NCBI GenBank assembly: GCA_963722075.1
Contig: CAVRJM010000001.1
Location: 1,024,001 to 1,088,000, forward strand
DNA length: 64,000 nucleotides
Direction of reading: 5' to 3'
Source of the DNA: Candidatus Babeliales bacterium
Lineage (GTDB): Bacteria > Babelota > Babeliae > Babelales > JANWKD01
In this document: one piece after another, positions 1-64,000 of the stretch
Position numbering within the stretch: the first letter of the stretch is position 1
How the letters are laid out: the number at the start of each line of letters is the position of its first letter
Translations under genes and position numbers: made by a program
The notes under the pieces: model-generated
What the model was told of the DNA's origin: nothing
What the model saw: only the letters and a program-made list of their open reading frames with translations
Database searches by the model: none

Positions 1-1533
1 ATATTTTTTGAGCAGTTCTTCGACTATCATTATTTTACCCACACCAACGGCTTTTAAGAAAACGTACTCCGCAAGTTCATTATATTTTTTATTGCTGTTA
101 GGTTCTGAATCTAAACTATCAAATACACCGGTAGCATTTTTTTCAATAGCTAAACATATCAGATTGAGCAGATTATCATCATCAACTCTATACTTATTTT
201 TTTCTTCTTTAAATTTTTCTAATAAAAGTGGCCATGCCTCTTTAAAACTGGTACGAAGCGCTACAAATAGGGGCGTATTTATTTGAAATTTCTTATTATA
301 ATTATTTTTATGCACATAATTAACGCAAACATCTTTAGCAAGCAATGCCTCAACTAACTTTTTACTTCTAATTAATACCGCATGAGCAAGCGGTGTCATG
401 CCATATAAATCAGGTTGATCATATTCAAAAGAATTTGACCAATGTTCAAGTAAATAAAGAGCTAATGGCACTTTTTCTTTTTTAATCAAATAATGAAAGG
501 GCGTCTCATTTTCAATGGTACATGATCGAACTAAAGAAGAATCATTTTTAAGCACTATATCAATTTCTTCGATTGAGTTAACCATATGGAGCGGCGTAAG
601 ACCTATCACTTTTTTATAGCATTCATTATTCTTTTCTTTTGGTATATATTCTTTTAATTCTTCTAAGCGAAATAAAAAATCTTTTGGAAAATTCATTTTA
701 GAATTCTTACAACAAGAAGCATGGAGTTCTTTAATTTTTTTAAAAAGGGAAACTAATGCCTTATTTTTCAACCAACAAGCCCGTTGATAGGGTATTACAC
801 CATACATATCTTGAGCACAGCATATTCCAAATGTTGCTTCCATGCATTTTGTTAATGAATTTTTCAATAGAATCACTGTATCGCTGGCATCCTTAAAGGT
901 ATGAAGCGGTGCTAAACCAATCTTGCTATTATTCAATTTAAATTCTTGTTTAAGCATTCTCTTCATTTCTTTAGAAAAAACATTCGTATGGGGTTGGTAT
1001 TCTGTCATATATTGTTGCTTTAATTGTTCTTTACAATGCGTTTTGACTTCTTTTATGCTAGCCGATCCATCAAGGATGGCTAATAACTTATAACAATATT
1101 CAGCCCGTTCAATTAAAATCCATAGAAGCTCAATCGCTTCTTTCACGCGGCCGTCCTTAAGCATAGTTAATAATGCAGTTTCTCTTTCATTAGAAAAAGA
1201 AACAGGATTTACCCCACAGGTTATTAAAGCAGGTATTCGTGTTGCTTGTTGTACGGTAAATAATACCGGGTACTGCGAATGAGGTGGCTTTTGGCAAAGA
1301 TCACGCATTCTATCCTGAAGCTCTAGGGGAATCATTCGCCATTTTTCATGAATTAGATGAGCTGGGTATATAGAATATTCATTAAAAAAAAATCGCATTG
1401 TTCTATTAAGCAATGATTCAACTTGGCCAGAAGAAACATAGGGAAAAAGTGGAGTTATCTCTTGAGGAGTCTCAGATGCCGATCCAAATAATAATTGTGT
1501 AGCTAATGCTATTTTTGCAAACATAATCTCCAT
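1..1533 (-). CDS. Ankyrin-repeat-like exported protein, 3' end runs off the window
   Basis: Not in ORF track. Hand translation from ATG 1533/1524: MEIMFAKIALATQLLFGSASETPQEITPLF..., later IGLAPLH, IGLTPLH, ETPFHYL, DQPDLYGMTPLAHAV (ankyrin G-x-TPLH-like). AAGGA upstream. Confidence 0.7.
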   Translation of the reverse strand, partial: MEIMFAKIALATQLLFGSASETPQEITPLFPYVSSGQVESLLNRTMRFFFNEYSIYPAHLIHEKWRMIPLELQDRMRDLCQKPPHSQYPVLFTVQQATRIPALITCGVNPVSFSNERETALLTMLKDGRVKEAIELLWILIERAEYCYKLLAILDGSASIKEVKTHCKEQLKQQYMTEYQPHTNVFSKEMKRMLKQEFKLNNSKIGLAPLHTFKDASDTVILLKNSLTKCMEATFGICCAQDMYGVIPYQRACWLKNKALVSLFKKIKELHASCCKNSKMNFPKDFLFRLEELKEYIPKEKNNECYKKVIGLTPLHMVNSIEEIDIVLKNDSSLVRSCTIENETPFHYLIKKEKVPLALYLLEHWSNSFEYDQPDLYGMTPLAHAVLIRSKKLVEALLAKDVCVNYVHKNNYNKKFQINTPLFVALRTSFKEAWPLLLEKFKEEKNKYRVDDDNLLNLICLAIEKNATGVFDSLDSEPNSNKKYNELAEYVFLKAVGVGKIMIVEELLKKY

Positions 1534-1621
1534 TCCTTTATATAAAGTATACTAATATGAATAATACATATTGTACTACAATTTAAAAGGAATGTAAAAT
1601 TTATTTTAAATAGAATTTATC

Positions 1622-2773
1622 CTACTCTTTTGTTGCTTGCGTACCCTGCCTCATAAAGGTAGGAATATCTAGATCATCTTGGTAAATTTCTGGGTTAATA
1701 AGGGGGTCTTGCTTAACCAATCCAGGCTCTATTTTCTCTTTAGCAGCTGTTTTTGCCTGCTCAACGGCCGGTTTGTAGGCAATAGCTGCCTCTTTTTGAA
1801 TTGCTTGCTGTTCTCCAAAACCAGTCGCAATCACCGTAATGATTATTTCGTTAGAAAGCTGTGGATCAATGACAGAGCCCACTATTATATTAGCATGAGG
1901 ATCTGCTTCTTTGGTGATAATATCAGCCGCATCACCCAGTTCATATAAGGCTAAATCAGGTCCGCCAGAAATATTTAATAATACTCCTTGCGCGCCCTTT
2001 ATGCTCATATTTTCTAAAAGTGGTGAAGATATTGCTTGATACGCAGCTTGTGCAGCACGATCAGCTCCAGTAGCCCTACCAGTTCCCATTACAGCCAATC
2101 CCATATCTTTCATAATGGTGCGTACATCAGCAAAATCGACATTTATGTGGCCTGGTTTAGAAATAATATCAGAGATTCCTTTAACCGATTGATTCAAAAT
2201 CCCATTAATAAGCGCAAATGCATCGATCATTGAAACATGCTTATCAACAACTTCAAGTAACTTTTGGTTTGGAATTACCAAAAGCGTATCAACCTCTTTT
2301 TTTAATTGCTGAATCGCTTCTTGAGCTACAATTGCTCTTTTTTTTCCTTCAAAATCAAACGGTTTAGTGACAACCGCAATTGATAAAATATTTTTTTCCT
2401 TGAGTGCTCGTGCAATAACGGGTAACGCGCCAGATCCTGTTCCCCCGCCAAGACCACCGGTCAAGAAAACAATATTAGCATCAGCTAAACATTCCATAAG
2501 AGTAGTTAAATCTTCTTCAGCAGCACGTTTACCAAGTTCTGGATTTGCACCAGTTCCTAATCCCTTAGTTGATTTGATCCCTAATTGTATTTTTATCGGC
2601 GCTTTTGAAAGTGATAATGCTTGTGCGTCAGTATTAGTAGCAATAAATTCAATTCCTTGAAATTGAGCATCAATCATACTATTAATTGTGTTACCGCCGC
2701 CACCTCCCACACCAATAACTTTAATTCGTGCAAGCGGTTTTGGTTCTTCTTGTATGATCTCAAATTCTAACAT
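1622..2773 (-). CDS. ftsZ: Cell division GTPase FtsZ
   Basis: IKVIGVGGGGGN, GGGTGSG tubulin signature, INVDFAD, C-terminal DDLDIPTFMR. Confidence 0.98.
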   Translation of the reverse strand: MLEFEIIQEEPKPLARIKVIGVGGGGGNTINSMIDAQFQGIEFIATNTDAQALSLSKAPIKIQLGIKSTKGLGTGANPELGKRAAEEDLTTLMECLADANIVFLTGGLGGGTGSGALPVIARALKEKNILSIAVVTKPFDFEGKKRAIVAQEAIQQLKKEVDTLLVIPNQKLLEVVDKHVSMIDAFALINGILNQSVKGISDIISKPGHINVDFADVRTIMKDMGLAVMGTGRATGADRAAQAAYQAISSPLLENMSIKGAQGVLLNISGGPDLALYELGDAADIITKEADPHANIIVGSVIDPQLSNEIIITVIATGFGEQQAIQKEAAIAYKPAVEQAKTAAKEKIEPGLVKQDPLINPEIYQDDLDIPTFMRQGTQATKE

Positions 2774-2954
2774 ACTACTCTCCTTTTAATACACGTTGAG
2801 CAATTCTCTTTATTTTTTGTACGTAATTATTTTATGAATGTTCTTATGTAGCAGTATCAATTTTTTTATTACAGCAATGCAATAGTTAACTATTTATTTT
2901 TTCAGTTAAAGCATGATATAGTTGCTCCAAATAATTATCTATAAGGATTATCTT

Positions 2955-3629
2955 ATGAAAAATATGCTTAGATTAAGTATAGTATCTTTGTTATATTCTG
3001 TTTACAGCATTTGTATGGATCCAGCAATCGATCAAAGCCTTATGAGCTTAAAAAGAGGATTGCGACAGTTACATCAAGAATTAGTACCAGCTGGCAATTT
3101 GCCACCAACAATGCGCGTAATACCAACTATGGCAGAAGAAGTGGAAGAAGAAGAGCCTACTTTTATTGAAAAAGACGAACGTGGTGGGGTACGTCACCTT
3201 TCTCGTCACAAATTTGGGAAACTCAGAAGAGCTCATCGAAGCACGCATCGCCGAACTACCTTATTCAAATGCAAGCGCGGTAAATGTCGCAAAGTAGAGC
3301 AGTATATTGCTGGATCTCAAGAACATAGTAAGCATGATCAAATAAGAAGAGCATTTTTTGAATTGCAAAAAAAATATGGCATTTGTGTAGCTCGCCCTCA
3401 ACAAACACGCTTACCAATTGCTGAACGACGAGCGTGGGGAAAAAATCCAAATCGCAAACAAATTATTGCATTGCGCAGTGAATTAAACGAGTTACTAAAA
3501 AAAGATACTTTAATGGGTTCTGAAATTACCCTCATAAAAAATAAAATCAACCAGTTGCGCCAATTAAATCCTCGTCGCTGGCCAAAACCAGAAGATTATG
3601 AAGAAGTTTTAACGGCAAGAGAGCTCTAG
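2955..3629 (+). CDS. Exported basic protein with N-terminal heptad tag and Cys/Arg-rich motif
   Basis: AAGGA RBS before ATG 2955; signal peptide; LMSLKRGLRQLHQEL; FKCKRGKCRKV. Confidence 0.75.
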   Translation: MKNMLRLSIVSLLYSVYSICMDPAIDQSLMSLKRGLRQLHQELVPAGNLPPTMRVIPTMAEEVEEEEPTFIEKDERGGVRHLSRHKFGKLRRAHRSTHRRTTLFKCKRGKCRKVEQYIAGSQEHSKHDQIRRAFFELQKKYGICVARPQQTRLPIAERRAWGKNPNRKQIIALRSELNELLKKDTLMGSEITLIKNKINQLRQLNPRRWPKPEDYEEVLTAREL

Positions 3630-3697
3630 AAGGGTTTTCTAGCTTTTAAGGCTGCGTATATGCTATACTCAAAATAAACCTAAAAAATGGAGGATAT

Positions 3698-4063
3698 ATG
3701 AATAAATTCTATACAATTACTACCTTACTGCTTTTAGCAGCTACCAGCCAATTTAATACCATGCAAGCACAGCCAACCCAACAAGAATGGGATGAATTAC
3801 AAGAAAAAGTAGATGCTCTTACCGTGCGTGTTGATGCATTAGAAGAAAAATCTGAAGCCCGTAAGCAAGCGCGAGAAAAAATTAAAGCTCAATTTGCTGG
3901 AAGACGACATGGTGTACCGGGCAAATTTGCAGGGCGTCATAAATACAAATGTAAAGGCGGCAGATGTAAAAGAGTATCAGGTCGCAAATTTAATCGCTTA
4001 CAAAATAAACGAGGATTCACCTGTACTGGCGATGTTTGTAAAGCAACAGAATCCGCTGAGTAA
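3698..4063 (+). CDS. Exported small coiled-coil protein with cationic Cys-paired tail
   Basis: GGAGG RBS; signal peptide; YKCKGGRCKRV and FTCTGDVCK. Confidence 0.8.
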   Translation: MNKFYTITTLLLLAATSQFNTMQAQPTQQEWDELQEKVDALTVRVDALEEKSEARKQAREKIKAQFAGRRHGVPGKFAGRHKYKCKGGRCKRVSGRKFNRLQNKRGFTCTGDVCKATESAE

Positions 4064-4096
4064 TTTAGTTTCATAACATAAAGGATGGCAGCATTA

Positions 4097-5311
4097 TTAA
4101 AAGAAATCTGCCATCCAAGATTTCATACGATTCATAATGCGCATCACCAACGGGCCTGCATGCGTTGTTATAATATCATTATTTTTTTGTGCACATACTA
4201 ATAATCCGTAGCCGGTTGCATAAATGGGATTATTTAACAAAATAACGTTATCTATATTTGGTGGATTACCAATGCGCACTGGCACTTTAAAAATCTCCTG
4301 TGCTAATTCCTGCATACCACCTAAAAGCGATCCGCCACCGGTGAGTACCAATCCCGATGCCATGTTTTTTCTCAAACCATGCGTGGTAACTTCTGTATGA
4401 ATAAGGCGTAATAATTCTTGAGCACGTGCTTCTAAAATAGTAATAATTTGAGATGAAGCTATAGTTCTTTTACCAGTGCTTATTGATTCAATCTCAACAC
4501 ACTGAGTATATTGATTATCCCACAATACTGAACCAAATTCTTTTTTAATACGCTCAGCCTCATAAAGAGTTGTATTTAACCCAACTGCTAAATCATGGGT
4601 AAAATGATTACCAGCAACGGGAATAACTTTAGTAAAAGCGATTGCATCACGGCAAAAAAGCGCAATATCGGATGTGCCACCACCAATATCAACCATTAAT
4701 ACTCCCAATTTTTTTTCATCAGGAGTTAATACTGCTTGAGCAGATGCTAATTGCTCTAATATTATATCAGTAACTTTCACACCCGCCATTTCACAACATT
4801 TGATCAGATTATGCACTGAGGCAATAGAGCCGGTAATAATATGAACTTCTGCTTCTAAGCGAACACCATACATACCTACTGGATTTAATACTTTTTCTTG
4901 ATTATCGATGATAAAGTGCTGTGGCAATACATGTAAAATTTGGTGCCCTTCAGGAACATTAATTGCACGTGCCGTCGCAATAACCTGCGCAATATCTGAG
5001 GTTTTAATCTCACCCCGCTTAATAGGAACCATGCCATGCGAATTAAGCGATTTAATATGACTCCCTGAAATTCCTATACATGCCGATTCAATACTACAAT
5101 CAGCCATTAATTCTGCTTCGCGAATTGCTTGTTTAATTGATTTCACCGTCTTATCAATATCAATCACTACTCCTTTTGCAAGCCCCTCAGAGGGTGCTCT
5201 GCCGATACCGATAATAGTATGAGCATCATCATTAAGAGCTATTAACACACAAATTTTAGTAGTCCCAATATCTATTGCCACGGTAATTTGATCAGAAAAA
5301 AATTTTTTCAT
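4097..5311 (-). CDS. ftsA: Cell division protein FtsA
   Basis: AIDIGTTKI, VDIGGGTSD, EAERIK, VLTGGG actin-fold motifs. Confidence 0.97.
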   Translation of the reverse strand: MKKFFSDQITVAIDIGTTKICVLIALNDDAHTIIGIGRAPSEGLAKGVVIDIDKTVKSIKQAIREAELMADCSIESACIGISGSHIKSLNSHGMVPIKRGEIKTSDIAQVIATARAINVPEGHQILHVLPQHFIIDNQEKVLNPVGMYGVRLEAEVHIITGSIASVHNLIKCCEMAGVKVTDIILEQLASAQAVLTPDEKKLGVLMVDIGGGTSDIALFCRDAIAFTKVIPVAGNHFTHDLAVGLNTTLYEAERIKKEFGSVLWDNQYTQCVEIESISTGKRTIASSQIITILEARAQELLRLIHTEVTTHGLRKNMASGLVLTGGGSLLGGMQELAQEIFKVPVRIGNPPNIDNVILLNNPIYATGYGLLVCAQKNNDIITTHAGPLVMRIMNRMKSWMADFF

Positions 5312-6024
5312 AAACTCCCCATGTCTCTTTGAGTAATGATAATTTGATTTTTAAAGCGCATATCAATCAACCATTTTTTTTTACTACCATTTTTTTGAAC
5401 TAAAATCTGTTGCTTAATTTGTTGATATTGCTTCTGTAATTTTTCATCAAAAATGAGTTGATAATGCCCTACTAACGTAAACATTTGATTATTTTTATCT
5501 TGTAATTCAATAACCGTATGATCAATCCAAGTAACCGTAAAATAATCGAATAACCAAGAAGGAGATGTTTTAAAAAACGTTAAAAAAAATGGCACATAGA
5601 GATCATGTTGATTTTTCATCATAACATGCGGCAATGAAGTGAGCACGTTATTATTACATGCTATTTGTTCAACGATACCACCATGAGCCAATAAAAGTAC
5701 GTTATTAATGAATAACAACGGTTGATGGCTATATACATGACAACGAGCAGTATGCGGATAGGCGTATCCTATTTCTATTTTACGAACGGTGGAAAAATTC
5801 TTTTTTAATTCATCTAAGGCAAGTTGTGTAAATGGTTTTCCTAAAAAAAGCTTATTTGCTTGCTGAGTAATTATTTGCTTAAGCTCTGTTGAAATATAAG
5901 AATCAAAATTAAAAACAACAGACGATACCACAAAAAAATGGCTACATACAAACCAATACGCCAAACAGATCAATATAAGTCCACTCGTACCGATTAATAA
6001 ACCGGTGCTGGTAACCATTTTCAT
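5308..6024 (-). CDS. Divergent FtsQ/DivIB-like protein
   Basis: Single N-terminal TM, POTRA-like YPHT segment, C-terminal IDMRFKNQI, overlaps ftsA start. Confidence 0.65.
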   Translation of the reverse strand: MKMVTSTGLLIGTSGLILICLAYWFVCSHFFVVSSVVFNFDSYISTELKQIITQQANKLFLGKPFTQLALDELKKNFSTVRKIEIGYAYPHTARCHVYSHQPLLFINNVLLLAHGGIVEQIACNNNVLTSLPHVMMKNQHDLYVPFFLTFFKTSPSWLFDYFTVTWIDHTVIELQDKNNQMFTLVGHYQLIFDEKLQKQYQQIKQQILVQKNGSKKKWLIDMRFKNQIIITQRDMGSL

Positions 6025-6256
6025 TGTATCCCCTAATCCCTCTAAAGATTATTTTCGCACAATAACCTTTTATCAATTTAATACAATTTTGCAATTATAA
6101 TTGTCAATAATTTAGAAAAGATTAAGGAATACTTCTAAGAACTTTTTTAGAACACAAAGAAATACAGATAACTATATTATCAAATACCTCACAACATTGA
6201 CCCTTACTGACTTGAGATACCTCCCAGTTATTAAAGTTTCAATCTGTATTTTTCAT

Positions 6257-6284
6257 TGACAATAAAGCTTATTTAACTATACTT
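6257..6284 (+). promoter_or_regulatory. Sigma70-type promoter
   Basis: TTGACA-16 nt-TATACT upstream of the phosphatase gene. Confidence 0.5.
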
Positions 6285-6306
6285 ATAAATATATAAAATT
6301 AGTTAA

Positions 6307-7959
6307 ATGGGGGATTTTATGCATTCTATTCTCAAAAAAATAGCTTTAATACTATTGATTATAGGCCAAGCTCAGGCAGGATGGGTTCCTTCTTGGCTGA
6401 GTTCAGCATTACCACAATTATCAAATAAGCAAACAACATTTATTGGTGTTGGCCTTGGTTTGGCCACTGTTGGTTTGGGCAGCTATTTACTCTATAAAAA
6501 ATTAAATAGCCTCCCTTTAATAACAAATCAAATTACTAACGCCCCAGAATTTATTACGTTTGATGATTGGAATTTGGATTGTAATAATCTTCCTCGCTAC
6601 ATTATGACGGAAAAAAACAAGGAGCCTTATCATAACCCCACTCAAACACCATTAATAGCTGCTGATCTTCAAACAGCATTGGATCATTATTTTCAGCTTT
6701 TACAAAATAACGATAATTTTACTAATAACGAAAATTGGGTAAATCAAGAACGGCCCGAAAAACTACTTACTTCATTACAAAAAAATAAAAATAATGTCTT
6801 TGATCCGTATGTTGAAAAATTGGTGGTAAAACCTGGTTCTGTTATTTCATTTCATGGTGATTTGCATGGCGACATCCATTCTCTTAATCATTATTTATGT
6901 TATTTAAAAGAAAAAAGGTATTTAGATCAAAAAAATCCTTTCAAAATTGCTGAAGAGCATAATGATTTTTATATGGTCTTTTTAGGCGATTATACAGATC
7001 GTGGCTGGTATGGAGCGGAAGTTATTTATACCATTTTGCGCCTTAAAATAGAAAACCCTGATAAGGTGATTTTAGTACGCGGTAACCATGAAGATTATGA
7101 TATCAATAAACGTTATGGATTTATTGAAGAGCTCGAACATAAATTCGGTGAAAAATCAATTATCAAAAGAATGTTTGGTACAAATCCAGCAACAACCCTT
7201 ATGGCATCTATACAAAAAATGTATGAAACATTGCCACTCGCTTTATATATAGGTTCAGGAACTGAAGATCATAACGATTTTATTATTTGTTGCCATGGCG
7301 GTATTGAATTTGGCTTTGATCCATTACCATTACTTAACCATGAATCACCACACGCCTATACTAAGCTAGGCATAATAGACCGTGAAAAACAATTAGAGAA
7401 ATTACCACAATATAAATTACTTAAAAAAGGCTTTGTTAATATTGGCAAGGCGGATTTAAACCATTTTTTACCTACCAGTATTTTTGATCTTAATACTTTT
7501 TTATTCATAGGATTCCAATGGAATGATTACGAAGTTGATCTCACTCGTGAAGAAGTTCCTTGGTTTATTGAATTAATTAAGGACCGAGGTTTTCGTATTG
7601 GAAAAACATTTAATGAAGTCATGCTTAATGTGCAAAGCAATGAACGTAATACTGTACGAGGCGTTTTCAGAGCGCATCAACACAGCCCAGATAAAAATGA
7701 TCCTATGATGCGAAGAATATTAAATCTTGATGAATTCGATCATCATTGTAATGCCGGCGTAGGAAGATTATGGATTGAGAATTTACCACGCAACGAAGAC
7801 AAACTCTGGAATAATATTGTATGCACTTTTAACGTATCACCGCACACCCCTTATCAAATGGCAATGTTCAATTATGATACCTATGGCCTTTTAACCGTAG
7901 ATGAACAATTTGAAGATTGGCGCCTCAAAGTAGTTCGACAAGAAATGTTTAATCAGTAA
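6307..7959 (+). CDS. Exported PPP-family (calcineurin-like) Ser/Thr phosphatase
   Basis: GDLHG, GDYTDRG, RGNHE, HGG, RAHQ motifs; signal peptide plus hydrophobic segment; start may be 6319. Confidence 0.88.
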   Translation: MGDFMHSILKKIALILLIIGQAQAGWVPSWLSSALPQLSNKQTTFIGVGLGLATVGLGSYLLYKKLNSLPLITNQITNAPEFITFDDWNLDCNNLPRYIMTEKNKEPYHNPTQTPLIAADLQTALDHYFQLLQNNDNFTNNENWVNQERPEKLLTSLQKNKNNVFDPYVEKLVVKPGSVISFHGDLHGDIHSLNHYLCYLKEKRYLDQKNPFKIAEEHNDFYMVFLGDYTDRGWYGAEVIYTILRLKIENPDKVILVRGNHEDYDINKRYGFIEELEHKFGEKSIIKRMFGTNPATTLMASIQKMYETLPLALYIGSGTEDHNDFIICCHGGIEFGFDPLPLLNHESPHAYTKLGIIDREKQLEKLPQYKLLKKGFVNIGKADLNHFLPTSIFDLNTFLFIGFQWNDYEVDLTREEVPWFIELIKDRGFRIGKTFNEVMLNVQSNERNTVRGVFRAHQHSPDKNDPMMRRILNLDEFDHHCNAGVGRLWIENLPRNEDKLWNNIVCTFNVSPHTPYQMAMFNYDTYGLLTVDEQFEDWRLKVVRQEMFNQ

Positions 7960-8283
7960 TCAAAAAATACACGGTATTTCGAACTCAATTACCTTTTGCC
8001 TTCTTTAGAAATTTAAAGTATTATTGAAGTATAGGATACAAGCTTTCTTTTACCTCTCACAAACCTATAACTCTTCTAAAAAAAGCTTAAAAAAGTAGCA
8101 TGCCTTGAGGCACAAAATCTTCTTTACATTTTTGCACAAATCTATTATTTTAAGAAAGAAAATATGAGTCTGTTACTGTAAGTTATTCCTCAAACATTCC
8201 CACAAATCCAGTATAAAAACAGCACTCATAGCTCTGTAGTTTTTTGTTAAATTTTTGCACCATTTTTTAAACAAGGAGGAATC

Positions 8284-8568
8284 ATGTTTGAAAAGATGAA
8301 ACCCTTAGGCGATAAAGTACTCGTTAAGCGTATTGAACATGAAGCAAAAACGCCAGGCGGTATCATAATCCCAGACGCTGCTAAAGAAAAGGCACAACAA
8401 GGTACCGTCATTGCCGCAGGACCAGGCAGAACTACTCCTGAAGGAAAAGTAATTCCATTAGGTGTTCAGGTTGGCAACCAAGTGTTTTTTGGTAAATATG
8501 CTGGCACTGAAGCAGGAAATGACTATCTCATTATCCGAGAAGATGAAATTCTAGGAATCGTTGAATAA
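8284..8568 (+). CDS. groES: Co-chaperonin GroES
   Basis: KPLGDKVLV, TPGGIIIPD, GKYAGTE. Confidence 0.98.
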   Translation: MFEKMKPLGDKVLVKRIEHEAKTPGGIIIPDAAKEKAQQGTVIAAGPGRTTPEGKVIPLGVQVGNQVFFGKYAGTEAGNDYLIIREDEILGIVE

Positions 8569-8581
8569 CTAAGTAAATTAA

Positions 8582-10237
<1,656 letters not shown>

Positions 10238-10257
10238 GAAATATTCCGCGTACAAAA

Positions 10258-10298
10258 CAAAAAAAGGCTCGCAGTAATTTATGCTGCGGGCCTTTTTT
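10258..10298 (+). terminator. Intrinsic terminator after groEL
   Basis: aaaaaaggctcgcag...ctgcgggcctttttt hairpin plus T-tract. Confidence 0.85.
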
Positions 10299-10374
10299 GT
10301 ATAAACAAAGTTTACTTTGTTTAAATCGTAATTTGAATAATCATTATTTTAAATGTAATCAATGAAAGATTTCT

Positions 10375-10752
10375 ATGAAAAAATTTATTCTTGTAACTTT
10401 ACTTGCGGCTACTCAAGCAACTTTTTGCTTAAATGAAAATCATGATTCAACCGACGATCAAATTTGTCAAAATGTTGAACATTTTTTTAATGAAGTAGTT
10501 CATAATAAACGTGAAGAGGGAATGGAAAAAATCGAAGCCTTTTTTGATCTTCGCGAATTCTGTGAATGCAATAGCAACCAACTAGAAGATTGCTGCCCTA
10601 TACTTTCGGAAAAAAGCGCTCAAATAGTAAAAAATTATCAATTTATGACTGAGGATGGTCAAGTTGCTCCAGAAATATGTATGTTCTTAAAAAAGCTTAA
10701 GGAAAATGGTTCAATTATCTTTAAGGAAAATTCTATTCATATTAAACAGTAA
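10375..10752 (+). CDS. Exported hypothetical Cys-rich protein
   Basis: Signal peptide MKKFILVTLLAATQATFC; several Cys. Confidence 0.7.
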   Translation: MKKFILVTLLAATQATFCLNENHDSTDDQICQNVEHFFNEVVHNKREEGMEKIEAFFDLREFCECNSNQLEDCCPILSEKSAQIVKNYQFMTEDGQVAPEICMFLKKLKENGSIIFKENSIHIKQ

Positions 10753-10759
10753 AATAATA

Positions 10760-10814
10760 GATTACTATGTATATCCATTTATATGCGGTATACATAGTAA
10801 TCTCCACAGCTTAA
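10760..10814. repeat. Hairpin repeat, copy 1, upstream of TA module
   Basis: GATTACTATGTATA...TATACATAGTAATC perfect inverted repeat followed by TCCACAGCTTAA; related to 11591-11644. Confidence 0.7.
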
Positions 10815-10924
10815 TTCCTTATCTAATCTTTAAAATTACGAACTGTTTTAAGCTTATTATATACATTGTATCAACAATGTGATAACATTATTAATAATTA
10901 TAATGTTTATTTTTTAGGATTTTT

Positions 10925-11164
10925 ATGAATAAAAAGCTTACAAAGCATGGAAATAGCTTAGCCTTGGTAATAGATAAGCCATTATTAAAGCTCCTTAAAA
11001 TTAACGAAAAAACCTTATTGGAAATATCTATTAAGGATAATACGCTTATTATAAAACCAACTACTGTAAAAAAAGCGAAGAAAAAAGAAGCCTCTATTGA
11101 TGAAATTGCCGAACAAATCATGAATAAATATGATATTACTTTTAAAAAACTTTCTAAAACGTAA
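10925..11164 (+). CDS. AbrB/MazE-family antitoxin
   Basis: KLTKHGNSLALVIDK AbrB motif; translationally coupled (TAATG) to toxin. Confidence 0.9.
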   Translation: MNKKLTKHGNSLALVIDKPLLKLLKINEKTLLEISIKDNTLIIKPTTVKKAKKKEASIDEIAEQIMNKYDITFKKLSKT

Positions 11165-11562
11165 TGGACATTTATTTTTTATCACTTCAAGAAGTCATTT
11201 TTTTGCACAAAAAAATTATGGAACGTTATGGAAATGGCTCTATGCTTATCAGAGATTTATCCCTTTTAGAATCAGCGGTTGCCCAACCTCAAGCAACCGC
11301 ATTTGGCAATTATCTTCATAATGATTTATTTGAAATGGCATCTGCGTATGCTTTTCATATTATTAAAAATCATCCTTTTATCGATGGCAATAAACGAACA
11401 GGATTACTTATTGCATTAACGTTTCTAATGCGCAATGGAGTAGAAATAACCACATCATCTAAAGATTTATATGATTTTGCTCTTGATATTGCATCTTCAA
11501 AAATAAACAAAGAAGAAATCGCTAGTTTCTTTAATAAACATTCAAAACTTATTGGTAATTAA
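11164..11562 (+). CDS. doc: Death-on-curing (Doc/Fic) toxin
   Basis: IRDLSLLESAV, HPFIDGNKRT Doc motif. Confidence 0.92.
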   Translation: MDIYFLSLQEVIFLHKKIMERYGNGSMLIRDLSLLESAVAQPQATAFGNYLHNDLFEMASAYAFHIIKNHPFIDGNKRTGLLIALTFLMRNGVEITTSSKDLYDFALDIASSKINKEEIASFFNKHSKLIGN

Positions 11563-11590
11563 TTCATTTTCTCTAATTCATATAAACAGG

Positions 11591-11644
11591 GATTACTATA
11601 TCTACTTGCGTGAATAGGTATACATGGTAATTTCCGCAGCTTAA
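11591..11644. repeat. Hairpin repeat, copy 2, downstream of TA module
   Basis: GATTACTATATCTA...TAGGTATACATGGTAATTTCCGCAGCTTAA. Confidence 0.65.
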
Positions 11645-11661
11645 CCCTCTTGATGCCCCAT

Positions 11662-11688
11662 GTCATTGCGAGCTCGCGAAGCAATCCA
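11662..11688 (+). repeat. REP/RPE-like palindrome, family A
   Basis: GTCATTGCGAGCTCGCGAAGCAATCCA; related copies at 12536, 23636, 23809, 34796, 45718, 61040. Confidence 0.85.
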
Positions 11689-11884
11689 TTAATAAATAAA
11701 AGTCCGAATACCTTACTTGCAAAATTAAAATTTTAATTTTATAAAATGGATCCTTCACAGTCGTTTATAATAGTATATACAACTGAATCTTCTGGAAACT
11801 GTTTACTCAAAAAAGGCCTTTTTGCTAATATAACAATAGATAGAATCTTATCTTTTTTATAATTTTATTCAAAACGGGGGTATT

Positions 11885-12202
11885 ATGAAGTTAAATAAAT
11901 TGTTTTTTTTCTTAATCCTTATTGTTAGCGGTAATCATATCAAAGCAATGGAGTACTCAGCAGGCTGGGGTAAATACAGAGATTACGCTAAAGAAGAATA
12001 TGAAGGATGGAAAAACAAAGTAACTGATTTAGAAAATAATAAGAATAAAATATTAATTGATATAATGAGCCAAAAACCTACCATGACATATGAGGAGGCC
12101 CAGCAACATTATATAGAAGCATTAAGAGAAGCCAAAGAAAAACGCAAAAATGCATGGGATGAGTATAAATCCAACGAATGGAGTGGTTCTAGATTCGAGT
12201 AA
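11885..12202 (+). CDS. Exported small helical hypothetical protein
   Basis: Signal peptide ending IKA|MEY; GGGG RBS. Confidence 0.75.
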   Translation: MKLNKLFFFLILIVSGNHIKAMEYSAGWGKYRDYAKEEYEGWKNKVTDLENNKNKILIDIMSQKPTMTYEEAQQHYIEALREAKEKRKNAWDEYKSNEWSGSRFE

Positions 12203-12535
12203 GCAACTTCAGTACCACTTAAGAATCAAGCAATCTAGATCACACCAATAAAATCAAATCATTTTTGAGCAAAACCATTGAACGGTCTGCAGCACATCTT
12301 CTGATATGCGAGGACCGTTCTTTTTGCAGTCACGAGATTAAATAAGAAGTGGCCACTATAGTGCATGATTCTCATAGCTGTTTACTTTGCCATAGGCTGA
12401 AGAACGACGTCTGGATGCCAAGCCGGAATGTGCGTGGATAAGCGAAATGGCCTTTTGAATTGAAAATATTGGGCATGCAATATTTTCATGCCTGGCCGGT
12501 ATTAGGCCAATAGAAAAAGGATTAGATTTTATTAC

Positions 12536-12562
12536 TGGATTGCTTCGCAAGCTCGCAACGAC
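12536..12562 (-). repeat. REP/RPE-like palindrome, family A (inverted relative to 11662)
   Basis: TGGATTGCTTCGCAAGCTCGCAACGAC. Confidence 0.85.
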
Positions 12563-12728
12563 AGGTTTTTAATTAATTAATGGATTCTATCAGATGATGT
12601 TCAAAACAACCATTTCTCATTAAATTCTTCTTTAATATCCATTTCGAACCTGTAATGGCATAAAAAATTAAAAGATATTTTAAAAACTATTGAATTTAAC
12701 ATGTCTTTTCTATTAGAATAAGAATTAG

Positions 12729-12816
12729 AAGTCGGGAGAGGTAGTTTGAAGCTTGTCTCAGTAATAACGAAAGAAATTGTTGAGAATATAGGATTAAACC
12801 TATGAATCCCCGACTT
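12729..12816 (+). ncRNA. Candidate structured cis-regulatory RNA, copy 1
   Basis: Closing stem AAGTCGGG/CCCGACTT with two internal stems; covaries with copy at 13363; follows TTGAAT..TAGAAT promoter-like site. Confidence 0.55.
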
Positions 12817-12855
12817 TTTTAATTAAAAAACCCTTAAAAAATAGGTTTTTTTATA

Positions 12856-13296
12856 ATGAAAAAAAGTTCATTATTTCTTTTTATCATATTATTACCAACA
12901 TTTCTTTGTGCAAAACGAATGGTCTATTTCAAAAATGATACCAATTTTCCTGCAGATAACTTTTTATTTATCTTTGTATGGCACAGTCCAGATGCCACGC
13001 AAGAAGAGCGTGATAAAGCGCATCATCAATTAGGCTTTATGCATTATTTTAAAGGATTTCCCAATCATATAGACCTTGATTCCCTAGTAGATACACATAC
13101 CAATAAACCAGTACAACCAGGTTATATTGTAGATCTTTTTATTAAAACCACCATTCCTTCAGGGTTAGAAACCAGAACATATCCTCCTCATAGAAAGTTT
13201 TATAAAGGAGAATTACGGCGTATTAAGCCACTAACCTATTCAGTAAAAGCATCTGATCTATATTTTGAGATTCAATTTGAACCTGTAATACCATAG
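12856..13296 (+). CDS. Exported hypothetical protein (paralog of 13488)
   Basis: Signal peptide; RMVYFKNDTNF vs RIVKFQNNTNY; IDLDSL vs VDLDNL. Confidence 0.75.
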   Translation: MKKSSLFLFIILLPTFLCAKRMVYFKNDTNFPADNFLFIFVWHSPDATQEERDKAHHQLGFMHYFKGFPNHIDLDSLVDTHTNKPVQPGYIVDLFIKTTIPSGLETRTYPPHRKFYKGELRRIKPLTYSVKASDLYFEIQFEPVIP

Positions 13297-13362
13297 CAAT
13301 TTAAAAATATTATTAAAAACCATTGAATTTAGCACTATCTTTTCTATTAGAATTATAAGTAG

Positions 13363-13452
13363 AAGTCGGAAGAGGTAGTTTGAAGCTTGCCTAAATACAG
13401 ACGAAAGAATTTATTTAGGACAGAGGATTAAAAGCCTGTGAATCTCCGACTT
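13363..13452 (+). ncRNA. Candidate structured cis-regulatory RNA, copy 2
   Basis: AAGTCGGA/TCCGACTT closing stem; conserved GAGGTAGTTTGAAGCTTG and ACGAAAGAA. Confidence 0.55.
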
Positions 13453-13487
13453 TATATTTTTGTATTAATATATAAAAAGGGTGTGTT

Positions 13488-14015
13488 ATGAAAAATAAAA
13501 TAGGATTATTGGTTTTGCTGTTTATTTCATTGCCAGCAGCTGGTACTCGTATTGTTAAATTTCAAAATAACACTAATTATACTGATAAAATATTTTCTTA
13601 TTTTGCATTTTCATTTTACAAGCCGGAGAATATAAAACCCGGTACTACTATAAATCCAGATTACTCTGCAATAGAATATGGTTTTGTAAAGCGGGTTGAT
13701 TTAGATAATCTAAAAGATGATAAAACCAAGAAAGCAATTCCAGCAGGTCTTTCTGCCGATGTAAGGGTAGTAACGACACAACCTTCTAACCTTCCTCCAG
13801 AAGGTATTCCCCCCCAACCAATACCTTTAACCGGATCTCAAACTAATTTGGCACCTGGTACTTATACTATATATGAATCAAGCGATGCCATCCACTTTAG
13901 GCTGATTACTCCAACAGCACCTGCAGCTAGCACGCTCACCATCAGCAGCAAAATAAGTTATTTTGATTCTAATAACGATATAATTTCTTTATCAAGTGCT
14001 ATTTTTTCTTCATAA
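13488..14015 (+). CDS. Exported hypothetical protein (paralog of 12856)
   Basis: Signal peptide; 3' end overlaps the convergent gene by 58 nt, so the true stop may be near 13957. Confidence 0.7.
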   Translation: MKNKIGLLVLLFISLPAAGTRIVKFQNNTNYTDKIFSYFAFSFYKPENIKPGTTINPDYSAIEYGFVKRVDLDNLKDDKTKKAIPAGLSADVRVVTTQPSNLPPEGIPPQPIPLTGSQTNLAPGTYTIYESSDAIHFRLITPTAPAASTLTISSKISYFDSNNDIISLSSAIFSS

Positions 14016-15505
14016 TTATTTTTTATATCTATTTGCAATTGTGATTGAGCCGCTTGAAGTGCCGTATGAATATTTTGATCATATGCGTCGAATGGAACAT
14101 TTAGATTAGGATCAGCACCATTCATTAGTAGAAAATCTACTAATGATATATTCCTTATTTCAATGGCATAAAATAATAAGCTGCCATATCCACGATCATT
14201 TGGACTCTTAAAAAGAGTATTAGGATTAAGTCCTTTTTGAACTGCTTTTTTAATAAAGTTAATAATATTTGTATTTTCAGAAGTAAAACCAACAAGTCTC
14301 ATTCGAATAAAATATGGCTCATTTGAATTTTTTATGGGTGGCAAAGATGGATTAGCGCCATGATCTAATAGTTCAATTGCTATATCATATTGTGCGGTCT
14401 TATATCGTGATCCCTTTAGCGCTATATATAAAAGAGTTTCATCAGCTACATACGTATTAGGATTTAATCCATGGTCAAGAAGAGCTTTTGCCAATGAAAA
14501 ATTGTTACCAAAAATCTCTATTAAAAGATGCTCATGTTGCATAAAAAAGGCGATTCCATTTGCATCTTCAAAAATGGCCAATCCAAGTTCAAAAGCATTT
14601 TCTTTCATTATGTTCATTAAAATTGCGATGATAATTTCATCATTAAATACTTTTAAAGATATCCCATCATCTAATAGGCTTATTGCTGCTTCTTGCCATT
14701 TTGTTACATTTTCTTTATTCAAAAAAATCATTAATATTCCTCTCCCTCTGAGCGGATGGTAATAATAAATGCGTGTTACCATTATATTTAAGTGATTAAT
14801 AAATTCGTTTAATTTGAACAAATTACCACACTTTTTTAGCTAAACGGAATCCACTTTACCACATCAGACGAAGTAATGGCGCGCACTATTTTTTTTCGAA
14901 CATCGGGAAAAATATCTAATTAATACGAATTTCTTATTTCCTTTAGTGAATGCAAATCGGTACAATGTTTTAATGGTCGCTACTAATTCATCTTGCGTAT
15001 TAATTGAATCAGGTATCAATTCTAAAACCATCATAAGCTTTATTTCATTAGGCATTTCTAAAAATTTTTGGGTGCTTTCCTCCGTAGGCGTCTTTTTAAG
15101 TCTTTTTTTAAATCTTTTTTCAGCTTTTGCTTTTTCTTCTCGTTCGGCAGCTACTTGTGCTGCAATTAACTTAAATTGTTCCATTTCTTTACTTGGCTGT
15201 CCCTCAACTTCTTCAGGTAATTCCTCCCGCTCTTTTTCTTTTTCTCTAACAGATGGAGATTTTAGTTTTTTGCCTTTTTTTTCTACTTTTTTTGCTAATT
15301 GTACAAGCCTTTGCTGAGTTAATTCATATTCCATTTGTTTTTGTTGCTCAAGCATAGATTCTTGCGTTCTTTGTGGCTTGCCTGGTCTTTTTAAATTATT
15401 CTCTAAATCTGCTAATTTTTCTTTTAACGTTATAAGCTGATCCAGCTGCGCATACGTCATTCCATACAAAAATAACAGACAACTAATGATATATATTTTT
15501 TTCAT
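13958..15505 (-). pseudogene. Exported F-box-like plus ankyrin-repeat protein, split by frameshifts near 14820-14925
   Basis: 5' ORF 14864-15505 has signal peptide, heptad tag and FLEMPNEIKLMMV; 3' ORF 13958-14821 has LLDHGLNPN, LLDHGANP, LLMNGADPN; intervening frame reads DIFPDVRKKIVRAITSSDVVKW. True pseudogene or sequencing error. Confidence 0.6.
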
Positions 15506-15662
15506 ACTGCGTTTCCTTTTTTATATAATTATTACCATCCATATCATAATAGAAGGGATGAATAGAATCGTTAAATAAAAAATGCATCTCTTGCTTTTTG
15601 TAATCTTAGTAATGCACTATGAATTTATAAACTCTGTAAACAATGTAAAAAGGAGATACCAT

Positions 15663-16412
15663 ATGAGAATCATTGCATTCTTAAATCAAAAAGGCGGTGT
15701 AGGAAAAACAACTACTACTGCTAATGTAGGAGCAGGGCTTGCCCAACTTAAAAAAAAAGTTTTGCTTATTGATCTAGATGCGCAGGCAAGCCTTACCCAT
15801 TCGTTTGGCATTGAGCCGCATGAACTTTCGGTAACGATACATGATTTTTTAAAAAAGAAATGTCTTTTTGAAGAAGCGGCATTACAAAAAAATAATATCG
15901 CCATTATTCCTGCGTCTATTAGCCTTTCAGCTTTTGAAAAAGAATGTTCCCAACTACTTGATAAAGAATTCATTATCAAAAAAGCATTAAAATCTATTAC
16001 TAAATTTGATTATATATTATTAGATTGCCCACCCAGCCTTGGATTATTAACCATTAATGCTTTGGCTGCAGCACAAGAAGTAATTATTCCCGTACAAACT
16101 GAGTTTTTAGCGCTGCAAGGATTGAGTCAACTCCTTGATACCATTGCGGTAATACAGCACAAAATAAATCCGAAATTACAAATCAGCGGTATTTTAGGAA
16201 CGCGCTTTAATCGAAGAAAAATGCATCACGATGTTGTAGAGTTTTTGCAAATTCATTTTAGAGAAAAAGTTTTTAATACCGTTATTCGAGAAAATATTGC
16301 ATTAGCTGAAGCACCTAGTTTTGGTAAAACCATTTACGAGCATAATCAATATTCTAATGGCGCAAAAGATTATAAAACATTATGTAAAGAAATTATTAAA
16401 CAAGAAAGATGA
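15663..16412 (+). CDS. parA: ParA/Soj family ATPase
   Basis: NQKGGVGKTTT, LIDLDAQAS, DCPPSLG, ENIALAEAPS; AGGAG RBS. Confidence 0.95.
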   Translation: MRIIAFLNQKGGVGKTTTTANVGAGLAQLKKKVLLIDLDAQASLTHSFGIEPHELSVTIHDFLKKKCLFEEAALQKNNIAIIPASISLSAFEKECSQLLDKEFIIKKALKSITKFDYILLDCPPSLGLLTINALAAAQEVIIPVQTEFLALQGLSQLLDTIAVIQHKINPKLQISGILGTRFNRRKMHHDVVEFLQIHFREKVFNTVIRENIALAEAPSFGKTIYEHNQYSNGAKDYKTLCKEIIKQER

Positions 16413-16425
16413 CTTTTATGATGTT

Positions 16426-16502
16426 ATTAATGGATCACCACGTCGCATTCGCTCCTCGTGATGACGTATCCTTATGTCATTCCGAGCGTAGCGTGGGAAT
16501 TC
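16426..16502. repeat. Pair of palindromic repeats, family B
   Basis: TGGATCACCACGTCGCATTCGCTCCTCGTGATGACG and GTCATTCCGAGCGTAGCGTGGGAAT. Confidence 0.8.
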
Positions 16503-16554
16503 ATTCATAAAATAAAAATCAAAATTATAATCGTGATCACAAAAAGGATATCTT

Positions 16555-16854
16555 ATGAAAAAAGGATTAGGAAGCATCCCAAAAGGACTTGCTTGGATTA
16601 CTAATAGTGAATCAAAAAATAAAAATGCAACTTCAAAAAATATCAAACCGGTTGAGCCGGTTAAAACATCACAACAAGGGCTTCCCAATGGATGGACACG
16701 CGCAACGTTTATTATTCAAGAAGAACATGCCTCAAAATTAAAAGCCCTTGCCTATTGGGATCGGTTAACCGTAAAAGAATTAATGGATGAAGCATTAACT
16801 AATTTTTTAAAAAAGAAGCGAATTAAGGCGATACCAAAAGGAAAAGTGTCATAA
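16555..16854 (+). CDS. Small ribbon-helix-helix-like ParA partner
   Basis: C-terminal RATFII...LKALAYWDRLTVKELMDEAL; directly downstream of parA. Confidence 0.7.
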   Translation: MKKGLGSIPKGLAWITNSESKNKNATSKNIKPVEPVKTSQQGLPNGWTRATFIIQEEHASKLKALAYWDRLTVKELMDEALTNFLKKKRIKAIPKGKVS

Positions 16855-16855
16855 A

Positions 16856-16884
16856 TGGATCACCACGTAAACTCGTGATGACGT
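16856..16884. repeat. Palindromic repeat, family B (short)
   Basis: TGGATCACCACGTAAACTCGTGATGACG. Confidence 0.75.
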
Positions 16885-16974
16885 TCATGTTTTCATTTAA
16901 TAAAATCGCGCTATAATAAGGCGTACAGTGTCGTGTTCCTTAAGCATTACATACAACATTGTTAAGGAGAACAT

Positions 16975-17334
16975 ATGAAAAAACTCACCTTATTAACACT
17001 CAGCTTACTTACTTCAGCTGCATATGCAGATGTATTAGTTAAAATGACCTACACAAAAGATGGTCATGAAATGTCAACTGAATTTGTTCATATAGCATCT
17101 GAAAATCCAATGGCTCTTTTTCAATTTGGGGAATCAGTTGGCGATCAAACAATAATTGATCAAACATTCAAAGTAGTGCTTAAAGAAGAAAATCCTAACG
17201 TTGAACTGGAAATATATTCAGTGACCGCAGAAGGTGAATCATTAGTTATGCAACCAGTTATAAGTAATGGCGGCTCGATTACCCTCGGAAATGGCGATGA
17301 AGTAGTTACCGTATCAGTAAAGCCAATTGAATAA
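16975..17334 (+). CDS. Exported beta-rich hypothetical protein
   Basis: AAGGAG RBS; signal peptide ending AYA|D. Confidence 0.8.
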   Translation: MKKLTLLTLSLLTSAAYADVLVKMTYTKDGHEMSTEFVHIASENPMALFQFGESVGDQTIIDQTFKVVLKEENPNVELEIYSVTAEGESLVMQPVISNGGSITLGNGDEVVTVSVKPIE

Positions 17335-17381
17335 ATAAATTAGTAAATAGATAATTAATGTATGTTTAAGGAACGCGGCAC

Positions 17382-18893
17382 TTAATAAGAAATCCCCACC
17401 TTACCCCATACACCCCAATTTGATAACGCAGAGCTATATTGCGAAGCTTCTATGAATGCACCCACACCAGCCAACACTGCAAATGATTCAGTTGCGTATA
17501 TATAACCCACTGAAATATGTCCGCGATGTGCCAACGCACCACGCGCTGCTCCTGAATCAATATCAAGATCTTCTACGCGAATTGGAACAAAAATCTGCTC
17601 GCCTCTGAAATTAACATCATTAGGAGCTTGTTCTTGAATGGTACTGCGACTTGCCGTAGCTGGTATTGCACTGGTGGTTGATAAGAATCCAACACCTGCG
17701 ATGCCAAAGTCAGCAGGAAAACAATCGGCAAATTTAAGTTGTTCACGTCCACGAGCCCATAACCCATAGCCAACTTCTACTTGTACGTTTGATAGCTCCC
17801 AATCAAAACCAGTATATAAATCAAGCATATTATATGGCCGTGCTCGTACTCGACGCGTTAAAATATTCATCGCTGGAATATTCAACCCACCCTCTTTATT
17901 ATTAAGCAATAAATAACGGCTCCACGGGCGATCGATTAAATCAAAAGTACGCTTTTGATGGTTTCTAAAAAAATAGATGTTTTCAAAATAAGCAAAAAAT
18001 GAAAAAAGTTGGCATTCAGGATCACATAATAATGGGAGTTTAAACGTGACGCCACTGCCAAAACCAAAATGACCATTATTACCAAGAAATGGATTAAAGA
18101 CAAATTCCTGATTCGCTGAACCACGCAACGGAATCACCAGCATTGAGTACATACCAATTTGAAAATAATCACGATTTAATAAATTGGTTCCTAATTTGAA
18201 ATCAACTTCAGCGAGTCCATTTTTTTTCTTTTTGCCATCAAACTTTTGAAAAAGATAGGCGGGGTTTGATAATGCTTCAAGCGCATCAGTAGGAAACGTG
18301 GTACCCGGATTAATCGGCGGCGTTTGAGTAGGGGTTACCTTATTTTCTATCATCTGATAAGGAAGTGCCACGCCAACCCAAAAACTATCTAAGCATTCAT
18401 ACCCAAAGCAATTACCAAGTGGCATCATTGCCTCAATCCATAAACCAAATTGTTTTTGCCGTGGGTGCACCGAAAACGTGCCCGCAAAATTGCTTGGTAA
18501 TCCCAACCATTCAGCGCGTACATCACGGCTATAGGGATTATTTGCAACAACCGCATCGCCTTTTATTAAAAGATTATGTTGATCATTAAATAAAAAATAA
18601 TGTGCTAAATCACGATCATGAGCTGATTGCTGGTATATTGGAATAATTTGTAATGCTAAGGATTGACACGTATTAAAAACAAACTCTTGCCAGAGCGGTT
18701 TTTGTGCGCCAATATTGCGGTAAACGGGACGCGACCAGAAGAAAGTACGGTCAGTTAGACAACTTACATGGCAATAACCAAATACTTCATTACACATCAC
18801 ATTTACGCGATCCGGAACAGCAGAGTAGTTATTAAAATCAATGCTGTATAAAGGCATTACCACCATGCAGACAAGCAATAAAATTTTTTTCAT
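17382..18893 (-). CDS. Exported, probable outer-membrane beta-barrel protein
   Basis: Signal peptide; alternating amphipathic strands; C-terminal aromatic WGVWGKVGISY. Confidence 0.6.
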   Translation of the reverse strand: MKKILLLVCMVVMPLYSIDFNNYSAVPDRVNVMCNEVFGYCHVSCLTDRTFFWSRPVYRNIGAQKPLWQEFVFNTCQSLALQIIPIYQQSAHDRDLAHYFLFNDQHNLLIKGDAVVANNPYSRDVRAEWLGLPSNFAGTFSVHPRQKQFGLWIEAMMPLGNCFGYECLDSFWVGVALPYQMIENKVTPTQTPPINPGTTFPTDALEALSNPAYLFQKFDGKKKKNGLAEVDFKLGTNLLNRDYFQIGMYSMLVIPLRGSANQEFVFNPFLGNNGHFGFGSGVTFKLPLLCDPECQLFSFFAYFENIYFFRNHQKRTFDLIDRPWSRYLLLNNKEGGLNIPAMNILTRRVRARPYNMLDLYTGFDWELSNVQVEVGYGLWARGREQLKFADCFPADFGIAGVGFLSTTSAIPATASRSTIQEQAPNDVNFRGEQIFVPIRVEDLDIDSGAARGALAHRGHISVGYIYATESFAVLAGVGAFIEASQYSSALSNWGVWGKVGISY

Positions 18894-19049
18894 TCTTGTG
18901 TTTCCTTTTTTGGTATCTTTCATAGGATAGGATAGCTACGTAAGAAAAACAAGGTACCTTTTTTTAATAAAATCTTGCAAATGATTTTCTTATTATTTTA
19001 GTATTGGGTTCATGAAATAGATAAATCGGAATGACAATTTGCTACCTAT

Positions 19050-19085
19050 CGTCATCCCGAGGAACAAAGTGACGTGGGGATCTAG
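19050..19085 (+). repeat. Palindromic repeat, family B
   Basis: CGTCATCCCGAGGAACAAAGTGACGTGGGGATCTAG; near-identical to the copy inside the aldolase gene. Confidence 0.85.
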
Positions 19086-19108
19086 TCCTTATAAAACGGA
19101 GAAAAAAT

Positions 19109-20698
19109 ATGTTGTTATATCTTTTAACACTTTTCTTATTTCTATCCCATTCTTGTTTTGCCGATATGCAAAGGGAATTAACTAACCTTAAAGGAAAATT
19201 AAACAATTTGTTATATGGTTTGCAGCCGTCTGCACCACTACCCACTCGCCTACCAACACCTACCTCGACATACCAACCACAACAACAAGTGCCAATCAGC
19301 GCTCGTATGGTAACGCCAACACCAATACAAGATCGCATATTAAATATTCAAAGGCGCCAACAGCAACCAATAAACTTTGGTGATATTTCTGATGAAATAT
19401 TACGCCGTGAAATGATTCTTATTGGATCGTCATGGAACTCTTCTGCAGCTCATTTACCCGCTTTTGAAAATGCCGTACAAGCTTTTTTAACATTTATTCA
19501 ATCAGATCAAGCAAAAAATATTCGCGCTGAGCCCCAACAATTTGTAGAAGTGGTAAATCAATTTCACAAGCTTTTTAACCCAACAGATGTTCAATACCTC
19601 AAAGTACATCTTCAAACGATAACTGATTATGCTAAAAACCATACTGTAAGTAATCATGACAAGCAAATTGTATATAATTTTCTAACACTTATTTCAAACA
19701 TTTTGAATATTATTGCTGAAGAAGTTCTTTCTTATCGTGAAGACATTCTTATTCCTGAAGACCGAACAAAAAATATTTTTTGGGATTCAACACCATCAAA
19801 TATATTTCAATTACCTGGTCATCAAGGTTACCCTCATGTACAAGGTTGGTGGTCAGAATTCATTGGAAAACCCTTAAGAGAACAAGCGCTTCATTATAAA
19901 CAAGGAGTACGCTATCCCGATGCCTTAAATATGGGTTATCTTGATCGCGCAATTCATGCGTTTATTCCAAAACCCGCACCACAACCAACCGTTACTCAGC
20001 CAACTCCACAACCTACGCCAACAACCATGCAACCAGTGCCTCAACAAGCCAGTTCACAACCAACAAGAACCTATCCTCTACGAGAGTTAGCTGAAAAATA
20101 TAAATACATTGACGAAGAATTAGTAGATATTAGTAACGATGACGTACAAATAGTTGCCGCCTCATATTTATATCCTTTTAGTCACAATATCATACAGCAT
20201 CTTTCTCTTTTTGAACGGGCATTAGATAACTTTAGAAATTACTTAGTAACTCAACAAGGCGAAACAATTAACGAACCCGAGAGATTTGTTGAATTAGTAA
20301 GAGAGTTTAGAGATTTTTTTGGTACTGATAAAATAGAAGTGGTAAAACAAGCGCTGGATCATTTGATAAAAATGCCGTCTAGGTCTTTTTCCCCTGAAGA
20401 CAAAGCAATTCTTCATAATTATTTGGATGATCTTTCTTACTTATTAAATCAAGTTTATGAAATTGCTAGTCAATTTGAACAAGATAATCAACGGCTATTA
20501 CATTCAGTTAAATGGGAAGGCGACGAATTTTCTGTTATGGCCCCAGGCGCACGTGATGCATATTTTTGGTTCAATAGCGGTATTGCTCAGCCATTATATG
20601 ATGATGCAAAAGCGCGAGAAAATCCACGTGCTTCGCCAGCAGGCACCCCACTAAACAGCTACTATCTTTTTGATGCAATTAGACACTTTAAACAATAA
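19109..20698 (+). CDS. Exported protein with two repeated helical domains and Pro/Gln/Thr linkers (paralog of 20917)
   Basis: Signal peptide; ADMQRELTNLKGKLNNL; EPQQFVE and EPERFVE internal repeat. Confidence 0.85.
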   Translation: MLLYLLTLFLFLSHSCFADMQRELTNLKGKLNNLLYGLQPSAPLPTRLPTPTSTYQPQQQVPISARMVTPTPIQDRILNIQRRQQQPINFGDISDEILRREMILIGSSWNSSAAHLPAFENAVQAFLTFIQSDQAKNIRAEPQQFVEVVNQFHKLFNPTDVQYLKVHLQTITDYAKNHTVSNHDKQIVYNFLTLISNILNIIAEEVLSYREDILIPEDRTKNIFWDSTPSNIFQLPGHQGYPHVQGWWSEFIGKPLREQALHYKQGVRYPDALNMGYLDRAIHAFIPKPAPQPTVTQPTPQPTPTTMQPVPQQASSQPTRTYPLRELAEKYKYIDEELVDISNDDVQIVAASYLYPFSHNIIQHLSLFERALDNFRNYLVTQQGETINEPERFVELVREFRDFFGTDKIEVVKQALDHLIKMPSRSFSPEDKAILHNYLDDLSYLLNQVYEIASQFEQDNQRLLHSVKWEGDEFSVMAPGARDAYFWFNSGIAQPLYDDAKARENPRASPAGTPLNSYYLFDAIRHFKQ

Positions 20699-20711
20699 TC
20701 GTATTATTTTA

Positions 20712-20738
20712 AAAAGGGATGCAGTAGGCATCCCTTTT
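20712..20738 (+). terminator. Intrinsic terminator
   Basis: AAAAGGGATGC-AGTAG-GCATCCCTTTT. Confidence 0.75.
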
Positions 20739-20745
20739 ATTTTTT

Positions 20746-20804
20746 TATTACTTCTTCTACGCTCTTATTTTCATAAATAATACCATGCATCGCTTGCGTT
20801 AATG
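20746..20804 (-). pseudogene. Duplicated fragment of the aldolase 3' end
   Basis: ATTACTTCTTCTACGCTCTTATTTTCATAAATAATACCATGCATCGCTTG identical to about 22589-22638. Confidence 0.85.
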
Positions 20805-20916
20805 TGCTTCTTGTAAACAAGGTACCTTTTTTTAATAAAATCTTGCAAACGCTTTCCTTATTATTATAAAAAATAAAATGATTGATTCCAATACTCTAAT
20901 CCGTACGGAGAAAAAA

Positions 20917-22539
20917 ATGGCCATTTATTTTTTATTAATTTTCTTATTTCTATCCCATTCTTGTTTTGCCGATATACAAGGGGAATTAACTAATCTAAAA
21001 GGAAAATTAAACGATCTATTATATGGATTGCAGCCATCAGCACCTTCTTACCAACCATCATACCAGCCGCCATCATATAAACAACCACAACCAACGCCAA
21101 CCGGTCGTCTAATGACGCCGACACCATTAAAAGATAGCATCATTGATATGTATACTGTGGTAAAAAAGACCCCAATCAGCAGGCTTAATCATATTCCAAA
21201 AATATACCCATTAATGACGAAAATATATTTAGAATGGCTTGCATTATTTGATGGCTTAGACGCTTTTGATTCTGCCTTAAATGATTTCTCAAACTTTATA
21301 AAATCAGGCAAATTAAAAGGAACGATTACTGAACCACAAAAATTTGTTACGTTAGCTGATGCTTTAGATGCTTTTTTTAATGAAGAAAGAATTAAAAAAT
21401 TAAAAAAAAGTATCATTGATTTAATAAAGACTTACCAAGCGAACCCTTCGCAAGTTGATTCAGAAAGCAAAAATCTCATCATTAGTTTTTTTAAACGAAT
21501 TTCAACAATATATAATACGCTTGCCGAAAAAACATCAGAAATCTATGACGATTTGGCTAAGTTTTCAAAAACATTACCAGTAGATATCATTTGGACGGGA
21601 GAAGAAATAGCACAAGGCAAAACACGTACTATGCAACATTGGTTTAATGGATATATTAATATGCCTATGACTTATAAAGCAATGGCATATAATCCATCAA
21701 AAGGAATTACTGAATCGCATTATTTAAATGCAGGATATATTCGTAATGCAATTCAAGCATTCGAAGGACATACGGTAACTTTGCCCGGCATACAACAGCC
21801 AGCTCCTCAACCAACCGCTCAACCACAACCAACTCCGCAACCCATGCCCTCACCAGTGCAACCTGTTACTCAACCAGCGCCGCAACCTACGCCAACGCAA
21901 GCACCATCTGCACCAAAATATCCATTAAGAGATTTAGCAGAAAAATATAAATATCTAGCGACAATACCGGACATTGAAAATTTTAATGTATCAATTGCTG
22001 TTGGATCATATTTATATCCTTTCAATCTCCGTATCATGAATAATCTTTCTCTTTTTGAACGAACATTAGAAAAATTTAAAAATTATTTAATATCACAACA
22101 AGGTGAAACTATTAATGAACCTGATATTTTCGTTGAATTAGTGAAAGAATTTAGAGAGTTTTTCGATACAAAACATATTGCTTCAGCAAAAATGGCATTA
22201 GAGGAATTACTTAAAATTCCATCAAATTCTTTATCTGCTATAGATAAAAAAACAGTTCATACTTATTTAACTGATTTTTCCGATTTATTAAACCAAATCT
22301 ATGAAATTGTTGATCAGTTTGCACAAGATAATCAACGGCTATTACATTCAGTCAAATGGGAAGGAGAGGAATATTCAGTAATGACACCGGGAATCCGTGC
22401 TGCATATTTTTGGTTTAATAATGGTATCTTAGATCCATTACACACTCATGCAGCAGCAAGGAATCCGCTTTCCAGACCCGGTGGAGGACCTCTCAATGCT
22501 GAATATCTTTTTGATGCAATTAGGCACTTTAAACCATAA
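20917..22539 (+). CDS. Exported protein with two repeated helical domains (paralog of 19109)
   Basis: GGAG RBS; ADIQGELTNLKGKLNDL; shared C-terminus YLFDAIRHFK. Confidence 0.85.
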   Translation: MAIYFLLIFLFLSHSCFADIQGELTNLKGKLNDLLYGLQPSAPSYQPSYQPPSYKQPQPTPTGRLMTPTPLKDSIIDMYTVVKKTPISRLNHIPKIYPLMTKIYLEWLALFDGLDAFDSALNDFSNFIKSGKLKGTITEPQKFVTLADALDAFFNEERIKKLKKSIIDLIKTYQANPSQVDSESKNLIISFFKRISTIYNTLAEKTSEIYDDLAKFSKTLPVDIIWTGEEIAQGKTRTMQHWFNGYINMPMTYKAMAYNPSKGITESHYLNAGYIRNAIQAFEGHTVTLPGIQQPAPQPTAQPQPTPQPMPSPVQPVTQPAPQPTPTQAPSAPKYPLRDLAEKYKYLATIPDIENFNVSIAVGSYLYPFNLRIMNNLSLFERTLEKFKNYLISQQGETINEPDIFVELVKEFREFFDTKHIASAKMALEELLKIPSNSLSAIDKKTVHTYLTDFSDLLNQIYEIVDQFAQDNQRLLHSVKWEGEEYSVMTPGIRAAYFWFNNGILDPLHTHAAARNPLSRPGGGPLNAEYLFDAIRHFKP

Positions 22540-22563
22540 TCGTATTATTTTAATAGGGGATGC

Positions 22564-23517
22564 TTACCGCATCCCCTTTATTAAATTGATTACTTCTTCT
22601 ACGCTCTTATTTTCATAAATAATACCATGCATCGCTTGTGTTAATGCAACCGCCTCTTGCAAGCTGCGTTGATGGATATTGCGCCCGGTAGCGCATCCAG
22701 CAACATTCCCTTTATGAATTTGATCATACAATTCTTGTAAAAAAACTTGTGTTGTTGTTTTAGCACCACCAGAAATAATTAATTTAGTTTTACCAGCCGC
22801 TTGCGCTGCGATTTGTAACCACTCATAAGAATTTTTATTACTGGATCCCCACGTCACTTCGTTCCTCGGGACGCCGACGCCAAACGTCGGCGTATTAATT
22901 TTTGCAAAATCGGCCCCAAGCGCAGCGGCCAGGCCTGCAACACCGGCAATAAGACTACCATCACGCTCATTTTTTACTGCATTACCACGTGGATACATCC
23001 ACAAAATAGCAATTAAGCCATGTTGATGCGCTTCATATATAAGCTGCGCCGCTTCATGAAGCATCTGCGGTTCATATACACTGCCCGGATACAAGGTATA
23101 GCCAATCCCAACGATCGAAAGGCCACTATTTTTTTTAAATGAAACTAGTTGATCAATCGTCCATAATTGCCTGCTCAATGGATCACGTTGTTCGGTTTTA
23201 ACCAAATCAGTTTTGCCATTCATTTTTACAATGTAATTAATAGAAGGAAACTGCATACCATATTGCGCAATAAGCCCCAAATGCGTGGCAAATGCGCCAA
23301 CATACCCACGCGCTGCAATGGTAAACATATGCGCCGGATCATTATCAGCCGGATCGATATTGGGACCATAAAAATCACGATTTAAATGTTCTACTTTTTG
23401 ATCGCATGAAAATAACAAGAGCCGATTGGTATCATGAGTTATTTTTCGATAATTTTTTTCATACTCAGCATGTGCATGCTGGGCAATATCAGCAGGTATT
23501 GATAGATCAGATTTCAT
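22564..23517 (-). CDS. fbaB: Class I (DhnA/FbaB-type) fructose-bisphosphate aldolase with in-frame palindrome insertion
   Basis: DQKVEH, ILWMYPRG, LGADFAK, SGG, ATGRNIHQ. Confidence 0.85.
   Translation of the reverse strand: MKSDLSIPADIAQHAHAEYEKNYRKITHDTNRLLLFSCDQKVEHLNRDFYGPNIDPADNDPAHMFTIAARGYVGAFATHLGLIAQYGMQFPSINYIVKMNGKTDLVKTEQRDPLSRQLWTIDQLVSFKKNSGLSIVGIGYTLYPGSVYEPQMLHEAAQLIYEAHQHGLIAILWMYPRGNAVKNERDGSLIAGVAGLAAALGADFAKINTPTFGVGVPRNEVTWGSSNKNSYEWLQIAAQAAGKTKLIISGGAKTTTQVFLQELYDQIHKGNVAGCATGRNIHQRSLQEAVALTQAMHGIIYENKSVEEVINLIKGMR
22841..22893 (-). repeat. Family B palindrome inserted in frame in aldolase
   Basis: Reverse complement GTCCCGAGGAACGAAGTGACGTGGGGATCCAG encodes GVPRNEVTWGSS. 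Confidence 0.85.
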
Positions 23518-23635
23518 TTTTTTCTTTCATATTATTTTATAACCGAACCTCATGCATTTTTATCCACTATTCATATTCAAAGTTTTAATCTTTTCGACAA
23601 AAACTTGCTGCAAGGATGTAAAATTCGCAAATTAA

Positions 23636-23839
23636 CGTCGTTGCGAGCTTGTCGAAGCAATCCAGTTTTTTATAAATTTCTCATCTTATAAAATTTACAT
23701 TGAATAAAAAATCACAACTCATAAATAACTCCATTTTATTATTTTTATTATCAACTTAAATTTTTATGTATTTGAATACTTTGAATACTCCATTTCTTTT
23801 TAATTAGCCTGGATTGCTTCGACAAGCTCGCAACGACGG
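23636..23839. repeat. Inverted pair of family A palindromes around an AT-rich spacer (REPIN/MITE-like)
   Basis: CGTCGTTGCGAGCTTGTCGAAGCAATCCAG...CTGGATTGCTTCGACAAGCTCGCAACGACG perfect 30-nt inverted repeat. Confidence 0.88.
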
Positions 23840-23901
23840 TTTTTTTAAACCACATATATTTTACCGCTTGTAACAGTCAATAACATTTCAAAATCTAGTT
23901 C

Positions 23902-25608
23902 TTATTTATTAATCATCTTTTCATGAAGCAATAAATCCTGCACCACCCGATCAAATAACGGAACGGCAACCCCCGCTGCCCGTAAATCCTTGCGCTGTGC
24001 ATCTTTAATAAACGTCACAATTAATCGCTTATACTCATCCTTTTCAATTATCCCTACAAACGTATAAATATTATGTTCGGGACTATAATGACCATCAACA
24101 ACTAAGTTTGCAGTTCCCGTTTTGCCCCAGACAGTATACCCTGGCATTCGTATTGCATTATTTTTTTGCAAAATCGTTTTAAGGGTGTTTAACGCGGTAG
24201 GCGAATATAAAGACTTTACCTTTATTAATGGATCACCACGCTCTGCTCGTGATGACATTACTCCCTCATTGTCATCCTGAGGAGCAAAGCGACGTGAGGA
24301 TCCAGCCACCATGTTTATCCCATCATTTTTTATAATAGTAAAAGGTATCAGCCTTCCATCGTTAGCAATAATGGAGAATGCTTGTGCTAATTGTAATAAG
24401 GTGGCTCGAATTTCATACCCAAATGAAAGGGCAATTAATGAGGAATGAGACCACCGTGTAGGAGGATTAACAAATCCTGCCTGCTGGCCTGGCCAATCAA
24501 AGGAGCTTTTTTTACCAAAACCTAATTTTACATAATGATCATATAATAATGGTCCTAAACGCACTGCTGTCTTTGCAATACCGATATTATTAGAATGTTG
24601 AATAACTTCAGCAAATGGGATTATTCCATGCGCTTTAACGGTGGTAAATTGAAACCCATTAATAACGGATGATATGTTATTTTCACAGTCAATTAATTCA
24701 TCAGGACTCACTAATCCTTCTTCAAGTAATGCTAACGCTGTAAATGCTTTCATCACCGAGCCAGGTTCATAGGCATCGGTAACAATTTTATTTTTAGTTT
24801 TTTCTTGTTCTATACTCGTAAAATCATGGGGATTAATCACCGGGTATTGAGCCATTGTTAAAATCTCACCGTTCATTGGATCAAGTACCAGCACCGCTCC
24901 TTCTTGTGCATTAAATTGGCGCACCGTTTTTTTAAGTTCTTGATATACTAAAAATTGCAAATCGTTATCAATTGTCAGGTGAACCGATTGCCCTTCAGAT
25001 CCTTGGCTCATTAACTCTTTTTTAAAATAAAAATGACCTGAACGTGCATCTTTTTCCAAGCAATAGGTAGTGGGGCTTCCTGAAAGATGCATATTATTAA
25101 TCAGCTCTATACCAAATAAACCGTTGTTATCAATATCAGTGATGCCAATAATATGAGAAAGTGCTTTACCGGGATAAAATCTACTTGGTTCTTTTAATAA
25201 TTTAATATCATCGATATCACTTGATTCAATAACATAAATATCCCGCTCAGATAATTTTCGTTTAATATACATAAACGACGTATGCGGGTTAGCATGCAAG
25301 CGCGCTAGTGCTTGTGGAAAATGCTTTTTTAAAAAAGGTTCTACTCGTTCTACTTTATCTAATTGATTAGGCAAAATAAAAGCTGAAAGAATATCTTGAT
25401 TAAGGGCAAGCATAGTATTATGGCGATCGTAAATAATACCTCGCGGCGGAAGCTGCTTTACCGTTACTTTATATTGCTGTTGCCCTAAATGAGTAAAAAA
25501 ATTGCGTTGCTTAATCTGAATCATATAGAGCATGCCAATAATCAAAAAATAGCCAAAGCAAAAAAGGAAAAATACAAAAACCATTCGAATTTTATAACTG
25601 GTATTCAT
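23902..25608 (-). CDS. ftsI: Class B penicillin-binding protein FtsI with in-frame palindrome insertion
   Basis: PRGIIYDR, EPGSVMK (SxxK), SNN (SxN), GKTGT. Confidence 0.92.
   Translation of the reverse strand: MNTSYKIRMVFVFFLFCFGYFLIIGMLYMIQIKQRNFFTHLGQQQYKVTVKQLPPRGIIYDRHNTMLALNQDILSAFILPNQLDKVERVEPFLKKHFPQALARLHANPHTSFMYIKRKLSERDIYVIESSDIDDIKLLKEPSRFYPGKALSHIIGITDIDNNGLFGIELINNMHLSGSPTTYCLEKDARSGHFYFKKELMSQGSEGQSVHLTIDNDLQFLVYQELKKTVRQFNAQEGAVLVLDPMNGEILTMAQYPVINPHDFTSIEQEKTKNKIVTDAYEPGSVMKAFTALALLEEGLVSPDELIDCENNISSVINGFQFTTVKAHGIIPFAEVIQHSNNIGIAKTAVRLGPLLYDHYVKLGFGKKSSFDWPGQQAGFVNPPTRWSHSSLIALSFGYEIRATLLQLAQAFSIIANDGRLIPFTIIKNDGINMVAGSSRRFAPQDDNEGVMSSRAERGDPLIKVKSLYSPTALNTLKTILQKNNAIRMPGYTVWGKTGTANLVVDGHYSPEHNIYTFVGIIEKDEYKRLIVTFIKDAQRKDLRAAGVAVPLFDRVVQDLLLHEKMINK
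24224..24305. repeat. Two family B palindromes inserted in frame in ftsI
   Basis: TGGATCACCACGCTCTGCTCGTGATGAC and GTCATCCTGAGGAGCAAAGCGACGTGAGGATCCAG; encode GSSRRFAPQDDNEGVMSSRAERGDPLI. Confidence 0.88.
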
Positions 25609-25610
25609 AG

Positions 25611-25883
25611 CTATGATTCAATAGAGAGTGATTTAATTGCTTTTGGGTTTATTTTTTCCATCTTTAATTCATGCTGCGCGTAATGCTTGATAGCCGTTTT
25701 ATCTTGAGCCATACATAATTTTTGCTGCAACCGTTCTTTTTCTTTTAATAACGCATTTTTTACTTTTTCTTGTTGTTGCTTTTGAAATGATAATTCAACA
25801 ATACGGCTATTTTTATATATAAGAAAAAAAATCAACAAAACTTGGACGCTCATAACTATTAGTATAAAAGGGGAACGCTTCAT
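25611..25883 (-). CDS. ftsL: FtsL-like septal protein
   Basis: TM plus coiled coil plus IKHYAQHELKM; immediately upstream of ftsI. Confidence 0.7.
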   Translation of the reverse strand: MKRSPFILIVMSVQVLLIFFLIYKNSRIVELSFQKQQQEKVKNALLKEKERLQQKLCMAQDKTAIKHYAQHELKMEKINPKAIKSLSIES

Positions 25884-26056
25884 ATGCCACTTCTTTAATA
25901 AAAAAATTTTATTTTATTAAAGCATAGCGTAATAGTTGCATAGTTATAAAGAGATTAAAGAGGGCTTTTGACAAATTGAAATTAATATTTATATTGGTAA
26001 TTATAGATATTAATATTTTTAGAATTTATTTCTATTTTAAAAAATGTGAGGTTATA

Positions 26057-29000
26057 ATGGTCAAGTGTTTCTATTTCTGTTTTTCTCTTCTGTTTATGGG
26101 CGTATTTGCCGCTTCAGGCATGGAAGATCCACAAAAAGATGATGCTTCTCCTTTTACAGCAAAAAAATTTATCATAACTCATAAATCAACGGTAGGCGCT
26201 GAATACGGAACCGAAGTTCATAATGAAGCACTCGAAAATGATATAAAAAAAGAATTACAGTCACTTCCTTTTGAAGTAGAGCCGTTAAAGGGCTCGTTAT
26301 TTCTTATGGAATATGAGAGTGGCGATAAAACCCTTGGTGTTGTACATGATTTAACAGCACAAAAAATATTTATTTCGTATATTGAGCAAAAAGATCCACA
26401 TAATATCAAAAATTTACGTGTTGTAGTTGAACGTGAGCGTGAGTTAGAGAGAGAAGCAGGTTCAGACGAATATTTACCGGGTAAATTTAAATCACGAACA
26501 TCTGTGTTTTATGATATTGCGTCGCCTTACTATAAAGAACCAGTAGAAAAATCAGACAATCCCGTTTCTAAACACGTATGGTATAATCCATTTACATGGG
26601 GCAGATCGGATAGGGAAACTCCTAATGAAAATATTCGTAAATTCCAAGAAAACAGCAGATCCAAGTTTGAACAACAAAAAATGCAAAATAAACAAACGGG
26701 CGATCGAATTGATTATAAATTTGCCTCAAAAGAAGACCAAAAGATGTTTGAAAATACTGTTCAATCTATTATGGATCATTACCATAATCCTGAGGGACAA
26801 CAAGCTATAAAAAAATATTGTGATCAGTATAATTCAACTACTTATCAATTAGCAAGGCAAGAAGCAGAAAAAAGGATGTCACAAGCATTTACCTCTACAA
26901 TGAAAATCCCTTTCAATGCTTCCCAAAAAGAAGAACCTAAAAAAGAGCCAATGATCCCTATCTATAATGATCGACAAGAAATTATCGGATCTATGCCGGC
27001 CAGTCAGATTGATGCAGTTTTAGCAGATCAACCCGGAACACATAATGCTGAAGAAAATCAAAATACAGAAAATGCTCAACCAGATGAAAAAGCAGAGCAA
27101 TTTTTTGAAGAAAAAATAAAAGAGCATGAAAAAGAAAATAAGGAAAATAAAGAAAAACAAGAAGAAGAACAAAGCTCAAAAGAAAAAGATAACAAAGAAA
27201 AAGAAGATAAAAAATCAACTTCTGAAAAACCTAAAAGAGATATTCAAACTGAATTTGAAACGGTGAAACGGCATTCAAGCTATAAAAGCAAAATGTTAAA
27301 TGAAATAAAAAATAGCACTTTAGGCCGAAACTCCGCTATTCCTCAAGAACTTACTCAACATCATCAAAGAAATAATTATAACGCACAAATACAAGAAATT
27401 CGCCAAACAGCAGCGACATCACCACAACAACAGCAAAAGGATCAATTCGTCCAATCCATAAATCCTTCGTACGCACCTTCTTATCCACAAAAACAACATA
27501 ATTCCTCGCAACCACCAATTAATCAACATGCATTAGATCGAGGATATCAACTTCAAGCGACTGGTTTTAAATCAAAAGTTGTTGAACAATATGAAGCGCA
27601 ACAACAGCAATCCCAGCCTCAGCCTTATATGCCATGGTATCATGATGATGATGAAGATGACGAGGATGATAAGGAGGATGATGCCTGCTATCAAAGGGTT
27701 GCATATCATAACTATATGATATATAAACAAGAACAAAAACAACAAAAACGACACGCTCAAATTAATGAGCTTAGTAATAACTTACATGATCCTTTATTAA
27801 CTGATATCGATCATCAAAAAATCTTTAATGAATTACAAGAAATAAAAGAACTTCAACGAGGAAGAAGAAAATGGAATCATAACCAGCCCATTACAATTGC
27901 AGAATTAGATGACGATTTATTAAGCTACTTGGGTAGTACAATTGATGTTTGCATAATTAAACAACGTCAAAATAAAACGCTTGAAAATCTTCAAGAGGAA
28001 GCGAAAAAAAGAGAGGAGCGAAAATATAAACAAGAGCAAGAACGTATTCAAAAAGAAAAACTTCTAGAAGAACATCATGCCTTGCAAAATAAAGTTCATT
28101 CCTTAAAAAATACGAGAGAAAACCGAAATAAAATTTCAAATCCCACGTATGTATCATTATATAAAACAATCACGGGGTTGCATGATAATGCAACGTCTAA
28201 AAGTGCTACCCTACCGGTATTGACATCTGATAATACGATTGAGCAAATTAAAGAAAAAAATAAGGAGTTGGAACACTCTATTACTTCTTTAGAAAATCAA
28301 AGTAAAGAAAGCCAAAAACAATATAATAAATTGCAACGCCAAATTAAGGAATCAAAAAATCAATACATTTCTATACGATCTACTTTAGATATTGCTGATT
28401 CTAGAAAAGAAAATTGGACAGCTGTTCAAGCAGGGTTACGTTATCAAAGACGATTACAACAATTAAGAGCGCAACCAATAACATTACCGCCATCAAACAG
28501 AGCGCATAAGAAATCGACAAATAGCGCCTCTTCAAAAAAAGAAGAGTCTTTGCAATCAGATGATGATCAACAATCGGTAAAAAAACATGAAGTACCTTCA
28601 AGTGCACAACCTACTTCTTTGGAAGATTGCGATACAATAATTCAAAATGATCAAAATATAGCCTACTTGCTAGATCATATTTCTGCTACTGATATGATCG
28701 TAACTTCACAAGGCCAGGATTTTTTAGAACGATCAGGAATTGATGTACAAAAATGTATGGAATTCAATGGAAATGAACAGCAAAACGCACTCAACGATAA
28801 GCTCCTAAATTTTGCTAATTATATTGGTAACAAAATAGCTACTGATGAAAGTGAATTAGCACAAAAAGTCAGAAGAATCGGTACTAATGTTCTTCACGTA
28901 GTAAATTGTTGCAAAGAACAAAATTTAATTGAAGCTGGCTCAGCTTTATTACAACTTTCAACTGATTTAATAAGATTCAGCACTATTCCGGAAGAAACTA

Positions 29001-30328
29001 TCGCTAAAACAATTTATGAAACCGTTACCCACCCAGGAGAATATATTCAACAACGCGTCGATAATGCATTAGATCTGCTCAAAGAAGTTGCTCGATTTGC
29101 ATATCACGTAACTCAAGCTGCCGAAATGGGAGAATTTGAACAATTTGGCAACTTCGGTACTGAGCGAGAAGCAAAATTAATTGAAGAACAAGAGATATAT
29201 GGCCGTTGGTTAGCAGAACGTATTGAGGGAACAATTAGTTCATTAGCAACCATGCCTCTCAAAGAACGCGAAGAAGTTTTTGCACATTTGATAGCTGATG
29301 GTGGAGTTGATTACTTAGCAGGTTCAGCATTAGTAAGCGCAGCAAAAGTTGGTAAAAAAATTATCAACCCAAGAACTCCTGCGCCAAGAGCACCTCATTT
29401 TCACGCCAGTAGTTCTCATACCATTGTTGAAGTTGATGAGGCAACTGGGCTGACCAGAATTGTTTCACCAGAAGAATCTGTAATTAATAAAGTTGCTCAA
29501 GAATCAGGACAGGTATTTAATCAGCAAGTATCGCCACAAGAGCCGACGTGCATGGGCTCCAATGGAATGCCATTGTTGGAAGAATTACAACCAAGTAGTA
29601 GTAAGCCGCAAGGAAAACAAAATGTTAATAAAGCACCTTGTGCTAAAAAGCCAAGCTCAGTTATTTTAAATGAATTTTTAGATCAGCAGGCCCTCTTAGA
29701 AACAAAATACGGAGCGCCGGTTGTTAAAGAAGTAATTGATTATTTAAACCTTGATGATCAAAAAATAACGACACTTACGAATAAAAATGTGGCTGCCAAT
29801 TCAAATAAGCCATTAATTCAGCATGTTGAATGTGTTGTAAAAGATGTTATAGATTTAAATAGTGAACCGCGTATGGGACCATGGAGATTTGATCCCTCAA
29901 AAGGGAATAAATGCGATTTGACTTCAATTGAAGAAGCGTTAGCTGCTCGCAAATGCGAAGAAAATGGATTTTTAAGAATACAATGCCGAGATCCTAGAAA
30001 AAATGCTGGCGATTTTATAGATATAAATGGGCAATCATGGGATGTAAAATCACCAAGATCCTATGCAGTACTTACTGACGAATATATACTTAATGATAAA
30101 ATGTTAAATAAATTTGTGAAGGGTATTGACAAGGAATTAGCTAAACCGACTAATGAAAATATTATTTTGAATGTTTCTTATTTAACACAACAAGATGCAA
30201 GTCGATTATTTAATGCTATTAAAGAAGAAATTCCAAATCATGATTTACAAAGAATAATTTTAATTAATAGATTTAATGAACAATATAATTCTTCTGATTT
30301 TGGTAAATTTTTAAATGAATATAAATGA
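26057..30328 (+). CDS. Large exported polymorphic toxin with C-terminal PD-(D/E)xK-like nuclease
   Basis: Signal peptide; low-complexity and coiled-coil body; C-terminal EEALAA..EENG..RDP..GDFID..GQSWDVKS; overlapping small acidic gene downstream. Confidence 0.7.
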   Translation: MVKCFYFCFSLLFMGVFAASGMEDPQKDDASPFTAKKFIITHKSTVGAEYGTEVHNEALENDIKKELQSLPFEVEPLKGSLFLMEYESGDKTLGVVHDLTAQKIFISYIEQKDPHNIKNLRVVVERERELEREAGSDEYLPGKFKSRTSVFYDIASPYYKEPVEKSDNPVSKHVWYNPFTWGRSDRETPNENIRKFQENSRSKFEQQKMQNKQTGDRIDYKFASKEDQKMFENTVQSIMDHYHNPEGQQAIKKYCDQYNSTTYQLARQEAEKRMSQAFTSTMKIPFNASQKEEPKKEPMIPIYNDRQEIIGSMPASQIDAVLADQPGTHNAEENQNTENAQPDEKAEQFFEEKIKEHEKENKENKEKQEEEQSSKEKDNKEKEDKKSTSEKPKRDIQTEFETVKRHSSYKSKMLNEIKNSTLGRNSAIPQELTQHHQRNNYNAQIQEIRQTAATSPQQQQKDQFVQSINPSYAPSYPQKQHNSSQPPINQHALDRGYQLQATGFKSKVVEQYEAQQQQSQPQPYMPWYHDDDEDDEDDKEDDACYQRVAYHNYMIYKQEQKQQKRHAQINELSNNLHDPLLTDIDHQKIFNELQEIKELQRGRRKWNHNQPITIAELDDDLLSYLGSTIDVCIIKQRQNKTLENLQEEAKKREERKYKQEQERIQKEKLLEEHHALQNKVHSLKNTRENRNKISNPTYVSLYKTITGLHDNATSKSATLPVLTSDNTIEQIKEKNKELEHSITSLENQSKESQKQYNKLQRQIKESKNQYISIRSTLDIADSRKENWTAVQAGLRYQRRLQQLRAQPITLPPSNRAHKKSTNSASSKKEESLQSDDDQQSVKKHEVPSSAQPTSLEDCDTIIQNDQNIAYLLDHISATDMIVTSQGQDFLERSGIDVQKCMEFNGNEQQNALNDKLLNFANYIGNKIATDESELAQKVRRIGTNVLHVVNCCKEQNLIEAGSALLQLSTDLIRFSTIPEETIAKTIYETVTHPGEYIQQRVDNALDLLKEVARFAYHVTQAAEMGEFEQFGNFGTEREAKLIEEQEIYGRWLAERIEGTISSLATMPLKEREEVFAHLIADGGVDYLAGSALVSAAKVGKKIINPRTPAPRAPHFHASSSHTIVEVDEATGLTRIVSPEESVINKVAQESGQVFNQQVSPQEPTCMGSNGMPLLEELQPSSSKPQGKQNVNKAPCAKKPSSVILNEFLDQQALLETKYGAPVVKEVIDYLNLDDQKITTLTNKNVAANSNKPLIQHVECVVKDVIDLNSEPRMGPWRFDPSKGNKCDLTSIEEALAARKCEENGFLRIQCRDPRKNAGDFIDINGQSWDVKSPRSYAVLTDEYILNDKMLNKFVKGIDKELAKPTNENIILNVSYLTQQDASRLFNAIKEEIPNHDLQRIILINRFNEQYNSSDFGKFLNEYK

Positions 30329-30684
30329 GAAATAAGATGGGAACAATGATTTTTTTAAAAGATAACATTATTTTAGATACCTCAGGAGGAGTTATTTCAG
30401 GTTTATGTTTTTCTGTGGAAAAAATTATATATGAACAAAAATTAAAAGTTAGTAAAGATTTAACAGAACTGATCGATTATTGGTCCATTTCCTATGGTTT
30501 TATGCCATTTGATATAGCAGATTTTATATATACAAAGGAAGATTTATTTGCTTTTACAGATCTTATGAGGAAAGGAATCGATCGTTTTTATCAAGAAAAC
30601 CCCGGCCTCCCACAATATACTATTGATAATTTAGAAAATTTTTACAAAGCATTAGTTGAAGCACAGAAAACATTTCCACAGTAA
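30325..30684 (+). CDS. Putative cognate immunity protein
   Basis: ATGA overlap with toxin stop; 119 aa, acidic/aromatic, no signal peptide. Confidence 0.65.
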   Translation: MRNKMGTMIFLKDNIILDTSGGVISGLCFSVEKIIYEQKLKVSKDLTELIDYWSISYGFMPFDIADFIYTKEDLFAFTDLMRKGIDRFYQENPGLPQYTIDNLENFYKALVEAQKTFPQ

Positions 30685-31401
30685 AAATATTTTCTTCGTC
30701 CTTTAAGACATTTTACTAATATTCGGAATCATTTTTCGAAAAAATGGGTTGCTAACACCGTTTACCAAATCGGTACCCAGCCAAGCAAGTATATTCAACA
30801 GCGGGCCGAAAGTATTGTAGGTACGCTTAAAGAAGTTGCTGGCTTTGCATATTATATAGCGCAATCTGCCGAAGTTGGTGATTATGAGCAATTTGGGAAC
30901 TTTGATCTTTCTTCTCTTACTATTTCTTCCGTAATTACTTCAATAGACGAAGCTCATCAAGCATTTAATAGTTTTACAAAAGGAGCATTTGTTAAAGATT
31001 TTGTAAAATCACTAAAAACGGGAAGGGGAAGTATCGCGTATACCCATGAAGATGTTACGCGTATTATACATGACATGATTAAGTATCGTGGCATGATTGA
31101 AGGAGGAATTGTTTTAAGGGAGGTAGTAGAATTAATCCCTCATTCTGAAGTTAGGTTTTTTGCAATACACAACAACCTTTTCAGTCCTGTTTCTTCCCCT
31201 CAAAAATATGCTCTAGCTTATGAGGTTATGCAAAAATTACAGCACAAAAATCTTATTTTTTATTCTATTGATATAGCAACTACCAGTGAAGGTAGGGAGC
31301 TTGTTATAGAAATTGGTGATGGGCAAGTTTCTGATTATGTTGGATGGCACCTTAATGATTTTATTCCAGTTCTTTGTCAGCTGGCACAATTATGTTTATA
31401 A
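30685..31401 (+). pseudogene. Start-less open frame: orphan pre-toxin fragment fused to truncated ATP-grasp (R2K/DUF4343-like) domain
   Basis: VANTVYQIGTQPSKYIQQR...EQFGNFD matches toxin IAKTIYETVTHPGEYIQQR...EQFGNFG; then FVKDFVKS, YRGMIEGGIVLRE, EVRFF, IEIGDGQVSD. Confidence 0.7.
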
Positions 31402-31405
31402 ATAA

Positions 31406-31437
31406 AAAAGGAGCCACAGAATTATTGTATGGCTCCT
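31406..31437. terminator. Terminator-like hairpin between convergent genes
   Basis: AGGAGCCA...TGGCTCCT with A-tract. Confidence 0.55.
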
Positions 31438-31452
31438 AATTAATTCTAAATT

Positions 31453-31908
31453 TTAAGCAGGGCTGGCGGCTGTTCTTTGTGCTAGAGCTTGTTGTGTTCC
31501 GCAATAGGCAGCAGCACCAATAGTATAGGCAACAATTGCTTGAAGCATTCGTACCCCAATGCCAATTGCAGCACCATTACTAAAGGTTTCAAATTTCTCT
31601 TTAGCTGCCATTGGAATATCAAATAAATCAAGGCCTAAGGTAAGCCCATAGGTCCATGGCAACCAATAGCCATTCCATAATCCAAACCAAAATGCACCGC
31701 TCTTATACCATGGCTTTGCGATCGAATCTTTATACATACGATTAGATTCAGCAGCTGGTTGATCTTGCTCAGCAGGTGGAATCGATTCATTTCTTGTTCT
31801 TACTTCAATTACATACTCTTCCATAATCATTTCGCTTTGTAATGGTTGAAAGGTATTAATAAGTAAGCTTAATACCAATGCCGGTATCACTCTTTTTATA
31901 TTTTTCAT
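31453..31908 (-). CDS. Exported or membrane hypothetical protein
   Basis: AGGGG RBS; signal peptide; two hydrophobic Gly/Trp-rich segments. Confidence 0.65.
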   Translation of the reverse strand: MKNIKRVIPALVLSLLINTFQPLQSEMIMEEYVIEVRTRNESIPPAEQDQPAAESNRMYKDSIAKPWYKSGAFWFGLWNGYWLPWTYGLTLGLDLFDIPMAAKEKFETFSNGAAIGIGVRMLQAIVAYTIGAAAYCGTQQALAQRTAASPA

Positions 31909-32080
31909 GGTAACCCCTTCCTCAGGTATTGTTAAACAACTTTTAATTACTATAAGTCTTACTATAAAAAAAGCGCAACAATAAAGCAAAAACAGATCTT
32001 TTATCATTAATTAATTGACTATTTGCAATAATTAATATTATTATAACTATATAAGATATTTCTTCTTGAAAAGGAATTCC

Positions 32081-33202
32081 ATGGGTAATAGAAAACGGAT
32101 GTACTTCTTTTTTATTTTTTTTATAAGTCCTTTTGCTATAAAAAATATCAATGGGGCTTTAACAATAGCTGATTTATTACCGCCTGTGATTCATGCAAAA
32201 ATTTTTGAAACATTTATTCCCGATCAATTTGATGATCCAGAAGAAATTATTACCGCAATTCACAATGTAATAAATTTTCTCAAGACAAATAGTTATTTTT
32301 TGCAATTTAAAAAACTTATTTATGATGATAAATTACCCCGAATAATTAAAGAAAGAGCATCTTCTGAACTTATTGTACAAGCATTACAAAAAGCACTAAA
32401 TGACGAAGATTATCCTGTTTTAAAAATCTTATTTTCAATTGGAGCCACCTTAAAAAATCAAGAAAAACGTACCGTTTTAGGCAGTTTGATAGAAAAAAAT
32501 AATGAGATGAATACACTAGGGTGGTTTAGCATAGATAAAATTAAAAAAGAAAATGATCACGCCATTGCTCTTTTTTTCAACGGCCTATCAAAAGCAATTG
32601 AGGCAGGTTATGATCCGCTTCCGTTATTAATTAACCCTGCTGGCGTATCCATTACTATAAAAAAAAGAACTAGTGATCCTACTCCCTTTATTGCCTCAAT
32701 ATTTTCTAATACACCACTTATCACTAAACAAATTATAAAATTAGCACAATCTCAAGATATTCTTAATGAGCTGGTAAAAGAAGCTAATGAATATGATGCA
32801 TCTATTTTACATTTATTGTTAACACACTTTTTTGCTGACTTAAAAAAAGATTCTGTACTTGTTCCGATTTGGTTGAGCATAATTACCCTGTTATTTCAAG
32901 TAACCAGTGAAGACCCTGCATTTTATGCTTACTTATTGGAAACTCCCAATGCTGAAGGCAACACTCCAATTATACGAGCTCTTAAAGAATCTCTTGCTAC
33001 CCACAGCCAACTGGCCTTAAAATTAGTGAATTTTTTATATAAAAAAGGGCAACAAACACAAAGTACTCATTTAATGATACCAAATAAGCATCATGAAACA
33101 GCACAACAACTTATTGACCAATATGGATTACAACAACAACCACAGCAAACTACCAAACCATGTAAAAAATATAATAAAAATGGACAATGCATTTTATATT
33201 AA
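32081..33202 (+). CDS. Exported F-box-like plus degenerate ankyrin protein
   Basis: IADLLPPVIHAKIF after signal peptide; NAEGNTPIIRA, NKHHETAQQL. Confidence 0.65.
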   Translation: MGNRKRMYFFFIFFISPFAIKNINGALTIADLLPPVIHAKIFETFIPDQFDDPEEIITAIHNVINFLKTNSYFLQFKKLIYDDKLPRIIKERASSELIVQALQKALNDEDYPVLKILFSIGATLKNQEKRTVLGSLIEKNNEMNTLGWFSIDKIKKENDHAIALFFNGLSKAIEAGYDPLPLLINPAGVSITIKKRTSDPTPFIASIFSNTPLITKQIIKLAQSQDILNELVKEANEYDASILHLLLTHFFADLKKDSVLVPIWLSIITLLFQVTSEDPAFYAYLLETPNAEGNTPIIRALKESLATHSQLALKLVNFLYKKGQQTQSTHLMIPNKHHETAQQLIDQYGLQQQPQQTTKPCKKYNKNGQCILY

Positions 33203-33215
33203 AGGAGAAAAAATT

Positions 33216-33410
33216 ATGCCTATTAATGATTGCCATTATGATAAAATTAAAGTGCTTTATGAATTATGCAAAATATCACATTTTATAAAAAAACATGGGC
33301 TATCAGATGCACAAAAAAATAATGATAAAGAGTTCCAAAAACTGTTAATAGAACTAGAAAAAACAGTCGATAGCTTCTCAACACAATTAAATAATCTCAT
33401 CATTTCATAA
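33216..33410 (+). CDS. Small helical hypothetical protein
   Basis: AAGGAG RBS before MPINDCHYDK; 64 aa. Confidence 0.7.
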   Translation: MPINDCHYDKIKVLYELCKISHFIKKHGLSDAQKNNDKEFQKLLIELEKTVDSFSTQLNNLIIS

Positions 33411-33498
33411 TCCATTTTTGCGCTTGCTAAAGTTGTGTCCTATGATATCTTGAGCTACATCATAGATAAATCATAATTTCACCTTGGAGAGAGTTGTT

Positions 33499-34677
33499 AT
33501 GACTAATCCAATTGTTCTTATTATAGGCACACGGCCCGAGGGAATTAAAATGCTTCCCTTGTATTTTGCATTTAAAAAATTGCAAATGCCCATCGTGCTC
33601 TGTTCAACTGATCAACATTCTGACTTGCTACAAGAAGTATATGATCTTTTTGGTGTTGTTCCTGATTATCAACTTGATATCATGAAGCCAAACCAAGATC
33701 TGTTTTATATCACCGAAATAACCTTACAAAAATTAAAAAATTTTTATAGTAAAGTTAATCCCAGCTTAGTAATAGTACAAGGTGATACTACTTCCAGTAT
33801 GACTGCTGCACTTGCAGCTTTTTACCTTAATATTCCAATAGGACATGTTGAAGCAGGTTTGCGTACTGACGATATTAAAAATCCATTTCCTGAAGAAATG
33901 AATCGTCGCTTTATTAGTATGGTTGCTGATTATCATTTTGCGCCAACGGCGCTTAATGTAGGTAATTTACTGGCCGAAGGCATTGAGCGCAAAAAAATAT
34001 TTTGCACCGGCAATACGGTGGTTGATGCATTACGTATTATAAAAGAGCAAATCATTAATAAAGAAATCACCATTAACGAAACAATAAGCAATGCTGTGCA
34101 ACAATGTAAATTAGAATCCAAAAAAATAGTGCTGCTAACGGTGCATCGACGGGAATCATTCAATGGCGGTATCGTTCGCATTTTGACTGCTATTAAAGAA
34201 TTTGCGTTACAAAATCAACATATATTTTTCTTTTACCCATTTCATCCTAATCCCAACGTACTAGAAGCAATTGATAGCGTTGGCATTGCAAAAGTTCCTT
34301 CAATTTTTTTAACACGGCCATTGCAATATAAAGATATCGTTTATCTATTATTAAATGCTGATTGGATCGCAACCGATTCTGGTGGCATTCAAGAAGAAGC
34401 AGTCAGCTTAGGCAAACAAGTATTGGTATTGCGCGATAAAACAGAACGTGTTGAAGGCCTGTGGACTGAAAATGCCATCTTAGTGGGTACTAATACTGAA
34501 GCTATTTTAAAAGCAATGAATCATTGCATGGTGCATGGGCAACCAGTTGCTAAAACATCATCAATTTATGGATCGGGATACGCAGCCGATACTATTGCCA
34601 AAATTATTCATAATAAACGATATTATGACACTATCCCCGCATCATTTAATAATTGCTGCTTAACCGCAGAACTGTAG
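33499..34677 (+). CDS. wecB: UDP-N-acetylglucosamine 2-epimerase (non-hydrolysing)
   Basis: GTRPE, QGDT, HVEAGLR, PFPEEMNR, TDSGGIQEEA. Confidence 0.96.
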   Translation: MTNPIVLIIGTRPEGIKMLPLYFAFKKLQMPIVLCSTDQHSDLLQEVYDLFGVVPDYQLDIMKPNQDLFYITEITLQKLKNFYSKVNPSLVIVQGDTTSSMTAALAAFYLNIPIGHVEAGLRTDDIKNPFPEEMNRRFISMVADYHFAPTALNVGNLLAEGIERKKIFCTGNTVVDALRIIKEQIINKEITINETISNAVQQCKLESKKIVLLTVHRRESFNGGIVRILTAIKEFALQNQHIFFFYPFHPNPNVLEAIDSVGIAKVPSIFLTRPLQYKDIVYLLLNADWIATDSGGIQEEAVSLGKQVLVLRDKTERVEGLWTENAILVGTNTEAILKAMNHCMVHGQPVAKTSSIYGSGYAADTIAKIIHNKRYYDTIPASFNNCCLTAEL

Positions 34678-34795
34678 TTCGCCATCACCAAGGCTAAGGC
34701 GGGACACGGTGCTTGTCAGGGTAAAGTTGTTTACTGCACCATAGTTTTAAAGAAGGCTGAATTAACCAAGTAAAATGATATCGATTATAAAAGAA

Positions 34796-34825
34796 CCGTC
34801 GTTGCTTCGACAAGCTCGCAACGAC
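34796..34825 (-). repeat. Family A palindrome
   Basis: CCGTCGTTGCTTCGACAAGCTCGCAACGAC. Confidence 0.8.
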
Positions 34826-34945
34826 ATACATTTGCAAACTTAACATCAATGACAAGTTTTTTGCATTCAGAAGTAAAAATTTAAAATATGAACATAAAAC
34901 TTAACTGACACAATTTTTAAAAAAGGATTTTAAAAGGAAACCATA

Positions 34946-36301
34946 ATGAAAAAAGTACTAGTAATGGGGCTGGGGTATATAGGATTGCCAACGGCAGTCA
35001 TTGCCGCAGAGCATGGATTTGATGTGGTTGGTTTTGATATTGATGCAAAGCGCGTTAACCGCATTAATAATAGTGACCCGGTCATTGATGAACCTGAGGT
35101 ATATGAACGATTAAAATTATTAATTGAAACAGGCCGTTTTCATGCAACCACGGCTTTAGAAACAGGGGACTGCTTTATTATTGCCGTACCAACGCCTTTT
35201 AAAGAACATAAGAAAGCAGATTTATCCTATGTATATAAAGCAATAGAACAAATTGCTGGCGTAATTAAACAACATAATTTAGTTATTATCGAATCAACCA
35301 TCCCGGTGGGTACTACTGATTTCTGCGCAACATTATTAGAGCAAAAAACCGGTCTTAAAGCGGGTATAGATTTTTTTATCGCTCACTGCCCTGAACGGGT
35401 TATTCCCGGTAAAATTTTTTATGAATTAGTGTATAACGATCGCATTATTGGCGGCATTAATGAAGCATCCATGCATAAGGCCAAAGAGTTTTATAAACAA
35501 TTTGTCAAAGGTGATCTGTATTTAACAAATGCCACCGCCGCAGAAATGGTTAAGCTGGTTGAAAATAGCTCACGTGATGTTTCCATTGCATTTTCTAATC
35601 AAGTTGCTGCAATGGCATATTCGGTTGGCTTAGACCCCTTTGAAATTATTGAACTCGCAAATAAACATCCCCGCGTACAGTTACTTAACCCTTCATGTGG
35701 TGTTGGTGGCCACTGCATTGCCGTAGACCCGTGGTTTTTAATTGAAACATTTCCTGCTCATAGTGCACTACTAGCAACAGCACGCACCATTAATGATGAA
35801 AAGCCTTACCAAGTAACACATTGTGTACGTTCATGGGTTCTTGAATGGCATAAAAAATATCAAAAAAAACCAACCGTACTAGCCCTGGGCTTAACATACA
35901 AAGCAGATGTTAATGATTTACGCGAATCACCCGCACTTGAAATTGTAAATAATTTGTTATTAGATCGTAATTTGGAACTGCTGGTTTGCGAGCCTCATGT
36001 AGAATCAGCACTCGTTAATCATCTTACGCAACATCATGCCATTGGACTGGAACAAGGCATAGCGGCAGCTGATATTATTGTCTGTTTAGTGAATCATACC
36101 GCTTTTAATATCATCGATCCAACCACCTTGGCAGGCAAAAAAATTCTTGATTTCTGTGGACTTTTTTATAAGTCCCACCAACAGGGTACACACCAAGAAC
36201 ATTATTTTTGGCCCGCAAGTAATACACTACAGATAACGCCATTTGAGCCACAAGTAGAACTTAAACATGTAAATACCTTATATAAGGAACAGGTATCATG
36301 A
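34946..36301 (+). CDS. wecC: UDP-N-acetyl-D-mannosamine dehydrogenase
   Basis: GLGYIGLP, AVPTP, CPERV, GVGGHCIAVDP, DLRESP. Confidence 0.9.
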   Translation: MKKVLVMGLGYIGLPTAVIAAEHGFDVVGFDIDAKRVNRINNSDPVIDEPEVYERLKLLIETGRFHATTALETGDCFIIAVPTPFKEHKKADLSYVYKAIEQIAGVIKQHNLVIIESTIPVGTTDFCATLLEQKTGLKAGIDFFIAHCPERVIPGKIFYELVYNDRIIGGINEASMHKAKEFYKQFVKGDLYLTNATAAEMVKLVENSSRDVSIAFSNQVAAMAYSVGLDPFEIIELANKHPRVQLLNPSCGVGGHCIAVDPWFLIETFPAHSALLATARTINDEKPYQVTHCVRSWVLEWHKKYQKKPTVLALGLTYKADVNDLRESPALEIVNNLLLDRNLELLVCEPHVESALVNHLTQHHAIGLEQGIAAADIIVCLVNHTAFNIIDPTTLAGKKILDFCGLFYKSHQQGTHQEHYFWPASNTLQITPFEPQVELKHVNTLYKEQVS

Positions 36302-38442
36302 GACAATTATTTATTGAAAAACAAGCAATTGCGGTTAAAGAAGTTGCACAACCATTACTTGATGATAATTTAATTTTAGTTTCAGTATATTATTCTTTTA
36401 TCAGCTCAGGCACTGAATCCGCAACGCTTTCTAGTGCTTCTAAAAGTGTTTTATTTTCTAATATTGTAGGCAAAGCTACAAAAGTAATGCAATCAATTAC
36501 CGCTCATGGCATTGCTGCTACCAAGGAATTAGTTAAAGGTAAATTAAGCAACACCATGCACGCACTGGGTTATTCATGCTCCGGCCGTGTGCTTGCCGTA
36601 GGAAAAAACGTAAAACAAATCCGTATTGGTGATTTTGTTGCCTGCGCTGGTGCTGGGTTTGCCAACCATGCCGATATTATTTGCGTTCCTGAAAATCTTG
36701 TCGTTTGCGTTCCTGAAGAACATATCAAAGAGGCAAGTATTACCACCATTGGCGCTATTGCATTGCAAGGAATCAGACGTGCTCAATTGCAACTAGGAGA
36801 GCGTGTATGCGTACTCGGGTTAGGATTATTGGGTCAACTCACCGTACAGCTTGCTAAATTGGCAGGGTGCACCGTTATTGGTATTGATATACTTCCTGAA
36901 CGATTAGCATTAGCACAGCAACTAGGTGCTGATATCACGTTTAATGCTACCTCACCGACATTATTAAATGATAGTGCATTTTATACCAATCATTATGGTG
37001 TGGATTGCACCCTTATTACCGCTGCTTCAACCAGTAATGCTATTATGCAACAAGCAATGGAATTAACCCGCAAAAAAGGCAAAGTGGTACTCGTTGGCGA
37101 TGTGGGACTTGGTTTAGAACGATCGCCATTTTATCAAAAAGAGATTGATTTTCTTATTTCCTGCTCATACGGCCCCGGGCGATATGATCCTTCGTATGAA
37201 AAGGAAGGCTGCGATTATCCCTTTGCCTATGTGCGTTGGACTGAAAATCGCAACATGCAAACGATTATATTGTTGCTACGCAACAAGCAGTTACAGGTTG
37301 GGCCACTCATAGATAGCGTCATTCCGGTTACAGAAGCAGCTGAAGCGTTTAATCAACTTCAAGACAAAAAAAAGCTGGGGATAGTACTTTCCTACTTGCC
37401 AAAAGAGGATGCTATTTCTGCAAAACCAGCAGCAACTACTGCACAATTTGTGCCCGCACGTGCTGATAAATTACGCGTTGGGGTAATTGGCGCTGGCGGC
37501 TTTGCAAAAGTTAAATTAATGCCGCTGATTGCTCATATTAAAAATACCCAATTTACGGCCATTGTAGATGCTGATATTGCCAATGCAACCAATACGGCGC
37601 GCTTATATGGAACCGCCCAAGCACTTACTAATGATCAAGAATTATTTGAACAAGATCTTGCCGATGTAATAATCATTGCTTCTCCGCATAAATACCATTG
37701 TCAGCAAATTATCAATGCATTACAAAGTAACAAGGCAGTGTTTGTTGAAAAACCAATGGTAACTACCTTTGAACAACTTGAAACGTTAATGCCCTTGCTA
37801 GCAACCAACAAAATGCCTTTTTGTGTTGATTATAATCGCTCATTTGCACCGTTTATACAAAAAATTAAAGAGCAGCTGGTTAACCGCTCTTCACCGCTCG
37901 TGGTTCATTATCGCATGAATGCAGGATATATACCAAAAGAGCATTGGATTCAAACTGACGTGGGCGCTGGGCGCGTTATTGGCGAAGCATGCCATATCAT
38001 TGATCTCTTTTGCTATTTAACAGAGGCACAACCAATATCGGTATCAGTAGAAGCACTTAAACCTACCGGTGATGATTTATTTGGTACTGATAACTTCTCA
38101 GCGCAAATTAGCTTTTCTGATGGTTCTTTATGCACGTTATTATATACGGCACTTGGCCACGCTGGCATTGGTAAGGAGCGCATGGAATTATACTATGATG
38201 CAAAAACAATTGTTATGGATGATTACAAACTATTAGAAGGGCATGGATTACCATCATCATTTAATCAAAAAGTAATGGTTCAAGATAAAGGGCATGAGCA
38301 GTTATTAAAACTGTTTTTTGAGAATCTTACTACCAATAATTATGTTATCGATCGCGACCGCCTTTATACCGTGGCCCATTTGAGCTTAGTCATTGATCAA
38401 TTGGCAAAACAAGGTGGCGGAGAATTTTCGGCCCTTCGCTAA
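36298..38442 (+). CDS. Bi-domain oxidoreductase (Zn-ADH-like plus Gfo/Idh/MocA)
   Basis: LGYSCSG, GLGLLG, SYGPGRYD, IGAGGFA, EKP, GEACH. Confidence 0.9.
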   Translation: MRQLFIEKQAIAVKEVAQPLLDDNLILVSVYYSFISSGTESATLSSASKSVLFSNIVGKATKVMQSITAHGIAATKELVKGKLSNTMHALGYSCSGRVLAVGKNVKQIRIGDFVACAGAGFANHADIICVPENLVVCVPEEHIKEASITTIGAIALQGIRRAQLQLGERVCVLGLGLLGQLTVQLAKLAGCTVIGIDILPERLALAQQLGADITFNATSPTLLNDSAFYTNHYGVDCTLITAASTSNAIMQQAMELTRKKGKVVLVGDVGLGLERSPFYQKEIDFLISCSYGPGRYDPSYEKEGCDYPFAYVRWTENRNMQTIILLLRNKQLQVGPLIDSVIPVTEAAEAFNQLQDKKKLGIVLSYLPKEDAISAKPAATTAQFVPARADKLRVGVIGAGGFAKVKLMPLIAHIKNTQFTAIVDADIANATNTARLYGTAQALTNDQELFEQDLADVIIIASPHKYHCQQIINALQSNKAVFVEKPMVTTFEQLETLMPLLATNKMPFCVDYNRSFAPFIQKIKEQLVNRSSPLVVHYRMNAGYIPKEHWIQTDVGAGRVIGEACHIIDLFCYLTEAQPISVSVEALKPTGDDLFGTDNFSAQISFSDGSLCTLLYTALGHAGIGKERMELYYDAKTIVMDDYKLLEGHGLPSSFNQKVMVQDKGHEQLLKLFFENLTTNNYVIDRDRLYTVAHLSLVIDQLAKQGGGEFSALR

Positions 38443-38599
38443 AGCTAAGGCCGAGTAAACAGCTAGGGCAGGACAAATCTCGCTTTAATTAATTCTATCA
38501 GGACTTTTTATATTTTATTATTTTTTTTGACAACAATAGTAAGATTTATTACGTTATAAGGATACATTTCGTTCAGAAAAGATAACGAGGTCTTTACCT

Positions 38600-38875
38600 A
38601 TGGATTTCAGCTTTAAGCTTATTATTATCTATATGATATGTGCGGTATCGTTAAATTTAGTGCTATCGGTGAAAAAAATAAGGGACTTTTTATTTAAGGG
38701 ACGATGGATTTATACTACTTTTTTTTGTGCACTTATTAATGGAGCAATCTGTGGCATATTATATCATTCAAATATATTATCACAGCAAGAAGTTATGTAT
38801 ATCAGCATGCTTATTATAGTTACAACGGGGATATGGATCAATAAAGTAAAAAAAGAGAGTATGGCAGCTCTTTGA
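38600..38875 (+). CDS. Small 3-TM protein, MDFxFK family (putative immunity)
   Basis: Paralog of 41548 and 43544 (MDF.FK..., W.Y..F.AL..GA, LxQQE.M, GIG/W). Confidence 0.7.
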   Translation: MDFSFKLIIIYMICAVSLNLVLSVKKIRDFLFKGRWIYTTFFCALINGAICGILYHSNILSQQEVMYISMLIIVTTGIWINKVKKESMAAL

Positions 38876-38896
38876 AGTTCTTGGAGAGTCTTAAAA

Positions 38897-39013
38897 TGGA
38901 TTCTTACGCTACGCTCAGAATGACAGTTTCCCATTATACAATCGTGATTAATGAGAAAAAAATATACTCAGATATATTCGTCATCCAGAGGCCTTTAGGC
39001 CGTAAGGATCCAG
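38897..39013. repeat. Two family B palindromes
   Basis: TGGATTCTTACGCTACGCTCAGAATGAC and CGTCATCCAGAGGCCTTTAGGCCGTAAGGATCCAG. Confidence 0.75.
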
Positions 39014-39058
39014 TTATAAAAATATAAGTCAAAACCATTAAACCTTATAAGGACTTAC

Positions 39059-39436
39059 ATGGCCATTAAATCAATTGATCTTTCATGGATCGTGGTATCA
39101 GACCTAAAAAAAGCAAAAGAACTGTTTGTTGATACGCTGGGGTTTAAAGCGGAAGTCTATGAAGAACAATATGGGTGGATGGAACTAGTTGCACCAGAAG
39201 GCGGTATGCGCTTGGGAGTAGCAATGGCTTCCGATCCTTCTTCTTGTACTTCAGGAAAGCCAGGCAGCAACGCAGTAGTTACTATGACCGTGGACAATTT
39301 AGAAGAATCAATTAAGGAGTTTAAAACAAAAGGAGTCACCTTCCAAGGCGATATTATTGAAATTCCTGGTCATGTTAAGCTAATCTTTTTTACTGATGCT
39401 GATGGTAACCGCTTTCAACTGGTGCAAAATTTATAA
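39059..39436 (+). CDS. VOC/glyoxalase family protein
   Basis: IVVSDLKKAKELFVDTLG, FFTDADGNRFQL. Confidence 0.9.
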   Translation: MAIKSIDLSWIVVSDLKKAKELFVDTLGFKAEVYEEQYGWMELVAPEGGMRLGVAMASDPSSCTSGKPGSNAVVTMTVDNLEESIKEFKTKGVTFQGDIIEIPGHVKLIFFTDADGNRFQLVQNL

Positions 39437-39481
39437 GTAGTAGTATCACCAAACCATGTTTTAAAAAAAGGAAAAGATGTA

Positions 39482-40141
39482 ATGAAGAAACTGGTAATGG
39501 AATTTTTGGGAACATTCTTTTTTGTATTAACAATTAGTTTTACCGGCATTCCCACCGCTATTGCTACTATGCTCATGGCATGGGTATATATCGGCTATTA
39601 TGTTTCGGGCTCTCACTATAATCCTATGATTTCACTTGCACTGGCACTACGTGGTGCTTTTGCATGGCGTGAATTGGGTGGTTATATTATTGCACAAATT
39701 TTGGGCAGCACGGCTGCCTTTTTTTTAAGCAGTCATCTCAATAATGCTTTAGCACTCGGCGTTGAATTACCGCACCCTAATCCACAACTGAGCTTGTTAC
39801 AAATTTTTGTTATAGAAGTACTCTTAGCATTTGTTTTAGCATTCATTGTGCTTGTAGTCACTTCACTTGCACAATTTAATGGTAGCCAAGTTTATGGTCT
39901 TGCTATTGGCTTTACCATTCCAGCACTTGCATACTTAGGTAAAAAGACATCCGGAGGTATTTATAATCCAGCGGTAGCAATTGGCGCAAGTATTGTAGCG
40001 TTATTTAAAGGATTGCCATTTTCATTACCGTATTTATTAGTGTATGTAGCTGGCGCCTTTCTTGGTGGTATTTTAGCAGCATTTGCATATATGTATTTTT
40101 ATGGCCGCGAAGATGAAGAAATAGTCATTTTGAAATTTTAA
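39482..40141 (+). CDS. MIP-family aquaporin
   Basis: EFLGTF, SGSHYNPM, GGIYNPA; six TM segments. Confidence 0.9.
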   Translation: MKKLVMEFLGTFFFVLTISFTGIPTAIATMLMAWVYIGYYVSGSHYNPMISLALALRGAFAWRELGGYIIAQILGSTAAFFLSSHLNNALALGVELPHPNPQLSLLQIFVIEVLLAFVLAFIVLVVTSLAQFNGSQVYGLAIGFTIPALAYLGKKTSGGIYNPAVAIGASIVALFKGLPFSLPYLLVYVAGAFLGGILAAFAYMYFYGREDEEIVILKF

Positions 40142-40155
40142 TATTATTTATACAC

Positions 40156-40179
40156 AGCTCCTCAATTTAGAGGAGCTGT
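40156..40179. terminator. Bidirectional terminator-like hairpin
   Basis: ACAGCTCCTC-AATTTA-GAGGAGCTGT. Confidence 0.6.
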
Positions 40180-40189
40180 TATTTCATTG

Positions 40190-41518
40190 TTAACGAGCTA
40201 AATTCGATTTTAAAGCACCCAAATCATTTTTAAGTTGTTTCAGTAATGAAGCCAGTTCCATTTCTTCTTCGACAGGTACTTTTCCTACTCTTTTTTCAAA
40301 TGCATTAATCAGCTTTTGATAATGGTTCAACGCATGTTGATATTCTTCTTGTGTAATTTCATCTTTTAAAGCTTGTTGATTCTCCTCAGGCGTTGCTTCA
40401 AGTTCATTTTTAGTATATAAAGTATCTCTCCATAACAAAAATTTATTTTCTGCAATAGCGATAAGTCTCTTAAGATTATGTAGATTATTTATTGAAAGAT
40501 CTGGCATAAATTGATCTAATGCTTCTTTTAGAGCCTTTAAAATTGATGATTTTAGAATATATTTTCTCATATCTTCATACGTCTCAAATTCTTTTGTTTT
40601 AGGAGTCTCATCAAAATTATATTTTTTTGTTTCATCAATAAGCGCATAAAGTATTTCTAATTTTTTTGATAAATTTTTTTCAGAGATAAATTTTGTTGTT
40701 AAACCTTTTACGTTAATTCTCTGTTTTTGTCTATCATAACTACCTTTCATTTTATTAAATATATGCTCTCTATCAGCAACCACTATTTGCTTAGCCTTCT
40801 CTAATTTTTTAAGATATGGTTTATTTTTATTTCCTGCTGCTACTAATCGGGCATATTTCTCTTTTATTTCTTTTTCTGAGGTATCCTCAGCTACCCCTAA
40901 AACATCAAAGGGTGATTCTTCAGGATATTCTTCAAGCCATTTTGTAATATTATTTTTTAAATTTTCAATTAACTGCCCATCATAAAATAATCGCGCATTA
41001 CTCATAATATTCCATGCTGATTCGGCTTTCTTTTTTTGTTCTACTGAAACATTACTTGCTATAATTTTTTCATATTGTTTTTTGATTTCGGTTAAATTTG
41101 CAGTGCGAGATACACTAAAAAAATCATAAATTGTCTCATTTGGATAACGCTGAAACCATTCATCAATTTTTTCAAAAAAAACACGTAATTCTTCCATTGG
41201 AATTATATTCTTTAAGCTAATATTTCTAGCGTCATATGCTTCTCTTGTTCTTGGATCTTTAAGTGTTCTATGTGCCTGACTAATTTCTTTAAATTTTTCC
41301 TCTGCTACTGCTCTTTCTTCTGGGGATGCTCCCGACCATCTATCGGGGTGCCATTTAAGTGCTAATTTTTTATATGCTTTAGTAATTTCATCAGTTGAGG
41401 CATCTTCGTTCACTCCCAAAATATCATAGTAAGTAGGCTCTTCTTGCTCCATTGCCCAATTCGGGGTGTTTGCAAAAAAAAGAATTAGTGATAACCAAAA
41501 ATAAGGCTTATTAAGCAT
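40190..41518 (-). CDS. Exported protein with three tandem J domains
   Basis: YYDILGV..HPD; IYDFFSV; PFDVLGV (last two lack HPD); signal peptide. Confidence 0.85.
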
Positions 41519-41547
41519 TACAATCTCCTTTTTAATAATTTTTTTAA

Positions 41548-41937
41548 TTATAAGAAAAAAAATAGATTCATTTCAATAATACTTAATAAAAAAAAGGATT
41601 TTTTTATGGCCAAGAAGATGAACAGATTTTTATTTTGAAATTTTAAATGATGATTTCGAGCTGAGGCAGCTCTTATGTTATTGAAGCGCTGCGCTTTTTT
41701 ATCTTTTTCTAATTTATTAATCCAAAACCCAATTCCCATTGAAACTGGTATAATGGTCATCATAGCTTCATGCGGTGTTAATAAATTCGAATAATATGCA
41801 AATCCACTGACAGCTCCACTAAATAATGCAGAAAAAAGAATGTAAACCCATCGTTTTCTTGGTAAAAGGCATAGAAATGTATTTACCAATGCACCACAAA
41901 TTACCATTAAAAAGCATACCTTAAAATTGAAATCCAT
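41548..41937 (-). CDS. Small membrane protein, MDFxFK family (putative immunity)
   Basis: Paralog of 43544 and 38600. Confidence 0.7.
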
Positions 41938-41939
41938 AG

Positions 41940-42146
41940 TTAAAACTCCACTAAATCTTTACCGTTATTTTTATACCGTATAAATGCTCGAATAATTATG
42001 GCTGGAATAAGTAGGCCAGAAATATAAAGCAACTCCATCTTTATAAACCCATTCGCCCACCAACTTAAAAAAATAAAGAGGAAAAATACAGGTGAAAGCA
42101 ATAAATATTCTTTAATTAATGAATTTAAACAATCTACATATTTCAT
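41940..42146 (-). CDS. Small 2-TM protein (putative immunity)
   Basis: 68 aa hydrophobic; degraded paralog at about 43225-43426. Confidence 0.55.
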   Translation of the reverse strand: MKYVDCLNSLIKEYLLLSPVFFLFIFLSWWANGFIKMELLYISGLLIPAIIIRAFIRYKNNGKDLVEF

Positions 42147-42345
42147 ATTTTATTATTTATCTGGGGTATTTGCATTTCAAAAAAGCGCCAAAAAATATGT
42201 ATGTCAATATATAAGAAAGTATGGCCCATTTTGAAAGTGGAAAATGATCCTGGTAACCCAAAAAAATAAGTATATTATGCTACGATTATCAATGATCCTA
42301 TGGCTGTTATCATATATAATTGCTGTTTTACATAGTATGAGTAAT

Positions 42346-42726
42346 TCATTTTTGCCTATTATTATATCGTTGTACAGCTTGGTTTAACAAGAGAAATGTT
42401 GTAGCAAAGTGAAAATATAAAATAATATAATAAATAGTTGGCATTCTATAAAAATCTATATACCAAAAGTAAAGCATAACGCCATGTGCTACAAACAAAA
42501 ACCATATTTTTTGGATCCTTTTTGAGGTATCGCCAAATGGAGAACTATTAAAAAATGCTACATCAAAATAATGGATATATTTTTCAGGAAATATAAATAT
42601 TGCAATATATACAATAATCGCAAAAATACTTAATAATGTACAAATGATAGGATATAAATTATTTCCTAGCCGAACAAAAGCAGGAAAATTAAAATTTAAC
42701 CAAGTTTGTATTATACAAAGGTACAA
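42346..42726 (-). CDS. Small multi-TM protein (putative immunity; start uncertain)
   Basis: Hydrophobic aromatic-rich segments in the same array. Confidence 0.5.
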   Translation of the reverse strand: MYLCIIQTWLNFNFPAFVRLGNNLYPIICTLLSIFAIIVYIAIFIFPEKYIHYFDVAFFNSSPFGDTSKRIQKIWFLFVAHGVMLYFWYIDFYRMPTIYYIILYFHFATTFLLLNQAVQRYNNRQK

Positions 42727-42876
42727 AAGCGGAATAATTTCCTGTTTAATTTGTGGTAAACGGTTTTTAAAATATCGATCATACTTTATTCTTTCGTTAA
42801 AAAAACCGTTCTCTTTGGATATATATCAATGTCACAAAGAGAACGGAATTATTCTTAATAATCTTGATAGAATCTC

Positions 42877-43137
42877 TTATTCTTCATGTTTCATTAGTAA
42901 TTGAGTAAATGCAGTCGAAAATGCTATTCCATACATAACCTGTTGGCCTGGTGATAGAATAATACCAGAATTAGTTATAATCCATATCCCACCAACAAAC
43001 AAAAAAGCCCCAATAATCATGAATGCCTGTCTGTTTTTGTATATAAAATCAACAGCCACTTTATTTGTTTTTTGCCAACGCTATCAAAAGTTGCGTTTAA
43101 AAAATAACTATAAGAAACAAAGTCAAAATCTATCATG
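42877..43137 (-). pseudogene. Small membrane protein, frameshifted at the 5' end
   Basis: AAGGTG RBS and ATG (MIDFDF) directly after the orphan tail; hydrophobic 3' part is ORF 42877-43059. Confidence 0.45.
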
Positions 43138-43148
43138 TTCACCTTATA

Positions 43149-43229
43149 TTATGGAAGAAATGGTATAGCAAGGCCTGCAGCAAATGCACCCATTGAAGCA
43201 GTTTCTACAGCGGTTATCACTTCTACTAA
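43149..43229 (-). pseudogene. Orphan C-terminal tail of a Gly-Gly precursor
   Basis: LVEVITAVETASMGAFAAGLAIPFLP* aligns with MIGMVETISLGAAALGMMLPLP* of 43980. Confidence 0.75.
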
Positions 43230-43543
43230 AACCAATCTTTTCCTTCTGTTATATATTCCAAAAAAGATGTGATAAAGAGACCTGCAATTGGAATTAATAT
43301 CATACAAAAAATATTAAAATAAGTAGTAGCGCCATTCCACCATACTACCAACAGACCTATAGGTAATAGTGGAAAAGCATGCATATATTGTCAAAATCTA
43401 GTTTTTAGATAATACCAATAGTTCATAATTATTTCTTTTTACAAAAATGGAATCGTCATCCCTTTTAGGTATCAATGCTATAATTATACCCAAAAGGCTT
43501 ACATTTCCACAGGACTGAGATTGCATATCTTGATTAGCGGCTC

Positions 43544-43807
43544 TTATGCCTTTGAAGAACAACAATGTTCTTTATTTTTTTGATTATGCATCCAAAACCC
43601 AATTCCCGTGCAAACGGGTATAGTAATAAGCATAGCCTCTTGCTGTGTTAACATACCTGTATAATATGCAAAGCTATTGATAGCCCCACCAAATATTGCT
43701 GAAAAAAGGATATAAATCCACTGTTTTTTTGGTAATAAGGGTAGTATCGCATGTATCAAGAAACCACCCATTACAACACCAAAGAACACCTTAAAATTGA
43801 AATCCAT
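43544..43807 (-). CDS. Small 3-TM protein, MDFxFK family (putative immunity)
   Basis: MDFNFKVFFG...KQWIYILFSAIFGGA...LTQQEAM...GIGFW. Confidence 0.72.
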   Translation of the reverse strand: MDFNFKVFFGVVMGGFLIHAILPLLPKKQWIYILFSAIFGGAINSFAYYTGMLTQQEAMLITIPVCTGIGFWMHNQKNKEHCCSSKA

Positions 43808-43979
43808 AATTAAAACCCTTGCCATTACATTTATCGAAATTTCAGGATAAATTTTTACAGTAAAAAAGCCGCTCTCTCTGGATATATTTGCAAAGAGAGC
43901 GCAATTATTTTTAATAAGCTTTGATAGAATTTTATTTTTTATATTTTACAAATCAAAATCTATCATTATCAACTTTCTT

Positions 43980-44714
43980 TTAGGGAAGTGGCAACATCAT
44001 ACCAAGTGCAGCTGCACCAAGAGATATTGTTTCTACCATTCCTATCATGGTTGCAAAACAACCTCCACTAGCAACCATTGCAGATCCAGTTACAGCTGTT
44101 GCTGCTGCAACACCAGTAGCAGTTGCAGTTAACCCTCCAACAACAGCACCAGCCCCTACGGTTGCCGCAACCGCTCCTGCTGTTGTTGTTGCAATAGCTG
44201 TTCCTACTGCAGTACCTGCAGCACCAATTGCTGCTCCGGTTGCTGTTGCCCCAACACTTCCCGCAATAGCCAGACCTCCGGCAACAGCTACTGGTGTTGC
44301 AGCAGCTACGCTAGCAGTAACAGCTGCTGCTGCAGTTCCGTAACATAAGGTTTTAGCAATCCAATAGAATGCTGCCGCTGTACCAGGCCCACCGCCTAAG
44401 CCACGAACATGAGCCTTAAGCGAAAATTCACCATTATCAAATTGCTTTACTCCAATATAGCCAACTTTTTGAAATTTTTTAAGCGTTTTTTTATTGGCAT
44501 TCCGCAATAGTGGGTCTACATCGAATTGATTGACGTCATGTATTTCTCCATTTTGCTTAATATGGAATCCTGATTCATCATGGAACAGTTTTATTTTACC
44601 AAAACGCTCAGGTGCTTGAATTGATGCTTGTTTAATTTTAAAGACCGACATTCTTTCTTCCATAGCACTTAATGAAGACATTATTAATAAACTTAATACA
44701 CATAGTTTTTTCAT
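43980..44714 (-). CDS. Sec-exported Gly-Gly precursor with long Ala/Gly/Thr/Val hydrophobic tail (bacteriocin-like)
   Basis: Signal peptide; about 90-aa pro-domain ending LKAHVRGLGG|G; hydrophobic tail. Confidence 0.75.
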   Translation of the reverse strand: MKKLCVLSLLIMSSLSAMEERMSVFKIKQASIQAPERFGKIKLFHDESGFHIKQNGEIHDVNQFDVDPLLRNANKKTLKKFQKVGYIGVKQFDNGEFSLKAHVRGLGGGPGTAAAFYWIAKTLCYGTAAAAVTASVAAATPVAVAGGLAIAGSVGATATGAAIGAAGTAVGTAIATTTAGAVAATVGAGAVVGGLTATATGVAAATAVTGSAMVASGGCFATMIGMVETISLGAAALGMMLPLP

Positions 44715-44757
44715 AGTAAACACTTTCAAAAATTTTCTAAATATTAAAAATTACAAA

Positions 44758-45369
44758 TTAAAGAGCCCAACCAATTGCAGCCATTGCGGTTGCTGCCGTT
44801 TCAACCAATCCTGCAGCATTCAGATAGTGAGCGGTAGCGACTACTCCTTGGCCTGCTGCTGCTCCTGCTACCGTGCCCGTGGCAACTGCTGCGCCAGCTG
44901 AAACAACCCCTGTTGTAGCTACCACACCGCCTACTGCTGCCCCGGCAACGCCACCGGTTGCCACTACTACCGTGGCCGCGCCAACCGCAGCTACGCCATA
45001 ACATAACGTTTTGGTACCCCAATAAAGAAAGGACGCAAGTCCTTGCCCACCACCGTGCGCACGTACCCCTACATTAAGCGAAAATTGACCTTCGTCAGTT
45101 TGATTTACTCGAATGTAACCAACTTTTTGCAATTTTTTTAATGTTTTTTTATGCGCAGTACGCAAAATTGGGTCCACCAGATAATTATTCACCATATGCT
45201 TGTTGCCATTTTGCATAACACAAAAATTGTTGCCGTCATGGAAAAGCCGAACAGCTTCTAATTGACCGGCTGTTTGAATAGCTGATTGTTTGAGTTCAAA
45301 AAAAGATGGTGATTGCATTCCTTTAAGGGGAACGAACAATAAAAAAGGTACTAGATACAATTTATTCAT
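44758..45369 (-). CDS. Paralogous Gly-Gly precursor (bacteriocin-like)
   Basis: Shared LFHD, VDP.LR, KKTLKK.QKVGYI, FSL; VRAHGG|G; YW..KTLCYG; hydrophobic tail. Confidence 0.75.
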   Translation of the reverse strand: MNKLYLVPFLLFVPLKGMQSPSFFELKQSAIQTAGQLEAVRLFHDGNNFCVMQNGNKHMVNNYLVDPILRTAHKKTLKKLQKVGYIRVNQTDEGQFSLNVGVRAHGGGQGLASFLYWGTKTLCYGVAAVGAATVVVATGGVAGAAVGGVVATTGVVSAGAAVATGTVAGAAAGQGVVATAHYLNAAGLVETAATAMAAIGWAL

Positions 45370-45717
45370 AAAAATCTCATGTAAAAATAAAATATACAAA
45401 ACAAATAAGTTGGTATTGGTTATATTTATTAGTACGCTGTCATCATGAATCCTTTCCGTTTATGAGGTTTATACAGTCCAAATAAAATCCATTGCGGATT
45501 GGATTCACTATGCTTGAAAACAAACATATTTTTTATAAAAAAATTATAAAATAGAAAGCGGCATCATAAAAAAATGCGGATTTAAGCCACTTTTATATAA
45601 AGTTGATATGATTTTTAGAAAAAATTTATTTGGGCAACATGTTAAATTCTATTAAATTTTTTAACATCATTTATAAAATTTATACTCAAAGATTACCCGA
45701 TATTCGATTTAAAAAAG

Positions 45718-45808
45718 CCGTCGTTGCGAGTTTACGAAGCAATCCAGTTGTAAAATATAAAGATTTTGTATTTATTAACTGGATCCCTACGCTTCGCTCT
45801 GGATGACA
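45718..45808. repeat. Family A plus family B palindrome pair
   Basis: CCGTCGTTGCGAGTTTACGAAGCAATCCAG and CTGGATCCCTACGCTTCGCTCTGGATGAC. Confidence 0.8.
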
Positions 45809-45879
45809 TTTGAATTATAATCTGAGAAATCAAAATAAAATCGAATTCATGTTAAATAAAACAAAATTCACCACATGGC

Positions 45880-48545
45880 CTAATTAATCAGATTGAATTG
45901 TTTTAAGCGTTTATAAATCGTAGAACGATTAACGTCTAAGAACTCTGCAATTTTTGCTTGGGTGGTTAATTTTTTAAGTAACATCTCTAATATTTTTGGC
46001 TCCTTTAATGCTTTTTTACCAAGCGTATACGCTTTTGCAAGCTCGGGATCTCCAATAGTATATGAGCTATTGAGATGAATGGTCTCTTTAATACGGTTCT
46101 TTTGATCCATATCTTTTTTGAGAACACCTTCAATTTGTTTTTTTAACTGTTTAATACTCAATGATCGATGAGCAATTAAGCTTGCTTTTTCACGCTTATT
46201 TATTTCAACTAACGTTGTATGGGGTAATACCAATTGACTTACAATAGTTTCTATTAATTCGTTATATTCACGATCTGTTAAATCATTCAATGATGGCATA
46301 ATTATTGATGCTTGCTTTAATTCATCAAAGAGATTTTTTGAAAATCTATGTTCACGTACAAGCATTGAAAGCTCTTGCCCCGTTGAACACATAATACGCA
46401 CAGAGCTTGTTACTTTTTGATCGCTTTTATAAGGGTGATAGTATCCATATTTAATATATTCAGCCAACATTTCTTGCAATTCTAGGGGTAAGAACTGAAT
46501 ATCTGCTATACACAGTGTTCCTATATTATGAAGGCTTTCCAGCAACGGCTTTTGAGAAGATACGTTATCTGATTCATACAGTTTATTAATACCAAATAAC
46601 GTTTTTGCTACCGTATAGAGATCAGTTTCTTTTTTTAATGTTAAAATGCGCAACTGTTCACGCAAACTAATGGTATGCAAAATATGAACTATATCTTCCC
46701 TATCATCATCTGCTACATCGATTAAGAGTGCTTTTTTACTTAACGCAAGCTTAAGTAAATTAATTTTAAAGGCTAACAATGTATCATTGATTGTTGGAAT
46801 AATTTTATTAATTAATTGTCCCGCTTTAGTGGTTTCTAGATATAACATAAAATCCATTTGGGTAGGTTTGTGTATACGTAATTGTGCCTGTTTAATAATA
46901 TCAAAAATAGTTGCATACGATATAACAAGTAACACATTATTCTTATCTAAAAAGGGAATAGCATATGCACTCAGCTTAATGCCCTGTTCATCATAAAAAT
47001 AATGCATCTGAGCAGTTTTATATTGAAAAACATTTGTTGCTAGTGCCTCAAGTTCTTGCGTTACTGAATGCCGTTTATGTTCATTAAGATCGATTGTAAT
47101 GATATCTTTGGCATCTTGATTTAAATATACAAACACACGATACGAGGTGTATGAAATGACACCAATTTTTTTTGCCTTATTTGAATAGAGAAAAGCATCT
47201 AATGATTCTCGATATTGATTAATTTCTTGGTGTTTTGCAAACAATTCTTCTTGCAGCTTCTTTTCCCGTGCAATTACGGTAGTTAGTTGATGGTTTTGCA
47301 AGATATTAATAACGTTCTCTACGCTGGTTGCATATAACACCATTTCATCACATTCAATATCACTGTAGAGCTGTTTTCCACGCGCATCTCTTTTAATAAT
47401 GATAGCCGCTATCAATGAATTATTTTTAAAAATAGGAATAAGTACATCGGCATCTAGATTATTTAAAAATGAAATTATTGCATCATTGAGATGTGTTTGA
47501 TTATGTATATTGTCAAAAACATTTCATCATAAATGGCAATGCGCTGTTCGTGCATATAAGTATACAATAATTCGTTCTGAACAAATTCCCGTTCTATAAT
47601 TTGTTCGCTTTTGCTTAATTGATAGCTGTTTTTTTCTTCTTCAATATTTCTTATTTGGGTGCTTTTCCTCAATAAGAATTCTACAAAATGAGGCTCAATT
47701 AAAAAAATATCCTTAAAAGCCAGTTGGATAACTGGTTCCAGTTGTTGAATATGAGTAACCGTTCCTAATTTTGCAATTGATTGCCTGAATTTTTTAAAAA
47801 AGGGAAAAGTATGAGGGTCTTTAACTTGATTTTGAAAATTAAGAAAGCGAAGGCGCATTACCTTAAAGGCGCAATAGTATATAGATACTGCATAAATTAA
47901 AGAATGGACGCCCGTAATTATATAGCTCGTCCTGCTATAAATTATAATATGAATAACCTCCGAAATACCCAGTAAGATAAGCGGATAAACTATATAATTC
48001 AATATAGTTATTAATTGTAATTTTAAAATTTTGGGGTAATCAGGGTGTCGTATTTTTTTCAAAACAAAAAAAGCACTAAATAATAAAAGTAAAAAAATAA
48101 AGTTTGCTATTATAAGAAATAAATCACCATACCAATATTTTTCTGAAAATTTAAAATGAAAAAAACCAATGAATAAAAAGTATCCGCTATAGAAAACAGT
48201 AAATGGAAAAAGTATCTTTTGATGAATTGGTAAAGCATAATTACGGATTGTTAAACTTTCTATAAATATTGCAAGAAATTGATATTGCAATAGACAAAAC
48301 ACCCAGGCAATACAACAAAAAAAATAAATTATACGTAAGTTTATACATGAGTAAAACAAGTTATTTATTTGATAAAGCAACCAGGAGACATCGGTAAAAA
48401 CATTGCCAACTAAAGCCCCAATGAGAAGTAAAATTCTTTTAGCATCTTTGTTCTTATTAAAGAGAGCGGTTATAAGAAATGAAAGCAATATTAGTTTTGC
48501 GCTAAAGGCCGTAAGAATAATAAAAAAAATCAAATAGTTGATCAT
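45880..48545 (-). CDS. Multi-TM sensor / GAF-PAS-like / degenerate NtrC-type AAA / Fis-HTH regulator; one frameshift near 47521
   Basis: ORFs 47475-48545 and 45880-47415 join via YDE(I)VFDNIHNQTHLNDAIISFLNNLDADVLIPIF, collinear with paralog 48926; ends IAEFLDVNRSTIYKRLK. Confidence 0.8.
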
Positions 48546-48663
48546 TGAAAAGTCAGTTTATGTTAAGTTATTCTCCTTTCAATTATATCCTATATTTATA
48601 AAATTTTAAAAAATAGTAACATACTGTTGCTTATTCATTTAACTGAAAATTAATTTATGAATT

Positions 48664-48696
48664 AAAAAAGCCCGTCTATAAAAAACGAGCTTTTTA
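48664..48696 (-). terminator. Terminator after the small peptide gene
   Basis: Minus strand AAAAAGCTCGT...ACGGGCTTTTTT. Confidence 0.65.
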
Positions 48697-48717
48697 TATT
48701 TATTGCTATTCAATCGC

Positions 48718-48837
48718 TTATTTAACAATAGTCGTTAACAATAAGCTATAACCACCTGTTGGAGGCCCATCAAAAGACATTACAGTAATCAACGCAAATA
48801 AAAAAACAAAATTCACTATATTAATTTTTTTTATCAT
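48718..48837 (-). CDS. Unannotated 39-aa exported peptide (candidate pheromone precursor)
   Basis: MIKKINIVNFVFLFALITVMSFDGPPTGGYSLLLTTIVK; GAAGG RBS; own terminator. Confidence 0.6.
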   Translation of the reverse strand: MIKKINIVNFVFLFALITVMSFDGPPTGGYSLLLTTIVK

Positions 48838-48925
48838 AGTATACCTTCAAATAAAATGTTATAAATATTTAGTTTTAAAGGTAGTATAAGGTCTTCATTT
48901 CTTAACATCAAGAATTGGGTCAAAA

Positions 48926-51625
48926 ATGGTTTTTGATTTTCTACATTCTTTATCCCAAAGCATAATTCTTCTACTCATTATAGAAACCCTATCGTGTTTT
49001 TCTAAAATTTATCTTCTATTTTTTCTTTTTAACGCATTAAAATCTACCAAAATAAAGATGCAGTTATTGCTCTTATTAACTGTCTTAACTTGTAGTACTA
49101 TCGTTGATTTCTCCTGGATAATTTATATTTTATCTCAATGGTTCTCATTTATTGATGTACGTCCTGTTTTTTTTATTGTACGACTAGCTTGGGTTGCTAA
49201 TTATATTTTATTTTTAACACTCGGCTTTTTTGTTGAGAGCCTTATTCAAAAAGATTTTAAGCTTAAAATTAGACAAAAATTGTTTATTTTATTTAGTTCT
49301 CCCTGGATACTCTATTTTGTTTACGTTGCTTTCTTTCAATACAACTTTACACAAGTTGCTGATAGAGAAGTAGAACTAATTATTATGCATACTTCTATTA
49401 TTTTCCTATATTTTATTCTAGTTATCCCTTCCGTTTATGTAGTAATAAGAGAACTGCACCGGCAACATTTTCCCAAAATTTTAAAAAAACAATTAATAAT
49501 TCTTAACAAATTTTTTATTGCTCCCTATTTATTTACTCAGATAATGGATATTCTTTCTGTTTATTACATGCAACCATATATTATTATCGGTATTTCAAAT
49601 GCTTTTATAGCAGCCGGTGTTTATTTTTCCATTACTAGAATCATGAAGCTGCGCTTTTTAAATTTTGAAACTAAGGTGCAGCCGCCAGAAAATATCGAAT
49701 TTATTGATAATTTTAAAACTTTTTTATCAACAATCACTAATACCAAAAGCTTGGCGGAAGTTACCCTACTGGTGAAAAATTTCTTTCAAGAAACATTTCA
49801 TATTAATACTAATCGCGTCACTATCTGCTATAGAAATAGTGCATTTTATTTACCGCAATCAGTAACGTATGATCCGCCGGTATTAAGCACCTGCGAAATT
49901 GCTTTTGAAAAGTTAGTAAATAACCCGGTAAAACATGAACAGCTCTTAACTATTATGAAGCAGCAACAGATTTTAATTTATGATGAAATTGAATTTAGTA
50001 ATTTCTATAAAGAAGAGACTATTCATCAGGAAATACTCTCTTTCATGAAAGAAATGAAGGCAGATATTTTTTTACCTATTTATGAACACCATAATTTAAT
50101 TGCTTTTCTTATCATTAATAATAAAAAAGAACACAATGAGCTATTTAATAATTTAGAATATTCGCAAATGGTTATCGTAGGTAAATATCTTGGGCATATT
50201 ATTACGATGCTCCAATTAAGTAACTATCGCGGGTTAATTGCGCAAAATAAGCTCCTTCAAGAACAATTATATGAAGCACATCGCGAAAATAATAACTATA
50301 AAGAAACAATTCAACTGTTTTTAAAAGATATGCACAATAGGCACATTGGCGTTATCACCTATGATAGTACTCGCTTTGCTTTTATTAATCAGAGTGCCAA
50401 AGAACTTATTGGTATTAATCCCAATATGCATAGTAATCATCCCATAAGTAAACAATTAAAACAGCTGGTTGCCATAACACAAGAATATGAATCAAGCCAA
50501 ACTATAACAATCGATACCGCAGCGGGAAAAAAATTGGTAGCATCAGCATTACTCCATAGTGATAAAAAAAGTATCATCATTATTATTTGTCATGCTGAAA
50601 TTGCAGAACAATTTAAACAAGAAGTAGCCAAATTAGGTAATCCTGCCACCTGGGAATATCTATTATATTTACAAACAACTGAATCTGGGAAGCTGATTAA
50701 TAAATTAATTCCAGGTAACAGTAAGAACCTACTCAATTTTAAGATTGATTTATTAAAAGCTGCCTTAAGTAAGCGGCCTATAGTACTTGATATTCCTGAA
50801 GATGATTTGGAAGGAATTATAGAAATTTTACATCATTCAAGTCTACGCGATCATTTGTATAAATTAACCATGAGCTCTCCTGAAAAAAATAATAGCATAG
50901 CCATAAAATTATGTGGCGTTAATCCGCTTTTTGGATCCGCTGAACAATCATTATTGGAACAATTAAATGGATCAGGCACACTGTTTATTCAAAATATTCA
51001 CTTGCTTGAATTAAGCACCCAAGATGCACTAGCAGAGTTTATCAGATATGGCTATTATACAGTTCAAAAAAGTAATAAAAAGCTTTTTGCTGATGTACGT
51101 CTTATCTTTTCAACCACCCAGAATTTACATCAATTAGTACATGAGGGAGCATTTAGCAAAATACTTTATCAAGAGTTAGAAAAAAATATTTTGACTATGC
51201 CTTCATTATTTCAACTATCTGATGATGAATTGCATGAACTGGTTAAAGATTTTATCAAACAAGAAAATCTTGCCAATGAAATTGAATTTACTAAAAAAGA
51301 TAAAGAGCGCTTAATAGAAATTCGTTCATTGAGTATTGCCAATTTAAAAAAGAAAATTAGAAACGTAATCATTGAAAAATCTAAAAAGCATGATGTTTAT
51401 TACCCCGCTCACAATGATGATAGCGATCTTATTGAAGCAAATTTACTGGGGAAAAATCTATTACGCGATAAAGAGAAATTTATAAAATTGATGCAAAAAT
51501 TTGATTACAATCAAAAAAAGGTAGCTGCCTTTTTAGGCGTTAATCATTCTTCAGTCAGTCGCCGCATTAAAGCGTATAATCTTGAAATAGGTACTAGTAA
51601 TAATTCTACAAGTGAAGTTAACTAA
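48926..51625 (+). CDS. Multi-TM sensor / GAF-PAS-like / degenerate NtrC-type AAA / Fis-HTH regulator
   Basis: About seven N-terminal TM segments; GTLFIQNI..LELSTQDAL, ADVRLIFSTTQNL, LTMPSL; NQKKVAAFLGVNHSSVSRRIK. Confidence 0.85.
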   Translation: MVFDFLHSLSQSIILLLIIETLSCFSKIYLLFFLFNALKSTKIKMQLLLLLTVLTCSTIVDFSWIIYILSQWFSFIDVRPVFFIVRLAWVANYILFLTLGFFVESLIQKDFKLKIRQKLFILFSSPWILYFVYVAFFQYNFTQVADREVELIIMHTSIIFLYFILVIPSVYVVIRELHRQHFPKILKKQLIILNKFFIAPYLFTQIMDILSVYYMQPYIIIGISNAFIAAGVYFSITRIMKLRFLNFETKVQPPENIEFIDNFKTFLSTITNTKSLAEVTLLVKNFFQETFHINTNRVTICYRNSAFYLPQSVTYDPPVLSTCEIAFEKLVNNPVKHEQLLTIMKQQQILIYDEIEFSNFYKEETIHQEILSFMKEMKADIFLPIYEHHNLIAFLIINNKKEHNELFNNLEYSQMVIVGKYLGHIITMLQLSNYRGLIAQNKLLQEQLYEAHRENNNYKETIQLFLKDMHNRHIGVITYDSTRFAFINQSAKELIGINPNMHSNHPISKQLKQLVAITQEYESSQTITIDTAAGKKLVASALLHSDKKSIIIIICHAEIAEQFKQEVAKLGNPATWEYLLYLQTTESGKLINKLIPGNSKNLLNFKIDLLKAALSKRPIVLDIPEDDLEGIIEILHHSSLRDHLYKLTMSSPEKNNSIAIKLCGVNPLFGSAEQSLLEQLNGSGTLFIQNIHLLELSTQDALAEFIRYGYYTVQKSNKKLFADVRLIFSTTQNLHQLVHEGAFSKILYQELEKNILTMPSLFQLSDDELHELVKDFIKQENLANEIEFTKKDKERLIEIRSLSIANLKKKIRNVIIEKSKKHDVYYPAHNDDSDLIEANLLGKNLLRDKEKFIKLMQKFDYNQKKVAAFLGVNHSSVSRRIKAYNLEIGTSNNSTSEVN

Positions 51626-51683
51626 CTAAATTATTGATTTGACTTCAATTCAATGGCTATGGTGTATAAAAAAGGAGAGCGCT

Positions 51684-52631
51684 ATGAAAAAAATTATCGC
51701 TATTTTTATCTTATATCCCTTCATTATGCAAGCAAGCCTTGATACTGATTTAAATACTTTAAAAAATAAACTTACCCATTTACATAATTCTTTATTAGAA
51801 TTACCGGTTATTCAAGCGGCATCGCAAGTGCGAGCAATATATTCCCAACTTAATAAAACAATAACTGATGCACTTAAAGCATCACCGCCTCAGATTATAC
51901 CCTTCAATTATTTCACCAATGCATTAGATAAAGTTATTGAGATCACGCAACATCTAACGCCTGAGCAAAGAAAAGCGCTTATTAAGCAAATAGAACCCGA
52001 TGCTAAACGCTATGAATCATTATTTAATAAGGCAAAATCAAGAGGAATTATTAAAGAAAAATTGGAAAAAGAACTATTACCAACTAATGAGCAATTAAAA
52101 GAAATCCTTACAAATGACAATAACGATATACAAAGAACACAGTTAGAAATAACTGACTTTGAAAAAAAACTAAAACAATTTCTTAAATGGGCACTATGGT
52201 ATAGCAATAATCCCCAAGAAATCGCCTCAAAACAACCAAAAAAATTTAGACAATTGGCTGAATTAATCCCTACTATGGCAAGAATTCCTCAACAATTTAC
52301 ACAAATCATTAACGAACTTAATGATTTTAAAGATACCGCTGATCTACAAGATACCATCGCCATCCTTCATTTTTTAAATAAGATCAAAGCTACCGTAGAA
52401 CATCTTATGGATATAATTGATAATGGTTGGAAAAACTATCAGCCAATATTACAAAAACGCAATTGGGGTTATCTGCAAGAAGTTAAACGCGGGGATCAAC
52501 ATTATCAACTGCTTATAAGTTTAAAAAACACGCTTAATGATATTTTGTTTTCATCTAAGCCAGCAGCACCCTATGAAACAAATATACTCAATAAAGCCAT
52601 TCAGGAATGGACCCAAAAACTTGGTGATTAA
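51684..52631 (+). CDS. Exported helical protein, family of 54337
   Basis: AGGAG RBS; LNTLKNKLTHLHNSL; DFEKKLKQFLKWA and RIPQ shared with 54337. Confidence 0.8.
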   Translation: MKKIIAIFILYPFIMQASLDTDLNTLKNKLTHLHNSLLELPVIQAASQVRAIYSQLNKTITDALKASPPQIIPFNYFTNALDKVIEITQHLTPEQRKALIKQIEPDAKRYESLFNKAKSRGIIKEKLEKELLPTNEQLKEILTNDNNDIQRTQLEITDFEKKLKQFLKWALWYSNNPQEIASKQPKKFRQLAELIPTMARIPQQFTQIINELNDFKDTADLQDTIAILHFLNKIKATVEHLMDIIDNGWKNYQPILQKRNWGYLQEVKRGDQHYQLLISLKNTLNDILFSSKPAAPYETNILNKAIQEWTQKLGD

Positions 52632-54260
52632 ATGCTAAAAAAAATTAGTGTTCTGATTCTCATAACCATATTAGCAACAAGCCTTATAGCAACGCTTTAT
52701 TTCTATCGCTCATATATCGCAATTAACAAAAATTTAGAGCACATAATTCGAACTCAAGCAGTCACCAAAAATCCCGACATTGGCTATTCTTTTATTAGTA
52801 ACTATGAAGGGACGCTGCTTTGGCACCCTATTGTTGAATATGCCAACAAAAAAGTTACCATACTTTTTGCACAAGAGGAGGCCGATTTAATAAATGCTCT
52901 TTTAAACAATCTTAAAGAGAAAAAAGAGATTCTTATTAAAAAAATATATGATGACCATGGCCATTTAGTACAACTGTATTTAATTGAAGATAATAAGAAT
53001 GTGCATGGGCTAATTTTCTTTCCTGATGAATTACGCAAATATGGCACCGATGCCGAGCGTCATATTCTTATCATAATAAGTCTTTCTATTTTATTTGGTA
53101 TTTGTGCATTATTACTACTTTTTGGTATCTTTTTTATTACCAAACCGCGCACCTGGTGGTATATTGTTGCTGCTATTTCTATTGCTATGATTGCTCAAAT
53201 GAGCTATTTATGGTCACTGCGTGATTCAGTAGGATTCCAAGAAGAATTTGAAGCTTCACCACTTATTACTGAAAGCCAAAAGGATAATCAGGTACAAAAA
53301 ATTAACAGCCGTAGTGGCAAAACATATAAAGAAGTGCCTACCGGCATTTTTATTGATCAAGGGCAATTTGCTAATGGTAATAGTAGTATATATCCGGGTA
53401 TGCATCTTGGCGGTTATATTTGGCAGCAGTATGATTTGAAAGAACATGCTGATCTTGAGCGTGGCTTTATTATCCCGAATGCACATTCAATAACCATAAA
53501 AGAATTATACCGGCAAAAAACAGCTGATAAAGAAACTATTTGCTGGTCATTTTCTGCTAATTTATATCAAAAATTCAATCCACTTTTATATCCATTTGAT
53601 CGGCGTCATATTTTAATAAATCTATTGCATAAAAATTTTGAAAAAAATGTGTTATTAGTACCTGATTTTCCCTCATATCAATCATTAAATCCATTAATTC
53701 TGCCGGGCGTTTCATTAAAATCGATTATTTTATCTTATTGGAACATTACCAAAAGCTTTTTTAGTTTTAATAATTATTTATTTAAAACTAATTTAGGATC
53801 TCCAGATTTCTATTATGATCCGGTTCCCTACTTACAATTTTATATTACCGCTTACCGTAAATTAGGCGGCGACTTCATAATGTATTTTGTTTCATTAATT
53901 GTGGTGCTTATTATTCTCTTTATTCAATTATTAGCATTCTTAAAACAAGAATCTTTAATGGCTGTGGTGGGGTTTTCAACGTTTAGCGTACTGGGCGCCT
54001 GTAGCGGTCTTTTATTTGTTTTAATTACCAGTGAAATTTGCATGCGCCAAGCATTAATGGTAGAAGGGATTATTTATTTAGAATACCTCTATTTTGTTTC
54101 ATATGCTGCTATTATTATGGTAATTATTAATAGTATTTTATTTGCAGTAAAATCTGATTCACCTATCATCGCTTATGAAAACAATTTAATATTCAAACTC
54201 ATCTATTGGCCACTCACCTTACTAGCCGCTGTATTGGTAACGGCTTATATTCTTTATTAA
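52632..54260 (+). CDS. Pentameric ligand-gated channel-like membrane protein with Cache-like N-terminal part
   Basis: VPTGIFI, LYPFDR Pro-loop motif, four C-terminal TM helices; GTLLWHP Cache-like segment. Confidence 0.6.
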   Translation: MLKKISVLILITILATSLIATLYFYRSYIAINKNLEHIIRTQAVTKNPDIGYSFISNYEGTLLWHPIVEYANKKVTILFAQEEADLINALLNNLKEKKEILIKKIYDDHGHLVQLYLIEDNKNVHGLIFFPDELRKYGTDAERHILIIISLSILFGICALLLLFGIFFITKPRTWWYIVAAISIAMIAQMSYLWSLRDSVGFQEEFEASPLITESQKDNQVQKINSRSGKTYKEVPTGIFIDQGQFANGNSSIYPGMHLGGYIWQQYDLKEHADLERGFIIPNAHSITIKELYRQKTADKETICWSFSANLYQKFNPLLYPFDRRHILINLLHKNFEKNVLLVPDFPSYQSLNPLILPGVSLKSIILSYWNITKSFFSFNNYLFKTNLGSPDFYYDPVPYLQFYITAYRKLGGDFIMYFVSLIVVLIILFIQLLAFLKQESLMAVVGFSTFSVLGACSGLLFVLITSEICMRQALMVEGIIYLEYLYFVSYAAIIMVIINSILFAVKSDSPIIAYENNLIFKLIYWPLTLLAAVLVTAYILY

Positions 54261-54336
54261 TCTATTTAATTTTATTGATTATTTTTTTAAGAATATTTTA
54301 TAGTTAATTTATAAAATCATTTAAAAAGGAACATTT

Positions 54337-55677
54337 ATGAATAGAAGCATTATTTTTTTACTTGCAATGGTATATTGCACTGCGCTCAAAGCAGATTTGC
54401 AGGGTGAATTAACAACCTTAAAGAAAAAACTTACAGTTTTACATAATGCATTGCCAGTGAAATTGAGTATTGATGAAGTGGTTGAACAAGCAAAACCAAT
54501 TTTTAAACAAATTAAAAAAACTCTTACCAATGCGCTCAAATCTAAAAAACCCATTTCTAGCAAACAATATGAAACATTAGGAGAATCAATGGGAAATAAA
54601 CTAAGAGAATTAGCTAAAGATTTAAATCCTGAAGAGCTAAGAGATATTGGGATCGAATTAGAACCACTTACTGATGAATTAGCAGATTTAGAAACACAAC
54701 TTCAATTCGAAAGATTGCTTCCTATAACATTTGAGGAGGGACAAAATAATCTATATAGAAAACTTGATAATCTTCGCCAATTATTAGTATCAAAATATGA
54801 TACAAAACAATTTGTTAAAAAAGCAGAAATAGAACCTTTTTACCAATTTTACCATAAACTGATGAATTTATTTAATGAGGAACAGAAAGAAATCATCCTT
54901 AAGGACCGCAATATTAAAATTGTGATTCAAATTATAAATAACCTCGGAGAACATCTAGACAACATGCATAAATGGGATCACATGATCGACCCCGCACCAT
55001 GGTGGGAAGATATTGAGAAATTTGAAGTAGAGCCTGAAGTAGAATTTCCAAGCTCAGAAGAAGAAGAAGAAATAAGCGAGGGTGAAGAAGAAGAAAAACC
55101 CGGTGTAATTCGTCAACATACTTTTGCACAAACTCCAGCGATACAAGAAGAGTTAAGTAACGATTATAAAGTATTAGCCCAGTTAGAAAATGACGTTAAT
55201 GATTTTGAACAAAAACTCAATGCATTTATTAATTGGGCAAAAAAAATACATGCCAAAAAGCAGGATACGAGCAGCGAAGAATCTAAAGCGTACGATGAAT
55301 TAATAAATTCCTGGGGTCATTTACCACGGATCCCACAAATATTACAGTGGATTACCTCATATGATAAATTTGAACGCACTGCCACACGCCAAGATGCCCA
55401 AGCAACGATTGAATATTTAGACAATTTGAAAAAGTTATTAGAGCATGTAGCTAACATTATTGGGAGAGCATGGCGCGATAATCATAATATATTAAATAAT
55501 ATTTCCTTTACATTTGAGGGTACGTCTAAATCAGGTGTTGGTCATTTTAATCCCTTAATCATCTATAAAAATAATCTTGAAAAAATTATATTAGGAAAAG
55601 GAAAAGGGATGATCTCCGGCCATTTTGATGAACTTAATAAGAGCCTTCATAAATGGCATAGAGCCCTTTCTTTTTAA
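54337..55677 (+). CDS. Exported modular helical protein A
   Basis: Signal peptide; ADLQGELTTLKKKL; poly-Glu linker. Confidence 0.85.
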   Translation: MNRSIIFLLAMVYCTALKADLQGELTTLKKKLTVLHNALPVKLSIDEVVEQAKPIFKQIKKTLTNALKSKKPISSKQYETLGESMGNKLRELAKDLNPEELRDIGIELEPLTDELADLETQLQFERLLPITFEEGQNNLYRKLDNLRQLLVSKYDTKQFVKKAEIEPFYQFYHKLMNLFNEEQKEIILKDRNIKIVIQIINNLGEHLDNMHKWDHMIDPAPWWEDIEKFEVEPEVEFPSSEEEEEISEGEEEEKPGVIRQHTFAQTPAIQEELSNDYKVLAQLENDVNDFEQKLNAFINWAKKIHAKKQDTSSEESKAYDELINSWGHLPRIPQILQWITSYDKFERTATRQDAQATIEYLDNLKKLLEHVANIIGRAWRDNHNILNNISFTFEGTSKSGVGHFNPLIIYKNNLEKIILGKGKGMISGHFDELNKSLHKWHRALSF

Positions 55678-55698
55678 AACTGTATAAACTAGAGCATT

Positions 55699-55732
55699 AA
55701 GCCGGTGGAAAAAACTTTCACCGGCTTTTTTT
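55699..55732 (+). terminator. Terminator (copies at 57261 and 58851)
   Basis: AGCCGGTGGAA-AAAC-TTTCACCGGCTTTTTTT. Confidence 0.8.
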
Positions 55733-55905
55733 ATACCACTCAACGGTCTTTATAATTACATCAAAGCGACGTACTACTACGCCAGCCTAGCTGGTCTGTT
55801 ATTGTAGTAATAACAGCATATATTCTTTATTGAGATTAACTGTTGACTGCATTTCCGGTACTACTTTATAGTTGATTTATAGGATCACTTTAAAAAGGAA
55901 TGTTT

Positions 55906-57239
55906 ATGAAAAGAAGCATCATTTTCTTAATCGCAATAGTATATTGCAATGTTCTCAAAGCAGATTTGCAAGGTGAATTAATTACCTTAAAGAAAAAACT
56001 TACTGTTTTACATGCTGCATTGCCAAAAGGGCCGGGCGGCTTGCCACCATTACCAGCAGGGAAAAAGGGTGAACTAGAAAATGTTAAGCAACAACTGCGA
56101 GCGCTTTTTGACCAAATGCTTAAATTTGTACAAGATGACCCTTCAATAACAAAAGAATCGCAGCTTAAATTCTATTTTGATCAAATACCAGATATAGTTA
56201 AAAACTTATCTAGGGAACAAGAGAAAGAAGTTAGAGATGCAATGTTACCATCAGTAAAAAAAATTGGAGAAATAATAGAAGCTCGAATAGAAAATGAAAT
56301 AAAAGATACTGTAGCATATTTATCACAAAAATTACGTGAATTTTCTGATCTTTTAAAATGGCACATTGATAATAACCAACTGATACCAAAGCAGAAGAGG
56401 CTCAAAATATCTACCAAATATATCAAAAAGTTATGGATAAATATAATACAGAACAAAGAGCCGATATTTTGCTACAAATTCGTCCATTATTAGAACATAT
56501 TGATGAACAAATTGCAACGGCATTCCGAGCATTTTTATGGTTCATTGATTATGGTACAAAACCATGGAGGAAAGATATTGAGAAATTAGAATTAGAGCCT
56601 GAAGTAGAATTTCCAAGCGAAGAAGAAGAAGAAGTAAGCGAGGGTGAAGAAGAAGAAAAACCCGGTGTAATTCGTCAACATACTTTTGCACAAACTCCAG
56701 CGATACAAGAAGAGTTAAGTAACGATTATAAAGTATTAGCCCAGTTAGAAAATGACGTTAATGATTTTGAACAAAAACTCAATGCATTTATTAATTGGGC
56801 AAAAAAAATACATGCCAAAAAGCAGGATACGAGCAGCGAAGAATCTAAAGCGTACGATGAATTAATAAATTCCTGGGGTCATTTACCACGGATCCCACAA
56901 ATATTACAGTGGATTACCTCATATGATAAATTTGAACGCACTGCCACACGCCAAGATGCCCAAGCAACGATTGAATATTTAGACAATTTGAAAAAGTTAT
57001 TAGAGCATGTAGCTAACATTATTGGGAGAGCATGGCGCGATAATCATAATATATTAAATAATATTTCCTTTACATTTGAGGGTACGTCTAAATCAGGTGT
57101 TGGTCATTTTAATCCCTTAATCATCTATAAAAATAATCTTGAAAAAATTATATTAGGAAAAGGAAAAGGGATGATCTCCGGCCATTTTGATGAACTTAAT
57201 AAGAGCCTTCATAAATGGCATAGAGCCCTTTCTTTTTAA
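55906..57239 (+). pseudogene. Chimeric modular protein (N-half of C, C-half of A) with 2-nt frameshift near 56394
   Basis: AAAGCAGAAGAGG here vs AAAGCAAGAGG in the copy at 57950; ORFs 55900-56493 and 56433-57239. Confidence 0.75.
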
Positions 57240-57467
57240 AACTGTATAAACTAGAGCATTAAGCCGGTGGAAAAAACTTTCACCGGCTTTTTTTATACCA
57301 CTCAACGGTCTTTATAATTACATCAAAGCGACGTACTACTACGCCAGCCTAGCTGGTCTGTTATTGTAGTAATAACAGCATATATTCTTTATTGAGATTA
57401 ACTGTTGACTGCATTTCCGGTACTACTTTATAGTTGATTTATAGGATCACTTTAAAAAGGAATGTTT

Positions 57468-58832
57468 ATGAAAAGAAGCATCATTTTCTTAATCGCAATA
57501 GTATATTGCAATGTTCTCAAAGCAGATTTGCAAGGTGAATTAATTACCTTAAAGAAAAAACTTACTGTTTTACATGCTGCATTGCCAAAAGGGCCGGGCG
57601 GCTTGCCACCATTACCAGCAGGGAAAAAGGGTGAACTAGAAAATGTTAAGCAACAACTGCGAGCGCTTTTTGACCAAATGCTTAAATTTGTACAAGATGA
57701 CCCTTCAATAACAAAAGAATCGCAGCTTAAATTCTATTTTGATCAAATACCAGATATAGTTAAAAACTTATCTAGGGAACAAGAGAAAGAAGTTAGAGAT
57801 GCAATGTTACCATCAGTAAAAAAAATTGGAGAAATAATAGAAGCTCGAATAGAAAATGAAATAAAAGATACTGTAGCATATTTATCACAAAAATTACGTG
57901 AATTTTCTGATCTTTTAAAATGGCACATTGATAATAACCAACTGATACCAAAGCAAGAGGCTCAAAATATCTACCAAATATATCAAAAAGTTATGGATAA
58001 ATATAATACAGAACAAAGAGCCGATATTTTGCTACAAATTCGTCCATTATTAGAACATATTGATGAACAAATTGCAACGGCATTCCGAGCATTTTTATGG
58101 TTCATTGATTATGGTACAAAACCATGGAGTAAAGATCTTTATCCAGAATTTGAGATAGAAAGCGAAGAAGAAGAAGAAGAAGAAAGTGAAGAAGAAGCGG
58201 CAGAAAAACTAGCAAATGCCCGAAGAAAAGAACTTTGGGAAACATTTCGTGACCTTGAAAAGCTTTTAAGTCAACAACCATTTGATAAAGTTAAAACAAC
58301 TATTCTACTCAATTTACTTAAACTAATGTATGCGGTGCGAAAAAACCTAATTACTCAACTTGACCAGAAAGATATGGAGAATTTGATTACACAAGCAGAA
58401 GAAATGTTAGCACAGCAACCGCGACCAACCTTCGAGCGAGCAAGTCAACCACGACCTCAAGTTCCTGCTACGCGCGCGGGTAGTCAACTTCCACCACAAA
58501 CACCCGCTCCCCGTGAACGCGCGGGCGGTCCAAGAGAAAGAAGAGGATTCATAACTCATGCTGCCCCAGAATTATTATATGGAGAGGAACAACCAACTCA
58601 AACTGAAATTCAACAATTTAGTGAAGCACTTGCAGAGCTCGAAGAATTGATGCAAGAACCCCAACCACAAATAACTAAATTAGATGAAGCATTGAAAACG
58701 GTAAAAAAGCTTGCATCAAAAGTAAAAAATAGTTATAGCGCTACATCTTGGGTTAAAATAGAATACATAATAGAACAAGCAGAAGCTAAATTAGAATCGC
58801 GCAAGCATATATTAGAATTATTACATACATAA
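57468..58832 (+). CDS. Exported modular helical protein C
   Basis: Signal peptide; ADLQGELITLKKKL; poly-Glu linker; distinct C-terminal half. Confidence 0.85.
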   Translation: MKRSIIFLIAIVYCNVLKADLQGELITLKKKLTVLHAALPKGPGGLPPLPAGKKGELENVKQQLRALFDQMLKFVQDDPSITKESQLKFYFDQIPDIVKNLSREQEKEVRDAMLPSVKKIGEIIEARIENEIKDTVAYLSQKLREFSDLLKWHIDNNQLIPKQEAQNIYQIYQKVMDKYNTEQRADILLQIRPLLEHIDEQIATAFRAFLWFIDYGTKPWSKDLYPEFEIESEEEEEEESEEEAAEKLANARRKELWETFRDLEKLLSQQPFDKVKTTILLNLLKLMYAVRKNLITQLDQKDMENLITQAEEMLAQQPRPTFERASQPRPQVPATRAGSQLPPQTPAPRERAGGPRERRGFITHAAPELLYGEEQPTQTEIQQFSEALAELEELMQEPQPQITKLDEALKTVKKLASKVKNSYSATSWVKIEYIIEQAEAKLESRKHILELLHT

Positions 58833-58868
58833 GCGCAAATAAGATTTCACAGCCGGTGGAAAAAACTT

Positions 58869-59798
58869 TCACCGGCTTTTTTTATACCACTCAATTGTTT
58901 TCACAATACCATCATAGAGAGAAATATTGCTACGCCACCCCAACTTATTAATTTTTTCTACATTTAATAATTTACGCGGCGTACCATCAGGCTTAGTGGC
59001 ATCAAAAATAATGTCGCCTTTATAACCAACAATTTCTTTAATAAGGAGCGCAAGCTCCTTAATAGAAATATCTTCACCAGTACCAATATTGATCGGTAGT
59101 GATTCACTGTAATGCTCCATTAAAAATAATAATGCTTGCGCTAAATCATCAACATATAAAAATTCACGCCGCGGGTGCCCGCTTCCCCAGAGCATTACCA
59201 TTTGAGCACCTTCTTGTGAAGCTCTACTCATTTTTGCAATAAGGGCTGGCAATACATGCGATGTTTCATAATCAAAATTATCATAAGGACCATATAAATT
59301 AGTGGGCATACAAGAAATAAAATTGGTACCATATTGATAATTGTATGAACGGCATAATTCAATCCCGGCAATTTTTGCTATGGCATATGCTTTATTAGTC
59401 GGTTCTAGCGAACCGGTTAACAAATAGTTTTCACTAATGGGCTGCGCGCATTCGCGTGGATAAATGCATGAAGAACCTAGAAATAGCAGTTTTTTTACAC
59501 TGCACCTTATATGCAGCGTGAATAACGTTAGCTTCAATCATAAGATTATCGTAAATAAATGATGCAGGAAAATCATTATTGGCCTTAATGCCACCAACTT
59601 TAGCTGCTGCTAAAAAAACATATTCGGGCTGTTCATGCTCAAAAAAATGATACGTTGCCTGCTGATCACGCAAATCAAGTTGCTGCATGGTGCGCATAAT
59701 AATTTTTGTAAAACCGTTTGCTGCTGTAATAACCGCACTATCGCTGAACCTACTAATCCTTCATGACCCGCAACATATATTTTTGCATCTTTATTCAT
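58869..59798 (-). CDS. fcl: GDP-L-fucose synthase, interrupted by two frameshifts (about 59715 and 59506)
   Basis: [38 protein letters not shown] spread over three frames; probable sequencing errors. Confidence 0.88.
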
Positions 59799-60913
59799 AG
59801 TGATTCCACGGCATTATATATTTTTTTTATATCAATAAACGGCGATTCAAAGGTGCGGTGTGCCGTACCGTTTAATTGCTGTTGTAAAATGTTATGATCA
59901 TATTCAACCATTTTTTTAACCAAGGTACCAAAATCGATAGTTGGCCGCCACCCCAGCATTAAGCGCGCTTTAGTAGCATCACCCAGAAGATGCTCTACTT
60001 CGGTAGGGCGAAAATAACAAGGATCAATGCGAATAATTATTTTTTGAGTAGTGCTATCAATGCCATATTCTTCAACGCCCGTTCCTTGCCACCGTATAGT
60101 AACGCCGCTACAAAAAAAGGCACGTTCAACAAATTCGCGCACCGAATGTGCTTGACCTGTAGCAATAACAAAATCTTCTGCTTTCTCTTGTTGCAACATC
60201 AACCACATGGCATAAACGTAATCAGGAGCGTACCCCCAATCGCGGCGGGCATCTAAATTTCCCAGATATAATACCTCTTGTAATCCTGCTTTAATACGAG
60301 CAACGGCACGGGTAATTTTACGCGTTACAAAGGTTTCGCCACGCAGCGGTGATTCATGATTAAATAAAATACCATTACAAGCAAACATCCCATACGCTTC
60401 TCGATAATTGACGGTAATCCAATAGGCATATAATTTTGCCACTGCATAAGGCGAACGGGGCGCAAAAGGTGTTAATTCATGTTGCGGTGGCTGCGCGCTG
60501 CCATATAATTCACTCGTGGATGCTTGGTAGAATTTTGTTTTATTTGTTAGCCCCAGCAAACGTATCGCCTCTAAAATACGAAGCGTACCCAGCGCATCAG
60601 TATTGGCCGTATATTCTGGCGTTTCAAAAGAAACACGCACATGGCTTTGCGCTGCAAGATTATAAATCTCATCAGGCTGCACTTCTTGAATAATACGAAT
60701 TAAATTGGTGCTGTCGGTTACATCACCGTAATGTAATATAAAATTGCGGGTATCATAATCATGCAGATCTTGGTAAATATGATCAATGCGTGCGGTATTA
60801 AATGATGATGTGCGTCGTTTGATGCCGTGTACTTGATATCCCTTATTAAGCAATAGCTCTGCTAAATAAGCGCCATCTTGCCCTGTTATGCCAGTAATTA
60901 ATGCTTTTTTCAT
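59795..60913 (-). CDS. gmd: GDP-mannose 4,6-dehydratase
   Basis: [40 protein letters not shown]. Confidence 0.97.
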
Positions 60914-60934
60914 TACAAACCTTTTAAGTCTCCT

Positions 60935-61068
60935 TGTCATCCCGAGCTTTCCGTCGGCGCCACAGGCTATGCCGGACAAGGCGTGGGGACCGCGTCCGCC
61001 GTAGCTTGTAGCGAAGGCTGGATCCAGGCAAAATTTTATCTGGATTGCTTCGACAAGCTCGCAACGAC
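60935..61068. repeat. Cluster of palindromes (families B, C and A)
   Basis: GTCATCCCGAGC...CGGCGCCACAGGCTATGCCGGACAAGGCGTGGGGACCGCGTCCGCCGTAGCTTGTAGCGAAGGCTGGATCC, then family A copy at 61040. Confidence 0.8.
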
Positions 61069-61263
61069 ATCATTTCAATGCATATGCTTTTATCTTTGAG
61101 TAAAAAAATTTATAATATTTTTAAAAACTCAACAGGATCATCCTAATACAGGTTACATAATTGAGCAAAAATTATTATGTGCATTGCTAACAAAGCATTT
61201 GTAAAATACGACAATATCAATATATTAATAGCTGATTATTTTTTATTTCCTGTAAGAAGTAGT

Positions 61264-61731
61264 ATGAAACAAATAGTTTTTTTTGCATTAATTGCTACAG
61301 CTTTAATTTCAAGCAATAATGCAATGGAAGGAAATGAAACAACACCATTGATTAAAGCAAAATCAGGTGATAATTCCTCTTGGCACTTTCTTAGGCTACA
61401 ATATAACCCACAATATGCATTAATTCATTATATAAAAGCAGGTAGCTTACCAGAAGTAAAGAAAGTAGTCATTGATAAAGGTGCTAATGTAAATAAAGAT
61501 TATGTTGAGGATTCTATCTGGACACCCCTTTTATATGCAGCAGATAATGGAAATATGGAAATTGCAAAATTTTTAATTGAAAAAGGTGCTAATCCTAAAA
61601 CGCACTTAATATATTCTAAGTATCCCGGAAGTGGTTATTCTTGCCCTGTAGATAAATCAGCAAGTGAGTTAGCGTGCGAGGCAGGAAATCAAGAGCTTGC
61701 AGCATATCTCCGTGAACAGGAAAATAAGTAA
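61264..61731 (+). CDS. Exported ankyrin-repeat protein
   Basis: KGANVN, WTPLLYAADNGN, YPGSGYSC. Confidence 0.88.
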   Translation: MKQIVFFALIATALISSNNAMEGNETTPLIKAKSGDNSSWHFLRLQYNPQYALIHYIKAGSLPEVKKVVIDKGANVNKDYVEDSIWTPLLYAADNGNMEIAKFLIEKGANPKTHLIYSKYPGSGYSCPVDKSASELACEAGNQELAAYLREQENK

Positions 61732-61852
61732 AAAAATTCACTTCAAATCAATACCGTTGCCGATCCTCAGCCGCACATATTACTCGTTAGTTTATTGTTT
61801 TTTATGGTATTTCTTTTACACTGATTCCTAAATTATATTCATAAGGAACAAC

Positions 61853-62308
61853 ATGAAAAAATGTATGATATTTATTTTAAGCTCACAGCTGGCTGTAGGT
61901 GTAAATTATGCTATGCAAGAATCAGTCTCTGCGCAAATGCCTGCTAAGCACTCCGCTAATAAACCATTTAATAAAAAAAAACAAAAAGCTTTATTTGATG
62001 CCATCAATCTTGGCCGCACTCAACAGGCAAAAGAATTATTAGCCGATCCGAAAATAAACATTAATCAATTTCCCAAAAATAATATTTGGACTCCCATACT
62101 CATTGCAGCACATCAAGGAAATACAGAAATTGTAAAAATACTCGTTGAACAGGGCGCAAATTTACGCGTAAGATTAAAATATGAACAACATCCTGGAAGT
62201 GGTTATTCTTGCCAGATAGATCGATCGCCCAGCGAATGTGCACTAGCAAATGGTCATCATGAACTTGCCCACTATTTAGAAGAAAAAGAACAGCTCAGTA
62301 AAGAATAA
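61853..62308 (+). CDS. Exported ankyrin-repeat protein (paralog of 61264)
   Basis: WTPILIAAHQGN, HPGSGYSC. Confidence 0.88.
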   Translation: MKKCMIFILSSQLAVGVNYAMQESVSAQMPAKHSANKPFNKKKQKALFDAINLGRTQQAKELLADPKININQFPKNNIWTPILIAAHQGNTEIVKILVEQGANLRVRLKYEQHPGSGYSCQIDRSPSECALANGHHELAHYLEEKEQLSKE

Positions 62309-62394
62309 GAAAAATAGTTTATTCTTGAAGATCTATATCATTTTTGTATAGCGTATTATTTATATAATAATTAATTTTTTTAAAGGAATTGTTA

Positions 62395-62997
62395 ATGAAT
62401 ATACGCTATTATTTATTATGTATTATGAGTATTTTTTCTTCCCTTTGGCTTCAGGGGCAAGAGCTAAGTTCACAACAACTTCAATCAGCACAAATAATGC
62501 CTATGCGTAATCGTCCAGGATTTACAGCATCTATGAATATAGGGCTAAAATCTGAAGATCGTAAGATTGTAATTGAAACTTTACGCCAATTACTTGCTGA
62601 TAATTATGTGCTGTATACCAAGTCGCTTAATTTTCATTGGAATGTAGAAGGTGAATTATTTAGCCAACTCCATAAATTTTTTAAAAAAATATATAAAGCT
62701 TTAGAGAAAAATAATGACTTGTTTGCTGAACGAATACGGGCGCTTGGTGGATATTCTCCCGCTTCATTGCAAGAATTTTTATCTATGACACAGCTCTCTG
62801 AAAATAATGGCGGTTCCCGTAACTATAAAAATATGCTTCAAATCCTACTTAAAGATTTTGAAACGGTAATTCGAGCGCTTCGTGACGCGGCACAATTATC
62901 AGCAGATTATAATGATTGGGGCACTAATAATATGATTGCAGGATTATTAGAATCGATGGAAAAAATGGCATGGATGATTCGCGCGCATTTGCGATAA
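62395..62997 (+). CDS. dps: Dps family protein with signal-peptide-like N-terminus
   Basis: NFHWNVEG, LH, DLFAERIRALG, EKMAWMIRA. Confidence 0.88.
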   Translation: MNIRYYLLCIMSIFSSLWLQGQELSSQQLQSAQIMPMRNRPGFTASMNIGLKSEDRKIVIETLRQLLADNYVLYTKSLNFHWNVEGELFSQLHKFFKKIYKALEKNNDLFAERIRALGGYSPASLQEFLSMTQLSENNGGSRNYKNMLQILLKDFETVIRALRDAAQLSADYNDWGTNNMIAGLLESMEKMAWMIRAHLR

Positions 62998-64000
62998 TTA
63001 TAAATATTCTTGCTTATTATTTTTACGCAATTCATTTAAAGCTAATTTAACTTTTTCTGATTCGGAACGTTTTGCAATAAGAAGTACATCATCTGTTTGC
63101 ACTACAACTAAATCTTCAACGCCAATAAGAACCGTTAAAGGTTTTTGAGAGAGAACTAAATTATTGATTGATTCAATAGAAAGATGATTGTGAGTGTCTG
63201 CTTCCAGCGATAAAAAGGTTGCTAAATTGCCTACATCAGACCAGCCAAGTTGAGCAGGAATCACCAGCAACGAAGATGACTTTTCCATAAGAGCATAATC
63301 AACTGAAATCGATTCCAGTTGTTGATACCACTCAGCCGATCCCGTTTTAAAATAGTTATAAACAAGCGTATATAATTCAGGAGCATATTTTTTATACGCT
63401 TCAATAAATACCGATACCGGTGCACAAAAAATACCAATATTCCAAAGCATGTTGCCTAATTCTATATATTCTTGTGCCACTGCTGCTGATGGTTTTTCAT
63501 GAAAGCGGATTATTGGTAATCCGCCTTCGTTAAAACTTCGGCGGGACGAAGTCCCCAGGCCTTGTTCCGACATAGCTTTAGCGACGTCGAATTCGATATA
63601 ACCGTATCCAGTAGCTGCATAGGTAGGCTCTATACCAATTAAGGTTATTTGTTGTGCTTCATGGCTCTGAGCGATTGCTTGCTGAAGCGTTTTTAAAAAT
63701 GCATCCTGGTCACTAATATAATGATCGGCAGGACAAAAAAGCACCACCGCTTGTGGATCTTGTTGAGCAATAGTTAAGCAACTCAATAATAAAGCCGGCG
63801 CTGTATTTTTACTAAACGGTTCAACGATAAGATTCACCGTTGGAATATGATGCTCGATAAGAGCTGATTGCGCTTGCGTGGTAACAATAGATATTTTTTC
63901 TGGCGATATTAATTGAATAAGGCGATCATAGGTATGTTTTAATAATGATTTTTTTTGAATCTCAAGAAACTGCTTTGGCAATGCTTCTCTACTAAGCGGC
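62998..64000 (-). CDS. manC: Mannose-1-phosphate guanylyltransferase, 5' end outside window, with in-frame palindrome insertion
   Basis: PLSREALPKQF, EPFSKNTAPA, PADH, TGYGYI, FHEKP, SVDYALMEK, GWSDVG. Confidence 0.92.
   Translation of the reverse strand, partial: PLSREALPKQFLEIQKKSLLKHTYDRLIQLISPEKISIVTTQAQSALIEHHIPTVNLIVEPFSKNTAPALLLSCLTIAQQDPQAVVLFCPADHYISDQDAFLKTLQQAIAQSHEAQQITLIGIEPTYAATGYGYIEFDVAKAMSEQGLGTSSRRSFNEGGLPIIRFHEKPSAAVAQEYIELGNMLWNIGIFCAPVSVFIEAYKKYAPELYTLVYNYFKTGSAEWYQQLESISVDYALMEKSSSLLVIPAQLGWSDVGNLATFLSLEADTHNHLSIESINNLVLSQKPLTVLIGVEDLVVVQTDDVLLIAKRSESEKVKLALNELRKNNKQEYL
63520..63591 (-). repeat. Family C palindrome inserted in frame in manC
   Basis: Reverse complement CGACGTCGCTAAAGCTATGTCGGAACAAGGCCTGGGGACTTCGTCCCGCCGAAGTTTTAACGAAGGCGGA resembles intergenic 60953-61023. 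Confidence 0.85.

Follow-up and report, generated by a model that had tools for sequence, protein, structure and literature searches.

A structured RNA family in Babelota, duplicated ahead of orphan exported genes and associated with Ku across genomes

Introduction

In a genome of Candidatus Babeliales, two similar elements of roughly 90 nt each lie between a promoter-like site and a gene for a protein that appears to be exported, which raises the question of what these elements are and whether they act on the genes behind them. We addressed it in a window of 64,000 nt (positions 1,024,001 to 1,088,000 of contig CAVRJM010000001.1, assembly GCA_963722075.1; genome G000 below) and in related genomes. 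The original prediction, made from the letters of the window, was a duplicated structured RNA with compensatory changes, matched to no known riboswitch class and put forward as a candidate new riboswitch or attenuator. Here, we report good support for a new covarying structured RNA, and we argue for another reading of its role.

Results

Two RNA copies are conserved next to strongly diverged genes

The two elements lie on the forward strand at 12729..12816 (copy 1) and 13363..13452 (copy 2), 634 nt apart from start to start, and 78/97 positions are identical between them. They share an 18-nt block (12738-12755 and 13372-13389) and a 9-nt block (12767-12775 and 13401-13409), so that the placement, the duplication and the identity of both blocks are borne out. 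Each copy is followed on the same strand by a gene: ORF1 (12856..13296), an orphan of 146 aa with a hydrophobic N-terminus that is signal-peptide-like by eye, and its paralog ORF2 (13488..14015, 175 aa). The proteins share 30% identity over 135 aa, a strong divergence against the conserved RNA, as had been described. ORF1 has no match in Pfam or NCBIfam, its relatives are confined to its own genome (1/261 genomes), an Atlas search returned nothing at 0.9 or higher, and neither of the window's two exported genes was found in any other of the 261 genomes.

The order along the array is relic, promoter, RNA, ORF1, promoter, RNA, ORF2. The relic (12631..12662, forward strand) is the 3' end of a third paralogous ORF and the upstream limit of the duplicated unit; its region is 76% identical to 13264-13334 over 71 nt, and its translation resembles the C-terminus of ORF1. 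The duplication itself stands, with a start further upstream than proposed, at about 12631. The rest of the third exported-protein gene is gone. Neither RNA copy contains a start-to-stop reading frame, and G000 holds exactly two copies. One soil metagenome contig, from a run that is possibly the window's own source, spans copy 1 without differences, and a second, at copy 2, carries 6 substitutions and 1 deletion upstream with none listed inside the RNA (depth <5 for both).

Covariation across the family supports a four-way junction

Between the two window copies, three pairs, one of them in P1 and the others in the long arm, have changed on both sides and a further two on one side, in line with the proposed compensatory changes. 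Both copies fold better than 200/200 shuffled sequences on the forward strand (z -4.2 and -3.6). Their single-sequence MFE structure is a rod rather than a junction, and the four-way junction therefore rests on family covariation; many other members fold by themselves to the junction. Forcing the junction in ViennaRNA gives an energy above the MFE in 24/24 members, a comparison that is uninformative for non-canonical pairs.

A first alignment of eight sequences, not fitted to the model, pairs 90.2% of 224 cells, with two-sided changes in 14/28 pairs. Across 24 copies with a mean identity of 57%, the model-fitted alignment pairs 92.7% of 670 cells and shows two-sided change in 26/28 pairs; fitting to the model (alignments A5 and A6) inflates these pair counts and biases them towards the structure. 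In a shuffle control on the 24-copy alignment 0/500 reached this level, and slid controls reach 40-57% pairing.

The fold, about 90 nt long (88-90), is a four-way junction that includes a T-loop-like hairpin and an arm ending in a GNRA loop. P1, of 10 bp, is made by the two ends of the RNA, and inside it come two purine-purine oppositions and then a U-G pair (U-A in two copies; 24/24 paired). The next hairpin has two invariant pairs and a loop that is mostly 7 nt long (17 copies, with 10 nt in six others and 6 nt in one); in our reading this loop resembles a T-loop, and one member has the canonical tRNA-type T-loop sequence. The long arm has 12-13 bp, a bulged A at its base and a GNRA cap in 20/24 copies, the short arm has 5 bp and a loop of mostly 6 nt, and conserved bases cluster at the junction. 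In copy 1, P1 pairs 12729-12739 with 12807-12816 (bulged A12737) and leads through the purine-purine mismatches and U12742-G12804 to the T-loop-like hairpin (12743-12753), the GNRA-capped long arm (12755-12787) and the 5-bp arm (12788-12803). Copy 2 takes the same four-way junction in the alignment; the outer P1 strands are 12729-12736/12809-12816 in copy 1 and 13363-13370/13445-13452 in copy 2.

Two details of the predicted structure change with this model. The last helix of copy 2 takes another register in the family alignment, with a G-G mismatch, and the two shared blocks, described as invariant and unpaired, are invariant but not unpaired: the 9-nt block is a GNRA tetraloop closed by C-G, and the 18-nt block holds the 2-bp hairpin with its 7-nt T-loop-like loop. 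A pseudoknot between the T-loop and the short-arm loop was discarded, since no Watson-Crick covariation between them was apparent by eye.

The RNA is found in 19 Babeliae genomes and has no Rfam match

Rfam 15 gave 0 matches in the window at the gathering threshold, none over the RNA body at E up to 10 and none for six homologous loci at E up to 5, in keeping with the original failure to match the RNA to a known riboswitch class. A DNA search of 41 relatives (E 1) returned mostly noise and one real match, in G014, a genome of another family, and a 15-nt pattern scan over 261 genomes of the class gave further copies. Model R1, built from eight copies that all come from genomes other than the window's, finds copy 1 at 80.1 bits and copy 2 at 63.2 bits, the next match in the window scoring 15. 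With models R1, R2 and R3, covariance searches identified 25 strong copies in 19/254 Babeliae genomes (261 minus seven that are <60% complete) from five families, so the further homologs that a functional RNA should have do exist; as each genome yields several hundred candidates and the searches score only 27 to 150 of them, diverged copies may have escaped. Copy number ranges from one to three per genome, with several copies in G000, G035, G050, G209, G210 and G244. The 25 copies include that of G121, near-identical to G014, which was left outside alignments A5 and A6 along with two partial matches at contig ends in G209.

Three variant copies add to these (L043/L257:1500-1600 and L252:1505-1620 in G210; L126 in G228), a subtype that keeps the promoter, P1 and the T-loop hairpin and has rearranged inner arms. 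Weak model matches in G064, G120, G074, G249, G068, G058, G207, G056 and G062 were discarded because they show neither the core motif nor the promoter.

A strict-pattern scan of GTDB gave 45 loci. Seven of these score 82-99 bits and belong to the family (6 titled Dependentiae/Babeliales, 1 uncultured); the other 38 score <=17.9 bits and are not members. Viral contigs yielded one chance match inside a coding sequence, 0 matches to a second pattern and no member, and a pattern scan of metagenomes (58/64 parts) gave 118 loci, none above 16.2 bits. These sequence scans suggest that, at strict-pattern stringency, the RNA is confined to the Babelota lineage; diverged relatives elsewhere are possible.

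On sequence grounds, then, both window copies are members of a new structured RNA family without an Rfam match. "New" is set against Rfam: the RNA may have been listed earlier among unpublished or supplementary motifs, for example the 224 motifs of PMC5737381 or those of PMC6429828, PMC8632094 and PMC11109978. In a literature search that left most subscription papers outside, we found no account of such an RNA in Babelota; the words riboswitch and noncoding are absent from PMC4776705. Nor did we find a regulatory-RNA study of this phylum, for which the family adds an uncatalogued RNA class.

A promoter and an RNA form the conserved cassette

A sigma-70 promoter is predicted upstream of copy 1 at 12690..12719 on the forward strand (-35 12690-12695, 18-nt spacer, -10 12714-12719) and another upstream of copy 2 at 13323..13353 (-35 13323-13328, 19-nt spacer, -10 13348-13353, same strand). 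The first matches the consensus at 9/12 positions, and a scan of the window finds 9 such sites against 8.9 expected by chance; the second, identical to the first at 39/46 positions, is absent from the scan because of its 19-nt spacer. As the window scan is only at chance level, the promoter claim rests on the family: a TTG stands at one offset (within 1 nt) in 26/27 family copies, against a per-position TTG frequency of 0.023 in G000, the sole exception being the second copy of a tandem pair in G244. The proposed promoter-like site is thus upheld by this family-wide fixed TTG and not by the window itself. About 9 nt before P1 there is a -10-like hexamer, often TG-extended.

On the other side, the 12 nt after P1 are rich in T (family sums T 193, A 78, C 35, G 18), and a U-run adjoining P1 of copy 1 (12815-12820, forward strand) is the 3' end predicted from sequence. 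A weak A/U-rich hairpin is folded over the ribosome-binding region of ORF1 (12825-12851, forward strand), with no terminator call.

Promoter and RNA are kept while the flanks turn over. Between G014 and G121, 93/94 positions of the RNA and 39/45 of the promoter are identical, as compared with 40/67 and 44/67 in the flanks, and sequence similarity is lost just before the promoter and immediately behind P1. We are confident that the family is a real, transcribed structured RNA.

Most copies do not lead a gene

A convergent gene lies opposite 14 of the 25 strong copies, with its stop within 20 nt in 7 cases, and 8 copies are followed by a same-strand ORF start within a narrow range of 28-43 nt. 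Two more run into a terminator-like hairpin and then a distant gene ~150 nt on, and one leads into a second RNA copy. By these counts, which use simple ORF calls and include a doubtful 74-aa same-strand frame at G050b, 16/25 copies are without a same-strand gene within leader distance and 9/25 are placed so that they could act as leaders. The convergent genes are unrelated (SOD, YbeY, EamA, ComEC, Fpg, MazG-like), and so are the 8 following genes (ChaB, DUF6496 twice, a small basic ORF, a kinase-like gene and three orphan exported proteins), of which a stress theme fits at most 4. Behind one RNA copy in G209 lies an exported protein (L059:951-1469) whose 44% identical homolog in the window's genome (G000:C1:1107633-1108145) has no RNA in front.

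The RNA is thus probably in the main a stand-alone molecule. With 16/25 copies leading no gene and the window's genes found nowhere else, the riboswitch reading is weak, and "riboswitch or attenuator of exported genes" is not the best description of a family whose downstream genes are unrelated and for which no ribosome-binding-site switch is predicted in the window. We nonetheless weighed a riboswitch or protein-responsive leader in which binding would stabilize P1 and so free the ribosome-binding site (ON) or, with the U-run, end transcription (OFF), the gene-less copies being orphans or sponges. The 8 closely spaced ORF starts fit such a leader, as does the pair of tandem copies that sit on a single promoter ahead of the DUF6496 gene in G244, and the conserved bases at the junction are pocket-like. 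When the 5' strand of P1 is blocked in folding, accessibility of the SD region falls in 4/8 leaders (0.73 to 0.20, 0.64 to 0.18, 0.47 to 0.10 and 0.73 to 0.27, without shuffled control), but no access switch is predicted for either window copy or for the other leaders of the remaining 4/8, and the pyrimidine-rich P1 strand pairs with any SD. The P1-formed state is, moreover, favored by 2-15 kcal/mol without a ligand, the gene-less copies are as strongly conserved as the G014/G121 comparison shows, and the downstream genes share no pathway. Among second messengers as ligands, synthases of c-di-GMP, c-di-AMP and ppGpp (GGDEF, DAC, RelA/SpoT) gave no match over the cut-off in 5 carriers each.

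Cobalamin, FMN and c-di-GMP-I riboswitches carry T-loop or GNRA docking modules. The Babelota RNA shares with these metabolite riboswitches a compact multi-helix junction, conserved junction bases, GNRA/T-loop-like modules and one tandem arrangement; it differs in that most copies are without a downstream gene, that no coherent regulon emerges, that the window holds no expression platform and that the Rfam search, down to E 10, finds no match. A cis role is accordingly a minority reading, carried mainly by the G244 tandem and the four leaders with possible anti-SD pairing, and we regard the riboswitch or leader as unlikely. Were the RNA an aptamer, it would represent a new class of riboswitch, one employed mainly in trans.

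Carrier genomes are enriched for Ku and associated genes

Ku is present in 17/19 carrier genomes vs 50/235 others. Because NHEJ tracks genome size (PMC7719229), we permuted carriers within family-by-size strata and observed 17 against 11.7 expected (p 0.0008), strata that leave genus-level kinship in the association and were used with no unrelated patchy gene as control. In the same strata an RNase HII-like gene is observed in 10 carriers vs 5.4 and DUF3175 in 9 vs 4.5, and all 19 carriers hold at least one of Ku, RNase HII-like and DUF3175. The RNA and Ku also occur apart: in 50 Ku-positive genomes no RNA copy was found, even when 45 of them were searched more deeply, and two strong carriers have no Ku, G002 (64% complete) and G203 (97% complete), the latter encoding a LigD-like ligase at a distance of 1.5 kb from its RNA. 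Ku is also missing from G210 (93% complete), where two copies of the variant subtype occur.

The RNA lies within 15 kb of ku in only 2/17 genomes. Within ~1.5 kb of it we found a LigD-type ligase (G035, G059, G203), Fpg (G203, G061, G117), an RNase HII-like gene (G243, G117, G059), DUF3175 (G243, G061) and DUF6496 (G035, G244), as well as ChaB, superoxide dismutases and RtcB, the last immediately upstream of one copy. In G000 the genes for Ku, LigD, Fpg, DUF6496, DUF3175, RtcB and the RNase HII-like protein are all present, dispersed and with none adjacent to the RNA. We take Ku/LigD, Fpg, ChaB and DUF6496 to be a stress-survival or dormancy gene set, referred to below as the kit. We found no account of these genes as a set in the literature; NHEJ in stationary phase is mentioned in PMC7719229.

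Hfq was found in 0/5 carrier genomes and CsrA in 0/5 over the cut-off, with one sub-threshold match. Since the carriers tested are without Hfq, CsrA and second-messenger synthases, a conserved, kit-linked RNA is a concrete lead on how their stress programme may be controlled. In G000, at 99% completeness, 6S RNA, Hfq, CsrA, RelA/SpoT, GGDEF and DAC were not found.

Three observations concern single genes of this neighborhood. The RNA's most frequent neighbor, in 4 genomes, is a 68-aa two-helix membrane protein (L067:1954-2160, L069:2623-2826, L119:1097-1393, L043:2570-2770; G000:C1:1343541-1343771), which belongs to no Pfam or NCBIfam family and whose Atlas clusters are hypothetical proteins in other phyla. 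The RNase HII-like gene is a second, divergent one present in 25/261 Babeliae genomes, often near Ku/LigD-kit genes (L060:1788-2462; G000:C1:1116515-1117333); its best match is TIGR00729, below the cut-off. A DUF3175 match at G000:C1:1345626-1345874 has one internal stop codon.

Discussion

How might a promoter-bearing RNA that mostly leads no gene act? We put at about even chances the reading that this is a stand-alone RNA family with its own promoter that binds a kit protein in trans instead of switching an adjacent gene. The argument from distance and orientation to neighbors is the one made for the raiA motif RNA (ModT), which looked riboswitch-like at first and was then judged to be trans-acting; it is transcribed on its own and has been linked to sporulation and stationary phase (PMC10861870). 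Covarying structure, a promoter (here a predicted one) and variable orientation to neighbors are common to both. The Babelota RNA differs from the raiA motif RNA in its length of ~90 nt, its lack of an Rfam match, its confinement to Babelota in these searches, its presence in several copies in some genomes and its link to the end-joining and stress kit.

RNA polymerase would start a few bases before P1, and P1 with the U-run would end most transcripts. The paired ends would stabilize the RNA, and docking of the T-loop onto the GNRA loop would give a compact shape that could hold a kit protein, as decoy or scaffold. A short RNA whose ends pair, whose helices keep their lengths and which combines docking loops with a conserved junction most likely offers a surface to a protein, and anatomy together with co-occurrence leaves protein binding within the kit evenly balanced between true and false. 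In the window, the promoter-RNA cassette has been duplicated together with an orphan exported gene that would be expressed by read-through, and read-through would also account for the other leaders.

Ku is the best-correlated candidate partner, with the small basic DUF6496, ChaB and DUF3175 proteins and the 68-aa membrane protein as possible alternatives. That Ku itself is the bound protein is the weakest step, and an unlikely one. In eukaryotes, Ku binds RNA (the yeast TLC1 stem-loop) in competition with DNA ends (10.1101/600197); eukaryotic Ku, unlike the bacterial case considered here, is a heterodimer, its RNA is unrelated, and Ku binding by the Babelota RNA is putative. In our literature search, no RNA partner of bacterial Ku was found. 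It is an improbable but specific idea that the RNA could be the first such partner in bacterial NHEJ, 90 nt that bind Ku (or Ku-LigD) and keep it away from DNA ends or act as its scaffold in the parasite's shift between replication in a protist host and dormancy. If Ku binding were true, RNA control of end joining would extend from eukaryotes to bacteria. More broadly, the RNA may be a missing part of stress survival in the protist-parasitic Babelota, and its 90 nt and 25 natural variants make it suited to probing, crystallization and pull-downs.

Beside kit-protein binding, the RNA could be a tRNA-like or 6S-like decoy for the ribosome, a translation factor, RNA polymerase or an RNA-repair enzyme, employed when growth stops. 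Its ends pair and its arms follow one another (terminal stem, T hairpin, capped acceptor-like arm, D-like arm) as in the YrlA/Y RNAs (PMC4201824), but the 5' Ro-binding motif given there is absent from alignment A6. The canonical T-loop sequence of one member and the RtcB gene directly upstream of one copy also point this way, against which the T stem has only 2 bp, the loop position that would pair with a D-loop varies freely and the short-arm loop lacks the GG of a D-loop. Ro60 (TROVE), whose gene accompanies YrlA/Y RNAs in the genome, usually within 4 kb, has no match in G000 (control positive 2/14), and there is no TROVE domain among 86 RNA-neighbor genes. The failure to find 6S RNA (RF00013) in G000 would leave room for a 6S-like function, yet the RNA has half the 6S length and no central bubble, and presence in 19/254 genomes is patchy for a core function. 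We therefore consider such a decoy rather improbable. Known RNAs were set aside in turn: SRP RNA has its own gene elsewhere (G000:C1:236337), the tmRNA and 36 tRNAs of G000 also lie elsewhere, 6S RNA is a hairpin of ~180 nt with a central bubble, and a small RNA dependent on Hfq or CsrA finds neither partner in the 5 carriers.

A small RNA that regulates kit mRNAs by base pairing without Hfq would accord with the own promoter and predicted terminator, with a stretch of 13-18 conserved nt towards the 5' end and with the alternative rod fold of the window copies. The family fold offers no long unpaired seed, however, loop sequences differ between members, and predicted pairing shows no preference for the starts of kit mRNAs: in G000, 10 kit gene starts rank 15 to 1384 of 1402, and three queries share no top target. 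Such a role is very unlikely. Very unlikely too is a small mobile promoter-plus-hairpin cassette without host function, or a ribozyme-bearing element, gathering in plastic regions shared with kit genes: the absence of conserved synteny, the several copies in some genomes, the sharp limits of homology around the cassette and a reverse-transcriptase relic 270 nt from one copy fit it, against the one to three copies per genome, 0 transposases among the 86 neighbors scanned, same-site orthologous copies conserved far above their flanks and, for a ribozyme, no Rfam ribozyme match.

Upstream of the array, the window holds two further features. A 36-nt palindromic repeat forms an inverted pair (11661-11696 and 12528-12563, 92% complementary) that flanks a 105-aa ORF and is matched by many unrelated metagenome contigs; the repeat resembles palindromic elements of the Rickettsia type. 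At 10925-11562, downstream of groES-groEL, lies a gene pair for a MazE-like antitoxin and a Fic/Doc toxin.

Follow-up and report, generated by a model that had tools for sequence, protein, structure and literature searches.

The block described here occupies positions 41548-51625 of the window, by which we mean the whole 64,000-nt stretch of DNA that was analysed. It derives from a 99% complete genome of a Candidatus Babeliales bacterium (GCA_963722075.1, contig CAVRJM010000001.1), called G000 below. Two tandem exported-type precursors with a Gly-Gly motif and a Gly/Ala-rich hydrophobic tail had been noted in a preliminary description of this DNA, and both are present on the minus strand. Precursor 1 (44758..45369, 203 aa) and precursor 2 (43980..44714, 244 aa) each begin with a hydrophobic, signal-like stretch, as judged by eye, which is followed by a pro-domain and by the motif RAHGG/G (RAHGGG) or RGLGG/GP (RGLGGG), respectively, where the slash marks the predicted cut. 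The Gly-Gly pair ends at residue 107-108, after the signal peptide and pro-domain. The predicted mature tails of precursors 1 and 2 comprise 96 aa (44758-45048, minus strand) and 136 aa (43980-44390, minus strand; a member of the long class); they are 48-49% Gly+Ala and have 2 charged residues. A strict GxxxGxxxG motif, found in 36/62 tails examined, occurs in the 96-aa tail and is missing from the 136-aa tail. The two precursors are 54% identical in the pro-domain and 50% in the tail; because they differ alike in both regions, tail swapping between these two copies is not evident. No intact partner gene lies directly 3' of either one (0/2). After precursor 2 there is a 6-codon remnant of a gene and then a terminator-like hairpin (43851..43970, minus strand), and the 3' segment of this region is repeated at 42788-42893. 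Positions 43919-44100 are identical in an X1 contig. A dispersed repeat with 97 blastn matches in the genome (45706..45810, no strand assigned) lies between the precursors and the nearer regulator.

The co-oriented array of small hydrophobic ORFs that had been reported at 41548-43807 is real and lies wholly on the minus strand, but its orphan precursor tail proves to be a stub of ~25 codons rather than a whole tail. In the direction of reading, the array opens with MDF protein 2 (43544..43807), a hydrophobic protein of 87 aa, and a 52-aa hydrophobic ORF (43226..43384) with no significant family match (E 0.08). The stub itself (43149..43226) has no pro-domain, matches the tail-end HMM at E 4e-8 and is identical in an independent X1 contig. 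It is followed by one or two genes (42877..43136) that read as an ORF of 39 aa and, in another frame beyond a T-run (43068-43073), a hydrophobic one of 60 aa; no clear homologue was found for these ORFs, and one X2 contig is 1 base shorter in this interval, where, by reading of frames, they are still unjoined. Next come a membrane protein of ~146 aa and uncertain start that belongs to family F4 (42346..42798; E 2e-44), a split gene of family F1, whose members are hydrophobic proteins of 63-81 aa (42157..42349; pieces at E 1e-4 and 3e-5), a 68-aa hydrophobic protein with a weak likeness to F1 (41940..42146; E 0.04), and MDF protein 1 (41548..41937, core 41692-41937), the 3' end of which runs across 46 nt copied from the end of the aquaporin gene. 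A third MDF protein stands alone outside the block on the plus strand (38600..38875). The family of MDF protein 2 was found only in G000, and a homologue search found the MDFxFK proteins in that genome only.

Elsewhere in Babelota, F1 proteins are the partners of long tails and F4 proteins those of GPV-ending tails. A search of G000 for a class-B tail gave no match, and the F4 protein of the window is an orphan, given that the genome has no GPV-ending tail. We read the window array as a set of predicted orphan immunity-like genes together with a tail stub. As several of its genes are split and both precursors lack an intact partner immediately behind them, the locus may be decaying.

The other end of the block is occupied by regulators. 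The right regulator (48926..51625, plus strand) is an 899-aa one-component protein with a HisKA_7TM-like region, a GAF-like region, a degenerate sigma-54-activator AAA+ domain and a Fis-type HTH; its 7TM and GAF regions were identified through the Atlas look-alikes of another member of its family. The regulator is found in 184/261 genomes. The AAA+ domain has lost Walker A, GAFTGA and Walker B, and no RpoN was found in G000, so that none of these marks of a sigma-54 enhancer-binding protein is present. The left paralogue (45880..48545, minus strand; pieces 47475-48545 and 45880-47415) adjoins the array and is not paired with a peptide gene. A frameshift near 47515 divides it in two, a break that no contig bridges, and a quick tree places it as sister (support 100) to the array-adjacent, likewise broken copy of genome G108. 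Thus, of the two divergent regulators said to bracket a peptide gene, the right one is confirmed, but the left one is frameshifted and the peptide belongs to the right one only; further, the bracketing layout is seen only in G000.

The peptide gene (48718..48837, minus strand) encodes 39 aa with a basic N-terminus, a hydrophobic core and the sequence FDGPPTGG, and it belongs to a phylum-wide Pro-Pro family. It has a sigma-70-like promoter (TTGATG, 17 nt, TATACT; 48883..48911, minus strand) and a ribosome-site-like GAAGG immediately before its ATG. A divergent Pro-Pro peptide accompanies 86/106 regulator copies, compared with 2/106 on the same strand; an adjacent short peptide gene, as in RRNPP systems, is therefore the rule here, its product being classed as exported by sequence pattern. 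No peptide was called at the other 20 copies, 7 of which have a Pro-Pro ORF that falls below the hydrophobicity filter. Measured against background, 50/64 regulators have such a peptide as opposed to 14/519 long ORFs of G000, a set of 14 that includes the true one. The promoter was found at 56/65 on the peptide strand and 0/65 on the other strand, with a pattern chosen after the sequences had been viewed, and the ribosome site at 60/65 peptide genes versus 3.2 in shuffles. The residues that flank the Pro-Pro are hypervariable: 87 peptides carry 84 different 6-mers, and the core is repeated within several peptides. This conservation of gene, promoter, ribosome site and pairing supports the peptide-sensing part of the preliminary description, and it leads us to favour, by a modest measure, the peptide as the ligand of its regulator. 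Signal peptidase would free a short x-x-P-P-x-x peptide, the divergent regulator would bind it through its 7TM domain, and the regulator's ATPase-dead AAA+ core and HTH would then act without sigma-54.

A competing explanation is that the peptide does not diffuse at all. It could remain membrane-bound and modulate its regulator by feedback, MgrB being an example of a small membrane protein of that kind, or it could be a proline-stalling leader. Its hydrophobic core, after which only a very short C-terminal stretch remains, would suit these roles, as would the hydrophobic C-terminal extension on the window peptide, cleavage sites that are plausible by eye only and the frequent position of the peptide upstream of nth on the same strand. 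Yet the second peptide of tandem pairs faces the 3' end of a regulator and has no gene to lead, and in G000's family the peptide stays with the regulator, not with nth. The repeated Pro-Pro cores and hypervariable flanks, for their part, suit a released ligand. We therefore hold a membrane-bound or leader role to be possible but rather unlikely, and retain the released ligand as the preferred reading.

Matches to the pro-domain place the precursor family in 78/261 Babelota genomes, where it forms 666 clusters at 50% identity with a common architecture of signal peptide, ~85-aa pro-domain, Gly-Gly and Gly/Ala tail. The constant N-terminal carrier with exchanged C-terminal domains that is typical of polymorphic toxins is seen at loci L077 and L081, whose paralogues are 96-100% identical in the pro-domain and only 19-41% in the tail. 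The tail family is also found on a second carrier: 5 proteins in 4 genomes consist of a signal peptide and a pretoxin-HINT joined directly to a tail at HN/G (PT-HINT above the Pfam cut-off in 4/5). No PT-HINT was found in G000. The position of HINT just before a C-terminal domain is a polymorphic-toxin layout (PMC3482391). HINT-carried tails begin at the same Gly as those carried by pro-domains, and these fusions point to Gly-Gly as the probable cut site. No invariant Cys, His or Ser was found in the pro-domain. The precursor profile gave no match among solved structures, the tails no meaningful match in Pfam, and the 27 tails scanned no match at E 0.1 to the circular-bacteriocin Pfam families.

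A small hydrophobic ORF lies directly 3' of 38/64 precursors versus 100/995 genes. Partner family sorts with tail class in 38/41 assignable cases, in a table from whose loci the partner-family seeds were themselves drawn; 0/10,000 shuffles did as well, a test that overstates the association since the genomes are related. Among 18 held-out GPV-ending tails, 14 (3 of them carried by HINT) are followed by their own class's families, 0 by another class's and 4 by none known. Tail class thus predicts the following small membrane gene whatever the carrier, which is the downstream partner set by C-terminal domain that polymorphic toxins display. Orphan cassettes or strings of immunity genes, another such feature, occur at the window array and at L213, L217, L261 and L041. 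Together, the HINT-tail fusions, the tail-matched small membrane genes and the orphan cassettes give the toxin/immunity reading independent support, and an antibacterial toxin tail with cognate immunity is in our judgment likely.

An important question is whether these two sets of genes form one system. The preliminary description had them do so: the Pro-Pro peptide, acting through one or both regulators, would induce the precursors and immunity genes. In its favour, all 4 family genomes with a regulator (G000, G108, G109 and G110) have a copy of it beside precursor or partner genes, rearrangement has not parted the peptide-less paralogue from the array in either G000 or G108, two partner genes lie directly after a regulator at L041, and control could act in trans, as both modules are present in many genomes. 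The neighbourhoods argue otherwise. Only 5/50 precursor loci hold a regulator, 3 of the 5 in G000's family, and the regulator-peptide pair usually adjoins nth and a XerC-type gene. Families f17, f18 and f6 have precursors in 18/54 genomes and a regulator match in 0/54 (five rechecked by profile). Within G000's own family, the G108 orthologue of the right regulator shows no linkage to the array, the copy beside the array is broken in G000 as well as in G108, and no 11-mer is common to the upstream regions of all three precursors compared. We thus consider an integrated quorum-controlled system unlikely, and doubt to the same degree that the peptide controls these toxins.

The evidence for separateness, comprising genome, locus, tree and profile comparisons (SEPARATENESS), leads us to propose, with a probability of roughly 0.6, that the block consists of two separate Babelota-wide modules that lie side by side: a likely polymorphic membrane-toxin/immunity locus and a regulator-peptide pair that is likely a peptide-sensing switch. 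Any control that the peptide may have over the toxins would be, at most, a local arrangement in G000's family. The parts that were first described are real, and both the toxin/immunity and the peptide-sensing interpretations have gained ground, but their union in one block-wide, quorum-controlled system has gained little. A more sweeping proposal, to which we give little credence, is that Babelota count themselves in or between protist hosts through a novel form of peptide signalling, a Sec-released Pro-Pro peptide read directly by a seven-helix, dead-AAA+ one-component transcription factor, which in G000's family is wired to undescribed, swappable pore-forming toxins and collected immunities against rival strains in the same host cell.

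For the toxin module, we envisage that the precursor would be exported by Sec, and perhaps onward by type II secretion, while the pro-domain shields the tail. A putative protease would cut after Gly-Gly to yield a Gly/Ala-rich helical tail starting Gly-Pro, which may insert into and depolarise the membrane of rival bacteria, in all likelihood other Babelota. Each tail would be neutralised by the product of the small membrane gene that follows it. Recombination at the conserved 3' end of the tails could import foreign immunity genes and leave stubs, so that the array would be largely a collection of orphan immunities.

The tails might instead attack the protist host, through its vacuole, its organelles or lysis of the cell, with the small membrane genes serving as self-protection or assembly partners. 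Babelota live inside cells, and lysis of the host is known for some (PMC12172432), many of their exported proteins have been proposed as host effectors (PMC6561590), and tails this hydrophobic need not be membrane-selective. However, tail-specific partners, tail-less arrays of orphan partners and tail swapping are marks of conflict among related bacteria (PMC3482391), and the pro-domain is matched in only 78 of the genomes. Since the partner gene goes with the tail, competition is a better fit than host lysis, and we judge an attack on the host improbable. Least probable of all is a non-toxic role for the precursors as exported proteins of the membrane or surface (e.g., for self-recognition or entry exclusion) with small assembly partners, an idea that accords with their lack of a match to known toxin families but is hard to reconcile with PT-HINT fusions, orphan partners and tail stubs.

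To our knowledge, Babelota, as intracellular parasites of protists, have almost no described regulation or weaponry. The genome paper of one isolate reports quorum-sensing mechanisms to be absent (PMC6561590), and no toxin-antitoxin systems were found in the phylum by a survey (PMC12644861). If our reading is correct, a polymorphic membrane-toxin family that has no name as yet is present in ~30% of genomes along with several new immunity families, and strain-level warfare would be implied among parasites in a common host. The exact mature form of the proposed toxin can be predicted from the HINT fusions, which makes it open to synthesis or expression at once, and the regulator-peptide pair suggests what the ligand of a HisKA_7TM-like domain may be. 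Parts of both modules are present in cultured isolates: a precursor in Vermiphilus pyriformis (P0197) and a regulator with its peptide in Noda2021 (L163).

The regulator-peptide pair resembles Rgg/SHP and other RRNPP systems in that a short hydrophobic peptide gene lies divergent from a one-component regulator and the mature peptides vary. RRNPP receptors, however, are cytoplasmic TPR proteins, whereas the candidate receptor here is a membrane 7TM-GAF-AAA+-HTH protein from a phylum other than Bacillota. It shares an AAA+ sigma-54-activator fold and a Fis-type HTH with the sigma-54-independent DhaR, NtrX and TyrR (NCBIfam matches far below cut-off); unlike them, it has lost Walker A, GAFTGA and Walker B, and has a HisKA_7TM-like and GAF-like N-terminal sensor and a paired peptide gene.

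Streptococcal Blp and plantaricin loci, the first model proposed for the block, use a C39 ABC exporter, a His kinase/response regulator and a short (15-30 aa) double-glycine leader. The block shares with them a predicted Gly-Gly cut, a hydrophobic mature peptide, small immunity genes and a nearby peptide gene with a membrane sensor. It differs in its ~105-aa leader with a signal peptide, in a peptide gene whose product has no Gly-Gly leader, and in the usual separation of sensor and toxin noted above. The Blp components are missing, as had been stated: no C39 peptidase (PF03412) was found anywhere in G000, in a search whose control matched in 7/14 genomes, and no His kinase or response regulator domain in the 12 block proteins scanned. 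A Gly/Ala-rich hydrophobic killing domain with small membrane immunity is also known from Caulobacter CdzC/D-CdzI (PMC5380434) and S. aureus EsxX-ExiCD (PMC12744356), and the two-gene membrane immunity of EsxX occurs as orphans, comparable to the WYE+MTQ pair here (PMC12744356). Secretion is of type I for Cdz (PMC5380434) and of type VII for EsxX (PMC12744356), whereas the precursors here have a Sec-type signal; no type I secretion genes were found among the block's ORFs, and no sequence link between the tails and these glycine-zipper toxins. A polymorphic toxin system is a better model than Blp. Sec/T2SS polymorphic toxins with PT-HINT (PMC3482391) differ from the precursors in several respects: here a ~85-aa pro-domain ending in Gly-Gly replaces HINT, the proteins are very small, the tail is non-enzymatic, Gly/Ala-rich and free of Pfam matches, the window remnants are stubs rather than full cassettes, and the phylum is intracellular. 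The two nevertheless share a constant carrier, a variable C-terminal domain, HINT before the tail in some members, a partner gene right after the tail, orphan cassettes and strings of immunity genes (PMC3482391).

The toxin module of this block (41548..51625) is, judged by sequence, a predicted polymorphic toxin system whose carrier, tail and immunity families are new, and the peptide-regulator pair that adjoins it is undescribed. The preliminary description had read the whole as one quorum-controlled system, built convergently on the logic of Blp loci. The open reading frames that it listed are present in the window; the locus does not belong to the Blp type, and polymorphic toxins provide a better model.

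The precursors comprise a signal-like N-terminus, a pro-domain of ~85 aa, a GG site and a Gly/Ala tail; the window encodes two on its minus strand, of 203 aa (44758-45369) and 244 aa (43980-44714). The pro-domain was matched in 78 of 261 Babelota genomes, and the family comprises 666 protein clusters. A GG site followed by a tail of at least 40 aa is present in 235 of 253 family proteins (a set that was not de-duplicated); the tails have a median length of 109 aa, a median Gly+Ala content of 42% and a median share of charged residues of 2.8%. Among the seven paralogue pairs listed, from which the mis-split locus L083 was left out, pro-domain and tail identities are 99-100% and 19-33% for the three precursors of locus L077, 96% versus 41% in L081, and 54% versus 50% for the two window precursors. 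In L079-L118 and in loci of the genome families f15, f17 and f18, some pro-domains occur in duplicate or have 40-70 extra residues inserted, without any change to the GG site or the tail. In one search, all named matches of the precursor were from Babelota. A single precursor protein as query recovered no related loci, the ESM Atlas gave no usable match to a precursor query, and the precursor profile had no sequence match in the PDB. For the precursors and array proteins, Pfam and NCBIfam yielded nothing meaningful, the sole exception being a partner family with an STM3941-like match (E 3e-9, under the cut-off).

The strongest evidence for the predicted assignment comes from HINT fusions found outside the window. 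In genomes G014 (two genes), G254, G019 and G073, the precursor tail family is joined to a signal peptide and a HINT domain, and PT-HINT scores above the Pfam cut-off in four of these five proteins. The tail starts directly after the closing His-Asn of HINT. HINT domains cleave after the closing Asn; thus, the fused tail would begin at the same Gly as it would after GG in the window precursors. Further, Babelota have a polymorphic toxin pair of classic form at L033:10194-11945, where a signal peptide-PT-HINT-Ntox21 gene and a following 172-aa gene are divergent from a precursor. This gene shows that Babelota use a signal plus PT-HINT carrier for a predicted toxin domain (Ntox21).

Another set of genes stands beside precursors at L035:7196-8930, L036, L038, L086, L092, L096, L097, L103 and L113. 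There, two or three genes with export signals encode a ~170-aa helical protein and at least one ~200-aa protein with hydrophobic Gly/Ala stretches. This cluster, which has a weak SseC-like match (E 0.03) and no match in the studied genome, may form a pore from several parts or assist delivery.

A small hydrophobic open reading frame directly follows 38 of 64 precursors, versus 100 of 995 genes of the studied genome, and 41 of 57 classified precursors have a partner of a recognized family. When tails are classed by rule as long, GPV-ending (~72 aa) or short, the F1 partner follows long tails only (14), WYE+MTQ (12) and F4 (4) follow GPV-ending tails only, the STM3941-like family follows short (5) or long (3) tails, and two minor families follow short ones (3). 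This amounts to a purity of 38/41, against at most 30 in 10,000 shuffles, a contrast inflated by kinship among the genomes. Of 18 held-out GPV-ending tails, 14 precede WYE, MTQ or F4, four precede no known family, and none precedes a family of another class. The HINT-carried tails among them obey the rule in three of three cases; therefore, the partner tracks the tail and not its carrier.

F4 is found in 25 of the 261 genomes, and in eight of 20 inspected F4 loci neither a precursor nor a remnant lies within 3.4 kb; in two there are tail remnants only. The window F4 gene (E 2e-44) is an orphan, since the studied genome has no match to a GPV-ending tail. The array also holds a split F1 gene and one further gene that is weakly F1-like. 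Elsewhere (L041:3892-6838, genome G109), an orphan WYE+MTQ pair lies directly 3' of a regulator, and the 9-kb locus includes no precursor. The MDFxFK proteins of the array, once proposed as a marker, are not conserved: the studied genome has three copies, the third at 38600-38875, and 4 of 260 other genomes gave weak matches, none better than E 1e-4. A protein search matched the studied genome only, and position is thus what suggests their role.

The genome (1.47 Mb, four contigs, 99% complete) shows several breaks in this region. The left regulator (45880-48545, minus strand) loses its reading frame near 47515; no independent contig bridges this break or that of the F1 gene, and both may represent assembly error or decay. 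The T-run indel at 43068 does not show a repairable assembly error, as the shorter run leaves the frames unjoined. The orphan tail of the preliminary description does exist, identically in an independent contig, but as a stub of only ~25 codons and not a whole tail. Of the gene expected 3' of the 244-aa precursor, 6 codons remain; a terminator-like hairpin comes next, and its 3' segment is found again behind the stub's gene. At the array edge, flanking a DnaJ gene, 46 nt repeat the 3' end of the aquaporin gene (85%; 41601-41646 versus 40096-40141), a possible rearrangement junction. Dispersed repeats lie at 45706-45810, with 97 blastn matches in the genome, and at 38980-39021, with 27.

Other exported-type proteins are encoded in the window. 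A 1450-aa protein followed by a 119-aa gene (25976-30684) resembles one more large pair of the toxin/immunity type. Near a regulator in genome G110 lies a similar pair, of 1427 aa and 115 aa (L032:12898-17530), and Pfam gave no meaningful match to pairs of this kind. Tandem paralogous proteins with long shared segments occupy 54337-58832, and the split of one copy at ~56433-56493 suggests residual indel errors or decay. Two Pro/Gln-rich paralogues at 19109-22539 have a start, gelTnLKgKLn, common to several other window genes.

The regulator family has matches in 184 of 261 genomes. Its AAA+ domain has no Walker A, GAFTGA or Walker B motif, and RpoN was not found in the studied genome. The N-terminal 440 aa of one member resemble HisKA_7TM and GAF models (TM 0.67-0.72; one match reached the threshold for naming); HisKA_7TM is named among sensor families in the accessible text of PMC6944256. 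The right regulator (899 aa, 48926-51625, plus strand) has a divergent 39-aa peptide gene (48718-48837, minus strand), and the expectation of such short genes elsewhere was borne out. A divergent Pro-Pro open reading frame with a hydrophobic core is upstream of 50 of 64 regulators (same strand, 0; control, 14/519). Among unique regulators it is present at 86 of 106, to which newly fetched loci contribute 38 of 44. In 65 regulator-peptide pairs whose genes are 55-125 bp apart, a sigma-70-like promoter, its pattern picked after viewing the sequences, is on the peptide strand in 56 and on the other in none (shuffles, 1.3). A ribosome site precedes the peptide gene in 60 of the 65 (shuffles, 3.2). 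The residues around PP are diverse (84 distinct 6-mers among 87 peptides), the peptides of tandem regulators often differ, and in some peptides the PP core is repeated. The window peptide (FDGPPTGG; promoter, 48883-48911) is a typical member of this family. That the peptide is a leader for nth is disfavored, because in tandem pairs the second peptide has no gene to lead and because, within the studied genome's family, the peptide stays with the regulator and not with nth.

In most homologues, the -35 box of the peptide promoter is ~6-8 bp from the regulator start codon, and the opposite strand of its -10 region often has TATAAT. A single promoter element may drive both genes. The conserved thrS-nth-peptide-regulator-xerC neighborhood also includes a Lys/Arg/Ala-repeat gene, read as a reverse-strand open reading frame (L044, L055, L057, L075, L077). 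It resembles chlamydial histone-like proteins and may be among the developmental targets of the regulator.

An important question is whether toxins and regulators form one system. By position they mostly do not, although gene order cannot show control in trans. The co-occurrence check counts mostly against the one-system claim: only five of 50 precursor loci (6-20 kb, some ending at contig ends) have a regulator, three of them in the studied genome's own family, but all four regulator-bearing genomes of that family have a copy adjoining precursor or partner genes. Regulators have an nth neighbor at 33 of 40 loci, often with a XerC-type gene downstream. In families f17, f18 and f6, precursors occur in 18 of 54 genomes and regulator matches in none; five of these genomes, rechecked by profile, gave at most short AAA+ matches. 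In a quick tree (support 100 for both pairings), the right regulator pairs with a copy in genome G108 that is distant from the array there, and the left regulator with the array-adjacent, peptide-less, broken G108 copy. The bracketing of the peptide gene is therefore a local juxtaposition. A weak test for a shared operator, made on three precursor upstream regions, found neither a common 11-mer nor a peptide-type promoter, and a general scan for promoters over 41400-49100 did no better than chance (34 versus 42). Quorum control of the toxins is at best weakly supported.

From the observed architectures, swaps, pairings and promoters, we infer a mechanism. The precursor would be exported (the genome has two secretins) and cut after GG. 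No candidate for the protease was found: the genome has neither a PT-HINT nor a C39 match, and the invariant positions of the pro-domain include no Cys, His or Ser, which also counts against self-cleavage by the usual chemistry. The tail would then insert into and depolarize membranes of rival bacteria, with the partner protein neutralizing its own tail; the Pro-Pro peptide would be released and then bind. According to PMC12644861, single protist cells are predicted to harbor multipartite associations with Babelota among the members, so rivals can meet.

We found no paper describing either module in a search of listings of openly accessible literature. The accessible portions of Babelota-related papers (PMC6561590, PMC12644861 and PMC12172432 among them) make no mention of bacteriocins, and that of PMC6561590 states quorum sensing to be absent. 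For the tails, the glycine-zipper toxins with small membrane immunity proteins, as excerpted in PMC5380434 and PMC12744356, offer an analogy, with strict GxxxGxxxG in only one of the two window tails. Polymorphic toxins, as the excerpted text of PMC3482391 has them, exchange cassettes, carry strings of immunity genes and place HINT immediately before the C-terminal domain, an arrangement that the Babelota fusions share.
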